Source: an uncultured Bacteroidales bacterium
GTDB taxonomy: Bacteria; Bacteroidota; Bacteroidia; Bacteroidales; UBA10428
DNA length: 50,316 bases
Assembly: GCA_965602045.1 (NCBI GenBank)
Contig: CBFCXR010000001.1
Coordinates: 1 to 50,316, forward strand
Direction of reading: 5' to 3'
Each line of letters begins with the position of its first letter. The stretch's first letter is position 1. Shown one piece after another: positions 1-50,316 of the stretch. The notes under the pieces were generated by a model. The model did no database searches. It worked only from the letters and a program-made list of their open reading frames with translations, and had not been told where the DNA came from. The translations under genes were made by a program, and so were the position numbers.

Positions 1-307
1 CTCGCTTCTTGCTGTTCGCTTCTTGCTGCTCGCTGTTCATTGTTCGTTGTTCGCTTCTTGCTGCTCGCTACTCGCTACTCGCTACTCGCTTCTTGCTGTT
101 CGCTTCTTGCTGCTCGCTGTTCATTGTTCGTTGTTCGCTTCTTGCTGCTCGCTACTCGCTACTCGCTACTCGCTTCTTGCTGTTCGCTTCTTGCTGCTCG
201 CTGTTCATTGTTCGTTGTTCGCTGCTCGCTGCTCGCTGCTCGCTACTCGCTACTCGCTTCTTGCTGCTCGCTTCTTGCTACTCGCTGTTCATTGTTCGTT
301 GCTCGCC
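1..307. repeat. Heptanucleotide-phased tandem repeat array (about 44 in-phase 7-mers) organised as an 84-bp higher-order unit; runs off the left edge of the window
   Basis: Read directly: ctcgctt cttgctg ttcgctt cttgctg ctcgctg ttcattg ttcgttg ttcgctt cttgctg ctcgcta ctcgcta ctcgcta = 84 bp. Units 1-84 and 85-168 are identical; 169-252 and 253-307 are diverged. No indel breaks the 7-nt phase. The + strand is almost A-free, so all three + frames are open. Confidence 0.9.
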
Positions 308-398
308 TATATATAGTGCGCATTTAACGCTAGTGTAACGCGTGCTGATTGCTTCTCGTTAAATAAATTGGTTCAAGCCTGCCTGCCAGCAACCAGCA

Positions 399-923
399 TC
401 AGCTAAATATTGTATACCAGATCTCTTTAAAGAAAAATACAGTTATTGTTATTGAGACGGCCAGCTTCATTAATGTTCCTGCAAGAAAACCAATGAACGA
501 TCCGAATGCTGCAATAAAAGCTTTTTCTGACTCTTTGCCTGCAATTAGCTCTCCAACAAGGGCTCCAAAGAAAGGACCTCCTAAAATACCAAGAATCCCA
601 AATGGCCCCAAAACAATACCCATCATCGGTAAAAGCATTATACCAGCAATTAAACCAATCAAGCTTCCCCATACACCGGCTTTTGAACCTCCAAATTTTT
701 TAGTCCCCCAGACAGGAACTATATAATCAAGGATTTGGACTATTACAGCTAATGCACCTAGAAAGAGCAGGGTATTAATACTAAAGTCAGCAAATTTTGT
801 AAAGTGTGCAATTAGAATTCCTACATAACTAATCGGCGGGCCGGGTATGACTGGAAGAATACAGCCGGCCAGTCCGACGACAATTATAAGGATCGATAAT
901 AAAAGTAAAATATAGTCCAGCAT
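399..923 (-). CDS. DUF456-family small integral membrane protein
   Basis: 174 aa with 4-5 hydrophobic helices and Gly-rich segments (GPFGILGILGGPFFGALVGE) that I recognise as DUF456-like. Same strand as ntpK and 85 nt downstream of it. Confidence 0.7.
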   Translation of the reverse strand: MLDYILLLLSILIIVVGLAGCILPVIPGPPISYVGILIAHFTKFADFSINTLLFLGALAVIVQILDYIVPVWGTKKFGGSKAGVWGSLIGLIAGIMLLPMMGIVLGPFGILGILGGPFFGALVGELIAGKESEKAFIAAFGSFIGFLAGTLMKLAVSITITVFFFKEIWYTIFS

Positions 924-979
924 AAATGGTTATGTTATATTATTATTAACCCGGTAAAATATATTCAGGCTAATTAAAT

Positions 980-1007
980 TTAGCGTCTGGTAATATTACC
1001 AGGCTAA
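980..1007 (-). terminator. Stem-loop immediately after the ntpK stop (putative terminator or processing hairpin, weak U-tract)
   Basis: ttagc-gt-ctggta-atat-taccag-gctaa: 6-bp plus 5-bp stems with a 2-nt bulge, starting 1 nt after the stop codon (1009-1011). Followed on the minus strand by AAATTTAATT, which is A/T-rich but not a clean T-run. Confidence 0.35.
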
Positions 1008-1008
1008 A

Positions 1009-1488
<480 letters not shown>

Positions 1489-1506
1489 TTAAAATTAATA
1501 TTAATA

Positions 1507-3318
1507 TCACTGATTCTTCTTAAATGGTTTATACTCTTTGCCTCCACCGGTAAATCCCGCATTCTTATAAAACTCAACAAATGTGAGACGCAGAGGGTGT
1601 ACAAATGCACCCAAAACTGCCATAAAAATGTTTAGTGAGTGTCCGACAACGAGGATTAATAAAAAAATAATCTGGCTGATAATGATAGTATCTCCACTCA
1701 TTTCCAAAGCCAGGTAATTAAATACATATCCCAGAATTGCACTTGAAATACCCAGGGCAAAAAGTCTGATATAGGATAAAAGATCACCAAATATGCCTGT
1801 TGCTGTAAAATATATATCTCCCAGGCCTTTACCAATGTTTCCTAAAATTTTTTTATCAGGATTATTTAAAAATAATATCATTATCAGACTTGAGCCAAGT
1901 ACAAAGAAATATAAATATTTCAAGCTGTGCGATTCTGTTTCAAATTTGTCTTTAATCATAACATATAGAGCACTGCTTATAATTAATATTATCCATCCGA
2001 GAGTTGATAAAGCATATTTAAATCCATACTGTCTGCTTATATTAAGAATTTTAACTATCATGCCGAATATTATCTGAATGCCCCCTAGAACTATAGCAAA
2101 ATAAAACATTTCTTCCGGTTTCATGAACATGCTCTTAATACTGCTAAGGAATGGTATATCAGCCTTTATTAAATCAATCCCGAAAATAGTTCCTGATAGA
2201 AGTCCGAAGACAATTGTCGAACCTCCCAGTATTTGTACCAAAGTAAGTAAAGGTTTTATTTTACTCTTTGCACGAAGTTTAACTACGCTGGCGACAGTAA
2301 GGAATAATAGACCGTATCCGGCATCACCAAGGCAGAAGCCGAAAAACATCATAAAAAACGGGGCAAAGAAAGGTGTTAAGTCAAGCTCTTTGTAGTCTGG
2401 TAAAGAATAGAGTTCTGCTATTGGTTCGAATAATTTTGAAAACTTATTATTGCGCAATTTAACAGGAATCTTGTCTTCATTTGTTGCATCTGATGTGATA
2501 TAATATATTTCCGAATTATCCAGAAATAAATTTATCTCTTCCTCTTTATCTTCCGGGACCCATCCTTCAAGCAGCATTAATTTTTCTTCTGCCTGCTTTT
2601 CTGTATTAATAACTACATTGTCGAAGTTAAACTCTTCCTGTATTTTTTCTTTACCGGAAACAAGCAGTGGTATATACTTTTCAGCATAGAGATCAAATAT
2701 TTCTCCGGATTTTAAAATAATTTTTTCTATTTCTTTTTGTTTCTTTAGTAATACGTCAAGGGAATTTTCCGGCAGTTTTATCTCCTCTGCATCAAGCTCA
2801 ATTTTTTCATCACCTTCCTGAACAAGAATAAAATAAGTTTGTCCGCTCAAATGATTTATTTCTTCTATATTATAATTTATTTTCCATTTGTAATTGAATT
2901 TTTTAACGGGACAAATAAAAAACCTGATATGATAACCATGTTCTTCAAGTCTTTCTATATTCTCGAATGAAAAATTTCCCCAGGGTCTGATTAATGATAT
3001 TTCTTTTTTTAATGAAGCAAGATTTTGGGTATTTATTTCAATTTCTGACTGAATATTTTGAATTTCTTTTAATATTTTCAAACTGTCAGTAGTAGTGCTT
3101 GTTTTGGATTTATCCTCCTCTTTCCTGCTAATCAGAAACTTTATGGCTTTTTTATATTGTTTAATAAGATCGTACTGTTTTCTCTGGTTTTCATCCTCGA
3201 GTTCCCCTGATTCTTTTTCAATTACGTGCAATACTCCAACTTTCCGAAGGTCTTTCAGAAAGTTAAGATATTCCTTATGATAAACAAGGAATGAATATTT
3301 CTTCATTGGAATTATCAT
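1507..3318 (-). CDS. ntpI: V-type ATPase subunit I (membrane stator, a-subunit equivalent)
   Basis: 603 aa with a hydrophilic coiled N-half and a polytopic C-half containing the conserved Arg region (LLSYIRLFALG). The ATG overlaps the ntpD stop as ATGA (3315-3318). Confidence 0.92.
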   Translation of the reverse strand: MIIPMKKYSFLVYHKEYLNFLKDLRKVGVLHVIEKESGELEDENQRKQYDLIKQYKKAIKFLISRKEEDKSKTSTTTDSLKILKEIQNIQSEIEINTQNLASLKKEISLIRPWGNFSFENIERLEEHGYHIRFFICPVKKFNYKWKINYNIEEINHLSGQTYFILVQEGDEKIELDAEEIKLPENSLDVLLKKQKEIEKIILKSGEIFDLYAEKYIPLLVSGKEKIQEEFNFDNVVINTEKQAEEKLMLLEGWVPEDKEEEINLFLDNSEIYYITSDATNEDKIPVKLRNNKFSKLFEPIAELYSLPDYKELDLTPFFAPFFMMFFGFCLGDAGYGLLFLTVASVVKLRAKSKIKPLLTLVQILGGSTIVFGLLSGTIFGIDLIKADIPFLSSIKSMFMKPEEMFYFAIVLGGIQIIFGMIVKILNISRQYGFKYALSTLGWIILIISSALYVMIKDKFETESHSLKYLYFFVLGSSLIMILFLNNPDKKILGNIGKGLGDIYFTATGIFGDLLSYIRLFALGISSAILGYVFNYLALEMSGDTIIISQIIFLLILVVGHSLNIFMAVLGAFVHPLRLTFVEFYKNAGFTGGGKEYKPFKKNQ

Positions 3319-3917
3319 TGCACTAATTCTGTTTGCTGTTGTCTGTTTTTTACTATTTTTTGAGCAGATTTTGAAAGATTTTCTTCATCTTCCAAAAATC
3401 TCTTTATTTTTCGAATAGCATCTTCAAAACCGGGAATCTGAACTTTTTCAAATAAGTTTACTTTTTGAGTTGTCTTTTTCCTTGCACGATCCAGCAACTG
3501 CATTTTTTTACTGAATACTTCTTTTTCAATAGCAATAGATGCAATTTCTTTAACCAATGCTATGCCATCAAGAAACCATTTAGGTTTACTAAAAATGCTG
3601 AATTTTTTTGTATAGTAATCAATTCCGTCAAGAACAGGTGTTTTCGTTCCGGCAATTTTCTTAACTGATAATTTTGCATCTTCTATGCTTATCAAACTTA
3701 CATCAAATTCGCCCCACAAAATTACCATATATTCATATTGCCTGATTTTCTCTTTTAGCTTTAGATCCAAACGCTTCATCTCGTCTTTAGCTTTCTTAAC
3801 CTCAACCCGTAATGCCGATTCCTTATTCTTAATAGTAGGAAGAGCACGCACTCTTACATTAAGCTGCTTATCTAACTGCTGCAGTGATGTTTTATTATAT
3901 TGAAATTTTATTGCCAT
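3315..3917 (-). CDS. ntpD: V-type ATPase subunit D (central stalk)
   Basis: About 200 aa, helical and Lys/Glu-rich, with the D-subunit N-terminus MAIKFQYNKTSL. I prefer the ATG at 3917 over the ORF start at 3947 because 3947 would overlap ntpB by 29 nt. Confidence 0.88.
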   Translation of the reverse strand: MAIKFQYNKTSLQQLDKQLNVRVRALPTIKNKESALRVEVKKAKDEMKRLDLKLKEKIRQYEYMVILWGEFDVSLISIEDAKLSVKKIAGTKTPVLDGIDYYTKKFSIFSKPKWFLDGIALVKEIASIAIEKEVFSKKMQLLDRARKKTTQKVNLFEKVQIPGFEDAIRKIKRFLEDEENLSKSAQKIVKNRQQQTELVQ

Positions 3918-3918
3918 G

Positions 3919-5244
3919 TTATTTGTCTTTCGGCCAGTATTTATCAACTAATTCCTGTCGGGCTCCGACTTCCTCCGGTTTAAAGTATTTTTTAAACAAA
4001 TACCAACCGGTTTCAAGCATTTCATCAATATCTATATTTACATCAATTGCTAATAATTTCTCTGAATAATCTTCTGCAAACTTCAGGCTTCTTTCATCAT
4101 AATCTGTTAAATCGAATCCATTCTCAAGTTTGGTTTTTGCATTAGCGGCATCAGCATATAGTTTGATTGCAGCATTCATTACCTGCGGATGATCCTCTCT
4201 TGTTTTTTTCCCTATCACCAGCTGTTTTAATCGCGAAAGACTCCTGAACGGATCGACAATAACTTTTCCGATATCGGAATCTCTTCTGAGGAACAGCTGT
4301 CCTTCCGTAATATATCCGGTATTATCGGGGATAGCATGAGTTATGTCTCCACCTGATAATGTAGTAACAGCAATAATTGTTATTGAACCTCCCTCAGGAA
4401 ATTGCACAGCTTTTTCATAAATTTTTGCCAGGTCACTGTAAAGAGACCCAGGCATACTGTCTTTAGAAGGTATTTGGTCCATTCGGTTTGATACAATACT
4501 TAGTGCATCTGCAAAAAGGGTCATGTCTGTTAAAAGTACAACAACGCTTTGATTTTTATCAACCGCAAAATATTCAGCAGCGGTAAGTGCCATATCCGGA
4601 ACAAGCAGTCGTTCCACAGGAGGATCGGCTGTAATATTTACAAAACTTACTATACGATCCAGTACTCCTGCGTTATCAAATACATTTTTATAAAAAAGAT
4701 AATCATCGTTTGTAAGTCCCATTCCTCCCAGGATTATTTTATCTGCCTTTGCTCTCAGGGCAACCATTGCCATAACCTGGTTATAAGGCTGATCAGGATC
4801 TGCAAAGAATGGAATTTTTTGTCCTGATACCAATGTATTATTTAAATCTATACCTGCAATACCCGTGGCTATCAATTCTGAAGGTTGTTGCCTTCTTACC
4901 GGATTTACAGAGGGTCCTCCGATTTCACGTTCTTCACCTTCGATATCCGGTCCTCCATCAATAGGATCGCCATATGCATTAAAATAGCGGCCTGCAAGAT
5001 CATCGCTAACTTTTAAGCTGGGTGCTTTACTGAGGAATGTAACTTCAGCATTGGTAGGTATACCTTCGGTGCCTCCAAACACCTGAAGAGTAACTGTATC
5101 TTCAATTATTTTAACTACCTGCGCTAACTTATTATCAACAATTGCTAACTCATCATTGCCTATTCCTGTGGCTTTTAATGAGCAGGTTGCTTTAGTTATC
5201 TGGTTAATCCTGGTATATATTTTCTGAAAAGCTTTAGTTCCCAT
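3919..5244 (-). CDS. ntpB: V-type ATPase subunit B (non-catalytic)
   Basis: 441 aa, A/B-family fold motifs (GQKIPFF, LLTDMT, PGSLYSDLA). The start overlaps the ntpA stop by 1 nt (TAATG). Confidence 0.95.
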   Translation of the reverse strand: MGTKAFQKIYTRINQITKATCSLKATGIGNDELAIVDNKLAQVVKIIEDTVTLQVFGGTEGIPTNAEVTFLSKAPSLKVSDDLAGRYFNAYGDPIDGGPDIEGEEREIGGPSVNPVRRQQPSELIATGIAGIDLNNTLVSGQKIPFFADPDQPYNQVMAMVALRAKADKIILGGMGLTNDDYLFYKNVFDNAGVLDRIVSFVNITADPPVERLLVPDMALTAAEYFAVDKNQSVVVLLTDMTLFADALSIVSNRMDQIPSKDSMPGSLYSDLAKIYEKAVQFPEGGSITIIAVTTLSGGDITHAIPDNTGYITEGQLFLRRDSDIGKVIVDPFRSLSRLKQLVIGKKTREDHPQVMNAAIKLYADAANAKTKLENGFDLTDYDERSLKFAEDYSEKLLAIDVNIDIDEMLETGWYLFKKYFKPEEVGARQELVDKYWPKDK

Positions 5245-7001
5245 TATACTACCTTTTGTTCGTCAATTATTTTATATAATTCTTTTTCGTACTTATTAAA
5301 TTTTTCTGACTTAAATTCAGAATAATTCATTTGCTTATAATGATTAATGATCCTTTTGAAGTAGATGTCAATTTCTGTAAATGACTCAAAATTAAATTCA
5401 GTATCACAGACATTGAGTACATGATCAAGCATATATTTTTGTCTTTCCACTGGCGTGGACTGGTCTATGTTATTAAATGCATCCTGCTGTAATATTACAA
5501 AATCGATAATTTCAGATTTCCAATAAGTTACATGATAATCAACAGGCACTCCATCATCACCAAGAATATTAATTTGTTCGTAAGTTTCTTTACCCCGCTG
5601 AAATACGGTTTTGGCCTTATTTACCTGGCTTATCCAGTTATTTGAAATTTTATTTTCAATATATTCGGCAAATTCCGGATATTCAAGATATTTTGAATAA
5701 CTATCGATTGGATCTACTGCAGGGTATCTTTTGCTGTCAGCACGGTGTTGTGCCAGTGCATAAAAGCATCTTGCTACTTTTTTTGTGGATTCGGTTACAG
5801 GTTCCTTAAGATTTCCGCCGGCGGGCGATACAGTACCGATAAAAGTTATTGAGCCTGTTTCTTTATTGTTTAGAACTATATATCCTGCCCTGGAATAAAA
5901 GTTTGAAATAACTGCAGGTAAATCCATTGGAAAAGCATCGGGCCCGGGGAGTTCTTCGAGTCTGTTAGACATCTCTCTTAATGCCTGAGCCCATCTTGAA
6001 GTTGAATCGGCCAGCATCAGCACCCTCAAACCCATTGAACGATAATATTCGGCAATTGTCATTGCAGTATAAACTGAGGCTTCCCGGGCTGCAACAGGCA
6101 TATTTGAAGTATTGGCAATAATTGTAGTTCTTTCCATCAATTTCCTTCCTGTTCTGAAATCTTCAAGTTCAGGAAATTCCTTAAATAATTCTACTACCTC
6201 GTTTGCTCTTTCACCACAAGCAGCAACGATTACAATATCAGCTTCCGCCTGTTTTGATATAGCATGTTGCAAAACCGTTTTACCGCATCCGAAAGGTCCT
6301 GGTATAAATCCGGTTCCGCCTTCGACAATAGGATTCAGTGTATCGATTGTTCTTACGCCGGTTTCCAGTAATTTGAATGGCCGTGGTTTATCTCTGTATG
6401 CTTTAATAGGTACTTTTACAGGCCATTTTTGAACCATTGTAACAGGAATATCCTTATTATCCTTGTCAACTAAAACTGCAATAGTATCGGTTACCTTATA
6501 ATTTCCTGCTTTAACGACGCTCTTAACTTTGTAACTTCCTTTGAAACTAAAAGGAACCATTATTTTATGAGGCATTGAATTTTCTTCTGTTTCACCAAGC
6601 CAGTCTCCTGCAATAACAGCATCCCCGGAACCAGCAACTGGTTTGAACTCCCAGTTTTTATCTTCGTCCAAAGCATCGGTATACTCACCTTTTTTTAGAA
6701 ATAAACCTTCCATTTTGTCAAGGTCATTTTGCAGACCGTCATAATTTTTTGATAAAAGTCCGGGCCCAAGCGTAACCTCAAGCATATGGCCGGCAAAAGT
6801 AACTTCGTTGCCGATTTTAAGCCCTCTTGTACTTTCAAATACCTGCACATAGGCATTTTTACCATTTATTTTAATCACTTCGGCCATTAAACTGGTCTTT
6901 TCAAAAAGTATAAAGCATATCTCATTCTGAGATACCGGTCCATCAACCTCAACAATTACAAGATTTGAAACAATCCCTTTTACTAATCCTTTTGTTGACA
7001 T
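5244..7001 (-). CDS. ntpA: V-type ATPase subunit A (catalytic)
   Basis: 585 aa, Walker A GPFGCGKT, Walker B-like LMLADSTSRWAQALRE, and the non-homologous insert typical of A subunits. Confidence 0.96.
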   Translation of the reverse strand: MSTKGLVKGIVSNLVIVEVDGPVSQNEICFILFEKTSLMAEVIKINGKNAYVQVFESTRGLKIGNEVTFAGHMLEVTLGPGLLSKNYDGLQNDLDKMEGLFLKKGEYTDALDEDKNWEFKPVAGSGDAVIAGDWLGETEENSMPHKIMVPFSFKGSYKVKSVVKAGNYKVTDTIAVLVDKDNKDIPVTMVQKWPVKVPIKAYRDKPRPFKLLETGVRTIDTLNPIVEGGTGFIPGPFGCGKTVLQHAISKQAEADIVIVAACGERANEVVELFKEFPELEDFRTGRKLMERTTIIANTSNMPVAAREASVYTAMTIAEYYRSMGLRVLMLADSTSRWAQALREMSNRLEELPGPDAFPMDLPAVISNFYSRAGYIVLNNKETGSITFIGTVSPAGGNLKEPVTESTKKVARCFYALAQHRADSKRYPAVDPIDSYSKYLEYPEFAEYIENKISNNWISQVNKAKTVFQRGKETYEQINILGDDGVPVDYHVTYWKSEIIDFVILQQDAFNNIDQSTPVERQKYMLDHVLNVCDTEFNFESFTEIDIYFKRIINHYKQMNYSEFKSEKFNKYEKELYKIIDEQKVV

Positions 7002-7016
7002 ACTAAAATTCTTGAT

Positions 7017-7865
7017 TTAAATAAACTCTTTTGAAAATTCATAACTTTTTTCCAGGTTACTTAATAAATTATTAAATAATTCCTGTCCTGTTTCTTTATC
7101 TAATCTTAACCATCTTATAATAATTTCAATTTGCAAAGTATAGGAAAATATTTTTTCTGTTGTGAAATAATGGAAGAAAGTCCAGTCATTTAATAACTCC
7201 CATTTAATAATATCAATCTTTTTTTCCCTTTCAACCAGATTATTTTCCTCTAACGCGTTGATAATAGATTCCAGTTTTGGAAATTCAATACTAATTCCGA
7301 AGTCCCTTGCATTGCTTTTAATAAGTTTTTCGGTAATTTCATTATTTCCAATAAGCTCATTCTCAACTGTAAGCTGATGCTTTTTGCAATTATATGCTGT
7401 AATTATGTTGGTAAGATTCATTTCAAATTCGAACCAGTTCCGGATATACTGGTTATCCAGGCCGCTTAAATAATTGTAGTAAAGTTGAGTAATCTGATTT
7501 TCCCAATCTTTGCCCCGAAATAAAGGTAATTCATTCTTATATGCGTGTATAAATTCACCAAAATAACCGGGTATTTCTCTTTCAAACGAATATAATGCAT
7601 CATCTTTAACCAGACTGAAGATTTCATCGAAATCTTCCTTTGATAAATTTCCGAGTTCATTAATGCCTGACTCAGGATTTTTAAGCAATTTGAGTACGTT
7701 AATATTATCATATCTCCAGAAAAATGATTCTATTAATCTGAAATCCTTAAAATGCAATACTTCCCTAAGCTGATTTTTAAAATCCGGAAAAGTAAAATTG
7801 ATTTTATCGTTATTAAAAAATAACTCAGGAAGACCTGCAACCAAACAATGATATTCTCGACTCAT
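7017..7865 (-). CDS. DUF2764-family protein (Bacteroidota V-ATPase operon member, presumed C/d-subunit equivalent)
   Basis: 282 aa all-helical protein located between ntpE and ntpA, the position this family occupies in Bacteroidota V-ATPase operons as I recall them. Confidence 0.7.
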   Translation of the reverse strand: MSREYHCLVAGLPELFFNNDKINFTFPDFKNQLREVLHFKDFRLIESFFWRYDNINVLKLLKNPESGINELGNLSKEDFDEIFSLVKDDALYSFEREIPGYFGEFIHAYKNELPLFRGKDWENQITQLYYNYLSGLDNQYIRNWFEFEMNLTNIITAYNCKKHQLTVENELIGNNEITEKLIKSNARDFGISIEFPKLESIINALEENNLVEREKKIDIIKWELLNDWTFFHYFTTEKIFSYTLQIEIIIRWLRLDKETGQELFNNLLSNLEKSYEFSKEFI

Positions 7866-7868
7866 TTC

Positions 7869-8486
7869 TTACTCTTCAGAAAATAATAACTTGATTAATC
7901 TTGGCCTTAAATAATGCTTGAAGAAGTTTATAAAATCTTCTTCAGTAAAGCTGATTTTGAAGCTGCCATCTTTTGGACCTATCTGAAAACCGGATTTAAT
8001 ATCGTTATCAAACCGGATTGCTAAGCCCCCTTTTAGTAAATCTTTTGCAGAACTGTTAAAGTATTGTTGTAAGTCTTTTTCTTCTTTTGCAGGCAAAAGT
8101 ACCGAAATATCAATAGCTTCATCCGATGAGGATTTCCAGTTTTTTATTGTGATTTCAATCAGTTTCTTAATAAAAGTTTTGTCATTAAATACATTACTGA
8201 CAGTTGCACTAACAATTTTATCATTAACTAAATCTGTAATCCGTTGTTTTAATGCGTTTATCGCTTGTTTAGAGGAAAGTATAAGTTCTGCTTCAGAATT
8301 TGATTTGATTTCGTCAGATTTTTTTTTCGCATCATTAATAATTTTTTCAGCTTCTTTCTTTGCATTAGCAACTATTTCCAGGGCTTCTTTCTTTGAATCG
8401 CTTATTATTTTTTCTGCTTCAGTATTTCCTTTTGAAATACCTTCTTTAAATATTTTTTCCGTTAGTTCCTGTAATCTATTCTGCAT
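7869..8486 (-). CDS. ntpE: V-type ATPase subunit E (peripheral stalk)
   Basis: 205 aa with a long Lys/Glu/Ala coiled-coil N-terminus and a globular C-terminus. First gene of the operon. Confidence 0.85.
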   Translation of the reverse strand: MQNRLQELTEKIFKEGISKGNTEAEKIISDSKKEALEIVANAKKEAEKIINDAKKKSDEIKSNSEAELILSSKQAINALKQRITDLVNDKIVSATVSNVFNDKTFIKKLIEITIKNWKSSSDEAIDISVLLPAKEEKDLQQYFNSSAKDLLKGGLAIRFDNDIKSGFQIGPKDGSFKISFTEEDFINFFKHYLRPRLIKLLFSEE

Positions 8487-8589
8487 TTTCCAATTTTATT
8501 AATTGATATTTAAGAAGAAAAACTAGAATTTATTAATTCCTGATAATAATAATATATTAGACGAATATGACTTAGTTTTTGAAAAACAT

Positions 8590-8597
8590 CAAATTTA
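8590..8597 (-). promoter_or_regulatory. Candidate Bacteroidota -7 box TAAATTTG (TAnnTTTG) for the V-ATPase operon
   Basis: The + strand reads caaattta, about 104 nt upstream of the ntpE ATG. No convincing -33 TTTG seen. Confidence 0.3.
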
Positions 8598-8681
8598 GTG
8601 AAAAGTTTATTCATACTATAAAGATTACGGAATGTTTTGCATTTATTTCGAACTAATATAAATCAAATTCGATGCTGGTTA

Positions 8682-8849
8682 CTTGTTTCTCGTCACTCGC
8701 TTTTCGTTCTTTATTTTTCGTTGTTCGCTATTCGTTGTTCGCTATTCGTTGTTCGCTATTCGTAAATCGTAAATCGTCAATCGCAAATCGTCAATCGCAA
8801 ATCGTCAATCGTTAATCCTTTTATCTTTTGTCTTTTATCTTTAGTCTTG
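8682..8849. repeat. 24 in-phase heptanucleotides (nTCnnnn) in successive sequence variants, including a 14-mer x3 and a 14-mer x2.5
   Basis: cttgttt ctcgtca ctcgctt ttcgttc tttattt (ttcgttg ttcgcta)x3 ttcgtaa atcgtaa (atcgtca atcgcaa)x2 atcgtca atcgtta atccttt tatcttt tgtcttt tatcttt agtcttg. TC stays at positions 2-3 of every heptad across 168 bp. Confidence 0.9.
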
Positions 8850-8975
8850 TGTAATTGTCATTTGCTTCGCTGTTATTTGTAGTCATTAATAGTCATCTGT
8901 AGTAATTTGTTGCCAGTTTGGTAAACAATAGAACAATATAGTAATTCAGTGTACACGCCAACTTATTTCACAGTA

Positions 8976-8983
8976 TAAATTTG
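8976..8983 (+). promoter_or_regulatory. Candidate -7 box TAAATTTG for the Na/Pi cotransporter gene
   Basis: Exact TAnnTTTG match 77 nt upstream of the ATG at 9060. Same octamer as the divergent V-ATPase candidate. Confidence 0.3.
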
Positions 8984-9059
8984 AATGATAATGTTCTTAT
9001 TTATTATTTGAATAATAATTTTTGTAGATTTAAAACAAAAAACTGAAAATATATTTATT

Positions 9060-10763
9060 ATGAATTATGGTGTACTTGATATATTAAGATTACTGGGCGC
9101 TCTGGGCTTATTTCTTTTTGGCATGAAACTTATGAGTGAATCCCTACAAAAAGTAGCCGGGGCAAAAATGAGGAATATCCTTTCTGCAATGACTTCAAAC
9201 AGGTTCATGGGTGTTTTTACAGGACTCATTATTACATCAATAATTCAATCTTCATCTGCTACTACTGTAATGGTTGTTAGTTTTGTTAATGCGGGATTAT
9301 TGTCACTGGCAGAATCTATTGGTGTAATTATGGGGGCAAACATTGGTACAACAGTAACTGCATGGCTGATTTCCATTCTTGGATTTAAAGTAGATATTTT
9401 TTCATTTACTTTTATATTAATAGGTTTAGGATTACCGGTTTTATTTTCAAAAGATAAAAGAAAAAGTTCCTGGGGGGAAATATTAATTGGATTCTCTTTG
9501 ATATTTATGGGATTACATTACTTAAAACTATTTACTCCTGATATTAATAACAATCCTGAATTATTAGAATATTTATCAAGGTACTCCCAATCCGGCAGCT
9601 TGTCAATATTTATTTTTTTGACTATCGGCGCATTTTTAACAATGATTATTCAATCATCAAGTGCTGTTATGGCACTTACACTGGTTATGTGTTATAACGG
9701 CTGGATTTCATTTGATATGGCTGCAGCGATGGTTCTGGGACAAAATATAGGAACAACTATAACGGCAAATTTGGCTGCCATAGTTGCTAATACTTCAGGG
9801 AAACGTGCCGCAAGGGCTCACTTTATTTTTAATATAGTAGGAGTAATCATTGTTTTATTTGTATTTAATCCTTTTTTAAAATTAATTAATTGGTTTATTA
9901 TTGAAGTAGGCCTAAATTCTCCTTATTCTTCTGCTGTCCAAACGGCTGATCAAGCAGCCCGGGCTATACCAATTGCATTGTCAATTTTCCATACTGTATT
10001 TAATATACTTAATACTGTGGTTTTAATATGGTTTGCTTCGTTTATAATGAAGATTACAATGATTATGGTACCTGATCGTGATGAAGATGAAGAATTCAGC
10101 CTTAAATATATTAATACGGGATTGCTTTCAACAGGAGAGTTATCAATACTGCAGGCCAAAAAAGAAATAGTGCTTTATGCACGGCGCGCTACAAAAATGT
10201 TCGAGTTTGCCAAAGAATCATATATAGCAAAATCAGGTAAGAAATACAATAAGTATATAGGAAAAATCAGGAAATATGAAGACATATCCGATAGAATGGA
10301 AGTTGAGATAGCATCATATTTGACAAGAATATCAGAAGAATCTGTCAGTTCTTCCGGTTCTGAAAAAATAGCAAATATGCTTAATCTTATAAGTAATATT
10401 GAAAGCATAGCTGATTCAAGTAATAAACTGGCTGATACAATTGAAAGGATGACTTCACGCAAAGTTGAATTTACAAAAGATATGGACAAGAACGTAAATA
10501 AACTGTTTTTGCTCGCTGATAGAATTTTAGCGGAAATGAATGAAGGATTACGAAAGGAAGAGACTTCAATATTATCCAGGAATTATATAATGCTCAGAAA
10601 AGAGCTTCAGAATATTGAAGAAAATATGCAGGAAGATCACTTTAAAAATTTGAGAAAGGGAAAATATAAATGTGCTGTTGGAATAATATATTCTGATATT
10701 TATAGCGAAATCATAAATCTGGGAAATTACGCCTTAAACGCAACTGAATTGTTTATTCAATAA
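9060..10763 (+). CDS. Na+/phosphate cotransporter family protein (NptA/YjbB type) with C-terminal PhoU-like domain
   Basis: 567 aa with the duplicated QSSSAT/QSSSAV re-entrant motifs of Na/Pi-II-related carriers, then a hydrophilic helical tail of about 200 aa. Confidence 0.88.
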   Translation: MNYGVLDILRLLGALGLFLFGMKLMSESLQKVAGAKMRNILSAMTSNRFMGVFTGLIITSIIQSSSATTVMVVSFVNAGLLSLAESIGVIMGANIGTTVTAWLISILGFKVDIFSFTFILIGLGLPVLFSKDKRKSSWGEILIGFSLIFMGLHYLKLFTPDINNNPELLEYLSRYSQSGSLSIFIFLTIGAFLTMIIQSSSAVMALTLVMCYNGWISFDMAAAMVLGQNIGTTITANLAAIVANTSGKRAARAHFIFNIVGVIIVLFVFNPFLKLINWFIIEVGLNSPYSSAVQTADQAARAIPIALSIFHTVFNILNTVVLIWFASFIMKITMIMVPDRDEDEEFSLKYINTGLLSTGELSILQAKKEIVLYARRATKMFEFAKESYIAKSGKKYNKYIGKIRKYEDISDRMEVEIASYLTRISEESVSSSGSEKIANMLNLISNIESIADSSNKLADTIERMTSRKVEFTKDMDKNVNKLFLLADRILAEMNEGLRKEETSILSRNYIMLRKELQNIEENMQEDHFKNLRKGKYKCAVGIIYSDIYSEIINLGNYALNATELFIQ

Positions 10764-10945
10764 CTTTAAAGCATTTATAAACCATTTGTTTAATAACTTA
10801 TTCCACTTGCTTCCCGGTGTTCCTTATAATTGGTTATTATGGTATTTCAGCAGCTTAATTTTATTAAGTTAAAGATTTGAAAAAACTAAAATTATTGTAA
10901 CTTTATGTAATAATCATAATATTCATCTGAAAATTAGAGACATTC

Positions 10946-11716
10946 ATGGAAAAGAAAATACTATTAATTGTTTTAGCTTGTTGTTATTTTCAACTTGGTT
11001 TTAACCAGGAAATTGATAAGCTTGTAAAGGACTTTAAGTCAAGTGATTGGACAGTAGTTGTTGTAGCCAAAAAGAATCTGGAAAATTTCGAAGCTAAAGC
11101 CTTGCCTGAATTAATTAATTTATTAAATGATAATTCAGTTATAAAACTGGAAAATATAGGTGATCTTATTTATCCGGGTGCCGAAAAGTTTTTTGGTCAT
11201 GGACAAATAATTAACTATCACATAGATAAGATTTCAATTCGTGCAGGATGGCTAATTGAGGAGCTGACTTTTCAAAATTTCGGATTTAGCGGAATACATA
11301 TACAGGAAAGCAAGCTAATTGATTATATTAAGTTCAGTTTTCCTGAATATTATAATAATTCAAGTAACAGACAAAAACTTGAAAATAGCTCAACTCTTGA
11401 AAAACGCGATTTAATTATGAAGTTGAGTTACGACAAAGTTATTAACTGGTGGAAAAAAGAATCGGGTAACTGGAATAGATTTAATGCAATTATGGATGCA
11501 CTTAATAGCACTGATGAAAAAAGACAGGTTAAAGCCTTGTTTTATATAAGAAATGGTACTACAAAATGTACCGGACTTACAAAAGACAAATATGAATCAG
11601 AAATCAGGGACAAAATTAATGAATTATCAAAAGTTAAGTTGAAAAGGGTATCTGAGCATGCAAAACTGATATTGCTTGATAAGAATTATGAATGGTTAAG
11701 TATAAAACAGGATTAA
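10946..11716 (+). CDS. Secreted hypothetical protein (possible HEAT/armadillo-like helical repeats)
   Basis: 256 aa, N-terminal signal peptide (ILLIVLACCYFQLGFNQE), ALPELINLLNDNS-type helix. No family recognised. Confidence 0.55.
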   Translation: MEKKILLIVLACCYFQLGFNQEIDKLVKDFKSSDWTVVVVAKKNLENFEAKALPELINLLNDNSVIKLENIGDLIYPGAEKFFGHGQIINYHIDKISIRAGWLIEELTFQNFGFSGIHIQESKLIDYIKFSFPEYYNNSSNRQKLENSSTLEKRDLIMKLSYDKVINWWKKESGNWNRFNAIMDALNSTDEKRQVKALFYIRNGTTKCTGLTKDKYESEIRDKINELSKVKLKRVSEHAKLILLDKNYEWLSIKQD

Positions 11717-11785
11717 TGGATTGCATATCGATATATTCAGGATATAATATTTGTTTTATATTATTTGGTAAAAAATATACTAAAA

Positions 11786-12181
11786 ATGAAAAGGTTTAAA
11801 TCATTATTAATTCTGGCTGTATTCATTTTTCTATATTGTATTAATGCTAAAGCGCAAACGGGGATATTTATCAAGATGATAGAATTTAAACTGGATCAGA
11901 TAAGTGATATCGATTATGAAAATGAATATTTCATGACAATTAAGTTTAATAAAGGATCGACATATGAATTCAAAATAACAAATCATCTCGATGCCTATGC
12001 AGGAGAGGCAATTTTTAAACTACTGGATGCTGATAAGCTTGTTTTAACAAATTTAATGGGAGAAAAATATTATGAATTATTTAGTTTTGCTTGTAATAAG
12101 ACGGGATTCTATGATATATTAATTAGGTTTAAAGATAACAAAACAGGTAATACGGCTGTTGTGATAAAACTTGTTAAATAA
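11786..12181 (+). CDS. Secreted hypothetical protein
   Basis: The ORF opens with TTG at 11765; the ATG at 11786 gives a clean signal peptide MKRFKSLLILAVFIFLYCINAKAQ. Confidence 0.55.
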   Translation: MKRFKSLLILAVFIFLYCINAKAQTGIFIKMIEFKLDQISDIDYENEYFMTIKFNKGSTYEFKITNHLDAYAGEAIFKLLDADKLVLTNLMGEKYYELFSFACNKTGFYDILIRFKDNKTGNTAVVIKLVK

Positions 12182-12188
12182 GAAAATA

Positions 12189-12602
12189 TTAATATTTAAG
12201 TCTGGCATCCATATCTCCTCCCTCAATAATCCAGCATTCTTTATCACAGGCAGACCTTACATGTTTAATTTCTAATTTTGTACCATCTATTGCTATGATT
12301 TTGGTTGTACCTGCAATGTATTCTACTGCAATAGAGTATTTTTTATTTACGGGCACATACAGGTAATAGGGACTTCCGTATGCCGTATCAACATATTCTA
12401 TATCATTATTCTCGACTTCATTTCTGTATACTGTCAAAGGAATTGTATCATAAATACTATTAAATGTAAGTTTCACAAATAAATCTGCGCTATCGGGTTT
12501 TATCTGGTAACATTCTTCACAATTTATACCATCTGTAAAGATTTTTTCCTCACACGAAAACATTAAGGGTAAGACAAAAAGAATAATAATAAACCTGTTC
12601 AT
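12189..12602 (-). CDS. Hypothetical lipoprotein
   Basis: 137 aa, lipobox-like LMFSC followed by an acidic EEK, Cys-rich and beta-rich. Confidence 0.55.
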   Translation of the reverse strand: MNRFIIILFVLPLMFSCEEKIFTDGINCEECYQIKPDSADLFVKLTFNSIYDTIPLTVYRNEVENNDIEYVDTAYGSPYYLYVPVNKKYSIAVEYIAGTTKIIAIDGTKLEIKHVRSACDKECWIIEGGDMDARLKY

Positions 12603-12620
12603 TATTGATTATTTTCAGTT

Positions 12621-14045
12621 TTAAAATTCATCTGTTTTCTTCGGGAAATAATTATTTTTCTTTCGGGTAATTCTATAAACGAATGATAAATTTAATCTGC
12701 CCGGATTAACTTTATAAAGATTAAAGTTAGAATACTCATAATTCACATTTATTGTGAAATAATTATTTTCCCAGAACACTCCCGATTTGGGAGCAAAAAT
12801 AAATTTGTTTGCAGGTTTTGATATTGATCCTCTATAGCTGCCAAAAGTATATAATTCTCTTGCTCCGACAGAAATCCCCAGGGCTGACTGATCCTTAAAT
12901 TTAATTATATTATACTTTTTATCTAAACTTAAGAAAAGCGCCATCCTTATTTCCCAATACTGATATGATAATGTTTCAGATACGTCTTCGAGAACCCTTT
13001 TTCTCCAGGGCCGGATAGTATAACCATAATTTAATACGGTATTATATTTTCTATCATGCAAACCCATATTTACTCCGGCCATAAAATCATTAAGATTGAA
13101 ATCTACGTTCATGCCAAAAGCATATTGACTGATACTTGGTAATAAATTTCTTTTGCCATTATTTTCCAATAAGAATCTTTTAATAGATTTGTTTTTATGT
13201 TTACATGCCAATGATACCGGATTTTCTGTTAGTGATATTTTTTCATTAACATTTGCTCCTTTTTCTGTTAATAATATAACCGATTCAAGGTCTTCCTGTT
13301 CAACTGCTATGGCAATCGGAGAATATCCCGAATGTGTTTTCGCATTTACACCAGCGCCATTATTAATCAGTAATTCCGCCAAATTTGAATAACCATTTTG
13401 TACAGCACAATGTAATGCCGATAAACCTTTGTTATCTGTTGAGTTAACATCAGTGCCGGCTTCAATTAGCCTGGCTCCTATATCATAATCACCATAGTAA
13501 GATGCTAACATAAGGGCATCTGTTCCGGATTTATTTTTTCTGTCTGCTTCTGCTTCATAATATAATAGCATATCCAATATAATAAAATGTCCGTAAGCCG
13601 AGGCATACATTAATGGTGTACTACCTGAGTTGTCAGTAATATTTATGTCTGCACCATTTCTGATTAGATATTCAGCAATGTAGAGATTGCCGGTTATAAC
13701 CGAATTAATTAGTACCGGTATTCCACTATTTGGTTTTTTATCCAAATCAGCCCCATTCAGTACTAATATTTTTATCATGTTGGTATCCTGGTTTTGCACT
13801 GCATACATTAAAGGAGTGACACCTTCCCAGGTTTTAAAATTAACATTGGCTCCTTTATTTAAAAGACGTATAACTTCCTGCGGATATCCTTTTTCGGTTG
13901 CCAGTAAGAGGTTATAGTCAATATTTCCTTTAATATAGTATGAAGTATCAATTTTGGCCGTATCAGTACTAATTGAATCCTGGGATAATCCATTTATTGA
14001 ATATGTAATTAACAGTAGTATCAGTAAATGCCTTTGGATTTTCAT
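12621..14045 (-). CDS. Signal-peptide ankyrin-repeat protein with a beta-rich (putative outer-membrane barrel) domain of about 170 aa at the C-terminus
   Basis: 474 aa with about 8 ANK repeats (TPLMYAVQNQDTNMIKILVLNGADLD, STPLMYASAYGH, LSALHCAVQNGYSNLAELLINNGAGVN...). The C-terminus shows alternating hydrophobic patterning (YTFGSYRG, FTINVNYEYSNFNLY, LNLSFVYRI). Confidence 0.8.
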   Translation of the reverse strand: MKIQRHLLILLLITYSINGLSQDSISTDTAKIDTSYYIKGNIDYNLLLATEKGYPQEVIRLLNKGANVNFKTWEGVTPLMYAVQNQDTNMIKILVLNGADLDKKPNSGIPVLINSVITGNLYIAEYLIRNGADINITDNSGSTPLMYASAYGHFIILDMLLYYEAEADRKNKSGTDALMLASYYGDYDIGARLIEAGTDVNSTDNKGLSALHCAVQNGYSNLAELLINNGAGVNAKTHSGYSPIAIAVEQEDLESVILLTEKGANVNEKISLTENPVSLACKHKNKSIKRFLLENNGKRNLLPSISQYAFGMNVDFNLNDFMAGVNMGLHDRKYNTVLNYGYTIRPWRKRVLEDVSETLSYQYWEIRMALFLSLDKKYNIIKFKDQSALGISVGARELYTFGSYRGSISKPANKFIFAPKSGVFWENNYFTINVNYEYSNFNLYKVNPGRLNLSFVYRITRKKNNYFPKKTDEF

Positions 14046-14209
14046 GTAATATTTATATTGCTGATAAATGCTAAATATACATTATTAATATTAACTCGGA
14101 CTAATAACAAACTCTATTTAATTGTAATTTAATCGAAGCACAAATATTATACCATTTATCTGAGCACTCGTTAATCAGGATGTTTAAGATCAGGCAACAA
14201 AGCTTTTTG

Positions 14210-14233
14210 ACCGGATTGTAGATTCAGTCCGGT
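14210..14233 (-). terminator. Stem-loop 4 nt downstream of the PiT gene stop (weak terminator candidate)
   Basis: accgga-ttgtagattcag-tccggt, a 6-bp GC-rich stem. No U-tract on the minus strand. Confidence 0.3.
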
Positions 14234-14237
14234 TGAT

Positions 14238-16520
14238 TTATGGTAATCTTGATTTTATTGGGATATTTAACTTATTATATTCATTAAAGTCTCTGGATGC
14301 CTTTAGTAAATTTATTGTATAAGAGATCAGGTTTTTACTTTCTGCGAGTAAATCCAGATATAAAATACTGATACGGGTATTTGAATCTTCCTTTTTGATC
14401 AGCTTTATCTGATTTTTACGAAGCTTTACAATTGTATCTGTTAAATTCCTGGATATTGAAACTATCTTATTAACATTTTCAAATGAATTGCCGGAGATAA
14501 TTTTTGTTACTTCTTCAAGGAAATTATTGACTTTTTTCCTAAAGCTGCTCAAATCTTTTATCTGCGAGTCTTTCAAAGGCGCATGATTATTATCAACATG
14601 ATCAAAGACCGGCTTAGCCATTGATAAGATGCTTTGCGTAATATTTCTGAGATTATCCAAAACCACCAAATAATGATGTCCGCTTTCAATGGATTCTGCT
14701 TCTTCGAGTTTTCGAATTGTAATTTGTATATTTCTTTTTAGAGATTTAATCTCTTTATCCAGTTTACCTGCATCCTTACCTGACTTCTTAAGTTTTTTAC
14801 GTTTTTCACCTGCCAAACCATTTATAATGATTTTATATAAATCTGATACTGCAGTTAAAGTAGATATAATCTTTGAGTTACATTTTTCATAAACTGTTTT
14901 TCCATCAACAATTAAACTATCGGTTAAAACAGCTTCATCTTTTTCCTCTTTTTTTATTCTTTTCCTATGTAAAATATGTGTCTTATAAAGGAAGAATATT
15001 ACTATAACAATAAGTATTGGGATAGCGATTACTTTTGCCCAGGAGATAAACAATGCAACCAGGAAGGCTACAGTAAATGCACTCAGTGCAGTAAAAAACC
15101 AACCGCCTATAACCGTTAGAACTCCGGTAATTCTATATACTGCACTTTCCCTGTCCCACGCCCTGTCAGCCAGGGATGTACCCATCGCAACCATAAATGT
15201 TACGTATGTTGTGGATAGAGGGAGCTTTAGTGAGGTAGCAAATGAAATAATTATGCTTGCTACAACCAGATTTACGGATGCTCTTATTAAGTCAAAGGAA
15301 ATAGTCTTGTCTCTTTTTACTGTTTTTCTAAAGTATTTATCATTAAATCGTCTGTTAACGGCTTTTGTAATTGATTTTGGTATTATTATTTTAAAAAAAT
15401 TACCTGCCTGGATTGATTGCCTCACCAGAGTACGGGCCAGCATAGATGACTCGAATCTTTCAAATACCTGGTCCTGGTCACTTAGTCTTAATTCGGTCTT
15501 AACCACCGATTTAGCTTTTTTGGAGAGCCAGAGGGTAATAACCATAACCAGTCCGGCAATGAGAAGGAACATAGTAGGGGTTTTAACCTTACCCTGAAGA
15601 GCATCCATAAGAAATGAGTCGGGCCCAACTACGTCCTGGGCAATAAAGTTTTTAAAAGACTCAAATCCTGCTAAAGGTACTCCGATGAAATTAACAAGGT
15701 CATTGCCTGCAAATGCCATTGCCAGGGCAAAAGTGCCAACCAGTACTATTAATTTAAGAATATTGAGTTTGAATATCCATATCAGTAATTGCATTAAAAC
15801 TGTCCAGCCGCCAAAACTAATTATCAGTATCGTATATGTATTTTCTTTAATCCATGCTAACTTCTCAGGGGTAACAAATGAAGAGCCTTTAGCTCCTTTA
15901 ATTAGTATAAAATAGGTAATTGCGGTAATTGCAAAACCTCCCCATATTGCTCCAAAATATTTTAGAGTTTTAATATATTTGAATGAAAAGATTAATCTGG
16001 TAACATATTGTACAATTGCTCCCAGACTAAAAGCAACAATAACTGATAATAGTATTCCGGAAATAATGAGCAAAGCCCTGCCCGAATTAATATAATTTCC
16101 CAGTTTGTAAATTCCTTCAGGAGAATTACTGATTTTTAACAATGAAATAGCAACGGCAGCACCCAGCAATTCGAATACTATAGAAACGGTTGTAGAGGTT
16201 GGCATTCCGAAGGTATTATAAAAATCAAGGAGAATAATATCAGTAATCATTACTGCAAGAAAAATGATCATTATTTCAGCAAAATAAAACTGCCCCGGAT
16301 GAAAAATGCCTTTTCTTGCAACCTCCATCATGCCGCTTGAGAAAGTAGCACCTACCAAAATTCCCAATGCAGCAATTGTCATAATAACTTTAAATGGAGC
16401 AGCTTTTGAGCCAATAGCTGAATTCAGGAAATTTACCGCGTCATTACTAACGCCAATAATTAAATCAGATATAGCAAGAGCAAATAATATAACTACAACT
16501 ATTAAGTAGAAAGTCGGCAT
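14238..16520 (-). CDS. Inorganic phosphate transporter, PiT (PHO4) family, with long C-terminal PhoU-like or coiled-coil cytoplasmic domain
   Basis: 760 aa with duplicated PiT signature (GVSNDAVNF near the N-terminus, AGNDLVNFIGVPL mid-protein). The last 250 aa or so are hydrophilic and helical. Confidence 0.88.
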   Translation of the reverse strand: MPTFYLIVVVILFALAISDLIIGVSNDAVNFLNSAIGSKAAPFKVIMTIAALGILVGATFSSGMMEVARKGIFHPGQFYFAEIMIIFLAVMITDIILLDFYNTFGMPTSTTVSIVFELLGAAVAISLLKISNSPEGIYKLGNYINSGRALLIISGILLSVIVAFSLGAIVQYVTRLIFSFKYIKTLKYFGAIWGGFAITAITYFILIKGAKGSSFVTPEKLAWIKENTYTILIISFGGWTVLMQLLIWIFKLNILKLIVLVGTFALAMAFAGNDLVNFIGVPLAGFESFKNFIAQDVVGPDSFLMDALQGKVKTPTMFLLIAGLVMVITLWLSKKAKSVVKTELRLSDQDQVFERFESSMLARTLVRQSIQAGNFFKIIIPKSITKAVNRRFNDKYFRKTVKRDKTISFDLIRASVNLVVASIIISFATSLKLPLSTTYVTFMVAMGTSLADRAWDRESAVYRITGVLTVIGGWFFTALSAFTVAFLVALFISWAKVIAIPILIVIVIFFLYKTHILHRKRIKKEEKDEAVLTDSLIVDGKTVYEKCNSKIISTLTAVSDLYKIIINGLAGEKRKKLKKSGKDAGKLDKEIKSLKRNIQITIRKLEEAESIESGHHYLVVLDNLRNITQSILSMAKPVFDHVDNNHAPLKDSQIKDLSSFRKKVNNFLEEVTKIISGNSFENVNKIVSISRNLTDTIVKLRKNQIKLIKKEDSNTRISILYLDLLAESKNLISYTINLLKASRDFNEYNKLNIPIKSRLP

Positions 16521-16652
16521 AAATCAAAAAATTTCAATTTTTACGTTGAATTAATTATTGCAATAATAATAAAAAGTTTACAAAATTCAGGTTTTTACTA
16601 AATTCGTGTTTAAAATAACAATTTAAATAATTTATGCTAATAAATAGAAAAA

Positions 16653-17357
16653 ATGAAAGGTAAATTATATTTGATCCCGTCAACTTTAGGTAATGATTCG
16701 GCGATAAAGGTTATTCCAAAAGGTGTAATTGAAATTGTTAACACAATAAATTATTTTATTGTCGAGAATGTAAGAACCGCAAGGAGATTTCTTTTAAGTA
16801 TTGGAATAGAAACACCTGTTGACGATTTAACATTTTTCACATTAAATGTAAATACCAGGCCTGAAGAAATATACAGTTACCTTGATCCTGTTTTAAAATC
16901 AAATATTGGAATATTATCTGAAGCAGGTGTCCCCTGCGTTGCTGATCCCGGAGCGGAAGTAGTAAAATTAGCACATTTGAAAAATATTGAAATTATACCA
17001 CTTGTTGGCCCATCGTCAATATTAATGGCTTTAATGGCTTCCGGAATGAATGGTCAGAATTTTTCGTTCGTTGGCTACTTACCTATTCGTAGTTCAGACA
17101 GGATTAAAAGAATAAAGCAACTTGAGAAACGATCATACCAGGAGAATCAATCGCAGATATTTATTGAGACACCTTACCGCAACAATCAGATTTTTAAAGA
17201 TATCATCAATTCCTGCAGTCATGGTACATCTCTCTGTATTGCTACCAATATAACATTACCAGGTGAAAGTATAAGGACTTTAACTATTAATGACTGGAAA
17301 AAACAGCATCCGGAAATTAACAAAAAACCGACGGTGTTTATATTAAAAAGGGACTAA
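16653..17357 (+). CDS. SAM-dependent methyltransferase, tetrapyrrole-methylase fold (RsmI-like)
   Basis: 234 aa; LYLIPSTLGN, ENVRTARRFL, EAGVPCVADPG and VGPSSILMAL motifs resemble RsmI-family enzymes. Confidence 0.75.
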   Translation: MKGKLYLIPSTLGNDSAIKVIPKGVIEIVNTINYFIVENVRTARRFLLSIGIETPVDDLTFFTLNVNTRPEEIYSYLDPVLKSNIGILSEAGVPCVADPGAEVVKLAHLKNIEIIPLVGPSSILMALMASGMNGQNFSFVGYLPIRSSDRIKRIKQLEKRSYQENQSQIFIETPYRNNQIFKDIINSCSHGTSLCIATNITLPGESIRTLTINDWKKQHPEINKKPTVFILKRD

Positions 17358-17391
17358 GCCTGGTAATGAATTGCTGAGTTTGATTTAAAAG

Positions 17392-18363
17392 TTATTGCCT
17401 GATAATATTTTCAATTTCTATATCATATACCAGGGAAGTGTAATCCGGCACTATTATATAATCATAATAGGGGTGTCTGTAGCCGCCTTCTTCATAGCCC
17501 TGTTCATAAGGCACTAATACTTTTGCTTTTGTTCCCATCCCCATAGTATCTATTGCAGCAAGGAAGCCTTTAGTGAAAGGTAAATAGTTATCAGGGGCAG
17601 TGGCTGTTGCAGAATACTTGAATATAAGTGGAATAGTGTCAGCTATATTAGATTCAAACAATATTAAGGTATCTTCCAAAAGATAGTAACTTTCAAAGCG
17701 GATATGCACAGTATCTTCAGGTTCAATTGTTAAGCTATCTGAAAAATCAGCCGGTTCCAGTTTTTCAAAATAGATATCATTATTTAATACAGCATTATTC
17801 AGATTTTCACTAACATAAGAACTTACCAGCAATGAATCAAATAATATAGGATTTTCAATTACTTTTAATAATTCGGTATCATATATTACAGTTTTATATT
17901 CATTTTGCCAGTATCCCAGCTCCGAAGGAATTATTAATATTGACCTACCCCCTTCCTGCATCTTTTTCAAACCTATTATAAATCCTGGTATACTACTTTC
18001 CAAATATATTTTTTTGGGCCCAAAGACATAATGATCATAGTAATCACAATAAGCCCAGTCATCAGCAAGATTAGCATCAGTTGTTTCTATAATAGTATTA
18101 TCCGTTTTGGTGCCTGTAAAGTTTATAAGTACATAATCATTTTCAGATGGCGAAATTCCGGTTCCTCCATTAACTACTGCATAATAAATACCATCTTCTG
18201 CTATCACAGTATAGCCATCATTTTCTAAAGATTTGATATAGGCATCCCTGTTTACTTTTTCCTGTTCTTTTTCATCTGCCCATTCATCTTTTAAACAGCT
18301 GCCCATTAAAAAGCTGATGATTGTTGTTAACGCAATTATTGTATTGTATCCTGTTTTTTTCAT
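17392..18363 (-). CDS. Lipoprotein with two degenerate FKBP-like domains
   Basis: 323 aa, lipobox FLMGSC. Two segments end in FKBP-like strands (ILIIPSELGY...VIYDTELLKV; AKVLVPYEQGY...LVYDIEIENI). Confidence 0.5.
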   Translation of the reverse strand: MKKTGYNTIIALTTIISFLMGSCLKDEWADEKEQEKVNRDAYIKSLENDGYTVIAEDGIYYAVVNGGTGISPSENDYVLINFTGTKTDNTIIETTDANLADDWAYCDYYDHYVFGPKKIYLESSIPGFIIGLKKMQEGGRSILIIPSELGYWQNEYKTVIYDTELLKVIENPILFDSLLVSSYVSENLNNAVLNNDIYFEKLEPADFSDSLTIEPEDTVHIRFESYYLLEDTLILFESNIADTIPLIFKYSATATAPDNYLPFTKGFLAAIDTMGMGTKAKVLVPYEQGYEEGGYRHPYYDYIIVPDYTSLVYDIEIENIIRQ

Positions 18364-18434
18364 CTTAAGATCTTATTAGTAATTGTAATATTATTAGATG
18401 ATTAATAACGAAAAAGGTTGCTTAAATGTTTTTG

Positions 18435-19301
18435 CTAATTTACTTTTAAAATTTCAACTTCAAAAATTAAAGATGTAAACGGAGGAATAATTCCGGTTGA
18501 TGAGCCTTCATTACCAAAGGCTAATTCCGATGGAAGAATGATCAACGATTTTTCTCCTTCACTCATCATTCCCAGTGCCTCCTCAAGGCCTTTAACAACT
18601 TGCCATTCAGTGCCATATATGAATTGAAAAGGCTGGTTCCGTTTCACTGTCGAATCAAAGAATTTACCGTTTAAAAATTTTCCTTCATAGTTAATAGTAA
18701 TAGTATCACCGGGTTCAATTCTTTTCCCTTCACCTTTGAGAAGGTTAATAAAAAATATCCCTGAAGACACAGGTTTTTCAGGCAGTTCTTTTTCTTCAAG
18801 AAATTGTTTCAGGATTATTTTTTCATAATCACCAAAATCCTGGATCCAATGTAAAAAGGCTTCTTTTTCTTTTCTGTATGCTTTTTCTGTTTGAATTTCA
18901 ACTATTTCAATAGTAACCTTCATTTTACTATATTCATTGATGAATTTTGGCAAATTTGTCTGAAGGGTTTTCTTAAAAAAGTCATCGGCAGAAATAATAA
19001 AGGTTGCGTTTTCTTTTTCTGCAAGCATCATGAAGCATTCGTCAATCGCACCTTTAAAGTCAGGTTTTGAAATCTGAAATTTCCTTCTACCCATGAAAAA
19101 TACAGAATCACCGAGTGTTTTATAAATCAGGTCTACAGTAACAAAATCACCGGTCCTGGGTTTCCTGGTGTCTTCACCTATCTTGTGCAATTGATAATAA
19201 ATACCATGCCTGGCATATTTAAAACCTGAATATTCATGGTGATTATTACACTGAGCTAGTAAAAATAATAAAGAGCTAATTAATATAAGACGTTGTTTCA
19301 T
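18435..19301 (-). CDS. FKBP-type peptidyl-prolyl cis-trans isomerase
   Basis: 288 aa with signal peptide and a C-terminal canonical FKBP domain (GDTITINYEGKFLNGKFFDST...LIILPSELAFG...LIFEVEILKV). Confidence 0.88.
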   Translation of the reverse strand: MKQRLILISSLLFLLAQCNNHHEYSGFKYARHGIYYQLHKIGEDTRKPRTGDFVTVDLIYKTLGDSVFFMGRRKFQISKPDFKGAIDECFMMLAEKENATFIISADDFFKKTLQTNLPKFINEYSKMKVTIEIVEIQTEKAYRKEKEAFLHWIQDFGDYEKIILKQFLEEKELPEKPVSSGIFFINLLKGEGKRIEPGDTITINYEGKFLNGKFFDSTVKRNQPFQFIYGTEWQVVKGLEEALGMMSEGEKSLIILPSELAFGNEGSSTGIIPPFTSLIFEVEILKVN

Positions 19302-19347
19302 CAGTTAATAATTTTCATGTTCATTTCATAAAAATAGTATATTTGTT

Positions 19348-19878
19348 TTATTTATGATTCAGTTCCAGTAATTCTACATCATATACAATTATCGATCTTG
19401 CAGGAATTTTATTATCATCTCCGATTAATCCGTGTGCCAGATGCGGAGGTAGAATAAATTTAGCTTTATCCCCTTCTCTTAATAGTAATATTCCTTCTTC
19501 CAGCCCGGACTCTATTCCTCCGCGACCGATTTCAAAGTGTTTTGGGCCAAAACTGTCTGAGCTATAACACTCTGTGCCGTCAAGCAAAGAAACATTAAAA
19601 TTAATTGTAGCATATAGTCCTTCTTTTGATTTTTTCCCGGAACCTTTTTCATATATTATATACCACAAACCCGTTTGTGTTTCAATCATATCCAGGTTTC
19701 TTCTTTTTATATAACCGGCTATTTTCTCAGAATCCTTTTTTATCAGAATTTTATTCACCTCAACAAGAGCTTCTTGTGTTTTTTTATATTCTTTCTCCGT
19801 TAGGTTTTTAGTCTCTTGTTTGCAGGAAAATAATGAAATATATAATACTATTATTATTCTGATATTATTTTTCATCAT
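19348..19878 (-). CDS. FKBP-type peptidyl-prolyl cis-trans isomerase
   Basis: 176 aa, signal/lipobox (LFSC), FKBP core (ATINFNVSLLDGT...KFILPPHLAHG...IIVYDVELLEL). Confidence 0.88.
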   Translation of the reverse strand: MMKNNIRIIIVLYISLFSCKQETKNLTEKEYKKTQEALVEVNKILIKKDSEKIAGYIKRRNLDMIETQTGLWYIIYEKGSGKKSKEGLYATINFNVSLLDGTECYSSDSFGPKHFEIGRGGIESGLEEGILLLREGDKAKFILPPHLAHGLIGDDNKIPARSIIVYDVELLELNHK

Positions 19879-20899
19879 TTAATAGTTCTTCTCTATATTC
19901 CGGCAATAAGTCCCTGAATATTTTTAATGTTTCTTCCATTGTTGCATTAGATTCTCCACCTGCAGCATTAAGATGTCCACCTCCATTAAAATGCTTTTTT
20001 GAGAATTTATTTACAGGAAAATTCCCTTTAGAACGAAATGATACTTTAACATGATCCTTCTTTTCAATAAATAATGCTGAAAAACAAATACCCTTAATTG
20101 ATAAGGGGAAATTCACAAAGCTCTCTGAATCACCTGGCTGGAATTTATACTTTTTTAATTCTTTTGTTTTCAAACTAATAAATGCAGTATTATATTCGGG
20201 AATAACTTCCATCTTTTCATTTAATGAATATCCAAGCAACTGCATTCTGCTTGCCGAGAAATTATCATAAAGTTTACAATAAATATTATCCTTATCAAAT
20301 CCGTAATCTAATAATTCTGCAACTGTTAAATATGTTTCCTTATTCGAAGAATTATAACTAAAACAACCGGTATCAGACATTATCCCCGTAAATATACAAA
20401 TAGCAACCTCTTTATTAAAGTACTTATGAAATTTATTATTATTAATAAACTGATATATTAATTCAGCAGTTGAGCTTACATTAATATCAGTAATAATATA
20501 ATCAGCATTAGGATCCGGATTAGGATGATGATCAATAATAACCTTATAAGCTTTTGATTGCTTAACGTGATTACCTAATTGTTTTATTCTTCCAAAATCA
20601 TTAAAATCAATGCCAAAAATTATTTCCGCTTCCAAAATTTTTTCAGCGGCAATTTTTTCATTGCCATGGTAAACCAAAACATCGTTATTTCCCGGCAACC
20701 AGTGTAAAAATTCCGGATAGTCATTAGGTGCAATAACACTCAGGTTATGTCCTGTATTTTTTAAAAGATTATATAATGCCAACGAAGATCCAATAGCATC
20801 CCCGTCAGGATTTATATGAGTAATAATAACAATCCTCCCGGGAGGATTGTTAAGCTTGTTAATTATCTGCTTCTTGTTACTAGTATTTTGACTTTCCAA
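19865..20899 (-). CDS. DHH-family phosphoesterase (NrnA-like oligoribonuclease/pAp phosphatase)
   Basis: 344 aa; motifs HINPDGDAIGS, DHHPNP and GGGHLNAAGG. Confidence 0.88.
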   Translation of the reverse strand: MESQNTSNKKQIINKLNNPPGRIVIITHINPDGDAIGSSLALYNLLKNTGHNLSVIAPNDYPEFLHWLPGNNDVLVYHGNEKIAAEKILEAEIIFGIDFNDFGRIKQLGNHVKQSKAYKVIIDHHPNPDPNADYIITDINVSSTAELIYQFINNNKFHKYFNKEVAICIFTGIMSDTGCFSYNSSNKETYLTVAELLDYGFDKDNIYCKLYDNFSASRMQLLGYSLNEKMEVIPEYNTAFISLKTKELKKYKFQPGDSESFVNFPLSIKGICFSALFIEKKDHVKVSFRSKGNFPVNKFSKKHFNGGGHLNAAGGESNATMEETLKIFRDLLPEYREELLNDEK

Positions 20900-20930
20900 T
20901 TTGAAAATATATTAGAATCAATACTGTTTT

Positions 20931-22349
20931 CTAATGAATTCCTATAAACATCCTTTTAAACCTTATTTTCTTAACGAAATTTTTATCTTTATCAATTGAC
21001 AACCAGATAAATTTAGGTTTTCCAACGATATGATCGTCCGGCACGAATCCCCAGAAACGGGCATCTAAGCTGCCATGGCGGTTGTCTCCCATCATCCAGT
21101 AATAGTCCATCCTGAATTTATATTCATCTGTTTCAATCTCATTTATATATATTTTACCATCCTCAACTTTTAAATTATTATTCTCATAATGATCAATTAT
21201 ACGGCGATATAAAGAAAGATTTGAAGTGTCAATTTTTATTGTTGCTCCTTTTTTGGGTATATATAAAGGTCCGAAATTATCAAGGTTCCATTTATATCTT
21301 ATATCATGGGGGAAAACCGAGAAATCATAATAACCCTGGGGCATGATTATTTTATTAACTGAAACAACATTTCTATAATTTTTAATGATTTTCAAATTGT
21401 CTTTAGTAAGAGGTATCTCCCATGCAAAATCCTTATTTATATTCCTTTTAATGTCTGTTCTTGAAATGCCCAGCTTTTCCAGTTTTCTTCTATTCAGTGC
21501 TGAACCATTTGTAATGATTTCATAATCAAATTGAATCCCCGGAATATTGTCCTGAGGTTTACTATTAACATAAACGTTGCCGTTAATAATTTCCAGAGTA
21601 TCTCCCGGAATAGCCACACATCTTTTAATATAATTGTCTCTTCTATCTACGGGATGTACGACTATATCCATATTTTCCCAGATGTTTTTCCTGGCCTTAT
21701 TATAATAATATTCATCATCTTCTCTGATTTTCCTGTAGAACATATCCATTTGTTTAAGTTTTTCAGCTTCTTGCAGAATAAGAAGATAATAACTTGTATT
21801 TCTTTGTTGTATTGCAACCGTATCGCCTTCAGGAAAATTAAATACCACTGCATCATTTCTTTTAATTTTCCCGAATCCTTTTAATCGTTTATATGGTAGT
21901 TTTATCCATTCAAGATATGACTTTGTTTTTGTTGTAAGCGGGAGGGTATTTTGGGCAAAGGGAAAAGCAAGTGGCGTGTTGGGTATTTTCGGTCCAAAAG
22001 CAACTTTGCTGACATACAGGTGGTCACCAACCAATAGCGATTTTTCCATAGAAGGCGTAGGGATTTTATAGTTTTGAAAAAGAAATATATTTATAAGTGT
22101 AACAGCAATTACCGCAAATATTAAAGCATCTAACCATTCGATTAACGTACTGTTTTTTCCTTCTCTTTTTTTCCAGAAACTCCAGTTTACTTTTTTCGAT
22201 ATATAGATATCGAATATTATTATTAATCCAGGAAATAACCAGTAACTGCCAAGCCAGATAACCCATAGAATATAAATTATTGATGCAAATGCAAACTTTA
22301 TATAATCCTTCTTAAAGAATTTCATATTTAACTTTTTAATCGGTACCAT
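20931..22349 (-). CDS. lepB: Signal peptidase I
   Basis: 472 aa; catalytic Ser box PSMEKSLLVGD, Lys box YIKRCVAIPGD, GDNRHGSLDARFWGFVP. An alternative start at 22325 (MKFFKK) aligns better with the paralog. Confidence 0.92.
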   Translation of the reverse strand: MVPIKKLNMKFFKKDYIKFAFASIIYILWVIWLGSYWLFPGLIIIFDIYISKKVNWSFWKKREGKNSTLIEWLDALIFAVIAVTLINIFLFQNYKIPTPSMEKSLLVGDHLYVSKVAFGPKIPNTPLAFPFAQNTLPLTTKTKSYLEWIKLPYKRLKGFGKIKRNDAVVFNFPEGDTVAIQQRNTSYYLLILQEAEKLKQMDMFYRKIREDDEYYYNKARKNIWENMDIVVHPVDRRDNYIKRCVAIPGDTLEIINGNVYVNSKPQDNIPGIQFDYEIITNGSALNRRKLEKLGISRTDIKRNINKDFAWEIPLTKDNLKIIKNYRNVVSVNKIIMPQGYYDFSVFPHDIRYKWNLDNFGPLYIPKKGATIKIDTSNLSLYRRIIDHYENNNLKVEDGKIYINEIETDEYKFRMDYYWMMGDNRHGSLDARFWGFVPDDHIVGKPKFIWLSIDKDKNFVKKIRFKRMFIGIH

Positions 22350-22351
22350 AT

Positions 22352-23698
22352 TTATTGAATTGATTTAAACATTCTTTTCCATCTTATTTTACCAAGTGAT
22401 TTTTTATTTTTATCCAAAGATAACCAAACAAACATTGCTTTACCAATTATATGATTTTCAGGAACGAATCCCCAGAATCTTGAATCATTTGAATTATGCC
22501 TGTTATCACCCATCATAAAATAATAATCCATTTTAAAAGTATAACAATTTGTATATTCTCCATTTATAAGTATTGAGTCGTTATTAACTGACAAATCATT
22601 ATTTTCATAAACTGAAATAATTCTGGTATATAACGGAAGATTATCAATATTGATATTTATAGTTTCATTTTTTTTTGGCACCACTAAAGTACCAAAATTA
22701 TCTTCCGTCCATAAATATTTATCATCAAAAGGAAAAATCTGACGATTAGTTGATAAGGGATCTACACTTTCATATTTACGGATACCTTTGACTATCTCAT
22801 ATTGTCTTATTTCATTATAAGTTTCCCGGGTTAAAGGTATTTCATATATTGAGTTTAAGAAATTATAATTTATATCGTATGCGGATATATCAATTTCTTC
22901 AAAAACAGAGTTGTCAATTTCCTTATTTTCAGATATTACAAAGTAGTTATACTGCAGATTTTCGGGTTCCATTTCCGGCTCTCCATTGATAAATGCTTTA
23001 CCATGTATAATTTGTATTGTATCACCAGGTATTCCGATACATCTTTTGACATAATTTTCACGTTTATCAACAGGATGTGTTTTTATTTTATAATTTTTAA
23101 ATATATGTTCATGTCCGTATTTTCTTACTAATGTATAATAAGTTTCGTCGGTTTTGGGATAATTAACTGCTACTGTATCACCCTCAGGAAAGTTAAAAAC
23201 AACAACATCATAGTTATTTATTTTAGTGTAACCCGGCAATCTTTTATACGGTAATTGCAGCCATGTTAAATAAGAACTAATTCCTTTAATAAAGGGCATT
23301 GTATTATGTGAGAATGGCATAGACATCAGGGTTTGGGGAAGTCTGGGGCCATATCTGAGTTTATTCACAAATATATAATCCCCTACGTAAATTGATTTCT
23401 CCATTGATGATGTTGAAATTGTGTAGGGTTCAATAATTAAAATCCTTAAAAAAAGAACCAATATCAGGGCAATTATGAAAGCATCCAGCAACTCTGTTTT
23501 GAATTTATATTTATCATCTTTCTTAATCCTTTTTTTCCAAAATGTCCAGTTTACCCAGTTAGTTATATATATATCTACCAGTATAATTATACCAAGAAAC
23601 AACCAGTAATTCCCAAACCATGATACAATTATGGTATATATTATCGAAGAGATTAAAAGCTTAAAATATGGATTTTTAAATAATTCTTTATAAGTCAA
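22352..23698 (-). CDS. lepB: Signal peptidase I (tandem paralog)
   Basis: 448 aa; [39 protein letters not shown]. Its stop lies 2 nt upstream of the next lepB start. Confidence 0.92.
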
Positions 23699-23709
23699 TT
23701 TGTAAAAGA

Positions 23710-24432
23710 TTATTTATCTAACCGGAGAAGATCATTAATAGTGTAATATCCCTTTTTATCTTTTATAAATTCAGCTGCCAAAACGGCTCCCAAAGCCAAT
23801 CCTTTTCTGCTTTTTGAAGAATGCTGAATTTCAATGGTATCCACAGGAGAATTGTATGTAACTTTATGGATTCCTGTAATATTGTCTTTTCTTATTGAAG
23901 TTATTTTAATTGAATTATCATCTGAGGCTTTATTTAGTTCCCATTTATTTTTTCGGTTAATAACAGGAATAATATCGTTAGCTAATTTTATTGCTGTACC
24001 ACTAGGCGCATCCAGTTTTTGAGTATGATGAGTTTCTTCCATTGTTATTTCATAATCGGAGAACAAATTCATTATTCCTGCCAGATATTTATTAAGTTGC
24101 ATGAATATATTTACACCAAGGCTAAAATTTGCAGCATAAAAAAGGGTCTTATTATTTTCTTTACAGATTGCTATTATTTCTTCAAATTTATTGAGCCAAC
24201 CGGTTGTACCCGAAACAACAGGCGTATTTAATTCAAAACATTTAAGTATGTTTGAATATGCACTATCGGGTAGAGAGAAATCAACAGCAACATCTACATT
24301 TGAAAGATTCTTCTTATTCAGGTCGGATTGGTTATTGATATCAATAATTAATGAAATACTATGGTTTCTTTCAATGGCAGCTTTTTCTATTTCCTTGCCC
24401 ATTTTACCATAACCAAGTATTGCAATGTTCAT
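23710..24432 (-). CDS. dapB: 4-hydroxy-tetrahydrodipicolinate reductase
   Basis: 240 aa; NAD-binding N-terminus ILGYGKMG and signature [16 protein letters not shown]. Confidence 0.93.
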
Positions 24433-24575
24433 AGTTATTTTTCTGATTTATTGTTTGAGAAGATACATAATTGTATAAATATGTCATTTTATTATGAATC
24501 TCATCTGGAGTCCGGAGCTTCGGAATGATTTTTCAGGTGACTTTTTAAGACAGCTTTGATATTATTTTAAGCTGA

Positions 24576-24920
24576 TTATTTAATAGATTTTACAATTGAT
24601 TCAAAAGCTTCCGGGTTATTCATGGCCAAATCAGCCAGAACTTTCCTGTTAATTTCTATTCCTTTCTTTTTAAGTTTTCCCATGAATTCCGAATATGACA
24701 TTCCATATTGTCTGACTCCTGCATTAATACGCTGAATCCATAAAGCTCTGAAATTTCCCTTTTTCTTTCTTCTATCCCTGTATGCATATTGAAGAGCTTT
24801 TTCATAGGCATTTTTTGCCACTGTAAAAACATTCTTGCGACGTCCAAAGTAGCCCTTAGTCTCATTAAGAATTTTTTTTCTTCTTCTTTTTGATGCAACA
24901 GCATTTGTAGTTCTTGGCAT
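24576..24920 (-). CDS. rplT: 50S ribosomal protein L20
   Basis: [18 protein letters not shown] is the canonical L20 N-terminus. The 14-codon upstream extension in the ORF track is not supported. Confidence 0.95.
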
Positions 24921-25026
24921 ACCTATATTTTTTTGAATGAAAAGCGGTCTGCTATACAGCAAAACTCTTAGGTGCTAATTCACTCTGATTAAAAAACTAT
25001 GATTTATTATTAAGAATATAAAATAT

Positions 25027-25224
25027 CTATTTTAATGCTAATAAAAGCTTTGCACTTTTAATGTCAGCTTTGTGCACAGTTCCAAAATATCCAAGGTTTC
25101 TTTTTCTTTTTTTAGACTTCTTGGTTAATATATGGCTTTTATAAGCATGTTTTCTCTTAATTTTCCCTGTCCCGGTAAGTGAATATCTTTTTTTTGCTCC
25201 GGGATTTGTTTTCATCTTAGGCAT
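25027..25224 (-). CDS. rpmI: 50S ribosomal protein L35
   Basis: 65 aa, [14 protein letters not shown], highly basic. Confidence 0.95.
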
Positions 25225-25247
25225 TCTTCTTATATTTTTTGAAATTG

Positions 25248-25811
25248 TTAAGTTTTCTTCTTTATTGGTTTTGGTGTAATTATCATGTTCATCCTTTTTC
25301 CTTCCAGTTTTGGCATTTGTTCCACTTTACCTAATTCTTCAAGATCTTGTGCAAAGCGTAATAAAAGAATTTGTCCGTCTTCACTATAAATAATTGTTCG
25401 TCCCTTAAAAAACACATAAGCTTTGACTTTTGCTCCATCCATTAAAAATTTTTGAGCATGTCTTAGCTTAAAGTTGTAATCATGATTATCAGTATGAGGC
25501 CCGAACCTGATTTCTTTAACAACTATCCTGGCAGTCTTTGCTTTCAACTCTTTTTGCTTCTTCTTTTGCTGATAAAGAAATTTTTGATAATCAATGATCT
25601 TACAAACCGGTGGATTTGCATTCGGTGAGATTTCTACCAAATCAAGATCCATATTATCAGCTAAGCCAAGAGCTTCGTTGATAGGATAAACATCAGGTTT
25701 TTCAATATTATCACCGACTAGTCTTACTTTTGCTGCTCTAATTTCGTCATTCTTTGCAAAATGCGGGATATCTGCATATTTACCGCTTCTTTTGAAATTT
25801 TGTACAGCTAT
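25248..25811 (-). CDS. infC: Translation initiation factor IF-3, non-AUG (AUA) start
   Basis: The frame stays open upstream of the first ATG (25652) up to a TAG at 25824-25826. It encodes the IF-3 N-domain ([43 protein letters not shown]). Two in-frame ATA codons (25817, 25811) follow AGGAGG (25819-25824). The exact start is uncertain. Confidence 0.85.
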
Positions 25812-25840
25812 CTTTATGTCCTCCTATATTTAATTAAAAA

Positions 25841-27790
25841 TCAATTATTAATAGAATCAAAATGATTGTCAATTTCTTTATTTAAAGATAATATAAAATC
25901 TTCTAATTTCATAATACCTTTATCACCCTCACCATGTTTTCGTACTGATATTGTATTGTTTGTAACTTCTTTTTCGCCAATAATTATGAGATAAGGAATC
26001 TTTTTCATTTCATTATCTCTAATTTTTTTTCCAATTTTTTCACTTCTATGATCAATCAGGGTGCGAATATCGGAATTATTTAGAAAATTTAAAACTTTTT
26101 CTGCATAATCATTAAATTTTTCGCTTATCGGAAGTATGACTACCTGGTCTGGTGCCAGCCAAAGAGGAAAATTACCTGCTGTATGCTCAATTAGAACAGC
26201 AATAAATCTCTCCATTGATCCAAAGGGAGCCCTGTGAATCATAACGGGCCGGTGCTTCTGGTCATCACTGCCGGTGTATTCCAGCTCAAATCTATCAGGT
26301 AAATTATAGTCAACCTGAATTGTGCCGAGTTGCCATTTACGGCCAATAGCATCTCTGACTATAAAATCAAGCTTTGGCCCGTAAAATGCTGCTTCACCAT
26401 ATTCAATTGTTTTTTCAAGCCCCTTTTCTTCAGTAGCTTCTATTATTGCTTTTTCTGCTTTTTCCCAATTTTCATCAGTGCCAATATACTTATCCGTATC
26501 ATTAGGATCACGAAGTGATACTTGTGTTGTGAAATCATTAAAATCAAGTGCCCTGAATATATATAATATAATATTAATAACTTTTGAAAATTCTTCCTTC
26601 ACCTGATCGGGCCGGCAGAAAATATGAGAATCGTCAATAGTAAATCCTCTGACCCTTGTAAGACCGTGTAGTTCTCCGCTTTGCTCGTACCGATAAACAG
26701 CACCGAATTCTGCTATACGTATAGGTAAATCTTTATATGACCGTGGTTTCCTGCTGTAAATTTCACAATGATGTGGGCAATTCATTGGCCTAAGCAGGAA
26801 TTCTTCTCCTTCTGCAGGTGTACTGATTGGTCTAAATGAATCTTTACCATATTTTTCATAGTGCCCTGATGTTACGTAAAGTTCCTTTTGTCCGATGTGC
26901 GGAGTAATTACAGGAAGATACCCATGCTCCTTCTGGACTTTCTTTAAAAAGTTTTCGAGCAACTCTCTGAGCACTGTCCCTTTTGGTAACCATAAAGGTA
27001 AACCCTGTCCGACCCTGGCAGAGAAAGTAAACAGTTCAAGTTCTTTGCCAATTTTTCTATGATCCCTGGCTTTTGCCTGTTCCAGCAAGTTAAGGTAATC
27101 GTCAAGCATTTTTTTCTTTGGGAAAGAAATTCCGTATATTCTTGTAAGCTGTTTCCTTTTTTCGTCTCCACGCCAATATGCACCGGCAATACTTAATAGC
27201 TTTATCGCTTTAATTGATCGGGTGTCAGGTAAATGCGGCCCGCGGCATAAGTCAGTAAAACTTCCCTGGGTATAAGTCGATATATTCCCGTCCTCAAGCT
27301 CATTTATTAATTCAATTTTATATTCATCTCCCTTTGCTTTAAAATAGGCTATTGCTTCTGCTTTATTTATTTCTTTACGAATAAATTTATTGTCCTTACT
27401 GCCAAGTTCATACATCTTTTTTTCTATCTTTGGAAGGTCAGCATCCACTATTACAGCACCATTTCCGGGATCAACATCATAATAAAACCCGTTTTCTATT
27501 GAAGGGCCAATACCAAACTTAATACCAGGATAAAGCGTCTCTAATGCTGCAGCCATTAAATGTGCAGACGAATGCCAGAACGCATGCTTACCTTCAGGAT
27601 CATTAAATTTATGAAGTTTTATGCTGGCATCAATATTTATCGGCCTTGTAATATCCCAGACCTCACCATTTACCGTTATGGCAGTAACTTCATTAGCTAA
27701 GCCGGAACTAATGCTTTTTGCTAATTCCAAACCGTTTATTCCATCTTTATATTCTTTAACAGAATTATCCGGAAAAGTAATTTTTATCAT
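25841..27790 (-). CDS. thrS: Threonine--tRNA ligase
   Basis: 649 aa; TGS N-domain, editing-domain HSSAH motif, class II core ([22 protein letters not shown]), anticodon-binding C-terminus. Confidence 0.96.
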
Positions 27791-27822
27791 GGGATTTGAG
27801 ACTTAATTTAAATTTCGAAGTG

Positions 27823-27830
27823 CAAAGATA
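27823..27830 (-). promoter_or_regulatory. Candidate -7 box TATCTTTG for thrS-infC-rpmI-rplT
   Basis: The + strand reads caaagata, about 33 nt upstream of the thrS ATG. Matches TAnnTTTG. Confidence 0.3.
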
Positions 27831-27917
27831 TAAATTAATTCAATTTAATAGATCAGGTTGCTGGTTACTTATTGCTGGTGGCTCGCCGAATCTTGCCTGA
27901 CTGAAGGCAAATGACAA

Positions 27918-27944
27918 TAATTCCTGCCAGACGGGCAGGAATTA
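27918..27944. other. Perfect 11-bp inverted repeat (stem-loop, 5-nt loop) in the thrS/DPP-IV divergent intergenic region; function unknown
   Basis: taattcctgcc-agacg-ggcaggaatta. A second 6-bp hairpin, ttgcct-gactga-aggcaa, lies at 27893-27910. Confidence 0.5.
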
Positions 27945-28103
27945 CAAAGAATAAATAATAAAAAACAAATAACAATTTTCAAATAATGAATATTTTAGTA
28001 ATTGGAATTTATGTATTATTTGATATTTGTTACTCACTATAATACTTGAAATATTAATTGAGGAATAATAAAATCCAACAATTTATAAAAAACTATAAAT
28101 CAA

Positions 28104-30296
28104 ATGAATAAAAGCTTGTACGTAAAAATAAACCTGTTTATTGCATTATCCTTTTTCCTGGATGCCAGACTTGTCCATGCACAAACAGAAGAAGAAATTT
28201 CACTGGATAAAATATATCTTGAAGGCACATTTAATCAAACAATAATTGACAAACTAACATCAATGAAAGATGGGGAACACTATACTATATTGGAAGGAAA
28301 TAAGTCAATTATAAAATATAATTATGAAACAGGTACTGCTGTTGATACAATATTTGCAGTAAACAGGCATTATGATGAGAATTTAAGGCAAATATCAGAT
28401 TATGAGTTTGACAGTAATGAATCACAACTTCTACTTGTCACTTCCAGGCAAATGATATACAGGCATTCTTTTTCAGCTGATTATTATATCTGTAACCTAA
28501 AGGATAATAGTATAACACCATTATCACCCGGAGGCAGTCAGAGACTTGCTACATTTTCACCTGAAAGTAATAAGGTCGGATATGTCTTTAATAATAACCT
28601 GTATTACAGGGATCTTTTAAATAATAAAACGGTTCAAATAACAAAAGATGGTAAAGAGAATGAAATAATTAACGGTGCCCCGGACTGGGTGTATGAAGAA
28701 GAATTTGAGTTTACAAAGGCTTTTGAATGGTCGCCGGATGGCAGTAAAATTGCTTTTTACAGATTTGATGAGTCACAGGTTAAGCAATTCAATATAGTGA
28801 TATACGATTCACTATATCCTGAATTGTTTAAATACAAATACCCTAAAGCAGGTGAAGATAACTCGGTAGTTAGCATTCATGTATATGATGTAATTACAGG
28901 ACTTACAAAAACTATGGATATTGGTGCCAATAGTGATCAGTACATTCAGGGAATCAAATGGACAAAAGATCCGGATAAACTATGTATAACCAGGCTTAAC
29001 AGATTGCAAAACAGAATGGATATTATATTTGCTGATGCCTCTACCGGAAAATCGAAAATAATTCACACTGAAGAAAGCAAATATTATGTTTCTGAAATTA
29101 CTGATAGCCATATAACATTTGTTAATGATAAAAGGCATTTTATCCTCAGGAGCGGTATTGATGGCTATATGCATTTTTATTTTTTTGATATTAATGGTAA
29201 CTTAATAAATCAGATAACCGGAGGTGAGTGGGATGCTGATGAGTGCCTGGGAGTTGATTTGGATAATAGTTTGTTATTTTACAGCTCATCGGAAGACTCT
29301 CCGTTAGAGCGTCATGTGTATTCAATAAAACTGGATGGCACAGAAAAAAATAAGCTCACAAAAAAAACAGGGACTAACACGGTTGTTTTCAGCAGGGGAT
29401 TTAAATATTTTATTAACTTTAATTCAACAGCTGATTCACCTTACTACATTACTGTTCATGGTTCGTCAGGTAAACTTATAAGAGTCCTGGAGGACAATAA
29501 AATATTGTCAGACAGGATAAAGATATATGGATTTATAAAAAAAGAATTTATAAAAATTCCGGTATCAGATAATCTGGAATTAAATGCTTATTTAATTAAA
29601 CCGGCTGATTTTGATGAGTCAAAACAATACCCTTTATTTTTTTACGTTTACGGCGGGCCCGGCTCACAAAGAGTTAAAAATGAATGGGAATCAAGATTAG
29701 CATGGCATCAGATGCTGGTTCAAAATGGATATATTGTAGCTTGTGTTGATAACAGGGGAACAGGCGCCCGTGGGGAGGAATTCAGGAAATGCATTTATAT
29801 GCAGTTAGGTAAGCTGGAAACTGAAGATTTAATAAAGTCGGCAGAATACCTTGCGGGCTTGCCATATATTGATAAATCAAGAATTGGAATATTCGGAGGA
29901 AGTTATGGAGGTTATTTAACCCTGTTATGCCTGACAAAAGGGGCTCATGTTTTCAAAACCGGCATTGCATTGTCACCCGTAACTTACTGGCGTTTTTATA
30001 ATACCATATATACTGAAAGATATATGCGTAAACCGGAAGATAATATAAAAGGTTATGAAGAGGGTTCACCAATAAACTATGTTAATAAATTGACGAGTGA
30101 TTTATTATTAATTCACGGTACTGCTGATGATAATGTTCATATTCAACATTCTATGGTGCTGATTGAAAGGTTAATCAAGAATAATATCCAGTTTGAAATG
30201 CAACTTTATCCTAATCTAAAACATGGAATAATTGGAGGTTATGCAAGATATCACTTATATAAATTAATAACAGACTTTATTTACAGGAATCTGTAA
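28104..30296 (+). CDS. Dipeptidyl-peptidase IV (S9B prolyl peptidase)
   Basis: 730 aa, signal peptide, DPPIV N-terminal propeller (DWVYEEEF), catalytic triad contexts GGSYGGY, GTADDNVH, NLKHG. Confidence 0.92.
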   Translation: MNKSLYVKINLFIALSFFLDARLVHAQTEEEISLDKIYLEGTFNQTIIDKLTSMKDGEHYTILEGNKSIIKYNYETGTAVDTIFAVNRHYDENLRQISDYEFDSNESQLLLVTSRQMIYRHSFSADYYICNLKDNSITPLSPGGSQRLATFSPESNKVGYVFNNNLYYRDLLNNKTVQITKDGKENEIINGAPDWVYEEEFEFTKAFEWSPDGSKIAFYRFDESQVKQFNIVIYDSLYPELFKYKYPKAGEDNSVVSIHVYDVITGLTKTMDIGANSDQYIQGIKWTKDPDKLCITRLNRLQNRMDIIFADASTGKSKIIHTEESKYYVSEITDSHITFVNDKRHFILRSGIDGYMHFYFFDINGNLINQITGGEWDADECLGVDLDNSLLFYSSSEDSPLERHVYSIKLDGTEKNKLTKKTGTNTVVFSRGFKYFINFNSTADSPYYITVHGSSGKLIRVLEDNKILSDRIKIYGFIKKEFIKIPVSDNLELNAYLIKPADFDESKQYPLFFYVYGGPGSQRVKNEWESRLAWHQMLVQNGYIVACVDNRGTGARGEEFRKCIYMQLGKLETEDLIKSAEYLAGLPYIDKSRIGIFGGSYGGYLTLLCLTKGAHVFKTGIALSPVTYWRFYNTIYTERYMRKPEDNIKGYEEGSPINYVNKLTSDLLLIHGTADDNVHIQHSMVLIERLIKNNIQFEMQLYPNLKHGIIGGYARYHLYKLITDFIYRNL

Positions 30297-30439
30297 AATT
30301 CTACAGGGATGAAATATTTCTGGTTAAAGAATGTAATGGCCATATAGTCAATGGCATAAGGTATGTGTTTATGAGGAAAAAAATAGTTTGGCACGGTATT
30401 TGAATTTGGTAATACAGATGATCTTAAAATTTAGAAATC

Positions 30440-31162
30440 ATGAAAAAATTTATACTAATAATTGCTATAATACCAATTCTTTTCGCAAGTTGTGAGAAGG
30501 AGCCGTATGCAGATTTTTTTGCATCAAAAACAGTGATAGACGTAAATGAAATTGTATATTTTACTAATACTTCATATAACGCTGATTATTTTGAATGGGA
30601 TTTTGGCGACGGCACATTATCATTTGTAGATAATCCAAGTCATCATTTTGCCAGCGATGGAATATACACAGTATCACTTTCAGCTTTTAACGGTACAAGG
30701 TTAATTGACAGAGCTTATATTACATTAGAAGTACTATATCCAACAACTCTTGAGATTACAGTTCTGGAATATTTTGATGAATATCCTGTAGCAGATGCAA
30801 GTGTAATATTGTACCCCAGCCTTATCGACTGGGAATACGAGTCAAATTATATCTCTGAAGGATTTACTGATGGAAATGGTGTGGTAACATTTACGGGATT
30901 AGACCCTCTGTCGTACTGGCTTGATGTCTGGCATGAAAATCATAATAATTATTTGCTGGCCGAAGAAGATGAGAAGTGGATAAGAACATTACCTCTGTTA
31001 AGGAACAGAATAAATACCTTTATTGCATATGTTGATTATTTTGAAAGTAAAAGCAAAAGTACAGGGAAAAAACGGGACAGAAATTTGAGTAACTATAAAA
31101 TAATTAAACTGGAAAGGACGTTTAAAGATAAACCTTTACAAAATACAACGACGTTTAAGTAG
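30440..31162 (+). CDS. PKD-domain lipoprotein with a carboxypeptidase-regulatory-like beta-sandwich
   Basis: 240 aa, lipobox LFASC, PKD motif YFEWDFGDGT...HHFASDGIYTVSL, then VADASVILY...TDGNGVVTFTGL. Confidence 0.75.
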   Translation: MKKFILIIAIIPILFASCEKEPYADFFASKTVIDVNEIVYFTNTSYNADYFEWDFGDGTLSFVDNPSHHFASDGIYTVSLSAFNGTRLIDRAYITLEVLYPTTLEITVLEYFDEYPVADASVILYPSLIDWEYESNYISEGFTDGNGVVTFTGLDPLSYWLDVWHENHNNYLLAEEDEKWIRTLPLLRNRINTFIAYVDYFESKSKSTGKKRDRNLSNYKIIKLERTFKDKPLQNTTTFK

Positions 31163-31192
31163 TGGGTTTGTAGTGATTATTTAGTGCGTCGG

Positions 31193-31221
31193 AAGGCCGG
31201 TCAGATTAATCTACCGGCCTT
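31193..31221 (+). terminator. Rho-independent terminator after the PKD lipoprotein gene
   Basis: aaggccggt-cagattaatct-accggcctt, a 9-bp GC-rich stem followed by tatttat. Confidence 0.7.
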
Positions 31222-31305
31222 TATTTATGTATATTATATAAATTATATGTAGCCTGAAGCACCCGAATAAGCAATTTTTTTTTAATTGATAGTTTATAAA
31301 ATTTA

Positions 31306-31313
31306 TATATTTG
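31306..31313 (+). promoter_or_regulatory. Candidate -7 box TATATTTG upstream of the tRNA-Leu pair
   Basis: Exact TAnnTTTG, but about 100 nt upstream of the first mature tRNA 5' end, so the assignment is tentative. Confidence 0.25.
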
Positions 31314-31414
31314 CATTCCACTTTTTTCAGGATTATATAATACGCTGAATATTGAGTATATTAGTATAGGATTTTAAATATATTACTTTGATGGCCTGGT
31401 CCGGGGTGATAAAT

Positions 31415-31498
31415 GCCGAAGTGGCGAAATTGGTAGACGCGCATGTTTCAGGGACATGTGTCTGCAAAGGCATGAGGGTTCGAGTCCCTCCTTCGGCA
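31415..31498 (+). tRNA. tRNA-Leu (anticodon CAG), class II with long variable arm, no encoded CCA
   Basis: Acceptor gccgaag/cttcggc; anticodon stem catgt/acatg with loop ttCAGgg; T-arm gaggg-ttcgagt-ccctc. Confidence 0.92.
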
Positions 31499-31502
31499 CA
31501 AA

Positions 31503-31593
31503 TACTGTTCAGGGTTCTGAGTTGAGTATACAGTGTTCAGTGTATTGAGTACAGTGTCCGGAGTTCAGAACGCAGAATCCAAAATACTGAACA
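31503..31593. repeat. 13 in-phase heptads (consensus CAGWGTW) filling the spacer between the two tRNA-Leu genes
   Basis: tactgtt cagggtt ctgagtt gagtata cagtgtt cagtgta ttgagta cagtgtc cggagtt cagaacg cagaatc caaaata ctgaaca. The terminal 7-mers tgttcag/ctgaaca are complementary. Confidence 0.8.
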
Positions 31594-31599
31594 TTATTT

Positions 31600-31684
31600 G
31601 CCCAGGTGGCGGAAATGGTAGACGCGCATGGTTGAGGGCCATGTGTCCCAACAGGACGTGCAGGTTCAATTCCTGTCCTGGGCA
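31600..31684 (+). tRNA. tRNA-Leu (anticodon GAG), class II, no encoded CCA
   Basis: Acceptor gcccagg/cctgggc; anticodon stem catgg/ccatg with loop ttGAGgg; variable stem gtcc/ggac; T-arm gcagg-ttcaatt-cctgt. Confidence 0.92.
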
Positions 31685-31777
31685 CTAAATCTTCAATGAA
31701 TTCCTCAAACTTATATATCCCTGGTAAACCTGGAATTGGATATTAACAATCACTGATTTTTAAGTCTGGAACAAGTT

Positions 31778-34072
31778 TTATTTGTATAATTGTTTTTTCA
31801 TAATATCATAAAGGACATCCTTATTAATGGGTTTTGATATGTAGTCATCACATCCTGCTTCAAAGCATTTTATTTTATCCTCATTATAAGCACAGGCTGT
31901 TTGTGCTATAACCGGCAAGTCTTTTCTGAATTCTTTAACTTTTCTGGTCGCTTTATAGCCGTCCATTCCGGGCAACTTAATATCCATTAAGACAAGATCA
32001 ATTTTGGAATTGTCTCTTACAAATTGAATAGCTTCTTTTGCATCCTTTGCAAACAGACAATTAAGTTTTGCATCTTTAAAAAGTTCTTTAAAATACAAGA
32101 CATTTAAATCCTCATCCTCAACTACCAGGATAGTTTTATTATTAAATTTTTTTGTGGTTTCTTTATAAGTATCATCAATTAATAATGTTTCTTCGTTAAC
32201 AGCGTGAGAAATTGTAAAGTAAAATGAACTTCCAATACCCGGGGTAGAGTTTATCCATACCTTCCCACCCAGTAACTCGACCAAACCTTTTACAATGCAT
32301 AAACCAAGTCCCGAACCACCGTATGTCTTTGACATTGATTCATCAACCTGCCTGAAACGTTGAAATATAATTTTTTGAAATTCTCTTGAGATACCAATAC
32401 CTGTATCTTTGACTTTGAATTGGATAGTATGATTATCTTTAACCGTATAACCGAATTCGATATACCCGGTGTCTGTAAATTTAAATGCATTGTTCAGAAG
32501 GTTTGTCAGTATCTGCCGCAGCCTGTGTTTATCAGAATAAATATAACATTGATCTGTATATTTGTGTTTAAGACGAAAATCAATACCGGGTTTATTATTT
32601 TTATTTTTATATAGTTCAAATTCATAATATACTTCATTCATTAATTTACTTATATTAAACGTATATTTATCAATTTTAAGCTGCTGAGCTTCAATTCTTG
32701 ACAGATCCAAAATATCATTTATTATACGTAATAGTTGGCTGGTGCTATCTTTAATAATTTCAGAATAATATCTTTTTTCTTCCTTTGAAAGCTCTTCACT
32801 ATTTAACATTTCGGTAAAGCCAATAATTCCATTCATAGGAGTACGAATCTCATGTGACATATTTGCTAAAAATGCAGATTTCAAACGATCAGATTCTTCA
32901 GCTTTCTCTTTAGAATTAATTAATTCATTTTCAGCTTTTTTTTGTTTTGTGATATCACGTGCTACTTCTCCCAGTCCAATTATATCTCCCACGTTATTCA
33001 GCACCGGGAATCCCTTAACTTCCCATATTTTATTGTCAGGTGTTGTAATAATATTAAAATGAACCTTCTTGGATTCCAGGGCTTTTAATACCGGGCATTC
33101 TTCGCAAGGCTCTTTATTATTTAATAGTACTTCATAACAATATTTATTCTCGAATTCAATGGGATCAATATTAAGATATTTGCTTACAGCATTATTCGCC
33201 CATTTTATTTTTAAATTTTCATCATAAAACAAAAACAATTCAGATGTTGAATCTAATATCATTGATTTTTCCTTTTCTACTTTTTCCAACGCTTTTTTTG
33301 TTTCAATTATATCTGTAACATCATGAATAGCTAAAATTATTTTGTCATAATTTTTTATTTCGGTATTTAGTAACTCGCCAACACAATGTATGGTTTTTAA
33401 CCTTTTATCGGGGCAGTTAAATTTGAGTATTAAGTCAAAATTTTCTTTTGTTGATGTTAACTCATTAATTGCATTTTCAAATACTTTCCTTTCCGATCGC
33501 TCTACTAAATGGATAATATTTTTTAATGAAGTTTTGAATTTTTCAGGTTGTAATCCAAAAATTTTATAAAATTCCGGGGAACATTTGCAAATCCCGTTTT
33601 TAATATCAATTTCACAACTGCCTAAATGTGTTATTTCCTGTGTTTTCCTTAAATTATTTTCACTTGTTTTTAATAATTTCTCGGCCCGTTTATGTTTTTT
33701 CCGTATTTCCGCATCTTTTATTTCTCTCTCAATAGCAGCACTTAACCGGTGCAGATTATCTTTAAGTATATAGTCGGTTAATCCATTTTTCATGGCTTCA
33801 ACCGCATTTTCTTCACCAATTGTGCCTGACACGAAAATAACCGGCAAATAATCATTTAAATTTTTAACTATTTCCAGGGCTTCCAGTCCTGAAAAGCCGG
33901 GAACCTTATAATCAGCTAAAACGATATCGGGTTGAAATGAATTAAGCATTTCAATAAATTCATTCCTGTCATCCGTTGCTTTATAAGAAAAAATTAATTT
34001 ATCTTTTTTTAATTGATTTAGTGTCAATTTTATATCGTATTGATTGTCCTCCAGTATTAATATTTTTTTCAT
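31778..34072 (-). CDS. Hybrid sensor histidine kinase/response regulator (REC-PAS-PAS-HisKA-HATPase-REC)
   Basis: 764 aa; N-terminal receiver (VLADYKVPGFSG), H-box SHEIRTPMNGI, N-box LLNNAFKFT, G-boxes DTGIGI and GGSGLGL, C-terminal receiver (VLMDIKLPGMDG). Confidence 0.92.
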   Translation of the reverse strand: MKKILILEDNQYDIKLTLNQLKKDKLIFSYKATDDRNEFIEMLNSFQPDIVLADYKVPGFSGLEALEIVKNLNDYLPVIFVSGTIGEENAVEAMKNGLTDYILKDNLHRLSAAIEREIKDAEIRKKHKRAEKLLKTSENNLRKTQEITHLGSCEIDIKNGICKCSPEFYKIFGLQPEKFKTSLKNIIHLVERSERKVFENAINELTSTKENFDLILKFNCPDKRLKTIHCVGELLNTEIKNYDKIILAIHDVTDIIETKKALEKVEKEKSMILDSTSELFLFYDENLKIKWANNAVSKYLNIDPIEFENKYCYEVLLNNKEPCEECPVLKALESKKVHFNIITTPDNKIWEVKGFPVLNNVGDIIGLGEVARDITKQKKAENELINSKEKAEESDRLKSAFLANMSHEIRTPMNGIIGFTEMLNSEELSKEEKRYYSEIIKDSTSQLLRIINDILDLSRIEAQQLKIDKYTFNISKLMNEVYYEFELYKNKNNKPGIDFRLKHKYTDQCYIYSDKHRLRQILTNLLNNAFKFTDTGYIEFGYTVKDNHTIQFKVKDTGIGISREFQKIIFQRFRQVDESMSKTYGGSGLGLCIVKGLVELLGGKVWINSTPGIGSSFYFTISHAVNEETLLIDDTYKETTKKFNNKTILVVEDEDLNVLYFKELFKDAKLNCLFAKDAKEAIQFVRDNSKIDLVLMDIKLPGMDGYKATRKVKEFRKDLPVIAQTACAYNEDKIKCFEAGCDDYISKPINKDVLYDIMKKQLYK

Positions 34073-34560
34073 AGTCTTATATCAGTTTACAGGAGTTTTT
34101 AGCGAATTAAGAAAACCTTGAGGTAGATCAAAAATTTCTTAATGTCTTATCTCAATACTGTAACATTAAGTTAAGAAAAAAAAAAGAAAAAAGTTTAGGG
34201 GGGCAGATGATATATATCACCAATAAAGTTATTGGAGAGTGAGGTTTACATAAGATAGCTCTGATTAAGAACGTAACTTTGCAGATTAGGGGATTGTCCT
34301 TATAAAAAAAGTTTCATTTCTGACCGGATGGGATAAATTTTGCTAAACAAAGTACATTAGAAATTAGATAAATAAGATTTCTCGTTTCACTCGGAAATAA
34401 CAAATAAGAGGTCTTTTTGGTCAGTTTCGGAATTAGATAATTTAAATCCTCTCTGAACTGTTTTTTAGTTCAGCCACTAATATTGGACGCTATTTACAAC
34501 TTTCGGTTTGCTTCCCCCGGATAAAACGTGTTTTACTTTCAGGATGAGCCGGTTTTAATT

Positions 34561-34821
34561 CTAAAACATTTTGTCAAACTCTTCTACTTCAACAGCCGGT
34601 GATGTTGTAAATGCTATTCCTGTTAACCTGGTTAAGGCAACAGAAGCTTTCAATACATCTTCTATACCCGGGAAGCTTACAATAAGCACCAAATCCTGTT
34701 CTGAAAGCAATGCATACATTGATTTGACTTCGCCACCAAAATTTTTAATATTTTTATTCAAAATATAGAACGTATATTTATTTTTGGACTTGTATACTAT
34801 TCGGTTTAATACTAATATCAA
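34561..34821 (-). CDS. GYD-domain protein, probably 5'-truncated or degenerate
   Basis: The C-terminal 58 aa (GGEVKSMYALLSEQDLVLIVSFPGIEDVLKASVALTRLTGIAFTTSPAVEVEEFDKMF) resemble GYD-family proteins. The N-terminal part is too short and unlike the family, the ORF opens with TTG, and it abuts the divergent aat ATG (shared nt 34821). Confidence 0.4.
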   Translation of the reverse strand: MILVLNRIVYKSKNKYTFYILNKNIKNFGGEVKSMYALLSEQDLVLIVSFPGIEDVLKASVALTRLTGIAFTTSPAVEVEEFDKMF

Positions 34822-35513
34822 TGTTGACTAAGTATTCTGCTTCAAATACTATTATATTTCCTGATCCTGAGAAGGCTGATCATGATGGCTTGCTTGCAGT
34901 TGGTGGCGATTTATCAGTTAATACTTTAATTAATGCATATTCTCATGGAATTTTTCCCTGGTATAGCGAAGGATCACCAATTTTATGGTGGTGCCCGGAT
35001 CCCCGACTAGTGTTATTTCCTGAGAAACTGAAAACTTCGAAATCACTAAGGCAAATTATAAACCAAAAAAAGTATTCTGTAAAAATTGATACATGTTTCA
35101 GGGAAGTTATTGAAAATTGTGCATCAATGAATAGAAAGAACCAGGAGGGAACATGGATTACCGACGAAATGAAAGAATCCTATATATTATTGCATAATGA
35201 AGGATATGCACATTCGGTTGAAACATTTTATAATGATAAACTTATAGGTGGTTTGTACGGTGTATCCTTAGGTAAGGTATTTTTTGGCGAATCAATGTTT
35301 TTTAAAATGACTGATGCATCAAAGGTAGCTTTGTATTATTTAGTGGAACGGCTTAAAATCCTGAAATTTCATTTTATAGATGCACAACAATCGACACAAC
35401 ACATGAAAACCATGGGGGCAGAAGAAATTTCCAGAAAGAAGTTTATAAAAATGTTAACAGTTGCGCTAAAGGTATCAGCAAAAGATAAAAATGGCATTAG
35501 TTTTGAAAACTAG
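34821..35513 (+). CDS. aat: Leucyl/phenylalanyl-tRNA--protein transferase
   Basis: 230 aa; GLLAVGGDLSVNTLINAYSHGIFPWY, WWCPDPR and GESMF motifs. Confidence 0.92.
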   Translation: MLTKYSASNTIIFPDPEKADHDGLLAVGGDLSVNTLINAYSHGIFPWYSEGSPILWWCPDPRLVLFPEKLKTSKSLRQIINQKKYSVKIDTCFREVIENCASMNRKNQEGTWITDEMKESYILLHNEGYAHSVETFYNDKLIGGLYGVSLGKVFFGESMFFKMTDASKVALYYLVERLKILKFHFIDAQQSTQHMKTMGAEEISRKKFIKMLTVALKVSAKDKNGISFEN

Positions 35514-35965
35514 TAGCCGATAACCCATAGTATCCTTTCTTCATCTGCACATTTCTCAGTAAATTCAATAAGTTCTTTATTTATCTGTTTCAACTTTGCG
35601 AGGTAAGTTTCCCATTTTTCAACCCAGTTTTTATCAATATTAGTGAGTTCCTCAACGAATCCCCTGCCAAAGAGTTTCTGAGAAATTAAAGTTTTAAACT
35701 TATCTTTTGATTTAATCCTGTCAAATTCTTTAAGATTTTTCAGTAATTCATTTCTTAGGGGAATGATTTTTCGTGAGTTATATTTTGTTGAGCTAAAATA
35801 ATCATAAAGCTTATTGGCATTTTCAAAACAAGCAGTAAACAAATTGAAAACCGCGCTGTCAAGATATATGGATTCTGAATCACAACGCTTATAATTATTA
35901 TTGTCACCAGTTATATTAAGCTCAACAAAGTTGAGATCATCAGCATCATAAATTTCTAATTTCAT
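35510..35965 (-). CDS. Hypothetical cytoplasmic protein
   Basis: 151 aa, helical, no recognised motif. Convergent 4-nt overlap (CTAG) with aat. Confidence 0.5.
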   Translation of the reverse strand: MKLEIYDADDLNFVELNITGDNNNYKRCDSESIYLDSAVFNLFTACFENANKLYDYFSSTKYNSRKIIPLRNELLKNLKEFDRIKSKDKFKTLISQKLFGRGFVEELTNIDKNWVEKWETYLAKLKQINKELIEFTEKCADEERILWVIGY

Positions 35966-36126
35966 TTTAGTATCTAATTTTTTTCTAATTTAATATAAAT
36001 AAATATATTAATTCTTAATCAATTTCCAAAATTATAAGTTAAGGCTTATAAATTATATTATTTTTATTATTATTTGCATAATCATTCTGCTTAATTTGTA
36101 AACTATAATTTAAAATCGGATATGAA

Positions 36127-37551
36127 ATGACTAATTTGAAAGAGTTTAAAAAACAAGCATATAAATTTATTGATTGGATAGTTGAATATTATGAAGATAT
36201 TGAAAAATATTCTGTAAAACCTGATGTTGAACCTGACCAGATATATAAAAAACTACCGGCTAAACCACCTGAAAATGGAGAACCTATTGATACTATATTT
36301 GAAGACTTCAATAAGATAATATTGCCGGGATTAACACACTGGCAAAGTCCTAATTTTTTTGCCTATTTCCCGGCAAATTCCAGTTTGCCTTCTTTTCTGG
36401 CTGAGATAATAACTGCCGCACTTGGTGCTCAATGTATGAAGTGGGAAACTTCACCGGCTGCAACCGAATTGGAAGAGTTAGTTATGGACTGGTTAAAAAA
36501 AATGCTGAAACTGCCTGACTATTTTCATGGTGTAATACAGGATACTGCATCAACATCAACTCTTTGTGCATTATTGACTGCCAGAGAAAAGCTATCCGGT
36601 TTTAAAATTAATGACCTTGGATTTGAATTATCAGATGCTTATAGAGTATATTGTTCGGAGGAGGCTCATTCATCGGTTGAAAAAGCGATTAAAATATGCG
36701 GCATAGGCAGCAGGAATCTAATTAAAATTGAGACTGATGAACTTTTTAGCCTTAAACCGGATGTATTAAAGAAAAGGATCGAAAAAGATATAACAGCAGG
36801 GAAAAAACCTTTGTGTGTTGTGGCAACTTTCGGTACAACAAGCTCAACAGCAATAGATCCCATTGAAGAAATTGGTAATATATGCAGGAAATATAAGTTA
36901 TGGCTTCATGTTGATGCTGCATATGCAGGCTCTGCATTAATTCTGCCCAAATATAGAAGAATGGTTAAAGATTTAAGGCAAGTTGATAGTTTTGTTGTGA
37001 ATCCTCATAAATGGCTTTTCACAAATTTTGATTGTTCAGCATATTATGTCAGAGATAAAGAATCATTGATCCGGACTTTTCAAATAGTTCCGGAATATTT
37101 AAAAACACCTAATCAGGGAAGAGTTAATGATTATTGCGATTGGGGTATTCAGCTGGGAAGAAGGTTCAGAGCACTAAAACTGTGGTTTGTAATAAGAAAT
37201 TTCGGATTAAAAGGTTTACAGGATAAATTAAAAAAACATATTTCATTGGCCGGCTATTTTAAGGAATTGATAATAAACGATAAGGATTTTGAACTGGTTG
37301 TACCGGTTAATTTTAATCTTGTTTGCTTCCGGTTTAAGCCGCAAAACATTTTATGTCATGAAACCCTGAATAAGATTAATGAACATTTATTGGAGACTAT
37401 TAACAACACAGGTAATATTTATCTGACTCATACCAGGTTAAAAGGGATTTATACCCTGAGAATGGCTATAGGACAGACAAACGTTGAGAAAAGACATGTT
37501 GATGGCGCCTGGAAATTAATTAAGGAAAAAGCGTATAGCCTTAAAATTTAA
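36127..37551 (+). CDS. Pyridoxal-dependent (group II) aromatic-L-amino-acid decarboxylase-like enzyme
   Basis: 474 aa; HWQSPNFFAYFPANSSLPSFLAEIITAALG and SPAATELEELVMDWLKKML closely resemble animal/plant DDC/TyDC as I recall them. PLP-lysine motif NPHKWL. Confidence 0.88.
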   Translation: MTNLKEFKKQAYKFIDWIVEYYEDIEKYSVKPDVEPDQIYKKLPAKPPENGEPIDTIFEDFNKIILPGLTHWQSPNFFAYFPANSSLPSFLAEIITAALGAQCMKWETSPAATELEELVMDWLKKMLKLPDYFHGVIQDTASTSTLCALLTAREKLSGFKINDLGFELSDAYRVYCSEEAHSSVEKAIKICGIGSRNLIKIETDELFSLKPDVLKKRIEKDITAGKKPLCVVATFGTTSSTAIDPIEEIGNICRKYKLWLHVDAAYAGSALILPKYRRMVKDLRQVDSFVVNPHKWLFTNFDCSAYYVRDKESLIRTFQIVPEYLKTPNQGRVNDYCDWGIQLGRRFRALKLWFVIRNFGLKGLQDKLKKHISLAGYFKELIINDKDFELVVPVNFNLVCFRFKPQNILCHETLNKINEHLLETINNTGNIYLTHTRLKGIYTLRMAIGQTNVEKRHVDGAWKLIKEKAYSLKI

Positions 37552-37587
37552 TAATTAGTACTTTACCCTTATAAATTAACAGAAAAA

Positions 37588-39021
37588 TTGAAAAGCAAAA
37601 TCATATCATCAGTAACTGAACTTTTTAAAGACTGGTTAGGGGAATCTCCCGTAAGTATTATAAAATTGCCTGAAACAACTTCGGGTAGAAAATATTACAG
37701 GCTTCAGGCAGGTGATATTTCGGCAATCGCCGTATTTAACAATAACAAGAGGGAGAATAATGCATTTATTTACCTCTCTAACCATCTTCGGAAGCATAGT
37801 GTTAATGTCCCGCTCATTTATAAAGTTAATGATAAGAATAATGTCTATTTGATAGAAGATTTGGGAGACATGACTCTTAATAAATACCTGGGAGAAAATA
37901 AAGACAAAGATTTATTTACTAAGATAGCCGGGGTCATATATAAAAGGATTATCGACGAAATGCCTGCGATACAGGTCAGTGCATCCCGTGATTTGGACTT
38001 TAGTATTTGCTATCCCAGACCTGAATTTGATTATCAAAGTATAATGTGGGATCTGAATTATTTTAAGTATTACTTTCTGAAACTGGCAGGAATAAATTTT
38101 GATGAACAATATCTGGAAAAAGATTTCCAGGCATTTACTGATTATTTGCTGGAGGCTGATCGTAATTATTTTTTGTACAGAGACTTTCAGTCAAGGAATA
38201 TTATGCTCAAAAACGATAAAATTTATTTTATCGATTATCAGGGTGGCAGGAGAGGAGCTTTACAATATGATCTGGCTTCATTACTGTTTGAGGCAAAAAC
38301 GCATTTATCATATGAGCTTCGAGAAGAATTGCTGGATTATTATATCACTGTTAACTCAAAAAGAAAAAATTTTAACTCAAAGGAATTTATCAGATATTAC
38401 CCCGGATACATTTTCATTCGGATGATTCAGGCGATGGGCGCGTATGGATTCAGAGGTTATTTTGAACGTAAAACTTTTTATTTGAATAGTATACCCTATG
38501 CTGTTAGAAATTTGAACTGGCTTTTATCAAATTATGATCTCACGGTTAAGATGCCGGAATTATCCGGTTGTTTGCAGAAGATAACTAATTCAGAATTACT
38601 TAAGGAATATGAGCAACATCAGGCAGAATTTGTCATTTCTATTAATAGTTTCTCTTATAAATCCGGCATGCCTCAGGACAACTCGGAAAATGGGGGAGGA
38701 TTTGTATTTGATTGCAGGGCAATGCCTAATCCTGGCCGATATGCCCAGTATAGCCAATTAACAGGGAAAGATAAATCAGTAGTTGACTTCCTGGAACAAG
38801 AGCAAGAAGTCAGAAAATTTCTCGATAATGCATATTCAATTGTTAAGGCATCAATTATAAATTATCAGGCCAGGAATTTTACAAATCTCATGATAAATTT
38901 CGGCTGCACAGGTGGCCGGCACAGATCAGTCTATTTCTCCGAACAACTAGCTAATCGGATAAGACATGACTTTAATATTAAAATTAAATTACGGCACAGA
39001 GCTTTGGAAAATATGTCTTAA
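37588..39021 (+). CDS. Fusion protein: AmgK-like (APH-fold) anomeric sugar kinase domain plus RapZ C-terminal-like domain
   Basis: 477 aa, TTG start. Kinase motifs YRDFQSRNIM (D199, N204) and FIDYQGG (D216). Residues from about 347 to 477 read SFSYKSGMPQD...FVFDCRAMPNPGRY...FGCTGGRHRSVYFSEQLA, matching the RapZ C-domain pattern but without RapZ's N-terminal P-loop domain. Confidence 0.75.
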   Translation: MKSKIISSVTELFKDWLGESPVSIIKLPETTSGRKYYRLQAGDISAIAVFNNNKRENNAFIYLSNHLRKHSVNVPLIYKVNDKNNVYLIEDLGDMTLNKYLGENKDKDLFTKIAGVIYKRIIDEMPAIQVSASRDLDFSICYPRPEFDYQSIMWDLNYFKYYFLKLAGINFDEQYLEKDFQAFTDYLLEADRNYFLYRDFQSRNIMLKNDKIYFIDYQGGRRGALQYDLASLLFEAKTHLSYELREELLDYYITVNSKRKNFNSKEFIRYYPGYIFIRMIQAMGAYGFRGYFERKTFYLNSIPYAVRNLNWLLSNYDLTVKMPELSGCLQKITNSELLKEYEQHQAEFVISINSFSYKSGMPQDNSENGGGFVFDCRAMPNPGRYAQYSQLTGKDKSVVDFLEQEQEVRKFLDNAYSIVKASIINYQARNFTNLMINFGCTGGRHRSVYFSEQLANRIRHDFNIKIKLRHRALENMS

Positions 39022-39143
39022 TTTAACGATTGAATAAAATTTAGAAATTTTAACAAAACAAAATAAATAGTTAAGGGTTATTGTATTATAGATGAATAGC
39101 ATTACAGGGTAATATTTTTTTGAACTAAAACCGGAATCATTTT

Positions 39144-39893
39144 ATGAAGGCAATGATATTAGCTGCAGGGGAGGGTACACGTTTAAAACCACTAACTAAT
39201 AAAATACCCAAAGCATTAATTGAGGTAAATGGTAAACCATTGTTGGAGCATACGATTCGTTATTTGTTATATTATGGTGTGGATGAGATTATTATTAATG
39301 TCCATCACCTGGCTGATCAAATCATAGATTATATTAAACTTAAAAACTATTTTAACATAAGAATAGAATTCTCAGTTGAAAAGGATAAATTATTGGGAAC
39401 GGGCGGGGGATTAAAAAAAGCATCATGGTTTTTCAATGACAGTAAATCATTTTTCCTTGCAACTGCAGACATAATTACTAATCATGATCTTAACAAGTTG
39501 TATAGTATGCATGTACAATCTGATGCCCTGGTTACATTAGCTTTAAAATCCAGACAGTCAACACGGGAACTATTATTAAATGACGATTATCATTTATGCG
39601 GGTGGAAGAGTAACGTCACAGGAGAAAGGAAATTGGTTAACGATGATGCAGATATAAAATATTCTATTGCATTTAGCGGGTATCATGTTATTAATCCTTC
39701 TATTTTCAATAAAATCTCAGAAGAAGGCTCATTTTCGATAATTGATTTATATTTAAAGCTGGCAAATGAAAATGTAATTAATGGATTTATTCAAAATGAT
39801 TCATTCTGGATAGAGTTTGGAAGAATAGGAAACTTTAAAGCAGCCGGGCGATCAAAGAAACTGAAAAAAATAATATCCAAATACAATGATTAA
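39144..39893 (+). CDS. Sugar-1-phosphate nucleotidyltransferase, MurU-like (N-acetylmuramate alpha-1-phosphate uridylyltransferase candidate)
   Basis: 249 aa; MKAMILAAGEGTRLKPLT...PKALIEVNGKPLLEH...GTGGGLKKA, close to my recollection of Pseudomonas MurU. Confidence 0.75.
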   Translation: MKAMILAAGEGTRLKPLTNKIPKALIEVNGKPLLEHTIRYLLYYGVDEIIINVHHLADQIIDYIKLKNYFNIRIEFSVEKDKLLGTGGGLKKASWFFNDSKSFFLATADIITNHDLNKLYSMHVQSDALVTLALKSRQSTRELLLNDDYHLCGWKSNVTGERKLVNDDADIKYSIAFSGYHVINPSIFNKISEEGSFSIIDLYLKLANENVINGFIQNDSFWIEFGRIGNFKAAGRSKKLKKIISKYND

Positions 39894-40021
39894 TTAACTT
39901 CTGACAGCATTTTGCTTATAAATATGCATTTATTTTCCCAACTTCTGACTTCAAAATTATATACTGTTTAGTTTTTTTTGTTTATTTGCGATCTTATTGC
40001 ATCACCTTATTTCAGTAATCA

Positions 40022-41347
40022 ATGAATAAAAAGGACAAAAATTTAATAGACACATTAGTTGATCCTTTTCAGAGATTTTTTCAAATTGAAGCTTCAGGTA
40101 GTATTCTTTTGTTTATTGCTACACTGGTAGCTCTGTTATGGGCAAATTCGAGGTGGGATATTTTTTATACCGAACTGTGGGAGAATAACTTATCAATAAA
40201 ATTAAATGGTTTTGTATTATCCAGATCTTTACTGCATTGGATAAATGAAGGCTTAATGGCTGTTTTCTTTTTTGTTATAGGACTTGAAATTAAGCGTGAG
40301 ATTCTTGTGGGTGAACTTTCATCTTTAAAACAAGGGACTTTACCCGTTATTGCTGCTATTGGAGGCATGATATTTCCCGCATTTATTTATTATGCATTGA
40401 GTAAGAATACTGTTACCGAAGCAGGTTGGGGTATACCAATGGCTACAGATATTGCATTTTCATTGGGTGTGCTGAACCTGTTAGGCAAACGTGTACCTGT
40501 TAACCTGAAAGTATTTCTTGTTGCTTTTGCTATTATTGGCGACCTTGGTTCAGTATTGATTATTACATTATTTTACAGCGCTGGCATTAACTTTAGTTTT
40601 CTGATAATTGGACTTGGATTATTTTTCGTCCTTGTTCTTTTTCATCAGTTGAGGATAAGGAATTATCACATTTACATGGTCATAGGATTTGTTATATGGT
40701 ATATGTTTTTAAGATCCGGTATACATCCAACCTTCGCAGGTATCTTAATCGCATTTACAATACCAATGCGGCGCAAAATAAGAGTTCCCGTTTTTAAAAA
40801 GAGAATGATTGAAAATTTAAATGTTTTTAGCAGTAAGTCAGGAAGTTATAAAAAGCTTTTAAACAAAAGGCAGTTGGCAGGGATTGATAATATGGAGGAT
40901 GAAATTGAAAAAGTACAAAGCCCCTTACAATTTCTTGAGCACAAATTACATGGATTTGTAACATTTATTGTTATCCCTCTCTTTGCTCTGGCTAATGCAG
41001 GCATTGTTTTTAAAGCCTTTAGTGCTGAGGAATTTTTTAATTCAACTAGCCTTAATGTTGAACTTAGTCTGATTATAGGAAAACTGTCAGGCCTGGTAAT
41101 TTTTTCATGGATCAGTATTAAAATCGGAATCGCCTCCCTGCCGGAAAAGACAAGGTGGATTCACCTAATAGGTTTAGGACTGCTTGGGGGTATGGGATTT
41201 ACAATGTCTTTATTCATTTCTAACCTGGCATTTACTGATCCCGGATTAATAAATTATGCTAAAATAGGAATCTTAACTGGCTCTTTAGTTTCAGGATTAT
41301 TGGGATTTCTTGTATTGAGATTTAGTCTGACTAAACAAAAAGCCTGA
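40022..41347 (+). CDS. nhaA: Na+/H+ antiporter NhaA (with Gly-Asp in place of the canonical Asp-Asp in TM V)
   Basis: 441 aa; WGIPMATDIAFSLGVL (the Thr-Asp of TM IV), AIIGDLGSVLII (TM V), IIGKLSGL (the Lys of TM X). Confidence 0.9.
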   Translation: MNKKDKNLIDTLVDPFQRFFQIEASGSILLFIATLVALLWANSRWDIFYTELWENNLSIKLNGFVLSRSLLHWINEGLMAVFFFVIGLEIKREILVGELSSLKQGTLPVIAAIGGMIFPAFIYYALSKNTVTEAGWGIPMATDIAFSLGVLNLLGKRVPVNLKVFLVAFAIIGDLGSVLIITLFYSAGINFSFLIIGLGLFFVLVLFHQLRIRNYHIYMVIGFVIWYMFLRSGIHPTFAGILIAFTIPMRRKIRVPVFKKRMIENLNVFSSKSGSYKKLLNKRQLAGIDNMEDEIEKVQSPLQFLEHKLHGFVTFIVIPLFALANAGIVFKAFSAEEFFNSTSLNVELSLIIGKLSGLVIFSWISIKIGIASLPEKTRWIHLIGLGLLGGMGFTMSLFISNLAFTDPGLINYAKIGILTGSLVSGLLGFLVLRFSLTKQKA

Positions 41348-41385
41348 AATTTAGTTTATTATATACAGTTGTAAGAAAAATTGAA

Positions 41386-42105
41386 ATGATAAAAACCGCA
41401 GAAGAATTAAATATAAGATTTGAAAACAGCTCTCCCCGTCAATTACTTCAGTATTTTCTGAATGAATTTAAAGGAAAGGTAATTCAGAGTTCGAGCCTGG
41501 GTGCTGAAGACCAGGTATTAACCGATATGATTACAAAGATTGATAAAAAGATTAAAATATTTACACTTGATACAGGCAGGTTATTCCCCGAGACATACGA
41601 ACTAATTGAAAGAACCAATAAACAATATGATATAAATATTAATATTTATTTTCCTGATTGGCAAAAGGTAGAGAAAATGGTTAGAGACAAAGGTATTAAC
41701 TTGTTTTACAGGAGTATCGAAAACAGGAAACTTTGCTGCCATTTGCGAAAAATAGAACCCTCAAAGAGAGCATTAGAGGGATTTGATATATGGGTGTCGG
41801 GCATACGGAAAGATCAGACAGTATCAAGGTTTTATAACAAAATAATTGAATGGGATGATACTAACCGGTTAATTAAAGTTAATCCGTTGTTGAACTGGAC
41901 TGAAAAGCATGTATGGGATTATATTAAGAAAAATAATGTTCCTTATAATGAACTTCACGATAGAGGATTTTCCAGTATCGGCTGTCAGCCCTGTACACGT
42001 GCCATTAAATCCGGAGACGATTTCAGAGCCGGACGGTGGTGGTGGGAGGAGCCGGACAATAAAGAGTGCGGCCTTCATAATGGTAAAAATCCAGGCAAGT
42101 CATGA
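41386..42105 (+). CDS. cysH: Adenylyl-/phosphoadenylyl-sulfate reductase (thioredoxin-dependent), Fe-S-type cysteine pattern
   Basis: 239 aa; PP-loop-like SSSLGAEDQV, Cys-Cys (C117/C118) plus GCQPCT, C-terminal KECGLH. Confidence 0.88.
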   Translation: MIKTAEELNIRFENSSPRQLLQYFLNEFKGKVIQSSSLGAEDQVLTDMITKIDKKIKIFTLDTGRLFPETYELIERTNKQYDININIYFPDWQKVEKMVRDKGINLFYRSIENRKLCCHLRKIEPSKRALEGFDIWVSGIRKDQTVSRFYNKIIEWDDTNRLIKVNPLLNWTEKHVWDYIKKNNVPYNELHDRGFSSIGCQPCTRAIKSGDDFRAGRWWWEEPDNKECGLHNGKNPGKS

Positions 42106-43299
42106 TATAATACCTGATCCCAGTAACTCATTATCGACATACCATGCAGCAAATTGTCCCGGCGTGATACCGCGTTGGGATTTTTTAAAGACAATAAAAA
42201 GGCCTTCTTCTTTCATATGCAGGACAGCTTGCTGTAATGGCTGCCTGTAACGTATCCTTACAAGATAATCATTTGATTTGCCGGGGAAAAGTTTTAAATC
42301 TTCCCGTAGCCAATGTATATCATTTAGCGGGATAAATAACCCTTTCCGGTATAAACCAGGGTGATCTTTTCCCTGCCCGGTATATACAATGTTTTTTTGT
42401 ACATCAATATCAATAACAAAAGATTGTTCGGGCCTGCCGCCAATATTCAATCCCTTGTTCTGGCCAATTGTAAAAAAATGAGCTCCATTATGTTTCCCTG
42501 CCGGAACACCATCTGATATTGAATAACTGTGCTTACCGGTAATTCTTTTCAACCGGACTGCAGAATGGTTTTTATCTTTGATAATTTCCTTATAGTACTG
42601 GTATACAGCCAGGTCACGAGGTATTTCAATAATCGACCCTTTTTTCAGGATTAATTTCTGCTGTAAAAACGTGGGTAAATCTACTTTTCCAACAAAGCAT
42701 ATCCCCTGGGAATCTTTTTTTTCAGCTGTGGAGAGCTTTTGTTCCCGGGCAATTTCCCTTACTTCTGACTTATTTAAATGCCCCACAGGAAATAATACCG
42801 TTTTTAGCTGTTCCTGTGAGAGCTGGCACAGGAAATAACTTTGTTCTTTGTTTTTGTCATCGCCGGCCAGAAGCCTGTATATTATTTTATTTTCTTTATG
42901 TGCTATCTCCTTTTTGCAGTAATGTCCTGTTGCTATATAATCAGCTTTGAATTCCAGGGCAGCTTTTGCAAACAGATCAAATTTTATTTCACGATTGCAT
43001 AATACATCGGGATTGGGCGTACGGCCTTTTTCATACTCCGAGAACATATAATCAACAATACGTTTTCTGTATTGCTCACTAAAATCAACCGTATGAAAGG
43101 GCACCCCGATTTTTTTTGCTACAAGTTCAGCAAATAATAGATCATCTTTCCACGGGCAATCGCCTGATAATGTTCCTGTAGTGTCGTGCCAGTTAATCAT
43201 AAACAGGGCAATAACATCATATCCCTGCTTTTTAAGAAGATATGCTGCTACACTGGAATCCACTCCACCTGAAAGTCCGATTACAACCTTATTTTTCAT
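42100..43299 (-). CDS. mnmA: tRNA 2-thiouridine(34) synthase
   Basis: 399 aa; PP-loop GLSGGVDSS, TPNPDVLCN, catalytic Cys context GICFVG. Confidence 0.94.
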   Translation of the reverse strand: MKNKVVIGLSGGVDSSVAAYLLKKQGYDVIALFMINWHDTTGTLSGDCPWKDDLLFAELVAKKIGVPFHTVDFSEQYRKRIVDYMFSEYEKGRTPNPDVLCNREIKFDLFAKAALEFKADYIATGHYCKKEIAHKENKIIYRLLAGDDKNKEQSYFLCQLSQEQLKTVLFPVGHLNKSEVREIAREQKLSTAEKKDSQGICFVGKVDLPTFLQQKLILKKGSIIEIPRDLAVYQYYKEIIKDKNHSAVRLKRITGKHSYSISDGVPAGKHNGAHFFTIGQNKGLNIGGRPEQSFVIDIDVQKNIVYTGQGKDHPGLYRKGLFIPLNDIHWLREDLKLFPGKSNDYLVRIRYRQPLQQAVLHMKEEGLFIVFKKSQRGITPGQFAAWYVDNELLGSGIIS

Positions 43300-43642
43300 T
43301 TTGTAAAACTGCCTGAAAAGCCTTTCATCTTAGTCATTCTGAATAAAGTGAAGAATCTAAATCTCAGATTACGGATTTTTCACATCCGTCCTACATGACA
43401 ATAAGGGTGAATAACATGACCTGACAAACGACCCCTTTTGATTTTGGCTTTTTTGATCGCCCCAAAATTATAAAAATAGTAATTTATATACTACATCTTT
43501 GGAAAAGTAATGGATGAGAAACTATACTTTATTTAATAAAGGGTTGGTAAAATTAGCTGGTATTTATCAAATAATATTGTTTTAATGCATATTGAGAAGT
43601 AATTAATACCTTTAACAATGAATTAGAATTAAACAGATAATT

Positions 43643-44194
43643 ATGAAGAAAATACTTGGAGTAGCAGGAAGTCCCCGTAAAAATGGAAATACTCATATTC
43701 TTGTTAAAAATATACTTAAAGGAGCAAAAGATAATGGTGCCATTACAGAAATATTATTTCTGAAGGATATGGATATTAAGGAATGTGACGGCTGTCATAC
43801 ATGCTGGAAAGGTAACGGGTGTTCTAAAAAAGATGATATGAATAATATATATCCGAAAATTATTGAAAGCGATATAATTATTTTTGGTACACCGGTTTAC
43901 TGGTATGGTCCAACTGCATTGATGAAAGCCTTTATTGACCGGTTTGTTTATTTTAATTGTCCGGAAAATCGTAAAAAAATTAAAAATAAGTCAGCTGTAA
44001 TTGCAGTTCCTTTTGAAGATAAGAGCATGGAGACTGTCGCACCACTAATAGAATTTTTTACTAAATGCTTTGAATACCTGCAATTGAGATTTATTAATAA
44101 GATTATTGTTCCCGGAGTAACAGCCAGGGGTGAAATTTCAAATAATAAAGAATATATGGAGGAAGCTTACAGTTTGGGAAAGGGATTATTATGA
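43643..44194 (+). CDS. Iron-sulfur flavoprotein-like NADPH-dependent FMN reductase family protein
   Basis: 183 aa; flavodoxin-like GSPRKNGNT and a compact C48-x2-C51-x2-C54-x5-C60 motif like archaeal Isf. Confidence 0.75.
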   Translation: MKKILGVAGSPRKNGNTHILVKNILKGAKDNGAITEILFLKDMDIKECDGCHTCWKGNGCSKKDDMNNIYPKIIESDIIIFGTPVYWYGPTALMKAFIDRFVYFNCPENRKKIKNKSAVIAVPFEDKSMETVAPLIEFFTKCFEYLQLRFINKIIVPGVTARGEISNNKEYMEEAYSLGKGLL

Positions 44195-45301
44195 GATGAT
44201 ATTTGTATTTCTGCCTCTTGATTTCGCATAGACCAGTGCTACGGTTCTGTATAAGAAATGTCCAAATTTCATATAAGGCGCGTAGATGATAATAAACCAT
44301 ACACTAACCAGGTGGAATATATATATATGATATGAAATATTCCAGTTTTGAAAGCGACCGATTTCAAGAAACACGCCTGATAATGTCAATAGGAAAAAAG
44401 AAATCAATAAAAGCCAGTCAGAATAATTGCTATTGCCTGATATTTCTTTATTAAAAAGTCTCTGATATATCATAATACCCAGACCAGTAAGCAGGAGTAG
44501 AGCCGCAAAATTCCCTGCTATTTTTACGGGGCTGAAAAACGGAAGAGGATAGTTATCTGTTATAACAGCTATTATTGCCATAACTGTTACTAATAAAAGC
44601 AGTATAAAGCCATAAAATACCATCAAATGGGAAGTTCTTCTGTGTTTTTGTGAATTACACTTGCTAAAATTTGAATGCGTCATTATTTCATTAATAACAC
44701 TTTTAACACTTCTAAATTTACTAAGTTGTTTTTTCCCCGGGTAATTGTTTTTCAAATCACTCCAGAATTTTCTAATACTGAATAAAGTAGTACTTATAAC
44801 CAATAATGTAAGCGTAAGAAATGAGCTATTTAACCATGCATGTGGAAAGAACTTTGAAAAATTTACAGGTCCCGGAGGAATTTTTAATGTACCGGCAGCA
44901 TATATTATGGCAAGTATTACAACCAGGGGAATGGCCAGCGATATTGGAAAGAAAACAGGATTATTTAATATTTTTGCAATAAATTTTGGTTTTGCATAAT
45001 GTAAATAATTTATTTGCCTTAATGCTGCCAGAATATCTGCAGGTTTTATACCCCGCGGGCAATATGTTGAGCAGTCTCCGCATTGATGACACAACCAGAT
45101 ATCAGGATTACCGATTAGCTTGTCTTTCAATCCCCAGCCCGCCCAAAATACCTCTTTTCTGGGAAAAGGTTTACTCTCGGGAGTAATAGCACAAACTATA
45201 GTACATTCTCCACATTGCATGCATTCTTTTAAGGATGAACCACTGATCTTTTTTGTTTGCTGTATAAAATCAATATCTGGCTGAATAATATTCATATTCA
45301 T
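44189..45301 (-). CDS. QmoC-like membrane redox protein: 2x[4Fe-4S] ferredoxin domain fused to a NarI/HdrE-like cytochrome-b membrane domain
   Basis: CMQCGECTIVC and CHQCGDCSTYCP, followed by 5-6 TM helices with conserved His (HLMVFYG, HLVSVW) and a C-terminal YMKFGHFLYR. The ORF track begins at a TTG (45331); the ATGs at 45301 and 45295 are more plausible starts. Confidence 0.65.
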   Translation of the reverse strand: MNMNIIQPDIDFIQQTKKISGSSLKECMQCGECTIVCAITPESKPFPRKEVFWAGWGLKDKLIGNPDIWLCHQCGDCSTYCPRGIKPADILAALRQINYLHYAKPKFIAKILNNPVFFPISLAIPLVVILAIIYAAGTLKIPPGPVNFSKFFPHAWLNSSFLTLTLLVISTTLFSIRKFWSDLKNNYPGKKQLSKFRSVKSVINEIMTHSNFSKCNSQKHRRTSHLMVFYGFILLLLVTVMAIIAVITDNYPLPFFSPVKIAGNFAALLLLTGLGIMIYQRLFNKEISGNSNYSDWLLLISFFLLTLSGVFLEIGRFQNWNISYHIYIFHLVSVWFIIIYAPYMKFGHFLYRTVALVYAKSRGRNTNIIS

Positions 45302-45732
45302 CAAAAGTAATATGTTATCAATAATATGCAAAATGAGTATTAAATCTGTAATAGCATGCTTTATATATAATAAGAATAAATTATCAGCACACTGCCGCCT
45401 AAGCTTCGTTTGATGCCGGATGCTTCAGGCGACAATGTTAGCTAAGGCTCCTTCAGGTTCCGTTTCAGGCTCAACCTTAGTCTTAATCCCGGGATTTTTA
45501 AATATTGGACTGAAAAGGATAACTCCATTAAAAAAGAATCAAAAAAACGCAACAAAATCTGTTAATAACAGTAATATAAATTAAAAAATTGTATTTATTA
45601 AATATTTGTATACTACTGAACTACACTGCAGGCATAAAATATTTGAAAGTAATATCAAGCATTTTTAAAAAAAGAAATATATTTACCGATTCAAAAGTGA
45701 CCTCTGTCATAACAAATATTATAATTTAAAGT

Positions 45733-46512
45733 ATGGAATTTCCGGATAATGTAAAGACGATTATAAGTAAGTTTGAGCCTATTACTCTCAGTGAAATGAA
45801 AGATGTTGAGCTGATGAACAGGACTGATATAAAATATGTTTTTAGTATTGATAAATTTCCTTATATACTTGAAAAAGCTGAAAGACTTTATAGAATTCTT
45901 GAAGTAAAAAACAGGCGTATCCACACTTATAACAATCAATATTTTGATACGGATGATTATCAGATGTATTCTAAACATCATAGCGGGCATCTTAACAGAT
46001 ATAAAATCAGGTACAGAAATTATGAGTTATCGAATATGGCATATCTGGAAATAAAATTCAAATCTAATAAGAGAAGAACGATAAAAAAGCGTATAAAAAA
46101 TAATTTTAGTACAAACATAAACAGAGTCTCCGGTAATTTTATTGAAAAAAACTCCCCTTATAAACCTGGTGATCTGACACCTATATTAACTAATGATTTT
46201 CAAAGGATAACATTGGTACACAAAACTGAAAGAGAAAGGATAACCCTTGATTTTAATATGTCTTATGCCTGTAATTGTTCAGGACCAAAAAAAACACAGG
46301 CTTTACCCAAGCTTGCCATTTGTGAAGTCAAGCGAAAAGGATATTCCAATAGTTCAGATTTTATATCAATATTAAAATCAAATGGCATACGGCAGACAAG
46401 TATGAGTAAATACTGTATTGGTGCTGCACTTTTATATGATGACTTAAAACAAAATAGATTTAAGACCAAGCTTACATTTATTGAAAATATTCATAATTCT
46501 AATAACAAATAG
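45733..46512 (+). CDS. VTC-domain (triphosphate-tunnel, polyphosphate-polymerase-like) protein
   Basis: 259 aa, soluble. Basic residues alternate on predicted beta strands (TDIKYVF, YKIRYRNYE, AYLEIKFKS, ICEVKRKG) plus YFDTDDYQMY, as in bacterial VTC-domain proteins. Confidence 0.7.
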   Translation: MEFPDNVKTIISKFEPITLSEMKDVELMNRTDIKYVFSIDKFPYILEKAERLYRILEVKNRRIHTYNNQYFDTDDYQMYSKHHSGHLNRYKIRYRNYELSNMAYLEIKFKSNKRRTIKKRIKNNFSTNINRVSGNFIEKNSPYKPGDLTPILTNDFQRITLVHKTERERITLDFNMSYACNCSGPKKTQALPKLAICEVKRKGYSNSSDFISILKSNGIRQTSMSKYCIGAALLYDDLKQNRFKTKLTFIENIHNSNNK

Positions 46513-46527
46513 TAAAATATATTTATT

Positions 46528-47193
46528 ATGCAGTTGTATGGTATAGACCTAATAGACATTCCGGACTTTTCAGAATTAATTCTGCGATTTTTATTTAACC
46601 TTTTAGTTGTACTTGTTTTGATAAGAATAATTTATTATTCTGTAGCAAGAAGGAAAGATTACCTTTTTACATATATTCTGATAGGAACAGTTGTGTTTCT
46701 GTTATGTTACCTTCTTGAAAATGTAAAGTTGCAGTTAGGCTTAGCTCTTGGGCTTTTCGCAATATTCGGCATTATAAGATATCGTACCAATCCAATTGCA
46801 ATAAAAGAGATGACTTATCTTTTCATTGTAATTGGAATATCAGTTATGAATGCTTTAGCCAATAAAAAGATAAGTTATTCTGAATTAATATTTACAAATT
46901 TTGCAGTTATTGCAGTAACCTATGGTCTTGAAAAAATATGGCTGTTAAGGCATGAATCAAGGAAAACTGTAATATATGAAAAGATTGATTTGATTAAATC
47001 GAAAAATTACAATCTTTTAATTAAAGATCTGGAAGAAAGAACCGGGTTAAAGATTAACAGGATAGAAATAGGAAGAATTGACTTTCTGCGTGATTCTGCA
47101 AGAATTAGAATCTATTATTTCGAACCAAGTAACCTGGTGAATATTTCTGATGAGGAAGACAGTTATATGGATAATAATGACGATGGGGATTAA
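46528..47193 (+). CDS. DUF4956-family integral membrane protein
   Basis: 221 aa, about 4 TM helices, FGIIRYRT motif, acidic tail (DEEDSYMDNNDDGD). Starts 15 nt after the VTC gene. Confidence 0.65.
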   Translation: MQLYGIDLIDIPDFSELILRFLFNLLVVLVLIRIIYYSVARRKDYLFTYILIGTVVFLLCYLLENVKLQLGLALGLFAIFGIIRYRTNPIAIKEMTYLFIVIGISVMNALANKKISYSELIFTNFAVIAVTYGLEKIWLLRHESRKTVIYEKIDLIKSKNYNLLIKDLEERTGLKINRIEIGRIDFLRDSARIRIYYFEPSNLVNISDEEDSYMDNNDDGD

Positions 47194-47887
47194 TGAAATA
47201 GCATGTAGAAAGTCAACATTTAGACTCATTGCATTATTTCTGGCTGTAATATCAAATATCAATTTATTTTTTGCACAGGATAAGGACTTTGAACTATGGA
47301 CCGGTGTTGCGTTAGAAGCAAATCTTTTTAAAAATATATCATTTGATCTTGAAGAAGAGATAAGATTCCGAAATAATGCAAGCGAATTTGCAGTTTATTT
47401 CACAGATGCCGGTATTTCAATTGATTTGTTGAAGAGATTCACATTCTCAGGAAACTATAGATTTATCCGGAATAAAGAACTAACTGATAATTATAGCAAT
47501 ATTCACAGATATTATTTTGACTTGAGCTACAGTAAGAATGTAAGCAGATTTCAGTTTATGTTCAGAACGAGATACCAGATAAGATATGAGAATGTGTATT
47601 CCAGTGAATCAGGATATTTACCGGAAAAATACAGTAGAAATAAGTTCGGATTGACTTATAATATATATCGCAGTCCATTGAAGGTAAGATTATGGGGTGA
47701 GTTTTTCTATCAACTTAATAATCCGGAGGGTAATAAGATTGATAAAATCCGTTATGCCCCTGAACTGAGATATGTCATTAATAAATCAAACGAATTGAAA
47801 ATATTTTACATAATAGAGAAAGAATACTATATTGAGAACCCTTCGATTATTTATATTTTAGGGATAAGTTATGGTTATAAGATATAG
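47183..47887 (+). CDS. Signal-peptide, beta-strand-rich protein (DUF2490-like, putative outer-membrane barrel)
   Basis: The start at ATG 47183 gives a signal peptide (FRLIALFLAVISNINLFFAQD). Repeated amphipathic Y/F/R-rich strands, ending GISYGYKI. Overlaps the DUF4956 gene end by 11 nt. Confidence 0.5.
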   Translation: MGINEIACRKSTFRLIALFLAVISNINLFFAQDKDFELWTGVALEANLFKNISFDLEEEIRFRNNASEFAVYFTDAGISIDLLKRFTFSGNYRFIRNKELTDNYSNIHRYYFDLSYSKNVSRFQFMFRTRYQIRYENVYSSESGYLPEKYSRNKFGLTYNIYRSPLKVRLWGEFFYQLNNPEGNKIDKIRYAPELRYVINKSNELKIFYIIEKEYYIENPSIIYILGISYGYKI

Positions 47888-47931
47888 CATTCAGTTTGAA
47901 TACTTTATACCTGAAGGTACACCGGAAAGTT

Positions 47932-48903
47932 TTATTCTTCGCATCGCTCAATGTATAAATCCAATACATCATATCCATATTTTTCAATATAGCCAAGTTG
48001 AAGAGACTTAAAAAAATCATTACATGCTTTTTCTTCCTGGTTCAATTCTAAATACACTAAAGCACGTATTTTATATGCAACCGGATTATCTTGATTAATA
48101 TTTAATGATTTACTTATATTTGATAATGCAAGATTATAGTCTTTTTCCTTATAATTGGCATGGCCCAAATGACAATATAATTCTGCATCTTTTGGTGTAA
48201 ATTTTAAGCCCTTATTTAAGAATTCAATTGCCTCTTTATTCTTGTCCATCTTAATTAGAATCAGACCTAACATTTTATAGGCGCGGAAATTTGATGCTTC
48301 TATTCGAATAATTTTTTTAAATGTGCGGATTGCTTCATCATCCTTATTAAGTTTCATTTGGATATCAGAAATAGAGTATAGGGTATTTACATCTAATGAA
48401 TCATACTGTAAAACAGTTAAAAAATCATTATAGGCTTCAGAATAATTTTCTAACGCATGCTTCGCTTCTCCTCTTTTTTTAAGGCATTGCAGTATTATAT
48501 CCTCATCATCAGTATTGTTAATAGCTTTGTTGCAAAATAGTATAGCACAACCATAACTTTTTGTGACAAGGCAAACCTTACCTCTTAATAAATATGCTTT
48601 TGGTGAGGTTTTATCAATCTCCAGTGCTTTATAACACATTTTTATTGTTTCGTTATATTGCTTACTGCAATAAAATAACTCACCAAGTTCAAGGTAGTAC
48701 TTTTGATTATCAGGCTCTAATCTTACTAACTTCCATAATATATCAAATGCGCCACTATAGTTCTTATGCCGGGCAAGTTTTTGAGCTTCCAAAAATAGTG
48801 ATTCACTATTCTGGCATTCCGAATTACTATAATTTAGCAATAATAATAATGTTAGAATTAGAGTTAAATTATATTTAAAAATGCGTAAATGCCTTGTAAT
48901 CAT
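47932..48903 (-). CDS. Tetratricopeptide-repeat protein with signal peptide
   Basis: 323 aa with multiple 34-aa TPR units (AYLLRGKVCL, AYKMLGLILIKMDKNKEAIEFLNKGLKFTPKDAE, AYKIRALVYLEL). Confidence 0.8.
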   Translation of the reverse strand: MITRHLRIFKYNLTLILTLLLLLNYSNSECQNSESLFLEAQKLARHKNYSGAFDILWKLVRLEPDNQKYYLELGELFYCSKQYNETIKMCYKALEIDKTSPKAYLLRGKVCLVTKSYGCAILFCNKAINNTDDEDIILQCLKKRGEAKHALENYSEAYNDFLTVLQYDSLDVNTLYSISDIQMKLNKDDEAIRTFKKIIRIEASNFRAYKMLGLILIKMDKNKEAIEFLNKGLKFTPKDAELYCHLGHANYKEKDYNLALSNISKSLNINQDNPVAYKIRALVYLELNQEEKACNDFFKSLQLGYIEKYGYDVLDLYIERCEE

Positions 48904-49063
48904 AAATTTAAAAATTTAAAAATTCAAAAATATATTTTATTTTTTATAATAGGAAATTATATCAAATTTTATTATGTGATAAATTATCTGATTTAAAGAT
49001 AATTATGTAGCATAATTATTCTCGAAAGCCTATATTTATGAGGATTTGCCAGATAGTAGATAA

Positions 49064-50185
49064 TTAAAGGCACTTACAAATACTGTCCCAAAATTTATCG
49101 GCAGTTTTATCCCACGTAAATTTTTTTCTTTGGATTCTGGCTTTATCAATTAAAGATTTCCGAATATTAACATCACAAAATATATTCAACATTGCATCTT
49201 TAATTGAATCAATTGAAGAAGGTTCAACATATAAAGCCGCATTTCCTCCAACCTCAGGCATTGATGATACTTTGGATGTTATAATTGGTATATCACAATA
49301 CATTGCTTCGAGCAGGGGTATTCCAAAACCTTCGAAATAAGATGCATATACTAGTGAAATGGCTGATGCCGTAATGATTTTTAAATCTTCGGAACTGACT
49401 CTCCCCGTAAAATAAATTTCATTTTTAAATTTTGCATTTTCATAAGCAGTCTGTATATCCGAAGTCCACCATTTTTTTGAGCCAACAACTAATAATTTCA
49501 CATTGCTATAAACTGATTGCTTAAATCCATCAAATGCCTTTATCAGGTTTGCCAGATTTTTACGTGGATGAATTAGTCCGATAAACAGGAAATATGGGCA
49601 TCCGCTGGAAAATTTTAACCTTACCTTATTTTGGTCTTCTTTATTTAGCGGTTTAAGTTCTTCACTTGCTCCGTTATATACTATATCTATTTTTTCTTTA
49701 TCAATATCAAATCTTGAAATGATGTCTTGCCGGGTATAATTTGAAACTGTAGCTATACGAGCAGCTTTTTTAATAAACCGGGGAAAAAAATAACGATAAT
49801 AATTTCTGGCAAACCATGGAAGAAACTCAGGATAATGAAAAAAATTCAGGTCATGAATAACAGGTAAAGATTTAACTTTGGTCCTCAAAGATAGCCAACC
49901 ATCGGGTGAAATGAACAGATCGGGCTTATACTTTTTAAGCATATATGGGATTCCCCAATCGAAAAACAAATACCATAAAATTGGATGCCGGGCTTGCGGC
50001 TGAACAATTACGGGAGTTATATTATCTGCAAAAATGAACTCCTCGGAATACTTCCTGTCGAATATGAATATAAAGTTATGTTCAGGATGATTCTTAGTTA
50101 TCCTTTTTAATGTTTCATAAGTAAACCATCCTATACCTTCAAGTTTATCTTTAATAAGTAATCTGGTGTTAACGGCTATTTTCAT
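49064..50185 (-). CDS. Glycosyltransferase family 4 (GT-B, group 1)
   Basis: 373 aa; C-terminal EGFGIPLLEAMYCDIPIITS (E-x7-E) motif. Confidence 0.88.
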   Translation of the reverse strand: MKIAVNTRLLIKDKLEGIGWFTYETLKRITKNHPEHNFIFIFDRKYSEEFIFADNITPVIVQPQARHPILWYLFFDWGIPYMLKKYKPDLFISPDGWLSLRTKVKSLPVIHDLNFFHYPEFLPWFARNYYRYFFPRFIKKAARIATVSNYTRQDIISRFDIDKEKIDIVYNGASEELKPLNKEDQNKVRLKFSSGCPYFLFIGLIHPRKNLANLIKAFDGFKQSVYSNVKLLVVGSKKWWTSDIQTAYENAKFKNEIYFTGRVSSEDLKIITASAISLVYASYFEGFGIPLLEAMYCDIPIITSKVSSMPEVGGNAALYVEPSSIDSIKDAMLNIFCDVNIRKSLIDKARIQRKKFTWDKTADKFWDSICKCL

Positions 50186-50316
50186 ATTACAGACAGTAAA
50201 AATTATTCAGTTTTTATTGATAATAAAATTATTGTACCATATACTAAGTGGTTATCAGGCCCATTGAAAATTATAAATCATAAAAATACTATAAATAAAA
50301 TATTATTTCTAAAAAT

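Follow-up and report, generated by a model that had tools for sequence, protein, structure and literature searches.

Long simple-sequence repeats (LSSRs) are tandem arrays of short units that extend far beyond the length expected by chance, and heptanucleotides are given as their most abundant class in prokaryotes in the account of PMC4679880. As relayed in that account, the LSSRs of Mrazek, Guo and Shah (2007) have units of 5-11 nt among which heptanucleotides are dominant, occur as many arrays per genome, lie mostly in non-coding DNA, are phylogenetically sporadic and are proposed to originate by slippage. Composite intergenic heptamer arrays that are absent from close relatives have also been described in some Bacteroidetes (PMC4679880). 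The heptamers of MacGregor (2015; PMC4679880), found in Beggiatoaceae, Cyanobacteria and some Bacteroidetes, comprise TAACTGA together with accompanying heptamers; in Gramella and Aequorivita they form long intergenic arrays of mixed heptamers, and where close relatives share the gene neighbourhood, their spacers are shorter and lack the repeats. A further family of tandem heptamers, dispersed through intergenic DNA, is that of the cyanobacterial STRR (short tandemly repeated repetitive) sequences. Among promoter regions, a 7-bp repeat is represented by (ATCTTTC)n, which is located between promoters P2 and P1 of hmw1A and hmw2A of Haemophilus influenzae and has an isolate-variable copy number; this single perfect unit overlaps -10/-35 boxes, falls within the 5' UTR of the main transcript and has a demonstrated effect on expression (PMC8262952).

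The heptad tract considered here is located in the genome of an uncultured Bacteroidales bacterium, between the first gene of a V-type ATPase operon and a divergently oriented Na+/Pi cotransporter gene. The window, which is the whole stretch of 50,316 nucleotides that was analysed, represents contig C1 of G000, a metagenome-assembled genome (MAG) of 345 contigs and 2.86 Mb with 33% G+C that is 92.65% complete. The relatives of this genome are also MAGs, with the labels Bacteroidales, Prolixibacteraceae or Marinilabiliales. The features of the locus are as follows.

7869-8486, minus strand: first gene of the V-type ATPase operon, encoding an E/B-like stalk subunit of 205 aa.
8572-8663, minus strand: promoter block upstream of the V-ATPase operon, ~81% identical to congener G005; the tract starts just upstream of it.
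8590-8597, minus strand: TAAATTTG, candidate Bacteroidetes-type -7 box of the V-ATPase operon; the top strand reads CAAATTTA.
8671-8688, plus strand: array head, made of GGTT-type degenerate heptads (GATG CTGGTTA CTTGTTT).
8682-8849, no strand assigned: heptad tract of 24 units, in blocks running CTCGnnn, (TTCGTTG TTCGCTA)x3, ATCGTAA / ATCGTCA / ATCGCAA and TRTCTTT.
8736-8811, no strand assigned: hypervariable core, holding every 7-, 14- and 35-nt indel among near-identical strains.
8850-8940, plus strand: composite tail of GTCATT-type 8-12-mers, a TTTGTTGCCAGTTT segment and AACAATAG-type octamers.
8976-8983, plus strand: TAAATTTG, candidate -7 box of the Na/Pi cotransporter gene.
9060-10763, plus strand: Na+/Pi cotransporter gene with a PhoU domain, encoding 567 aa.

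The 168-bp tract is confirmed as a real tandem array of 7-base repeats. When it is cut into 24 heptads from 8682, TC falls at heptad positions 2-3 in 18 units, 17 of which carry TCG, and the binomial probability of at least 18 of 24 heptads with TC at a fixed phase is ~4e-18 given the TC frequency of the window. An initial annotation of this DNA had all 24 heptads keeping TC in phase, which was right as to the array and overstated as to its regularity: heptads 1 and 5 are without TC, and in the last four (8822-8849) TC is displaced by 1 nt because one step measures 8 nt (8816 to 8824). Tandem Repeats Finder reported overlapping arrays of period 7, 14 and 28 over 8697-8848, with a 14-nt unit present in 3.4 copies (100% match) at 8717-8763 and a second 14-nt unit in 3.7 copies (94% match) at 8760-8811. 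The tract is not an assembly artefact, since it is present in at least seven independent assemblies. An Rfam search of 8300-9200 at E values up to 1 matched no family, and folding of both strands yielded structure no greater than in shuffles (z-scores +0.5 and +0.6).

The two octamers flanking the tract are indeed found at 8590-8597 (minus) and 8976-8983 (plus), facing outwards, and its placement between two outward promoter candidates, as first annotated, holds as well, each being paired with a TAnnTTTG box in a congener. The counterpart of the V-ATPase box is TAAATTTG in G005 and TATATTTG in G006, G001 and G007, and the Na/Pi box aligns to TACTTTTG in G005. TAnnTTTG occurs 77 times in the window against 77.7 expected from composition, so the octamers are rated as promoter candidates by position and conservation in relatives only. 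Judged by motif position, the tract is upstream of both candidate -7 boxes, which are outside it, and overlaps no core promoter element. The end of the tract towards the V-ATPase operon is 85 nt from the V-ATPase box and 196 nt from the V-ATPase start, and the opposite end is 127 nt from the Na/Pi box and 211 nt from the Na/Pi start. A scan for sigma-70 promoters and terminators, a method uninformative for Bacteroidetes, gave nothing above shuffles.

Many arrays of this kind occur elsewhere in the genome. A sequence search of the draft genome returned 47 matches to the tract, the best other copy being 81% identical over 86 nt of low-complexity sequence, with tail matches of no more than 51 nt. 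Runs of at least five CG at period 7 number 18 in the genome and zero in three Markov-1 simulations, and the strong short-unit tandem repeats of the genome are dominated by period 7 (10 arrays) and period 14 (4 arrays). In total there are about twenty such arrays, all between long ORFs; about ten lie at contig ends, indicating that the arrays break the assembly. Pooling of 233 units gives the consensus HTCGYHD, and 95% of them have T at heptad position 2, a conservation that may reflect shared ancestry or a constraint; the high conservation of positions 3-4 is inflated by ascertainment, the arrays having been picked by periodic CG. Arrays adjoin start codons, stop codons or both, in gene pairs that are divergent, tandem or convergent; the genes beside them are mutually unrelated, and the TCG strand runs in either direction relative to the genes. 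No replication-strand bias was seen, as 13 of 23 arrays have their TCG strand in agreement with contig GC skew, in a test that is weak on short contigs. Within the window, further period-7 stretches are found at 27859-27990 and 31506-31543 (Tandem Repeats Finder rows 27940-27986 and 31506-31543), and the head motif TGCTGGTTACTT recurs at 27859.

When set against the described systems, the locus is closest to the LSSRs. Its unit is tandem and within 5-11 nt, the array extends beyond chance length, the many arrays of the genome are mostly non-coding, and whole-unit variation is found among strains, as detailed below; compared with the LSSRs as that account portrays them, the arrays here are composed of blocks of related heptads in recurring order with octamer tails, and the host is an uncultured Bacteroidales. 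The likeness to the arrays of MacGregor (2015) extends to the long intergenic runs of mixed heptamers and to close relatives with the same gene neighbourhood and shorter, repeat-free spacers. The unit nevertheless differs from TAACTGA, which occurs as 656 single copies and never in tandem in this genome, and the tract, at the distances given above, is not situated directly before a start codon, within a few nucleotides upstream and in forward orientation, as TAACTGA arrays are. Tandem TAACTGA, ATCTTTC, CCCCAGT, GGGAATC and TTGGTCA are all absent from the genome; without CCCCAGT or TTGGTCA tandems, and in a Bacteroidales MAG rather than a cyanobacterium, the tract shares with STRR sequences a dispersed intergenic tandem-heptamer habit and falls outside STRR proper. 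Like the hmw1A repeat it varies in copy number among isolates, but its units are heterogeneous and it appears to lie upstream of both divergent promoter candidates. The tract is most likely a member of the heptanucleotide LSSR / STRR-like class.

Comparison with relatives indicates that the tract is lineage-specific. Five congeners have the divergent V-ATPase / Na-Pi arrangement without the tract, their intergenic regions measuring 340 nt (G005), 227 nt (G003), 382 nt (G006), 278 nt (G007) and 383 nt (G001) compared with 573 nt in the tract-bearing genome; the closest congener, G004, is outside this comparison, as only 130 nt of its contig precede the Na/Pi start and V-ATPase genes are missing from its bin. 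Pairwise alignment to G005 recovered two common segments, 8572-8663 (~81% identity, containing the V-ATPase -7 box) and 8974-9032 (containing the Na/Pi -7 box), that are separated by 310 nt in the tract genome and by 81 nt in G005, and the tract and tail therefore represent ~230-260 nt of lineage-specific DNA between common promoter blocks. The initial annotation had named absence of the tract from orthologous loci, together with unchanged expression, as telling against its proposal, and the first half of that comparison turned out so in these five congeners. Its suggested tie to the ion-pump operon and the Na/Pi carrier is not supported: arrays adjoin many unrelated genes, the five congeners manage the same arrangement without the tract, and across the order any period-7 array within 1.5 kb upstream was found at 2-3 of 80 Na/Pi loci, with unrelated sequences.

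Similar turnover is apparent at other positions. Three more orthologous intergenic regions were compared. There, G000 and G004, and in part G005 and G003, have differing 7- or 8-nt arrays, and G001 and G006 have short spacers without repeats, a pattern suggesting that short repeats tend to expand, and to turn over fast, across the subclade. The intergenic region upstream of the G004 orthologue (locus L129, contig C491) of the G000 gene at C3:15601-16395 is filled by more than 30 tandem copies of the octamer GCTGAATG; the corresponding G000 region has CGA-type heptads, and the start-proximal AGCGAAT AACGAAC AGCGAAA is common to both species. In a distant relative, the MAG Bacteroidetes bacterium DOLZORAL124_46_22 (locus L108), a 334-nt array of GGAAGAC x47.7 occupies 827-1160 upstream of a Na/Pi cotransporter gene, an unrelated heptad array at a comparable position. 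Loss of mismatch repair was considered as a cause of repeat richness and rejected: all eight genomes of the genus have MutL, and MutS1 occurs both in the repeat-rich G004 and G005 and in repeat-poor genomes, which leaves no correlation. MutS1 above the family cut-off is found in five of the eight genus genomes and not in the G000 assembly, for which the likeliest reason is assembly incompleteness, given its completeness and its 345 contigs.

Variation among strains provides the most direct view of how the tract changes. Contigs encoding an identical 205-aa V-ATPase E protein were obtained from ten independent assemblies, six of which span the full intergenic region, and four further contigs end within the tract or tail. 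Intergenic lengths in the window and the six assemblies are 573, 574, 573, 553, 546, 539 and 532 nt. The flanks of these seven complete regions are nearly identical, differing by three substitutions and one base of an A-run, and all other length differences are 7-, 14- and 35-nt gaps inside 8736-8811. The net allele changes are 0, -21, -28, -35 and -42 nt, which yields five length classes at the locus, of 24, 21, 20, 19 and 18 heptads, and distances between the two -7 boxes of 378, 357, 350, 343 and 336 nt. Short-read assemblers can miscount repeats, though this is unlikely here because perfect stretches are no longer than 47 nt and the alleles differ by substitutions too. The A-run lies in the V-ATPase leader (region of 8517), reads A5 or A6 among strains and is the sole non-heptad indel of the 573-nt intergenic region.

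Change by whole heptads among near-identical strains matches the prediction of slipped-strand mispairing or unequal exchange, and we therefore infer slippage by whole heptads as the mechanism of gain and loss; in this respect the initial annotation, which had proposed a slippage-prone element that alters promoter spacing, agrees with the natural alleles. The same behaviour is seen in a sister array of the window:

1-306, plus strand: heptad array of CTCGCTN, about 44 units with an 84-nt higher-order unit, at the contig end.

Among contigs sharing the DUF456 protein, the flanks of this array are identical and its alleles number 9 units (in four samples), 18 and at least 44. Gain and loss of whole 7-nt units between strains that are otherwise identical is thus directly documented in nature for such arrays. 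Contig C146 (6519-6593) ends in 55 nt that are the first 55 nt of the window, and the gene of C146 (a CAP-domain protein of 230 aa) directly follows DUF456 in other assemblies; by this overlap and gene order, C146 and C1 are neighbours split by the heptad array.

Variability of this kind between divergent promoters raises the prospect of a contingency locus, in which heptad number would tune both promoters by way of the distance to upstream elements, of helical phase or of supercoiling coupling. Such a locus would present what is seen here, namely five or more alleles whose lengths differ by whole heptads in near-identical strains, and a tract situated between two promoter candidates with counterparts in relatives, high allelic diversity at a divergent promoter region being expected of a contingency locus also; hmw1A, where more repeats between P2 and P1 give less expression (PMC8262952), is the precedent. 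The tract, however, overlaps no core promoter element, sister arrays located after stop codons or between convergent genes are equally variable, and the five congeners manage without it, all of which disfavour a rheostat of the hmw1A type. The units are, moreover, heterogeneous rather than a single perfect repeat. Allele unit differences of 0, 3, 4, 5 and 6 cover all three residues modulo 3 and show no sign, among the seven regions, of restriction to multiples of 21 nt (a fixed helical face), and with alleles in all three helical phases, a coupling of the two promoters that depends on phase is disfavoured. Tuning of the two promoters by heptad number is accordingly considered unlikely; if true, it would amount to population-level bet-hedging for ion and phosphate transport.

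The internal organization of the arrays bears on a different possibility, that head, ordered blocks and tail constitute a mobile composite element (MITE- or REP/BIME-like), a copied unit inserted between the promoters that slippage only modifies. On the TCG strand, the blocks run in the order GGTT-type head (CTGGTTA ...), CTCG, TTCG, ATCG, TCTTT, GTCATT-type 8-12-mers and CAATAG-type octamers, with adjacent blocks one or two substitutions apart, and outside the locus described here 22 class pairs are concordant with this order versus three that are discordant; the order is not preserved in relatives. The head motif is also found at the 5' end of other arrays (C146, C51, C18, C3 and window 27859), and the composite tail is shared in part with C140, C289 and C159 and more extensively with C161. 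Its non-repetitive segment, window 8880-8930, is 86% identical to C161 over 51 nt, and a 29-nt segment is 97% identical to C140, on which grounds some copying between array loci seems to have occurred. The extra DNA is also fairly clean-edged relative to G005. A mobile element is nonetheless highly improbable. Terminal inverted repeats and hairpins are absent, the only inverted pairs found being promoter-box-like ones of 9-13 nt; there are no near-identical full-length copies in the genome; and the head motif is not enriched as such. A 10-nt inverted repeat bracketing the block of DUF456 and V-ATPase genes is at chance level, 150 such pairs being observed as opposed to 62-111 in shuffles. Sister species have differing arrays at the same intergenic regions, which in-situ turnover fits better than repeated insertion.

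Several further sequences were encountered apart from the arrays. The head motif CTGGTTAC has 77 copies in the genome, mostly in coding sequence, and is hence not a dispersed signal; the tail 10-mer TTGCCAGTTT is mostly in coding sequence as well. The 3' part of the tmRNA gene (G000 C156:54-455, tag peptide GENNIALAA) holds CTGGTTACTTGTTT, a 14-nt exact match to the tract head at window 8675-8688. The 3' ends of tmRNA genes are known integration sites; the match is probably a coincidence (roughly 2-5% chance). Terminator-like hairpin units consisting of an A-run, GGGGACAGCCCC and a T-run are dispersed in G000 (C65, C41, C93, C255, C111, C42 and C122) and also occur at locus L137 of G004; they are often tandem at 21-33-nt spacing and adjoin short ATCGTAA arrays in three places (C130, C30 and locus L011 of G002). 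Five G000 loci (C133:6160-6359, C21:18720-18852, C191:3355-3457, C305:1530-1602 and C213:2893-2964) carry period-30 tandem arrays with the palindromic core GGATACTATCC, for which a CRISPR identity was rejected as the period is too short.

The conservation of the heptad core could also be read as the footprint of a protein-binding or chromosome-structuring array, in which a DNA- or single-strand-binding protein would occupy each TCG-centred heptad and the arrays would act as insulators or nucleoid anchors. Conservation of T at heptad position 2, at the level given above, goes with block-wise drift at positions 1 and 5-7, several genera of the family have TCG-centred heptads, and cold-shock proteins bind heptamer repeats with one protein per unit (PMC4679880). 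Against this, the TCG arrays were found by searching for TCG, and arrays with other cores exist in relatives, where a reversed control pattern also matches and GGAAGAC, AATTTTG and TAAACTN arrays are found. The pattern of six TCG-N4 units is present in G000, G004 and G005 and once in G002, and is absent from G001, G003, G006 and G007, so that four of the seven congeners are without a match and a fifth has one; in other genera it is sporadic, with 212 matches in one complete genome. Copy number is unconstrained, and the arrays are inconsistent in where they lie and which way they point relative to genes, and in their strand relative to contig GC skew. No candidate protein emerged, and XisH and XisI, a lead taken from PMC4679880, were not detected by a search that had no positive control. 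The initial annotation had offered an insulator or protein-binding array among its readings, and nothing tested points to either; a binding or structuring role is regarded as very unlikely.

The comparisons show that the tract is part of a dispersed family of arrays, that five congeners do not have it and that strains differ in its length by whole heptads. It is, with good though incomplete confidence, one array of a genome-wide, lineage-restricted heptanucleotide simple-sequence-repeat family, at most a variable spacer and without a dedicated V-ATPase or phosphate-transporter role. In the mechanism proposed, heptad arrays of consensus HTCGYHD would grow, shrink and mutate in dispensable intergenic DNA as whole 7-nt (or 14-nt) units are gained and lost through replication slippage or unequal exchange. 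Here, the ~230-260 extra bases between two promoter blocks otherwise common to relatives are taken up by array and tail, and with the tract upstream of both core promoter candidates, its effect would be limited to the distance between the divergent promoters. It is from this upstream position that the tract is taken to be at most a variable-length spacer, and it appears to have no specific regulatory function.

Slippage in situ does not by itself predict a block order that is common across loci, and the order therefore argues for copying between loci or for a directional process in addition. An elaboration of this kind, in which the arrays form a polar, modular system of intergenic repeats that spreads by copying from locus to locus within one environmental Bacteroidales subclade and heptad hypervariability serves as a population-level expression rheostat, is decidedly unlikely; if it were true, it would represent phase-variation-like bet-hedging in a free-living, non-pathogenic bacterium.

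The arrays have several consequences for work on these bacteria. They make good strain markers, and contigs of Bacteroidales metagenome bins frequently break because of them. A repeat located between promoters invites a regulatory story, and comparisons at the genome, species and strain levels place this one instead in a general class of fast turnover. Such arrays are also a tractable place for testing the effects of heptamer repeats on neighbouring promoters.

Follow-up and report, generated by a model that had tools for sequence, protein, structure and literature searches.

What is a RapZ-type C-terminal domain doing on a sugar kinase of the AmgK type, encoded upstream of a MurU-like gene? 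AmgK and MurU form a salvage bypass leading from MurNAc through MurNAc-1-P to UDP-MurNAc; the bypass underlies the intrinsic fosfomycin tolerance of Pseudomonas, the MurNAc auxotrophy of Tannerella and metabolic peptidoglycan labelling. The locus considered here lies in a stretch of Bacteroidales DNA of 50,316 nt, which was analysed as a whole (the window). An earlier note on this DNA described an AmgK-like kinase joined to a RapZ C-domain devoid of the P-loop N-domain, followed by a MurU-like gene. Pfam, NCBIfam and structure matches agree with this layout, and the coordinates given proved exact (Table 1). On translation, all motifs quoted earlier are recovered, i.e., RDFQSRN, SFSYK (38647-38661), CRAMPNPGRY (38713-38742) and FIDYQGG; CTGGRHRS is likewise encoded, and MKAMILAAGEGTR is found at 39144.

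Table 1 Features of the fusion gene and of the MurU-like gene, in positions of the window
Feature	Position	Strand	Basis and remarks
Gene for AmgK-like kinase, linker and RapZ-type C-domain	37588..39021	+	477-aa ORF, TTG start; Pfam, NCBIfam, homologues
Kinase domain, APH/eukaryotic-like kinase fold, AmgK-like	37588..38607	+	aa 1-340; PF01636, NCBIfam, 3csv
Catalytic loop R198-D199-F-Q-S-R203-N204, Brenner-type motif	38179..38199	+	conservation in 107 sequences
D216 of F-I-D-Y-Q-G-G-R, predicted Mg2+-binding aspartate	38233..38235	+	invariant in alignment
Inter-domain linker, variable	38500..38625	+	aa 305-346; conservation 0.49, no invariant column
RapZ-type C-terminal domain	38626..39018	+	aa 347-477; PF22740, PDB and Foldseek matches
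Fusion-clade-specific pocket surroundings D364-x4-G369-G-G371, F-D-C376-R377, N-P-G383-R-Y	38677..38742	+	invariance, alignment
Phosphate-pocket loop C440-T-G-G-R-H445-R446-S447 (E. coli RapZ C247-T248-G249-G-K-H252-R253-S)	38905..38928	+	conservation
Spacer between the two genes	39022..39143	+	122 nt
MurU-like minimal sugar-1-phosphate nucleotidyltransferase	39144..39893	+	249 aa; PF00483, NCBIfam, PDB

A fusion of this kind could in principle be a frameshift, a read-through or an assembly artefact of two genes, and the earlier note had pointed to the region near 38600-38650 as the place to look. We consider the chance of this negligible and reject the artefact reading, for which no supporting point was found. 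Thus, the 477-aa protein is encoded at 99% identity in three independent assemblies, the two-domain architecture is common to 120 of 120 homologues among the matches listed, and at least 596 reference-genome matches include those to the cultured isolates Rosettibacter, Labilibaculum and Carboxylicivirga. The survey of the fusion's spread, proposed in the same note, revealed a large family comprising about 800 clusters at 50% identity (797 representatives at E <= 1e-30) and spanning Bacteroidota (including gut Bacteroides), Ignavibacteriota, Calditrichota, Marinimicrobia, Elusimicrobia and Acidobacteriota. Judging by these comparisons, the fusion genuinely exists, is of ancient origin and is widely distributed. 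Far from a rarity, it represents, in several phyla, both the ancestral state and the standard architecture of the enzyme. A small kinase-only subgroup is nested inside the fusion family, which indicates that the kinase can exist without the RapZ-type domain.

The distribution of conserved residues along the protein is uneven. The mean majority fraction is 0.696 in the C-domain and 0.691 in the catalytic domain, as against 0.49 in the linker. By this measure the RapZ-type C-domain is conserved as strongly as the kinase core, and the linker is unconstrained. The AlphaFold model of the whole protein (pLDDT 92.1, pTM 0.75) has its dips in pLDDT around aa 330-350. A domain-profile scan, another proposal of the earlier note, matches both halves: the APH fold (PF01636) at aa 28-253 with an E value of 1.9e-7 and the RapZ C-terminal domain (PF22740) at aa 349-473 with an E value of 1.2e-34 (Pfam).

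The kinase half finds its best kinase-family models in the two NCBIfam AmgK profiles, at 54.6 and 46.4 bits, the next being Bud32 at 26 bits. Both AmgK scores fall far below the equivalog cut-offs (550 bits for NF045759 and 500 bits for NF045698), and it should be noted that both models represent the proteobacterial type: a fragment from an alpha-proteobacterium, 3csv, scores 190 (NF045698) and 95 bits. The same 3csv, an AmgK-type kinase, is the sole PDB sequence match of the kinase domain (E 3.6e-11) and superimposes on the kinase half of the model with a TM of 0.78 (Foldseek). Scores of 46-55 bits against cut-offs of 500-550 suggest a third, deeply separated branch of AmgK. Residues R198, D199, R203 and N204 of the catalytic loop are invariant in 107 sequences, with Q201 and S202 at least 90% conserved. 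D216, Q218, G219, G220 and R221 are all invariant as well; D216 presumably binds Mg2+, a role that we assign by what is generally known about the APH fold. The kinase has retained its catalytic residues intact, with no variation in the alignment.

The second protein is a single-domain NTP_transferase. PF00483 matches aa 2-137 of its 249 residues, LAAGEGTRLKPLT carries the N-terminal G-x-G-T-R-(x)4-P signature, and a C-terminal LbH domain is absent. Its top two NCBIfam models are both MurU, at 127.9 and 104.4 bits (far below the cut-offs of 250 bits for NF045761 and 370 bits for NF045697), and its best PDB match, over the full length, is P. putida MurU 4y7t (E 8.9e-24). Archaeal GlmU-type, AglF and HddC models match the protein as well, at 78-90 bits. 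Public gene callers start this gene at 39153, which gives 246 aa. A scan of 35900-40100 detected no terminator-like site between the two genes, and its promoter and terminator signals did not rise above shuffled expectation. The corresponding gap is 0-278 nt in other genomes and 10 nt in Bacteroides. By their scores the kinase and the nucleotidyltransferase are distant relatives only of the characterised AmgK and MurU; with 54.6 bits against 550 and 127.9 against 250, the identity of the substrates is assigned by analogy only.

Gene order across genomes bears out the salvage context that had been claimed for the pair. A MurU-like gene lies directly downstream of the fusion gene in 60 of 80 loci, representing at least six phyla; another 18 have 2.4-10 kb of downstream sequence with no MurU-like gene in that flank, and the remaining two end within 0.5 kb of the fusion gene. 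Eight of the ten longer homologues tested combine APH, RapZ_C and NTP_transferase domains in one polypeptide, and one such triple-fusion protein was found on contigs of up to 103 kb from several sources. Among the 80 loci, further neighbours are murQ (7, divergent), murA (8), a GH3+beta-lactamase gene (5) and an ElyC-like gene (8), the murQ, murA and GH3 neighbours occurring mostly in Acidobacteriota. An upstream PLP-decarboxylase gene was considered as a core part of the system and rejected, being conserved in the closest relatives only and not a recurrent neighbour in the 80 loci.

These neighbourhoods bear on the question of whether the kinase and the nucleotidyltransferase might act on another sugar (GlcNAc or GalNAc only, or a hexose-1-P that goes into a surface glycan), in which case their connection with MurNAc salvage would be coincidental. 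Both enzymes score below the equivalog cut-offs, the nucleotidyltransferase matches the GlmU-type, AglF and HddC models noted above, the 50,316-nt window holds no other peptidoglycan-recycling gene, and the kinase and nucleotidyltransferase pair is near-universal in some clades, which would suit a housekeeping UDP-sugar route. However, AmgK and MurU are the top NCBIfam and PDB matches of the two proteins, the gene order is that of amgK-murU, and peptidoglycan-related neighbours (murQ, murA and GH3) do occur in some loci, mostly those of Acidobacteriota. Moreover, an anabolic AmgK/MurU route has been reported in Bacteroides sp. and T. forsythia by the Mayer laboratory (PMC8054146, PMC5790795). 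On balance, we regard the coincidental reading as unlikely. A homologue search from a Muribaculaceae member returned Bacteroides and Mediterranea and no Tannerella match. Tanf_08375 of T. forsythia is MurT.

The identity of the C-terminal domain is indicated by several comparisons. In the PDB, aa 312-475 align with E. coli RapZ chains at E values of about 1e-18 (1.3e-18 for 5o5s), and the C-domain half of the full model superimposes on the RapZ C-terminal domain of 5o5s with a TM of 0.92 and an rmsd of 2.0 A. A model of the C-domain alone (pLDDT 93) gives TM values of 0.84-0.93 and rmsd values of 1.4-2.8 A to RapZ structures (Foldseek). On this sequence and model evidence, we regard the domain as a true RapZ C-domain. 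The NCBIfam RapZ model NF003828 is matched only at profile positions 148-277, by aa 337-472, the N-terminal half of the protein being APH, and the whole protein scores 110.1 bits on it, below the equivalog cut-off of 244 bits. The N-terminal P-loop domain of RapZ, with its Walker A and B motifs, is absent from the fusion protein (Pfam, NCBIfam). The PGAP name "RNase adapter RapZ", which some members carry, is unfitting to this architecture and is to be re-examined. There is no curated family model for the fusion clade. RapZ_C matches number one per locus (in loci of up to 21 kb), with none elsewhere in the window.

The phosphate pocket of the domain is strikingly conserved. The C, T, G, H and R residues of the pocket loop are identical in 25 of 25 aligned sequences and invariant in 107; K358 and R377 are retained together with the C-T-G-G-x-H-R-S pocket, the equivalents of E. 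coli K170 and R184 are conserved, and the approximately 23 invariant positions of the C-domain cluster in pocket motifs. In E. coli, this pocket holds sulfate, malonate or an RNA phosphate and is the proposed site for GlcN6P, and the C247S variant is inactive (PMC5737377, PMC9841335). The metabolite pocket proposed for E. coli RapZ has thus been kept, as the invariance of the loop indicates. The surroundings of the pocket are specific to the fusion clade: D364, G369-G371, D375, C376, R377, N381, P382 and G383 are invariant, a 5-residue insert absent from E. coli RapZ lies near the pocket, and G stands at the position of E. coli H190 in 25 of 25 sequences. Since H190 is essential in E. coli RapZ, its replacement by Gly in the fusion means that ligand specificity has probably changed.

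The earlier note had proposed an amino-sugar-phosphate (or RNA) sensing module. The invariant pocket speaks for the first half of this proposal, and the RNA option is disfavoured by the loss of most of the basic residues through which E. coli RapZ contacts RNA: in the alignment of 25 fusion sequences, E. coli K194 is replaced by Q or E, R238 by F and K270 by I, V or L, K251 is replaced by Q in 21 of 25, and the KRK tail (K281-K283) is variable or absent. It is conceivable that the domain binds RNA as E. coli RapZ does, the protein moonlighting as a post-transcriptional regulator of amino-sugar genes. After all, the domain has an RNA-binding homologue, it retains the equivalents of K170 and R184, and the C-domain of the window protein is basic, with a pI of 9.2 (9.5 in E. 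coli). Nevertheless, at five of the positions mapped to RNA contacts or the tail of the E. coli protein the residues are neutral, hydrophobic or variable, the pI of the C-domain ranges across the family from as low as 5.0 to 9.5, and all members have Gly in place of H190, which is essential for binding of GlmZ. Both GlmY and GlmZ are known from enterobacteria. The Rfam matches in the window are two tRNA-Leu genes only, and no riboswitch or other RNA element was found near the operon. Altogether, we hold a role in RNA binding to be very improbable.

We lean, if only slightly, towards the following proposal, drawn from sequence and from analogy: the two genes would constitute a third, non-proteobacterial branch of AmgK-MurU salvage, found in Bacteroidota, the FCB group and Acidobacteriota, in which the RapZ-type domain binds a phosphorylated amino sugar. 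Homology and context suggest that the APH-fold kinase would phosphorylate C1 of a free amino sugar, in all likelihood MurNAc and perhaps also GlcNAc, and that the MurU-like enzyme would then convert the sugar-1-phosphate and UTP to a UDP-sugar, bypassing MurA and MurB. Candidate ligands of the C-domain are GlcN6P, MurNAc-6P, GlcNAc-6P, the sugar-1-P product and the UDP-sugar; binding of such a ligand would couple the output of the kinase to precursor status or pass the product on to MurU. The substrates, the ligand and any allosteric role of the C-domain are what we infer, and the data would agree equally well with allosteric feedback sensing, with a second site of catalysis, with a site for handing over the product and with a role in oligomerisation.

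The residues of the pocket raise the possibility of catalysis. In the model, C440-TGGRH-R446-S447 forms a C-x5-R-(S/T) loop between the strand 433-440 and the helix 446-461, and the C-domain could be a Cys-dependent phosphatase or phosphotransferase acting on an amino-sugar phosphate, e.g., converting MurNAc-6P to MurNAc. If so, it would take the place of MupP, with the fusion protein leading from a 6-phosphate to a 1-phosphate. Consistent with such a second active site are the invariance of C440, of the whole C-T-G-G-x-H-R-S loop and of a second cysteine, C376, a degree of conservation equal to that of the catalytic kinase, and the divergent murQ neighbour in 7 loci, the product of which acts on MurNAc-6P. 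For E. coli RapZ, inactive as C247S, a "chemically transformed product" of GlcN6P was described in the pocket, and a catalytic thiol was suggested by the authors (PMC9841335). However, the C-domain model bears no fold likeness to PTP, LMW-PTP, ArsC or EIIB enzymes, kinase-only relatives exist, and we found no demonstration in the literature of an enzymatic activity for any RapZ C-domain. A PTP-like fold was rejected because RapZ entries alone are significant in the Foldseek search against the PDB; all matches beyond RapZ have E values of at least 0.08 and include no phosphatase or EIIB, with PFK at about 0.8. The C-x5-R resemblance is therefore confined to the motif level, and we consider a catalytic role rather unlikely.

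Structural roles deserve mention as well. The C-domain of E. coli RapZ dimerises alone (PMC5737377), the corresponding domain is placed between kinase and nucleotidyltransferase in the triple fusions, and the kinase works as a stand-alone fold both in AmgK of proteobacteria and in the subgroup that has the kinase only. All this would suit a module for oligomerisation or scaffolding, which dimerises the kinase and docks MurU and has no ligand to bind. A pure scaffold would have no need of an invariant phosphate-binding loop and some 23 invariant pocket-motif positions, and for this reason such a role seems to us quite unlikely.

We found no description of the fusion in the literature and no paper joining RapZ with AmgK, and searches for work on a C-terminal domain of AmgK or on RapZ in Bacteroides returned nothing relevant; the AmgK-RapZ_C fusion appears undescribed. 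Because the fusion is standard across several phyla, its novelty lies in the lack of an earlier description and not in rarity. In Bacteroidota (gut Bacteroides and Muribaculaceae among them), in Acidobacteriota and in related phyla, the fused kinase is the dominant form. That this form carries an additional, highly conserved domain implies a step of control or catalysis which the textbook pathway lacks.

RapZ/YvcJ proteins are widespread, and the fusion may also be informative with respect to what they do beyond Enterobacteria and to how the pocket of the C-domain works chemically. Here, nature offers a "Rosetta stone", in which the C-domain is joined to a kinase of different descent and, in certain lineages, to a UDP-sugar-forming enzyme as well. 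The fusion points to the handling of amino-sugar phosphates as the core job of the domain, makes the search for its ligand or reaction tractable, and hints that the RapZ C-domain first worked in amino-sugar metabolism rather than in RNA binding. A bolder speculation, which we advance as improbable, is that the domain was ancestrally an amino-sugar-phosphate-handling module paired with a kinase, that it forms here part of a three-module machine for UDP-MurNAc salvage with its Cys/His/Arg pocket as a second active site (e.g., for taking MurNAc-6P from 6-phosphate to 1-phosphate without MupP), and that canonical RapZ/YvcJ is a repurposed small-molecule phosphotransfer enzyme. Such an origin would account for the "transformed GlcN6P" seen in the E. 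coli protein and for the fact that its C247 is essential.

Compared with known systems, the kinase resembles AmgK of Pseudomonas putida and P. aeruginosa, Caulobacter and Legionella, its best-scoring family and structure, in the APH fold, the h-R-D-F-x-S/A-x-N loop, the I-D-F/Y-Q motif and the MurU-type gene directly downstream. It differs by the RapZ-type C-domain of about 130 aa, which proteobacterial AmgK (about 325-360 aa) lacks. The downstream protein shares with MurU (P. putida 4y7t; 8hhd) a minimal single domain of about 225-250 aa, the G-x-G-T-R-L-x-P-L-T signature, alignment over the full length and the kinase upstream, and differs from 4y7t by a central insertion of about 20 residues and by its score relative to the MurU cut-off (127.9 bits vs 250). 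Unlike P. putida MurU, the domain is fused to the kinase-RapZ_C protein in some lineages. MupP, which acts together with AmgK in Pseudomonas, is a HAD-family MurNAc-6P phosphatase; the fusion C-domain has no HAD homology, and the likeness would be one of function by analogy, the fusion covering both steps if its C-domain handled MurNAc-6P. Finally, the fusion and RapZ (YhbJ), YvcJ and Rv1421 have in common a homologous C-domain (36% identity), the same phosphate pocket and the K170 and R184 equivalents, and the fusion and RapZ are alike in their context of amino-sugar and cell-envelope precursors. In contrast to RapZ, the fusion has a non-homologous APH kinase in place of the Walker A-bearing P-loop N-domain, Gly in place of H190, a further invariant Cys and a G-G-G insert specific to its clade; it has lost the KRK tail and most of the RNA-contacting basic residues, and sRNA or RNase E as partners, known from RapZ, are unsupported by any evidence in the fusion.

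The fusion of an AmgK-like kinase to a RapZ-type C-terminal domain (CTD) is neither an artefact nor a rarity. The earlier note had proposed this architecture from sequence motifs, all of which are found at their positions in the window, and Pfam bears it out: APH (PF01636) matches residues 28–253 (E 1.9e-7) and the RapZ C-terminal domain (PF22740) residues 349–473 (E 1.2e-34). The possibility that a frameshift or misassembly had joined two genes is countered by three independent assemblies, which encode a 99%-identical 477-aa protein with the same neighbours, and by the presence of both domains in 120 of the 120 best database homologues (length about 475 aa). An exhaustive HMMER search over 1.84 billion cluster representatives returned 797 proteins at E ≤ 1e-30, of which almost all match over their full length (470–490 aa). 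The fusion is also widespread, since scanning a single genome for each species confirmed at least 596 stretches of 600 candidates. The best 80 of these loci, cultured isolates among them, belong to Bacteroidota, Ignavibacteria/Melioribacteraceae, Calditrichia, Neomarinimicrobiota, Elusimicrobia, many Acidobacteriota and others; further members come from Chitinophagaceae, Muribaculaceae, Bacteroides sp. and Mediterranea massiliensis.

It should be noted that precomputed Pfam annotations already show the kinase–RapZ_C architecture. Our literature search found no paper naming RapZ together with AmgK, and no discussion of an extra domain on AmgK or of a RapZ-like domain in Bacteroides. Members carry one of two PGAP names, "phosphotransferase" or "RNase adapter RapZ". 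The latter name is given by NCBI to homologues P0056, P0100, P0107, P0290, P0453, P0474, P0495 and P0496, which lack the N-domain of RapZ as well as most of its RNA-contact residues; this label does not fit the architecture and is probably wrong and propagating.

The NCBIfam RapZ model aligns to the fusion protein by its C-terminal half alone (profile positions 148–277), and in a PDB sequence search E. coli RapZ chains match residues 312–475 (E ~1e-18). The best kinase families are two NCBIfam AmgK models, with scores far under their cut-offs (54.6 vs 550 and 46.4 vs 500 bits). For the kinase half, the PDB sequence search yields only 3csv, a 232-residue fragment of which scores 190 bits against AmgK model NF045698; 3csv is thus an alpha-proteobacterial AmgK-type kinase, both curated AmgK models being proteobacterial. 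An AlphaFold model built on an alignment of 107 homologues (pLDDT 92.1, pTM 0.75) agrees: by Foldseek, its kinase half is nearest 3csv (TM 0.78), while its C-terminal half overlays RapZ-CTD 5o5s (TM 0.92, rmsd 2.0 Å).

A few near relatives of 340–358 aa are without RapZ_C (P0267, at positions 4001–5053 of locus L085; P0419–P0426; P0460) and are 45–58% identical to the fused kinases. In L085, the one kinase-only locus inspected, there is neither a C-domain remnant nor a MurU-like neighbour. Because a rough neighbour-joining tree (no bootstrap) nests the kinase-only proteins within the fused family at two or more points, the fusion appears ancestral to the clade, the C-domain having apparently been lost secondarily now and then.

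The product of the downstream gene is a single NTP_transferase domain whose top two NCBIfam families are both MurU (127.9 and 104.4 bits; cut-offs 250 and 370) and whose best PDB match is, over the full length, P. putida MurU 4y7t (E 8.9e-24). In 60 of the best 80 of at least 596 loci a MurU-like gene lies next downstream on the same strand, at a gap of 0–278 nt; in Bacteroides, the two genes are 10 nt apart. Moreover, eight of ten longer homologues tested (P0200, P0203, P0207, P0232, P0252, P0253, P0256 and P0194; 712–816 aa) carry APH kinase, RapZ_C and MurU-like NTP_transferase in this order in one polypeptide, with a linker of merely ~10–20 residues between RapZ_C and the transferase. One such triple fusion has five cluster members from several sources, on contigs as long as 103 kb, and its nucleotidyltransferase part again matches MurU models best. 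Homologue P0250 (718 aa), in which a 3'-5' exonuclease domain (PF01612, DNA_pol_A_exo1) is N-terminal of kinase–RapZ_C, could be an unusual fusion or two genes merged in gene calling.

Among the same best 80 loci, other genes that recur beside the fusion gene have to do with peptidoglycan: a divergent murQ etherase gene (7 loci, 395 bits), murA (8 loci, 557 bits), and genes for an ElyC/DUF218-like protein (8 loci) and for a 1000-aa protein that combines GH3 with a beta-lactamase fold (5 loci). In L054, L082 and other Acidobacteriota loci, murQ and murA are divergent, upstream of the kinase-RapZ_C/murU pair, with the GH3 protein close by, in what looks like a compact peptidoglycan-sugar island. 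The anabolic route from MurNAc through MurNAc-1P to UDP-MurNAc by AmgK and MurU has been reported in Pseudomonas, Caulobacter, Legionella and T. forsythia; Bacteroides sp. are stated to have it (PMC8054146, PMC5790795, PMC13046382). Because gene linkage, triple fusions, peptidoglycan neighbours and this published route point the same way, AmgK/MurU-like salvage is the best-supported function of the pair, even if the two proteins make up a third branch that is only distantly related. Most probably, the kinase and nucleotidyltransferase turn a free amino sugar of peptidoglycan into the corresponding UDP derivative.

The organism (G+C ~32%) is an uncultured Bacteroidales-like bacterium, and the rest of the window carries housekeeping genes, including those for a V-type ATPase, phosphate transporters, signal peptidases, DapB, ThrRS, NhaA and MnmA. 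A gene for a PLP-dependent group II decarboxylase, with a weak best match to diaminobutyrate decarboxylase, stops 36 nt short of the fusion gene on its upstream side, and the two may share a transcript; the pairing is kept in the closest relatives only. V-type ATPase operons are typical of Bacteroidota, and ankyrin repeats are uncommon among free-living bacteria.

Features of the window, in forward-strand positions
Feature	Position	Strand	Description
V-type ATPase operon, partial	399-8486	-	I subunit, A and B subunits, DUF2764; annotation covers four ORFs (1507-7865)
Na/Pi-PhoU phosphate transporter	9060-10763		flanks ankyrin-repeat gene
Ankyrin-repeat protein	12621-14045	-	474 aa
PHO4 phosphate transporter	14238-16520		flanks ankyrin-repeat gene
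Signal peptidase I (S26), two tandem paralogues	20931-23698	-	unusually long, 472 and 448 aa; S26 match split in both
tRNA-Leu, two genes	31415-31499, 31600-31685	+	anticodons CAG and GAG
Hybrid sensor kinase	31778-34072	-	764 aa; receiver domain at each end; adjoins tRNA-Leu genes
PLP-dependent group II decarboxylase	36127-37551	+	PF00282, E 2.5e-116
Fusion gene	37588-39021	+	ORF, TTG start, 477 aa
Nested ORF	38099-38425	+	108 aa, other frame, entirely within kinase gene; almost certainly spurious
MurU-like gene	39144-39893	+	ORF, 249 aa

The C-domain and the kinase core are conserved to the same degree: mean majority fractions are 0.696 and 0.691, and invariant columns number 23/124 and 50/281, respectively, with none in the linker (residues 305–346). 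Known residues of E. coli RapZ (PMC5737377, PMC9841335) were mapped onto 25 diverse fusion proteins. The pocket residues C247, T248, G249, H252 and R253 correspond to C440, T441, G442, H445 and R446, identical in 25/25 and invariant among 107 sequences; equivalents of K170 and R184 are conserved as well. In contrast, most of the basic residues by which E. coli RapZ contacts RNA are replaced (K194 by Q/E, R238 by F in 25/25, K251 by Q in 21/25, K270 by I/V/L), and the K281-R282-K283 tail is variable or missing. There are other departures from E. coli RapZ: every member has Gly in place of H190, with a conserved R-Y after it, and the clade has gained its own D-x4-G-G-G insert and, in F-D-C376-R, a second cysteine that is invariant. 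Net charge of the fusion CTDs ranges from -7 to +8 (pI 5.0–9.5), compared with +5 (pI 9.5) in E. coli.

Most likely, the RapZ-type domain binds a phosphorylated small molecule, not RNA. The E. coli CTD binds GlcN6P (PMC7073468), and the feedback sensor proposed in the earlier note would fit such binding. A catalytic role is nevertheless conceivable: the invariant Cys sits in a C-x5-R-S loop, the C247S substitution inactivates E. coli RapZ, and "chemically transformed" GlcN6P has been reported in its pocket (PMC9841335). As to fold, a CTD-only model (pLDDT 93) gave significant Foldseek matches to RapZ structures alone, with no phosphatase-type fold among the matches and PFK merely at E ~0.8. 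The domain might also act as a hand-over or scaffold between kinase and MurU. Canonical RapZ joins the same C-domain to a P-loop kinase-like domain, whereas in the fusion a non-homologous kinase occupies that position; this parallel agrees with the suggestion that RapZ originated from repurposed metabolic enzyme parts (PMC5737377).

Follow-up and report, generated by a model that had tools for sequence, protein, structure and literature searches.

A compact operon of three same-strand genes, found in a 50,316-nt stretch of DNA (the window) from an uncultured Bacteroidales bacterium, encodes a stand-alone protein of the VTC family, a DUF4956 membrane protein and a DUF2490 protein (Table 1). There is about an even chance that the operon, taken as a whole, is a prokaryotic version of the VTC principle split over genes 1 to 3. 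VTC is described as eukaryotic in reviews published up to 2026, which attribute no more than PPK1 and PPK2 to bacteria. The module is a widespread, annotated and uncharacterised variant of a known system, and is not rare. The stand-alone VTC family counts ~8,700 clusters at 50% identity, and proteins of the gene 1 type are named by NCBI 'polyphosphate polymerase domain-containing protein'. A literature search retrieved no biochemical or genetic study of any prokaryotic VTC member, in agreement with the original prediction, which had been made from the letters of the window. For DUF4956, DUF2490, bacterial VTC, the CotH-polymerase association and the locus of B. thetaiotaomicron, the search retrieved mentions in gene lists only.

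The spacing of the genes had been described exactly. According to the ORF listing, genes 1 and 2 are separated by 15 nt, and gene 3 overlaps gene 2 by 11 nt if read from ATG 47183, which lies within the end of gene 2. The longest ORF of gene 3 spans positions 47150-47887 of the plus strand, and has candidate start codons at 47150, 47177 and 47183. Gene callers set the start at ATG 47177 in identical metagenome contigs, which gives a protein of 236 aa and a 17-nt overlap with gene 2. The operon is set apart from its flanks, as also noted earlier, both neighbours being on the minus strand in divergent (upstream) and convergent (downstream) orientation. A scan of the upstream region for sigma-70 promoters and terminators gave no signal above shuffles. 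A GC-rich island located at ~45385-45500, inside the same intergenic region, has been considered as a riboswitch of the operon and rejected. Rfam searches of the region gave no match, the island gives a better fold when read on the minus strand (z -2.85), and is not found upstream of the VTC genes in 80 related genome loci. Because of this absence in relatives, the island is probably part of the minus-strand neighbour. None of the three proteins matched PADLOC defence models.

Table 1. Features of the operon and of its surroundings in the window.
Feature	Position	Strand	Length	Description
Gene 1	45733-46512	+	259 aa	Soluble, stand-alone VTC-family triphosphate tunnel protein, predicted polyphosphate polymerase
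Gene 2	46528-47193	+	221 aa	DUF4956 inner-membrane protein
Gene 3	47177-47887	+		DUF2490, predicted secreted, putative small outer-membrane beta-barrel (TC 1.B.81)
Upstream region	45332-45732		400 nt	Intergenic, divergent; presumably operon promoter
Upstream neighbour gene	44189-45331	-		Divergent to operon
Downstream neighbour gene	47932-48903	-		Convergent to operon
Na/Pi cotransporter with PhoU	9060-10763			~30 kb from operon
PHO4/PiT protein	14238-16520			~30 kb from operon

Gene 1 matches the Pfam VTC family (PF09359) along the entire model (positions 1-235/235, E 9.5e-26, 91.2 bits, cut-off 23). VTC is the sole Pfam match above cut-off in the 259 aa; an SPX domain is absent, and CYTH (PF01928) gave no match at E <= 0.1. 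Gene 2 similarly spans the whole DUF4956 model (PF16316, positions 1-169/169, E 1.8e-52, 177.9 bits against 30.6), and gene 3 belongs to DUF2490 (PF10677, E 1.1e-21, 77.9 bits against a cut-off of 29.8). The three families had been guessed correctly, and scores of 91, 178 and 78 bits are far beyond chance. NCBIfam models gave only a sub-threshold GntR match for gene 1 (16.7 bits versus 281), and no match for genes 2 and 3. The gene 1 protein has a pI of 9.7, and features the motifs RYKIRYRNYE, LEIKFKS and CEVKRKG. The motifs quoted in the past for genes 1 and 2, as the signal-peptide-like N-terminus of gene 3, are all present.

The AF2 model of gene 1 (pLDDT 90.8) predicts that the protein folds as a triphosphate tunnel. 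The best PDB matches retrieved by Foldseek are the tunnel domains of yeast Vtc3 and Vtc4 (E 1e-12 to 1e-10) and of Vtc2, with 8i6v_D, 7ytj_E and 3g3r_A at the top (E 1.6e-12 to 2e-11, query-normalised TM ~0.6). The ygiF and CYTH triphosphatases are also significant, and rank below the domains of the VTC complex. A single-sequence search of the PDB with gene 1 gave nothing relevant, a profile of 34 sequences reached Vtc2 alone, and weakly (E 7e-4), and the hhalign comparison with Vtc4 covers the N-terminal third of Vtc4 only.

Catalytic residues have been mapped on the yeast Vtc4 sequence, verified in the PDB. In Vtc4, K200, R264, R266, K281, R361, S457, K458 and Y359 bind triphosphate, E426 binds Mn, and mutation of the eight triphosphate-binding residues, Y359F included, lowers polyphosphate (polyP) in yeast (Liu et al., bioRxiv 10.1101/2023.01.27.525886). 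K458 is the sole one of these residues missing from the inactive Vtc2 and Vtc3 (same reference), and VTC is inactivated by the R264A/R266A/E426N changes (Guan et al.). Corresponding residues in gene 1 are K34 (K200), R93 (R264), R95 (R266), K108 (K281), F156 (Y359), R158 (R361), E198 (E426) and S225-K226 (S457-K458). Seven of the eight triphosphate-binding residues, the K458 equivalent among them, are thereby kept, as is the Mn-binding Glu, CEVK in gene 1 aligning with LEVK in Vtc4. K34, R93, R95, K108, R158, E198, S225 and K226 are invariant in 80/80 gene 1 orthologs, and the conservation of the basic residues of the Vtc4 tunnel, on which the original prediction relied, is borne out. The position of Tyr359 is occupied by F in the window protein, and by F (43) or Y (37) in the 80 orthologs. 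Support for the S225-K226 assignment comes from an HMM segment, weak but collinear, together with a local alignment and the FSKF/MSKY motif; the family HMM segment and the local alignment overruled the MAFFT placement of the C-terminal S-K pair on N241/R242. Gene 1 probably has polyP polymerase activity, as suggested by fold and residues.

Most characterised tunnel enzymes of prokaryotes are hydrolytic, and gene 1 might instead be a tunnel hydrolase tethered to the membrane, acting as triphosphatase, polyphosphatase or nucleotide phosphohydrolase, in a module for uptake or breakdown of external polyP, or for phosphate scavenging, with barrel and DUF4956 as import path. CYTH/tunnel hydrolases (E. 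coli YgiF, SaTTM, AtTTM3, thiamine triphosphatase) share with gene 1 the eight-stranded, basic-lined tunnel, and are significant fold matches. The Phe replacing Tyr359 would fit a hydrolase, as would D32, an invariant residue that takes the place of the second acidic residue of the hydrolase ExExK motif and corresponds to Thr in Vtc4. A basic barrel and secreted partners suit import and export equally. However, CYTH hydrolases are poorer fold matches than the VTC-complex domains, which stand above all hydrolases in the ranking, and the full-length VTC match of gene 1 is not accompanied by a CYTH one. The ExExK motif reads R30-T-D32-I-K34 (R-x-D-x-K), and its first Glu is Arg in gene 1 as in Vtc4 (R30 = R196). 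K226, which marks the active Vtc4 versus the inactive paralogues, is invariant, and CYTH hydrolases, unlike gene 1, have no dedicated membrane partner. The two Pi importers, which had been correctly noticed in the window, are not linked to the operon. We hold the hydrolase alternative to be unlikely.

VTC and DUF4956 genes form a near-obligate pair. DUF4956 lies directly downstream of VTC in all the 78 genome loci with room for it, and a search from the DUF4956 side found VTC directly upstream in 53/57 metagenome loci. DUF2490 resides in the same-strand cluster in 47/80 loci, and is missing from 33. The conserved unit is the VTC-DUF4956 pair, and DUF2490 is a frequent, optional accessory; the synteny anticipated for the trio holds for the pair. 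The pair was identified in Bacteroidota, Chloroflexota, Verrucomicrobiota, Deinococcota and Gammaproteobacteria, as in metagenome-assembled genomes labelled Heimdallarchaeota and Methanoperedens. Optional neighbours look mostly extracytoplasmic, being secreted proteins or CotH kinases. Small secreted proteins are found in 41/80 and 35/80 loci, T9SS-sorted proteins in 17/80, CotH kinases in up to 7/80 by clustering, Pfam confirming one (locus L025). An annotated porin follows DUF4956 in a Pseudoalteromonas megaplasmid. Families and gene order of the operon are also those of other annotated prokaryotic loci, such as BT3498-BT3499 of B. thetaiotaomicron, where DUF4956 is followed by DUF2490 (PMC10434189). 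The window operon is the minimal Bacteroidales trio, devoid of the small secreted proteins and CotH known from other loci.

Gene 2 combines 4-5 TM helices with a small C-terminal domain of beta-alpha-beta-beta type, and bears an acidic tail (DEEDSYMDNNDDGD). In the AF2 model, which is of moderate quality (pLDDT 72.5), helices span residues 11-40, 46-63, 66-87, 92-110 and 117-137, strands and one further helix residues 143-198. K+R counts averaged over the family agree with five TM helices in N-out/C-in orientation, and the charge distribution of DUF4956 fits a C-terminal domain that would be cytoplasmic. Loops 41-45 and 84-93 are likewise predicted to face the cytoplasm. Across the wider DUF4956 family, R84 is the one basic residue of the membrane region with a conservation of >=95%. 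The acidic tail is conserved in close relatives only, and the tail of the wider family has a median net charge of about +1 acidic. The idea that the tail works as a plug, akin to the acidic horizontal helix of Vtc4, was dropped for lack of conservation beyond close relatives. A kinship of DUF4956 to the yeast channel was similarly ruled out. No significant match to the gene 2 model was found in the PDB by Foldseek (best E 0.25), none by profile search, and hhalign of the DUF4956 profile to verified Vtc1 gave a probability of 0.4%, hence DUF4956 is not a diverged Vtc1-type channel. Pfam searches with the operon proteins gave no match to DUF202 (PF02656). The original prediction of a VTC-like split synthase/translocase is partly sustained, by the family memberships, the residues of gene 1 and the synteny of the pair.

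The conduit role proposed for DUF4956 is read from gene linkage, membrane location and topology, and for coupled translocation through this protein the chances are somewhat below even. Gene 1 may be a true polymerase whose polyP stays in the cytoplasm, DUF4956 being only an anchor or regulator, and DUF2490 a loosely linked protein with a separate function. The conserved polymerase residues are compatible with such an arrangement, DUF4956 has no likeness to any known channel and a single universally conserved basic residue in its membrane region, and DUF2490 is absent from many of the same-strand clusters, as seen above. Against it, a mere anchor should not exceed the enzyme in conservation, and among the best 120 database relatives listed gene 2 is at least 65% identical, gene 1 down to ~40-45%. 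Moreover, recurrent accessory genes encode mostly secreted, outer-membrane or CotH proteins, and eukaryotes avoid free cytosolic polyP by coupling synthesis to translocation (Liu et al.; Guan et al.). Confinement of polyP to the cytoplasm is quite improbable, and translocation through DUF4956 is kept as the working model.

The gene 3 protein starts with a sequence resembling a signal peptide (FRLIALFLAVISNINLFFA/QD), and the start of the mature protein, QD(K/E)DFELW, is conserved. Of 53 members of the family, 40 end in I, F or L. VTC-linked DUF2490 proteins are unusually basic (median pI 9.6, net charge +11), 90% of them having a pI >8 as opposed to 42% of the background ORFs. For the gene 3 protein, the pI is 9.0. 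DUF2490 has been described as a putative outer-membrane porin of function not known (PMC4827864; bioRxiv 10.64898/2026.07.29.741452). A buried charge network was reported in 238 of 2,789 screened DUF2490 models (~9%; bioRxiv 10.64898/2026.07.29.741452), and members with such a network may be plugged rather than open pores. A role of DUF2490 in polyP handling is doubtful.

CotH genes adjoin the VTC-DUF4956 pair in Chloroflexota and Deinococcus loci, as in D. taeanensis, where CotH, polymerase domain and DUF4956 are found together. In the pel loci of Gram-positive bacteria, cotH is associated with a polyphosphate polymerase gene, DUF4956 and DUF4832 (bioRxiv 10.1101/768473). In the C. perfringens NELoc-2 region, CotH occurs with a duplicated VTC gene, and behind each copy lies a gene for a 222-226-aa membrane protein, which had been mis-called 'tubulin/FtsZ' and probably is a DUF4956 protein. 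These associations would suit a module that gives phosphoryl groups or short polyP to an exopolysaccharide, protein or lipid of the envelope, often with CotH-family kinases, rather than making free long-chain polyP. Yet CotH occurs in few of the 80 sampled loci, the Pfam scan of the ORFs found none in the window, and gene 1 shows no hint of a non-phosphate acceptor. Envelope modification is accordingly rated a minor possibility, with slim chances, and synthesis coupled to translocation of polyP remains the preferred reading.

Under the preferred reading, gene 1 would most likely be a cytoplasmic tunnel enzyme that transfers the gamma-phosphate of ATP to a growing polyP chain, as Vtc4 does. Gene 2 would be its dedicated inner-membrane partner, probably oligomeric, with conserved loops (RRKDY, GIIRYRT) and small domain facing the cytoplasm, and would dock the tunnel exit and move the nascent chain through the inner membrane. 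The basic barrel of gene 3 might take up, anchor or pass the polyanion at the outer membrane. Gene 1 shares Pfam family and tunnel fold with the catalytic part of the yeast VTC complex (PDB 8I6V, 7YTJ, 3G3Q), in which the tunnel domain of Vtc4 is joined to a transmembrane channel of Vtc1, Vtc3 and Vtc4. Coupling of the enzyme to a small multi-helix membrane protein is common to both, and in the operon is seen at the gene level. Gene 1 has neither SPX nor a fused membrane domain. The membrane partners, DUF4956 (4-5 TM plus a small soluble domain) and DUF202/Vtc1, are not homologous. The operon also differs from yeast VTC by the absence of a second, inactive tunnel subunit of the Vtc2/3 type, the change of Tyr359 to Phe, and the addition of an outer-membrane barrel. 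Counted against the preferred reading are DUF4956 being unrelated to Vtc1, Phe at Tyr359, D32, and the lack of DUF2490 in ~40% of the loci.

PPK1 and PPK2 presumably yield, like gene 1, polyP from a nucleoside triphosphate, and belong to unrelated folds and families. PPK enzymes make polyP of cytoplasmic granules, and are not linked to export components. As had been stated for ppk, neither ppk nor ppx was found by Pfam among the ORFs >=150 aa scanned in the window. PPK1 is present alongside the same genes in B. thetaiotaomicron, and bulk polyP can therefore be explained without the module.

PolyP has been reported at the surface of bacteria and in secreted form, and we know of no route by which bacteria export it. 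The VTC-DUF4956 module with its envelope accessories is a concrete, easily testable candidate for such a route, and the same genes reside in B. thetaiotaomicron, a genetically tractable gut commensal. If the model is true, functions would be assigned to two large families that have none known. The module also bears on the origin of the catalytic core of eukaryotic VTC. A broader and rather unlikely version of the model would see a third, VTC-type route to polyP in prokaryotes, built for export, in which the product of the tunnel polymerase passes through DUF4956, a new kind of inner-membrane conduit, and, in diderms, the basic DUF2490 barrel, and polyP in the periplasm, on the surface or outside could be of use to secreted partners, for instance CotH kinases or polymers of the matrix. 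In this version, the stand-alone enzyme would also be the evolutionary source of the catalytic domain of eukaryotic Vtc4.

In C. perfringens and in streptococci, VTC-DUF4956 genes are found beside loci linked to virulence and to biofilms.

The conserved unit is a pair of genes, encoding a VTC-family tunnel protein (gene 1) and a DUF4956 membrane protein (gene 2), and not the trio which they form in the window with the gene of a secreted DUF2490 protein (gene 3). In a survey of one genome per GTDB species, 80 VTC loci were identified. The DUF4956 gene directly follows the VTC gene in 78, and the remaining 2 loci stop at a contig edge. In the reciprocal survey of metagenomes, starting from DUF4956, VTC is directly upstream in 53/57 loci with enough room; an M20 peptidase, a sulfatase or an unknown gene is found there in the four exceptions. 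It is practically certain that the enzyme belongs to the VTC family and that its membrane partner is obligate. The pair is present in Bacteroidota, Chloroflexota, Verrucomicrobiota (including Akkermansia), Riflebacteria, one gammaproteobacterium, and megaplasmids of Deinococcus and Pseudoalteromonas. For the stand-alone VTC family, cluster representatives number 8,699 at E <= 0.001 and 4,183 at E <= 1e-10; the best 150 all measure 234-322 aa. MAGs labelled Candidatus Heimdallarchaeota (L012, a 6 kb contig) and Ca. Methanoperedens nitroreducens (L057) also carry the pair, at 42-47% identity to the Bacteroidales protein. These finds may have a bearing on where eukaryotic Vtc4 came from, or may reflect binning contamination on short contigs.

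The feature described in the original prediction is real and was rightly identified; the positions of its three plus-strand ORFs and the families guessed for them without tools are all confirmed. Gene 1 matches VTC (PF09359) over its full length (E 9.5e-26), gene 2 DUF4956 (PF16316, E 1.8e-52), gene 3 DUF2490 (PF10677, E 1.1e-21) in Pfam. For the three proteins, NCBIfam yielded nothing beyond a sub-threshold GntR match for gene 1, and PADLOC added nothing. Gene callers set the start of gene 3 at 47177 (236 aa) in identical metagenome contigs. Since both neighbours lie on the minus strand and the surrounding genes are unrelated housekeeping ones (FMN reductase, MnmA-type tRNA enzyme, PAPS reductase, glycosyltransferase), the trio is a self-contained unit. 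The two phosphate transporters predicted in the window are present, but unlinked to the trio. The PHO4/PiT protein is far above the usual length, and its Pfam match spans residues ~25-331 only, which leaves much of the sequence unassigned.

Features of the window
Feature	Position	Strand	Length	Remarks
Gene 1 (VTC)	45733-46512	+	259 aa	
Gene 2 (DUF4956)	46528-47193	+	221 aa	15-nt gap after gene 1
Gene 3 (DUF2490)	end 47887	+		candidate starts 47150, 47177, 47183, each within gene 2 end
4Fe-4S membrane protein	44189-45331	-		upstream neighbour of trio
TPR protein	47932-48903	-		downstream neighbour of trio
GC-rich island	45385-45500			divergent intergenic region
Na/Pi cotransporter with PhoU	9060-10763			~30 kb from trio
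PHO4/PiT protein	14238-16520	-	760 aa	~30 kb from trio
V/A-type ATPase operon	399-8486	-		
Ankyrin-repeat protein	12621-14045	-	474 aa	
Tandem S26 signal peptidases I	20931-23698	-	472 + 448 aa	
APH kinase-RapZ C-terminal domain fusion, then nucleotidyltransferase	37588-39893	+	477 aa (fusion)	

The AlphaFold2 model of gene 1, built with 34 homologs as input, is confident (pLDDT 90.8, pTM 0.89), and Foldseek matches it best, among PDB entries, to the central tunnel domains in Vtc3, Vtc4 and Vtc2 of yeast (8i6v, 7ytj, 3g3r, 3g3o; E 1.6e-12 to 1e-10). The sequence is too little similar to the yeast proteins to be handled by simple searches. Residues were therefore mapped by hhalign, the family HMM (filters off) and MAFFT onto Vtc4 residues 189-481, identical to the entire aligned stretch of PDB chain 8i6v_E. 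All three agree that K34, R93, R95, E106, K108, K118, F156, R158, R169 and E198 correspond to Vtc4 K200, R264, R266, E279, K281, K294, Y359, R361, R373 and E426, respectively. At the C-terminus the MAFFT placement was rejected as wrong, being at odds with the family HMM and local alignment; both match MSKYCIG to FSKFIHG, so that S225-K226 correspond to S457-K458. In Vtc4, triphosphate is held by K200, R264, R266, K281, R361, S457, K458 and Y359, and Mn by E426, as seen by cryo-EM; polyP drops upon mutation of each of the eight triphosphate-binding residues, of which K458 is the sole one absent in the inactive Vtc2 and Vtc3 domains (Liu et al., bioRxiv 10.1101/2023.01.27.525886). In a separate study, the VTC complex was inactivated by R264A/R266A/E426N. 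The ligand positions so defined are invariant in 80 orthologs, drawn from 80 genomes, except position 156 (Phe in 43, Tyr in 37).

Judged from the alignments, the residue set of gene 1 is the active Vtc4 constellation, with two departures, F156 and D32. The latter touches on a rival reading, a membrane-tethered hydrolase or import system. ExExK is the metal-binding signature of hydrolases in the CYTH literature. The site reads R-T-D-I-K in gene 1: the first Glu is changed to Arg, likewise in Vtc4 (R196), and the second to an invariant Asp, Thr in Vtc4. Hydrolytic tunnel enzymes (YgiF, SaTTM, CYTH proteins) rank below the Vtc domains in the Foldseek list. PolyP polymerase is the probable, predicted activity of gene 1.

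The gene 2 model is moderate (pLDDT 72.5), and features five helices, followed by a beta-alpha-beta-beta domain (143-198) and an acidic tail that is disordered. Hydrophobicity is strong in four segments; the fifth could plausibly be a TM helix as well. Averaged over the family, K+R counts are 2.4 in loop 1, 3.1 in loop 3 and 3.2 after helix 5, and measure 1.9 at the N-terminus, 1.0 in loop 2 and 1.6 in loop 4. Such a distribution is compatible with five TM helices in N-out/C-in orientation. The RRKDY and GIIRYRT motifs and the C-terminal domain would accordingly be cytoplasmic, on the side to which gene 1 is bound by its need for ATP. The top-conserved block of DUF4956 is GLFAxFGxxRYRT...EMTYLF. 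The original prediction cast gene 2 as the membrane partner of VTC logic; it is not a Vtc1 homolog. Homology to Vtc1 (sequence confirmed in PDB) is not detectable, and PDB relatives were found neither by sequence nor by fold. DUF4956, if a conduit, is an independent invention. A rival reading is a polymerase whose product is kept inside the cell. According to the most likely and best-supported reading, the VTC principle occurs here in a prokaryotic, split form: a cytoplasmic polymerase would act on an inner-membrane partner dedicated to it, with the product then passed on to the envelope. Coupled polyP export through DUF4956 is a putative step, and a somewhat doubtful one.

As to the trio, the pair stands as a unit and the DUF2490 barrel is optional. 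DUF2490 resides in the same-strand cluster in 47/80 loci: 33 have it immediately downstream, the arrangement of the window, 4 immediately upstream, and 10 at ~3 kb upstream. The family is listed as TC 1.B.81, putative outer-membrane porins with no function assigned (PMC4827864). In a 2026 preprint its AlphaFold models are described as outer-membrane barrels; Sec signal peptides were detected in 51/60 members, and 238 of the 2,789 models screened contain a buried charge network. VTC-linked members are unusually basic (median pI 9.6, median net charge +11), pI exceeding 8 in 90% of them vs 42% of neighbouring ORFs; gene 3 has pI 9.0. A basic barrel is circumstantially compatible with polyanion contact, and a putative handling of polyP by DUF2490 at the outer membrane seems rather unlikely. 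On the Pseudoalteromonas sp. CuT4-3 megaplasmid (NZ_CP142031.1; L165, 4225-6603), the gene after DUF4956 is annotated as a 'porin' (364 aa), and is only weakly DUF2490-like (E 0.0012); upstream of DUF4956 there is no more than a 107-aa VTC fragment overlapping a 'lamin tail domain' CDS; tag RS19620 is absent from the gene table. This VTC gene may be decayed or frameshifted.

Other recurring neighbours, in the 80 loci and the Deinococcus megaplasmid, are mostly extracytoplasmic: a small basic secreted protein without Pfam family (41/80), another small secreted protein, whose prealbumin/CarboxypepD_reg-like Pfam matches are weak and sub-threshold (35/80), and a T9SS-sorted protein of ~550 aa (17/80). 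These extra genes lie just upstream of the pair in many Bacteroidota loci (L005-L080; e.g. L069:5502-5984, L010:5557-5991, L039:2527-4197), and none is in the window. Pfam confirms a CotH kinase near the pair in L025, a locus from Chloroflexota, and another is annotated beside the pair on the Deinococcus megaplasmid. Earlier papers have come across bacterial VTC-domain genes more than once. In C. perfringens NELoc-2, every VTC gene precedes one for a membrane protein of 222-226 aa, wrongly annotated as 'tubulin/FtsZ', beside CotH (PMC2879425; PMC11677781), and cotH, polyphosphate polymerase, DUF4956 and DUF4832 are accessory genes adjoining Gram-positive pel loci (bioRxiv 10.1101/768473). To these associations corresponds a third rival, in which the module would donate phosphoryl groups for modifying the envelope, jointly with CotH.

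VTC is still treated as eukaryotic in recent reviews. RefSeq labels the protein 'polyphosphate polymerase domain-containing protein', and BT3498-99 appear in a table of B. thetaiotaomicron expression data. Studies of a prokaryotic member, whether biochemical, genetic or structural, were not found in the literature covered, from which subscription journals are mostly absent. The module, a variant of a known system, is widespread and annotated but uncharacterised, and no isolated case; polyP export by it is plausible, and unproven.

The GC-rich island (GC ~0.45-0.49 vs 0.2-0.3 around) has no match in Rfam. Folding is better for its minus strand (MFE -38.4 kcal/mol, z -2.85) than for its plus strand (z -1.0), and the island possibly belongs to the minus-strand 4Fe-4S membrane gene, as a 5' leader or a small RNA. 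Elsewhere in the window, the ankyrin-repeat protein consists mostly of such repeats (Ank_2, E 1.4e-49), a eukaryote-like type of protein, here in a genome of Bacteroidales type. The signal peptidase paralogues are unusually long, the catalytic domain matching in two separate stretches in both. The APH-family fusion and the nucleotidyltransferase resemble an AmgK/MurU-type sugar-recycling pair, with an extra RapZ-C domain. The V/A-type ATPase operon is complete (I, K/c, D, B, A subunits), features a DUF2764 protein where a recognisable C/d subunit is expected, and is adjoined by a DUF456 membrane protein.
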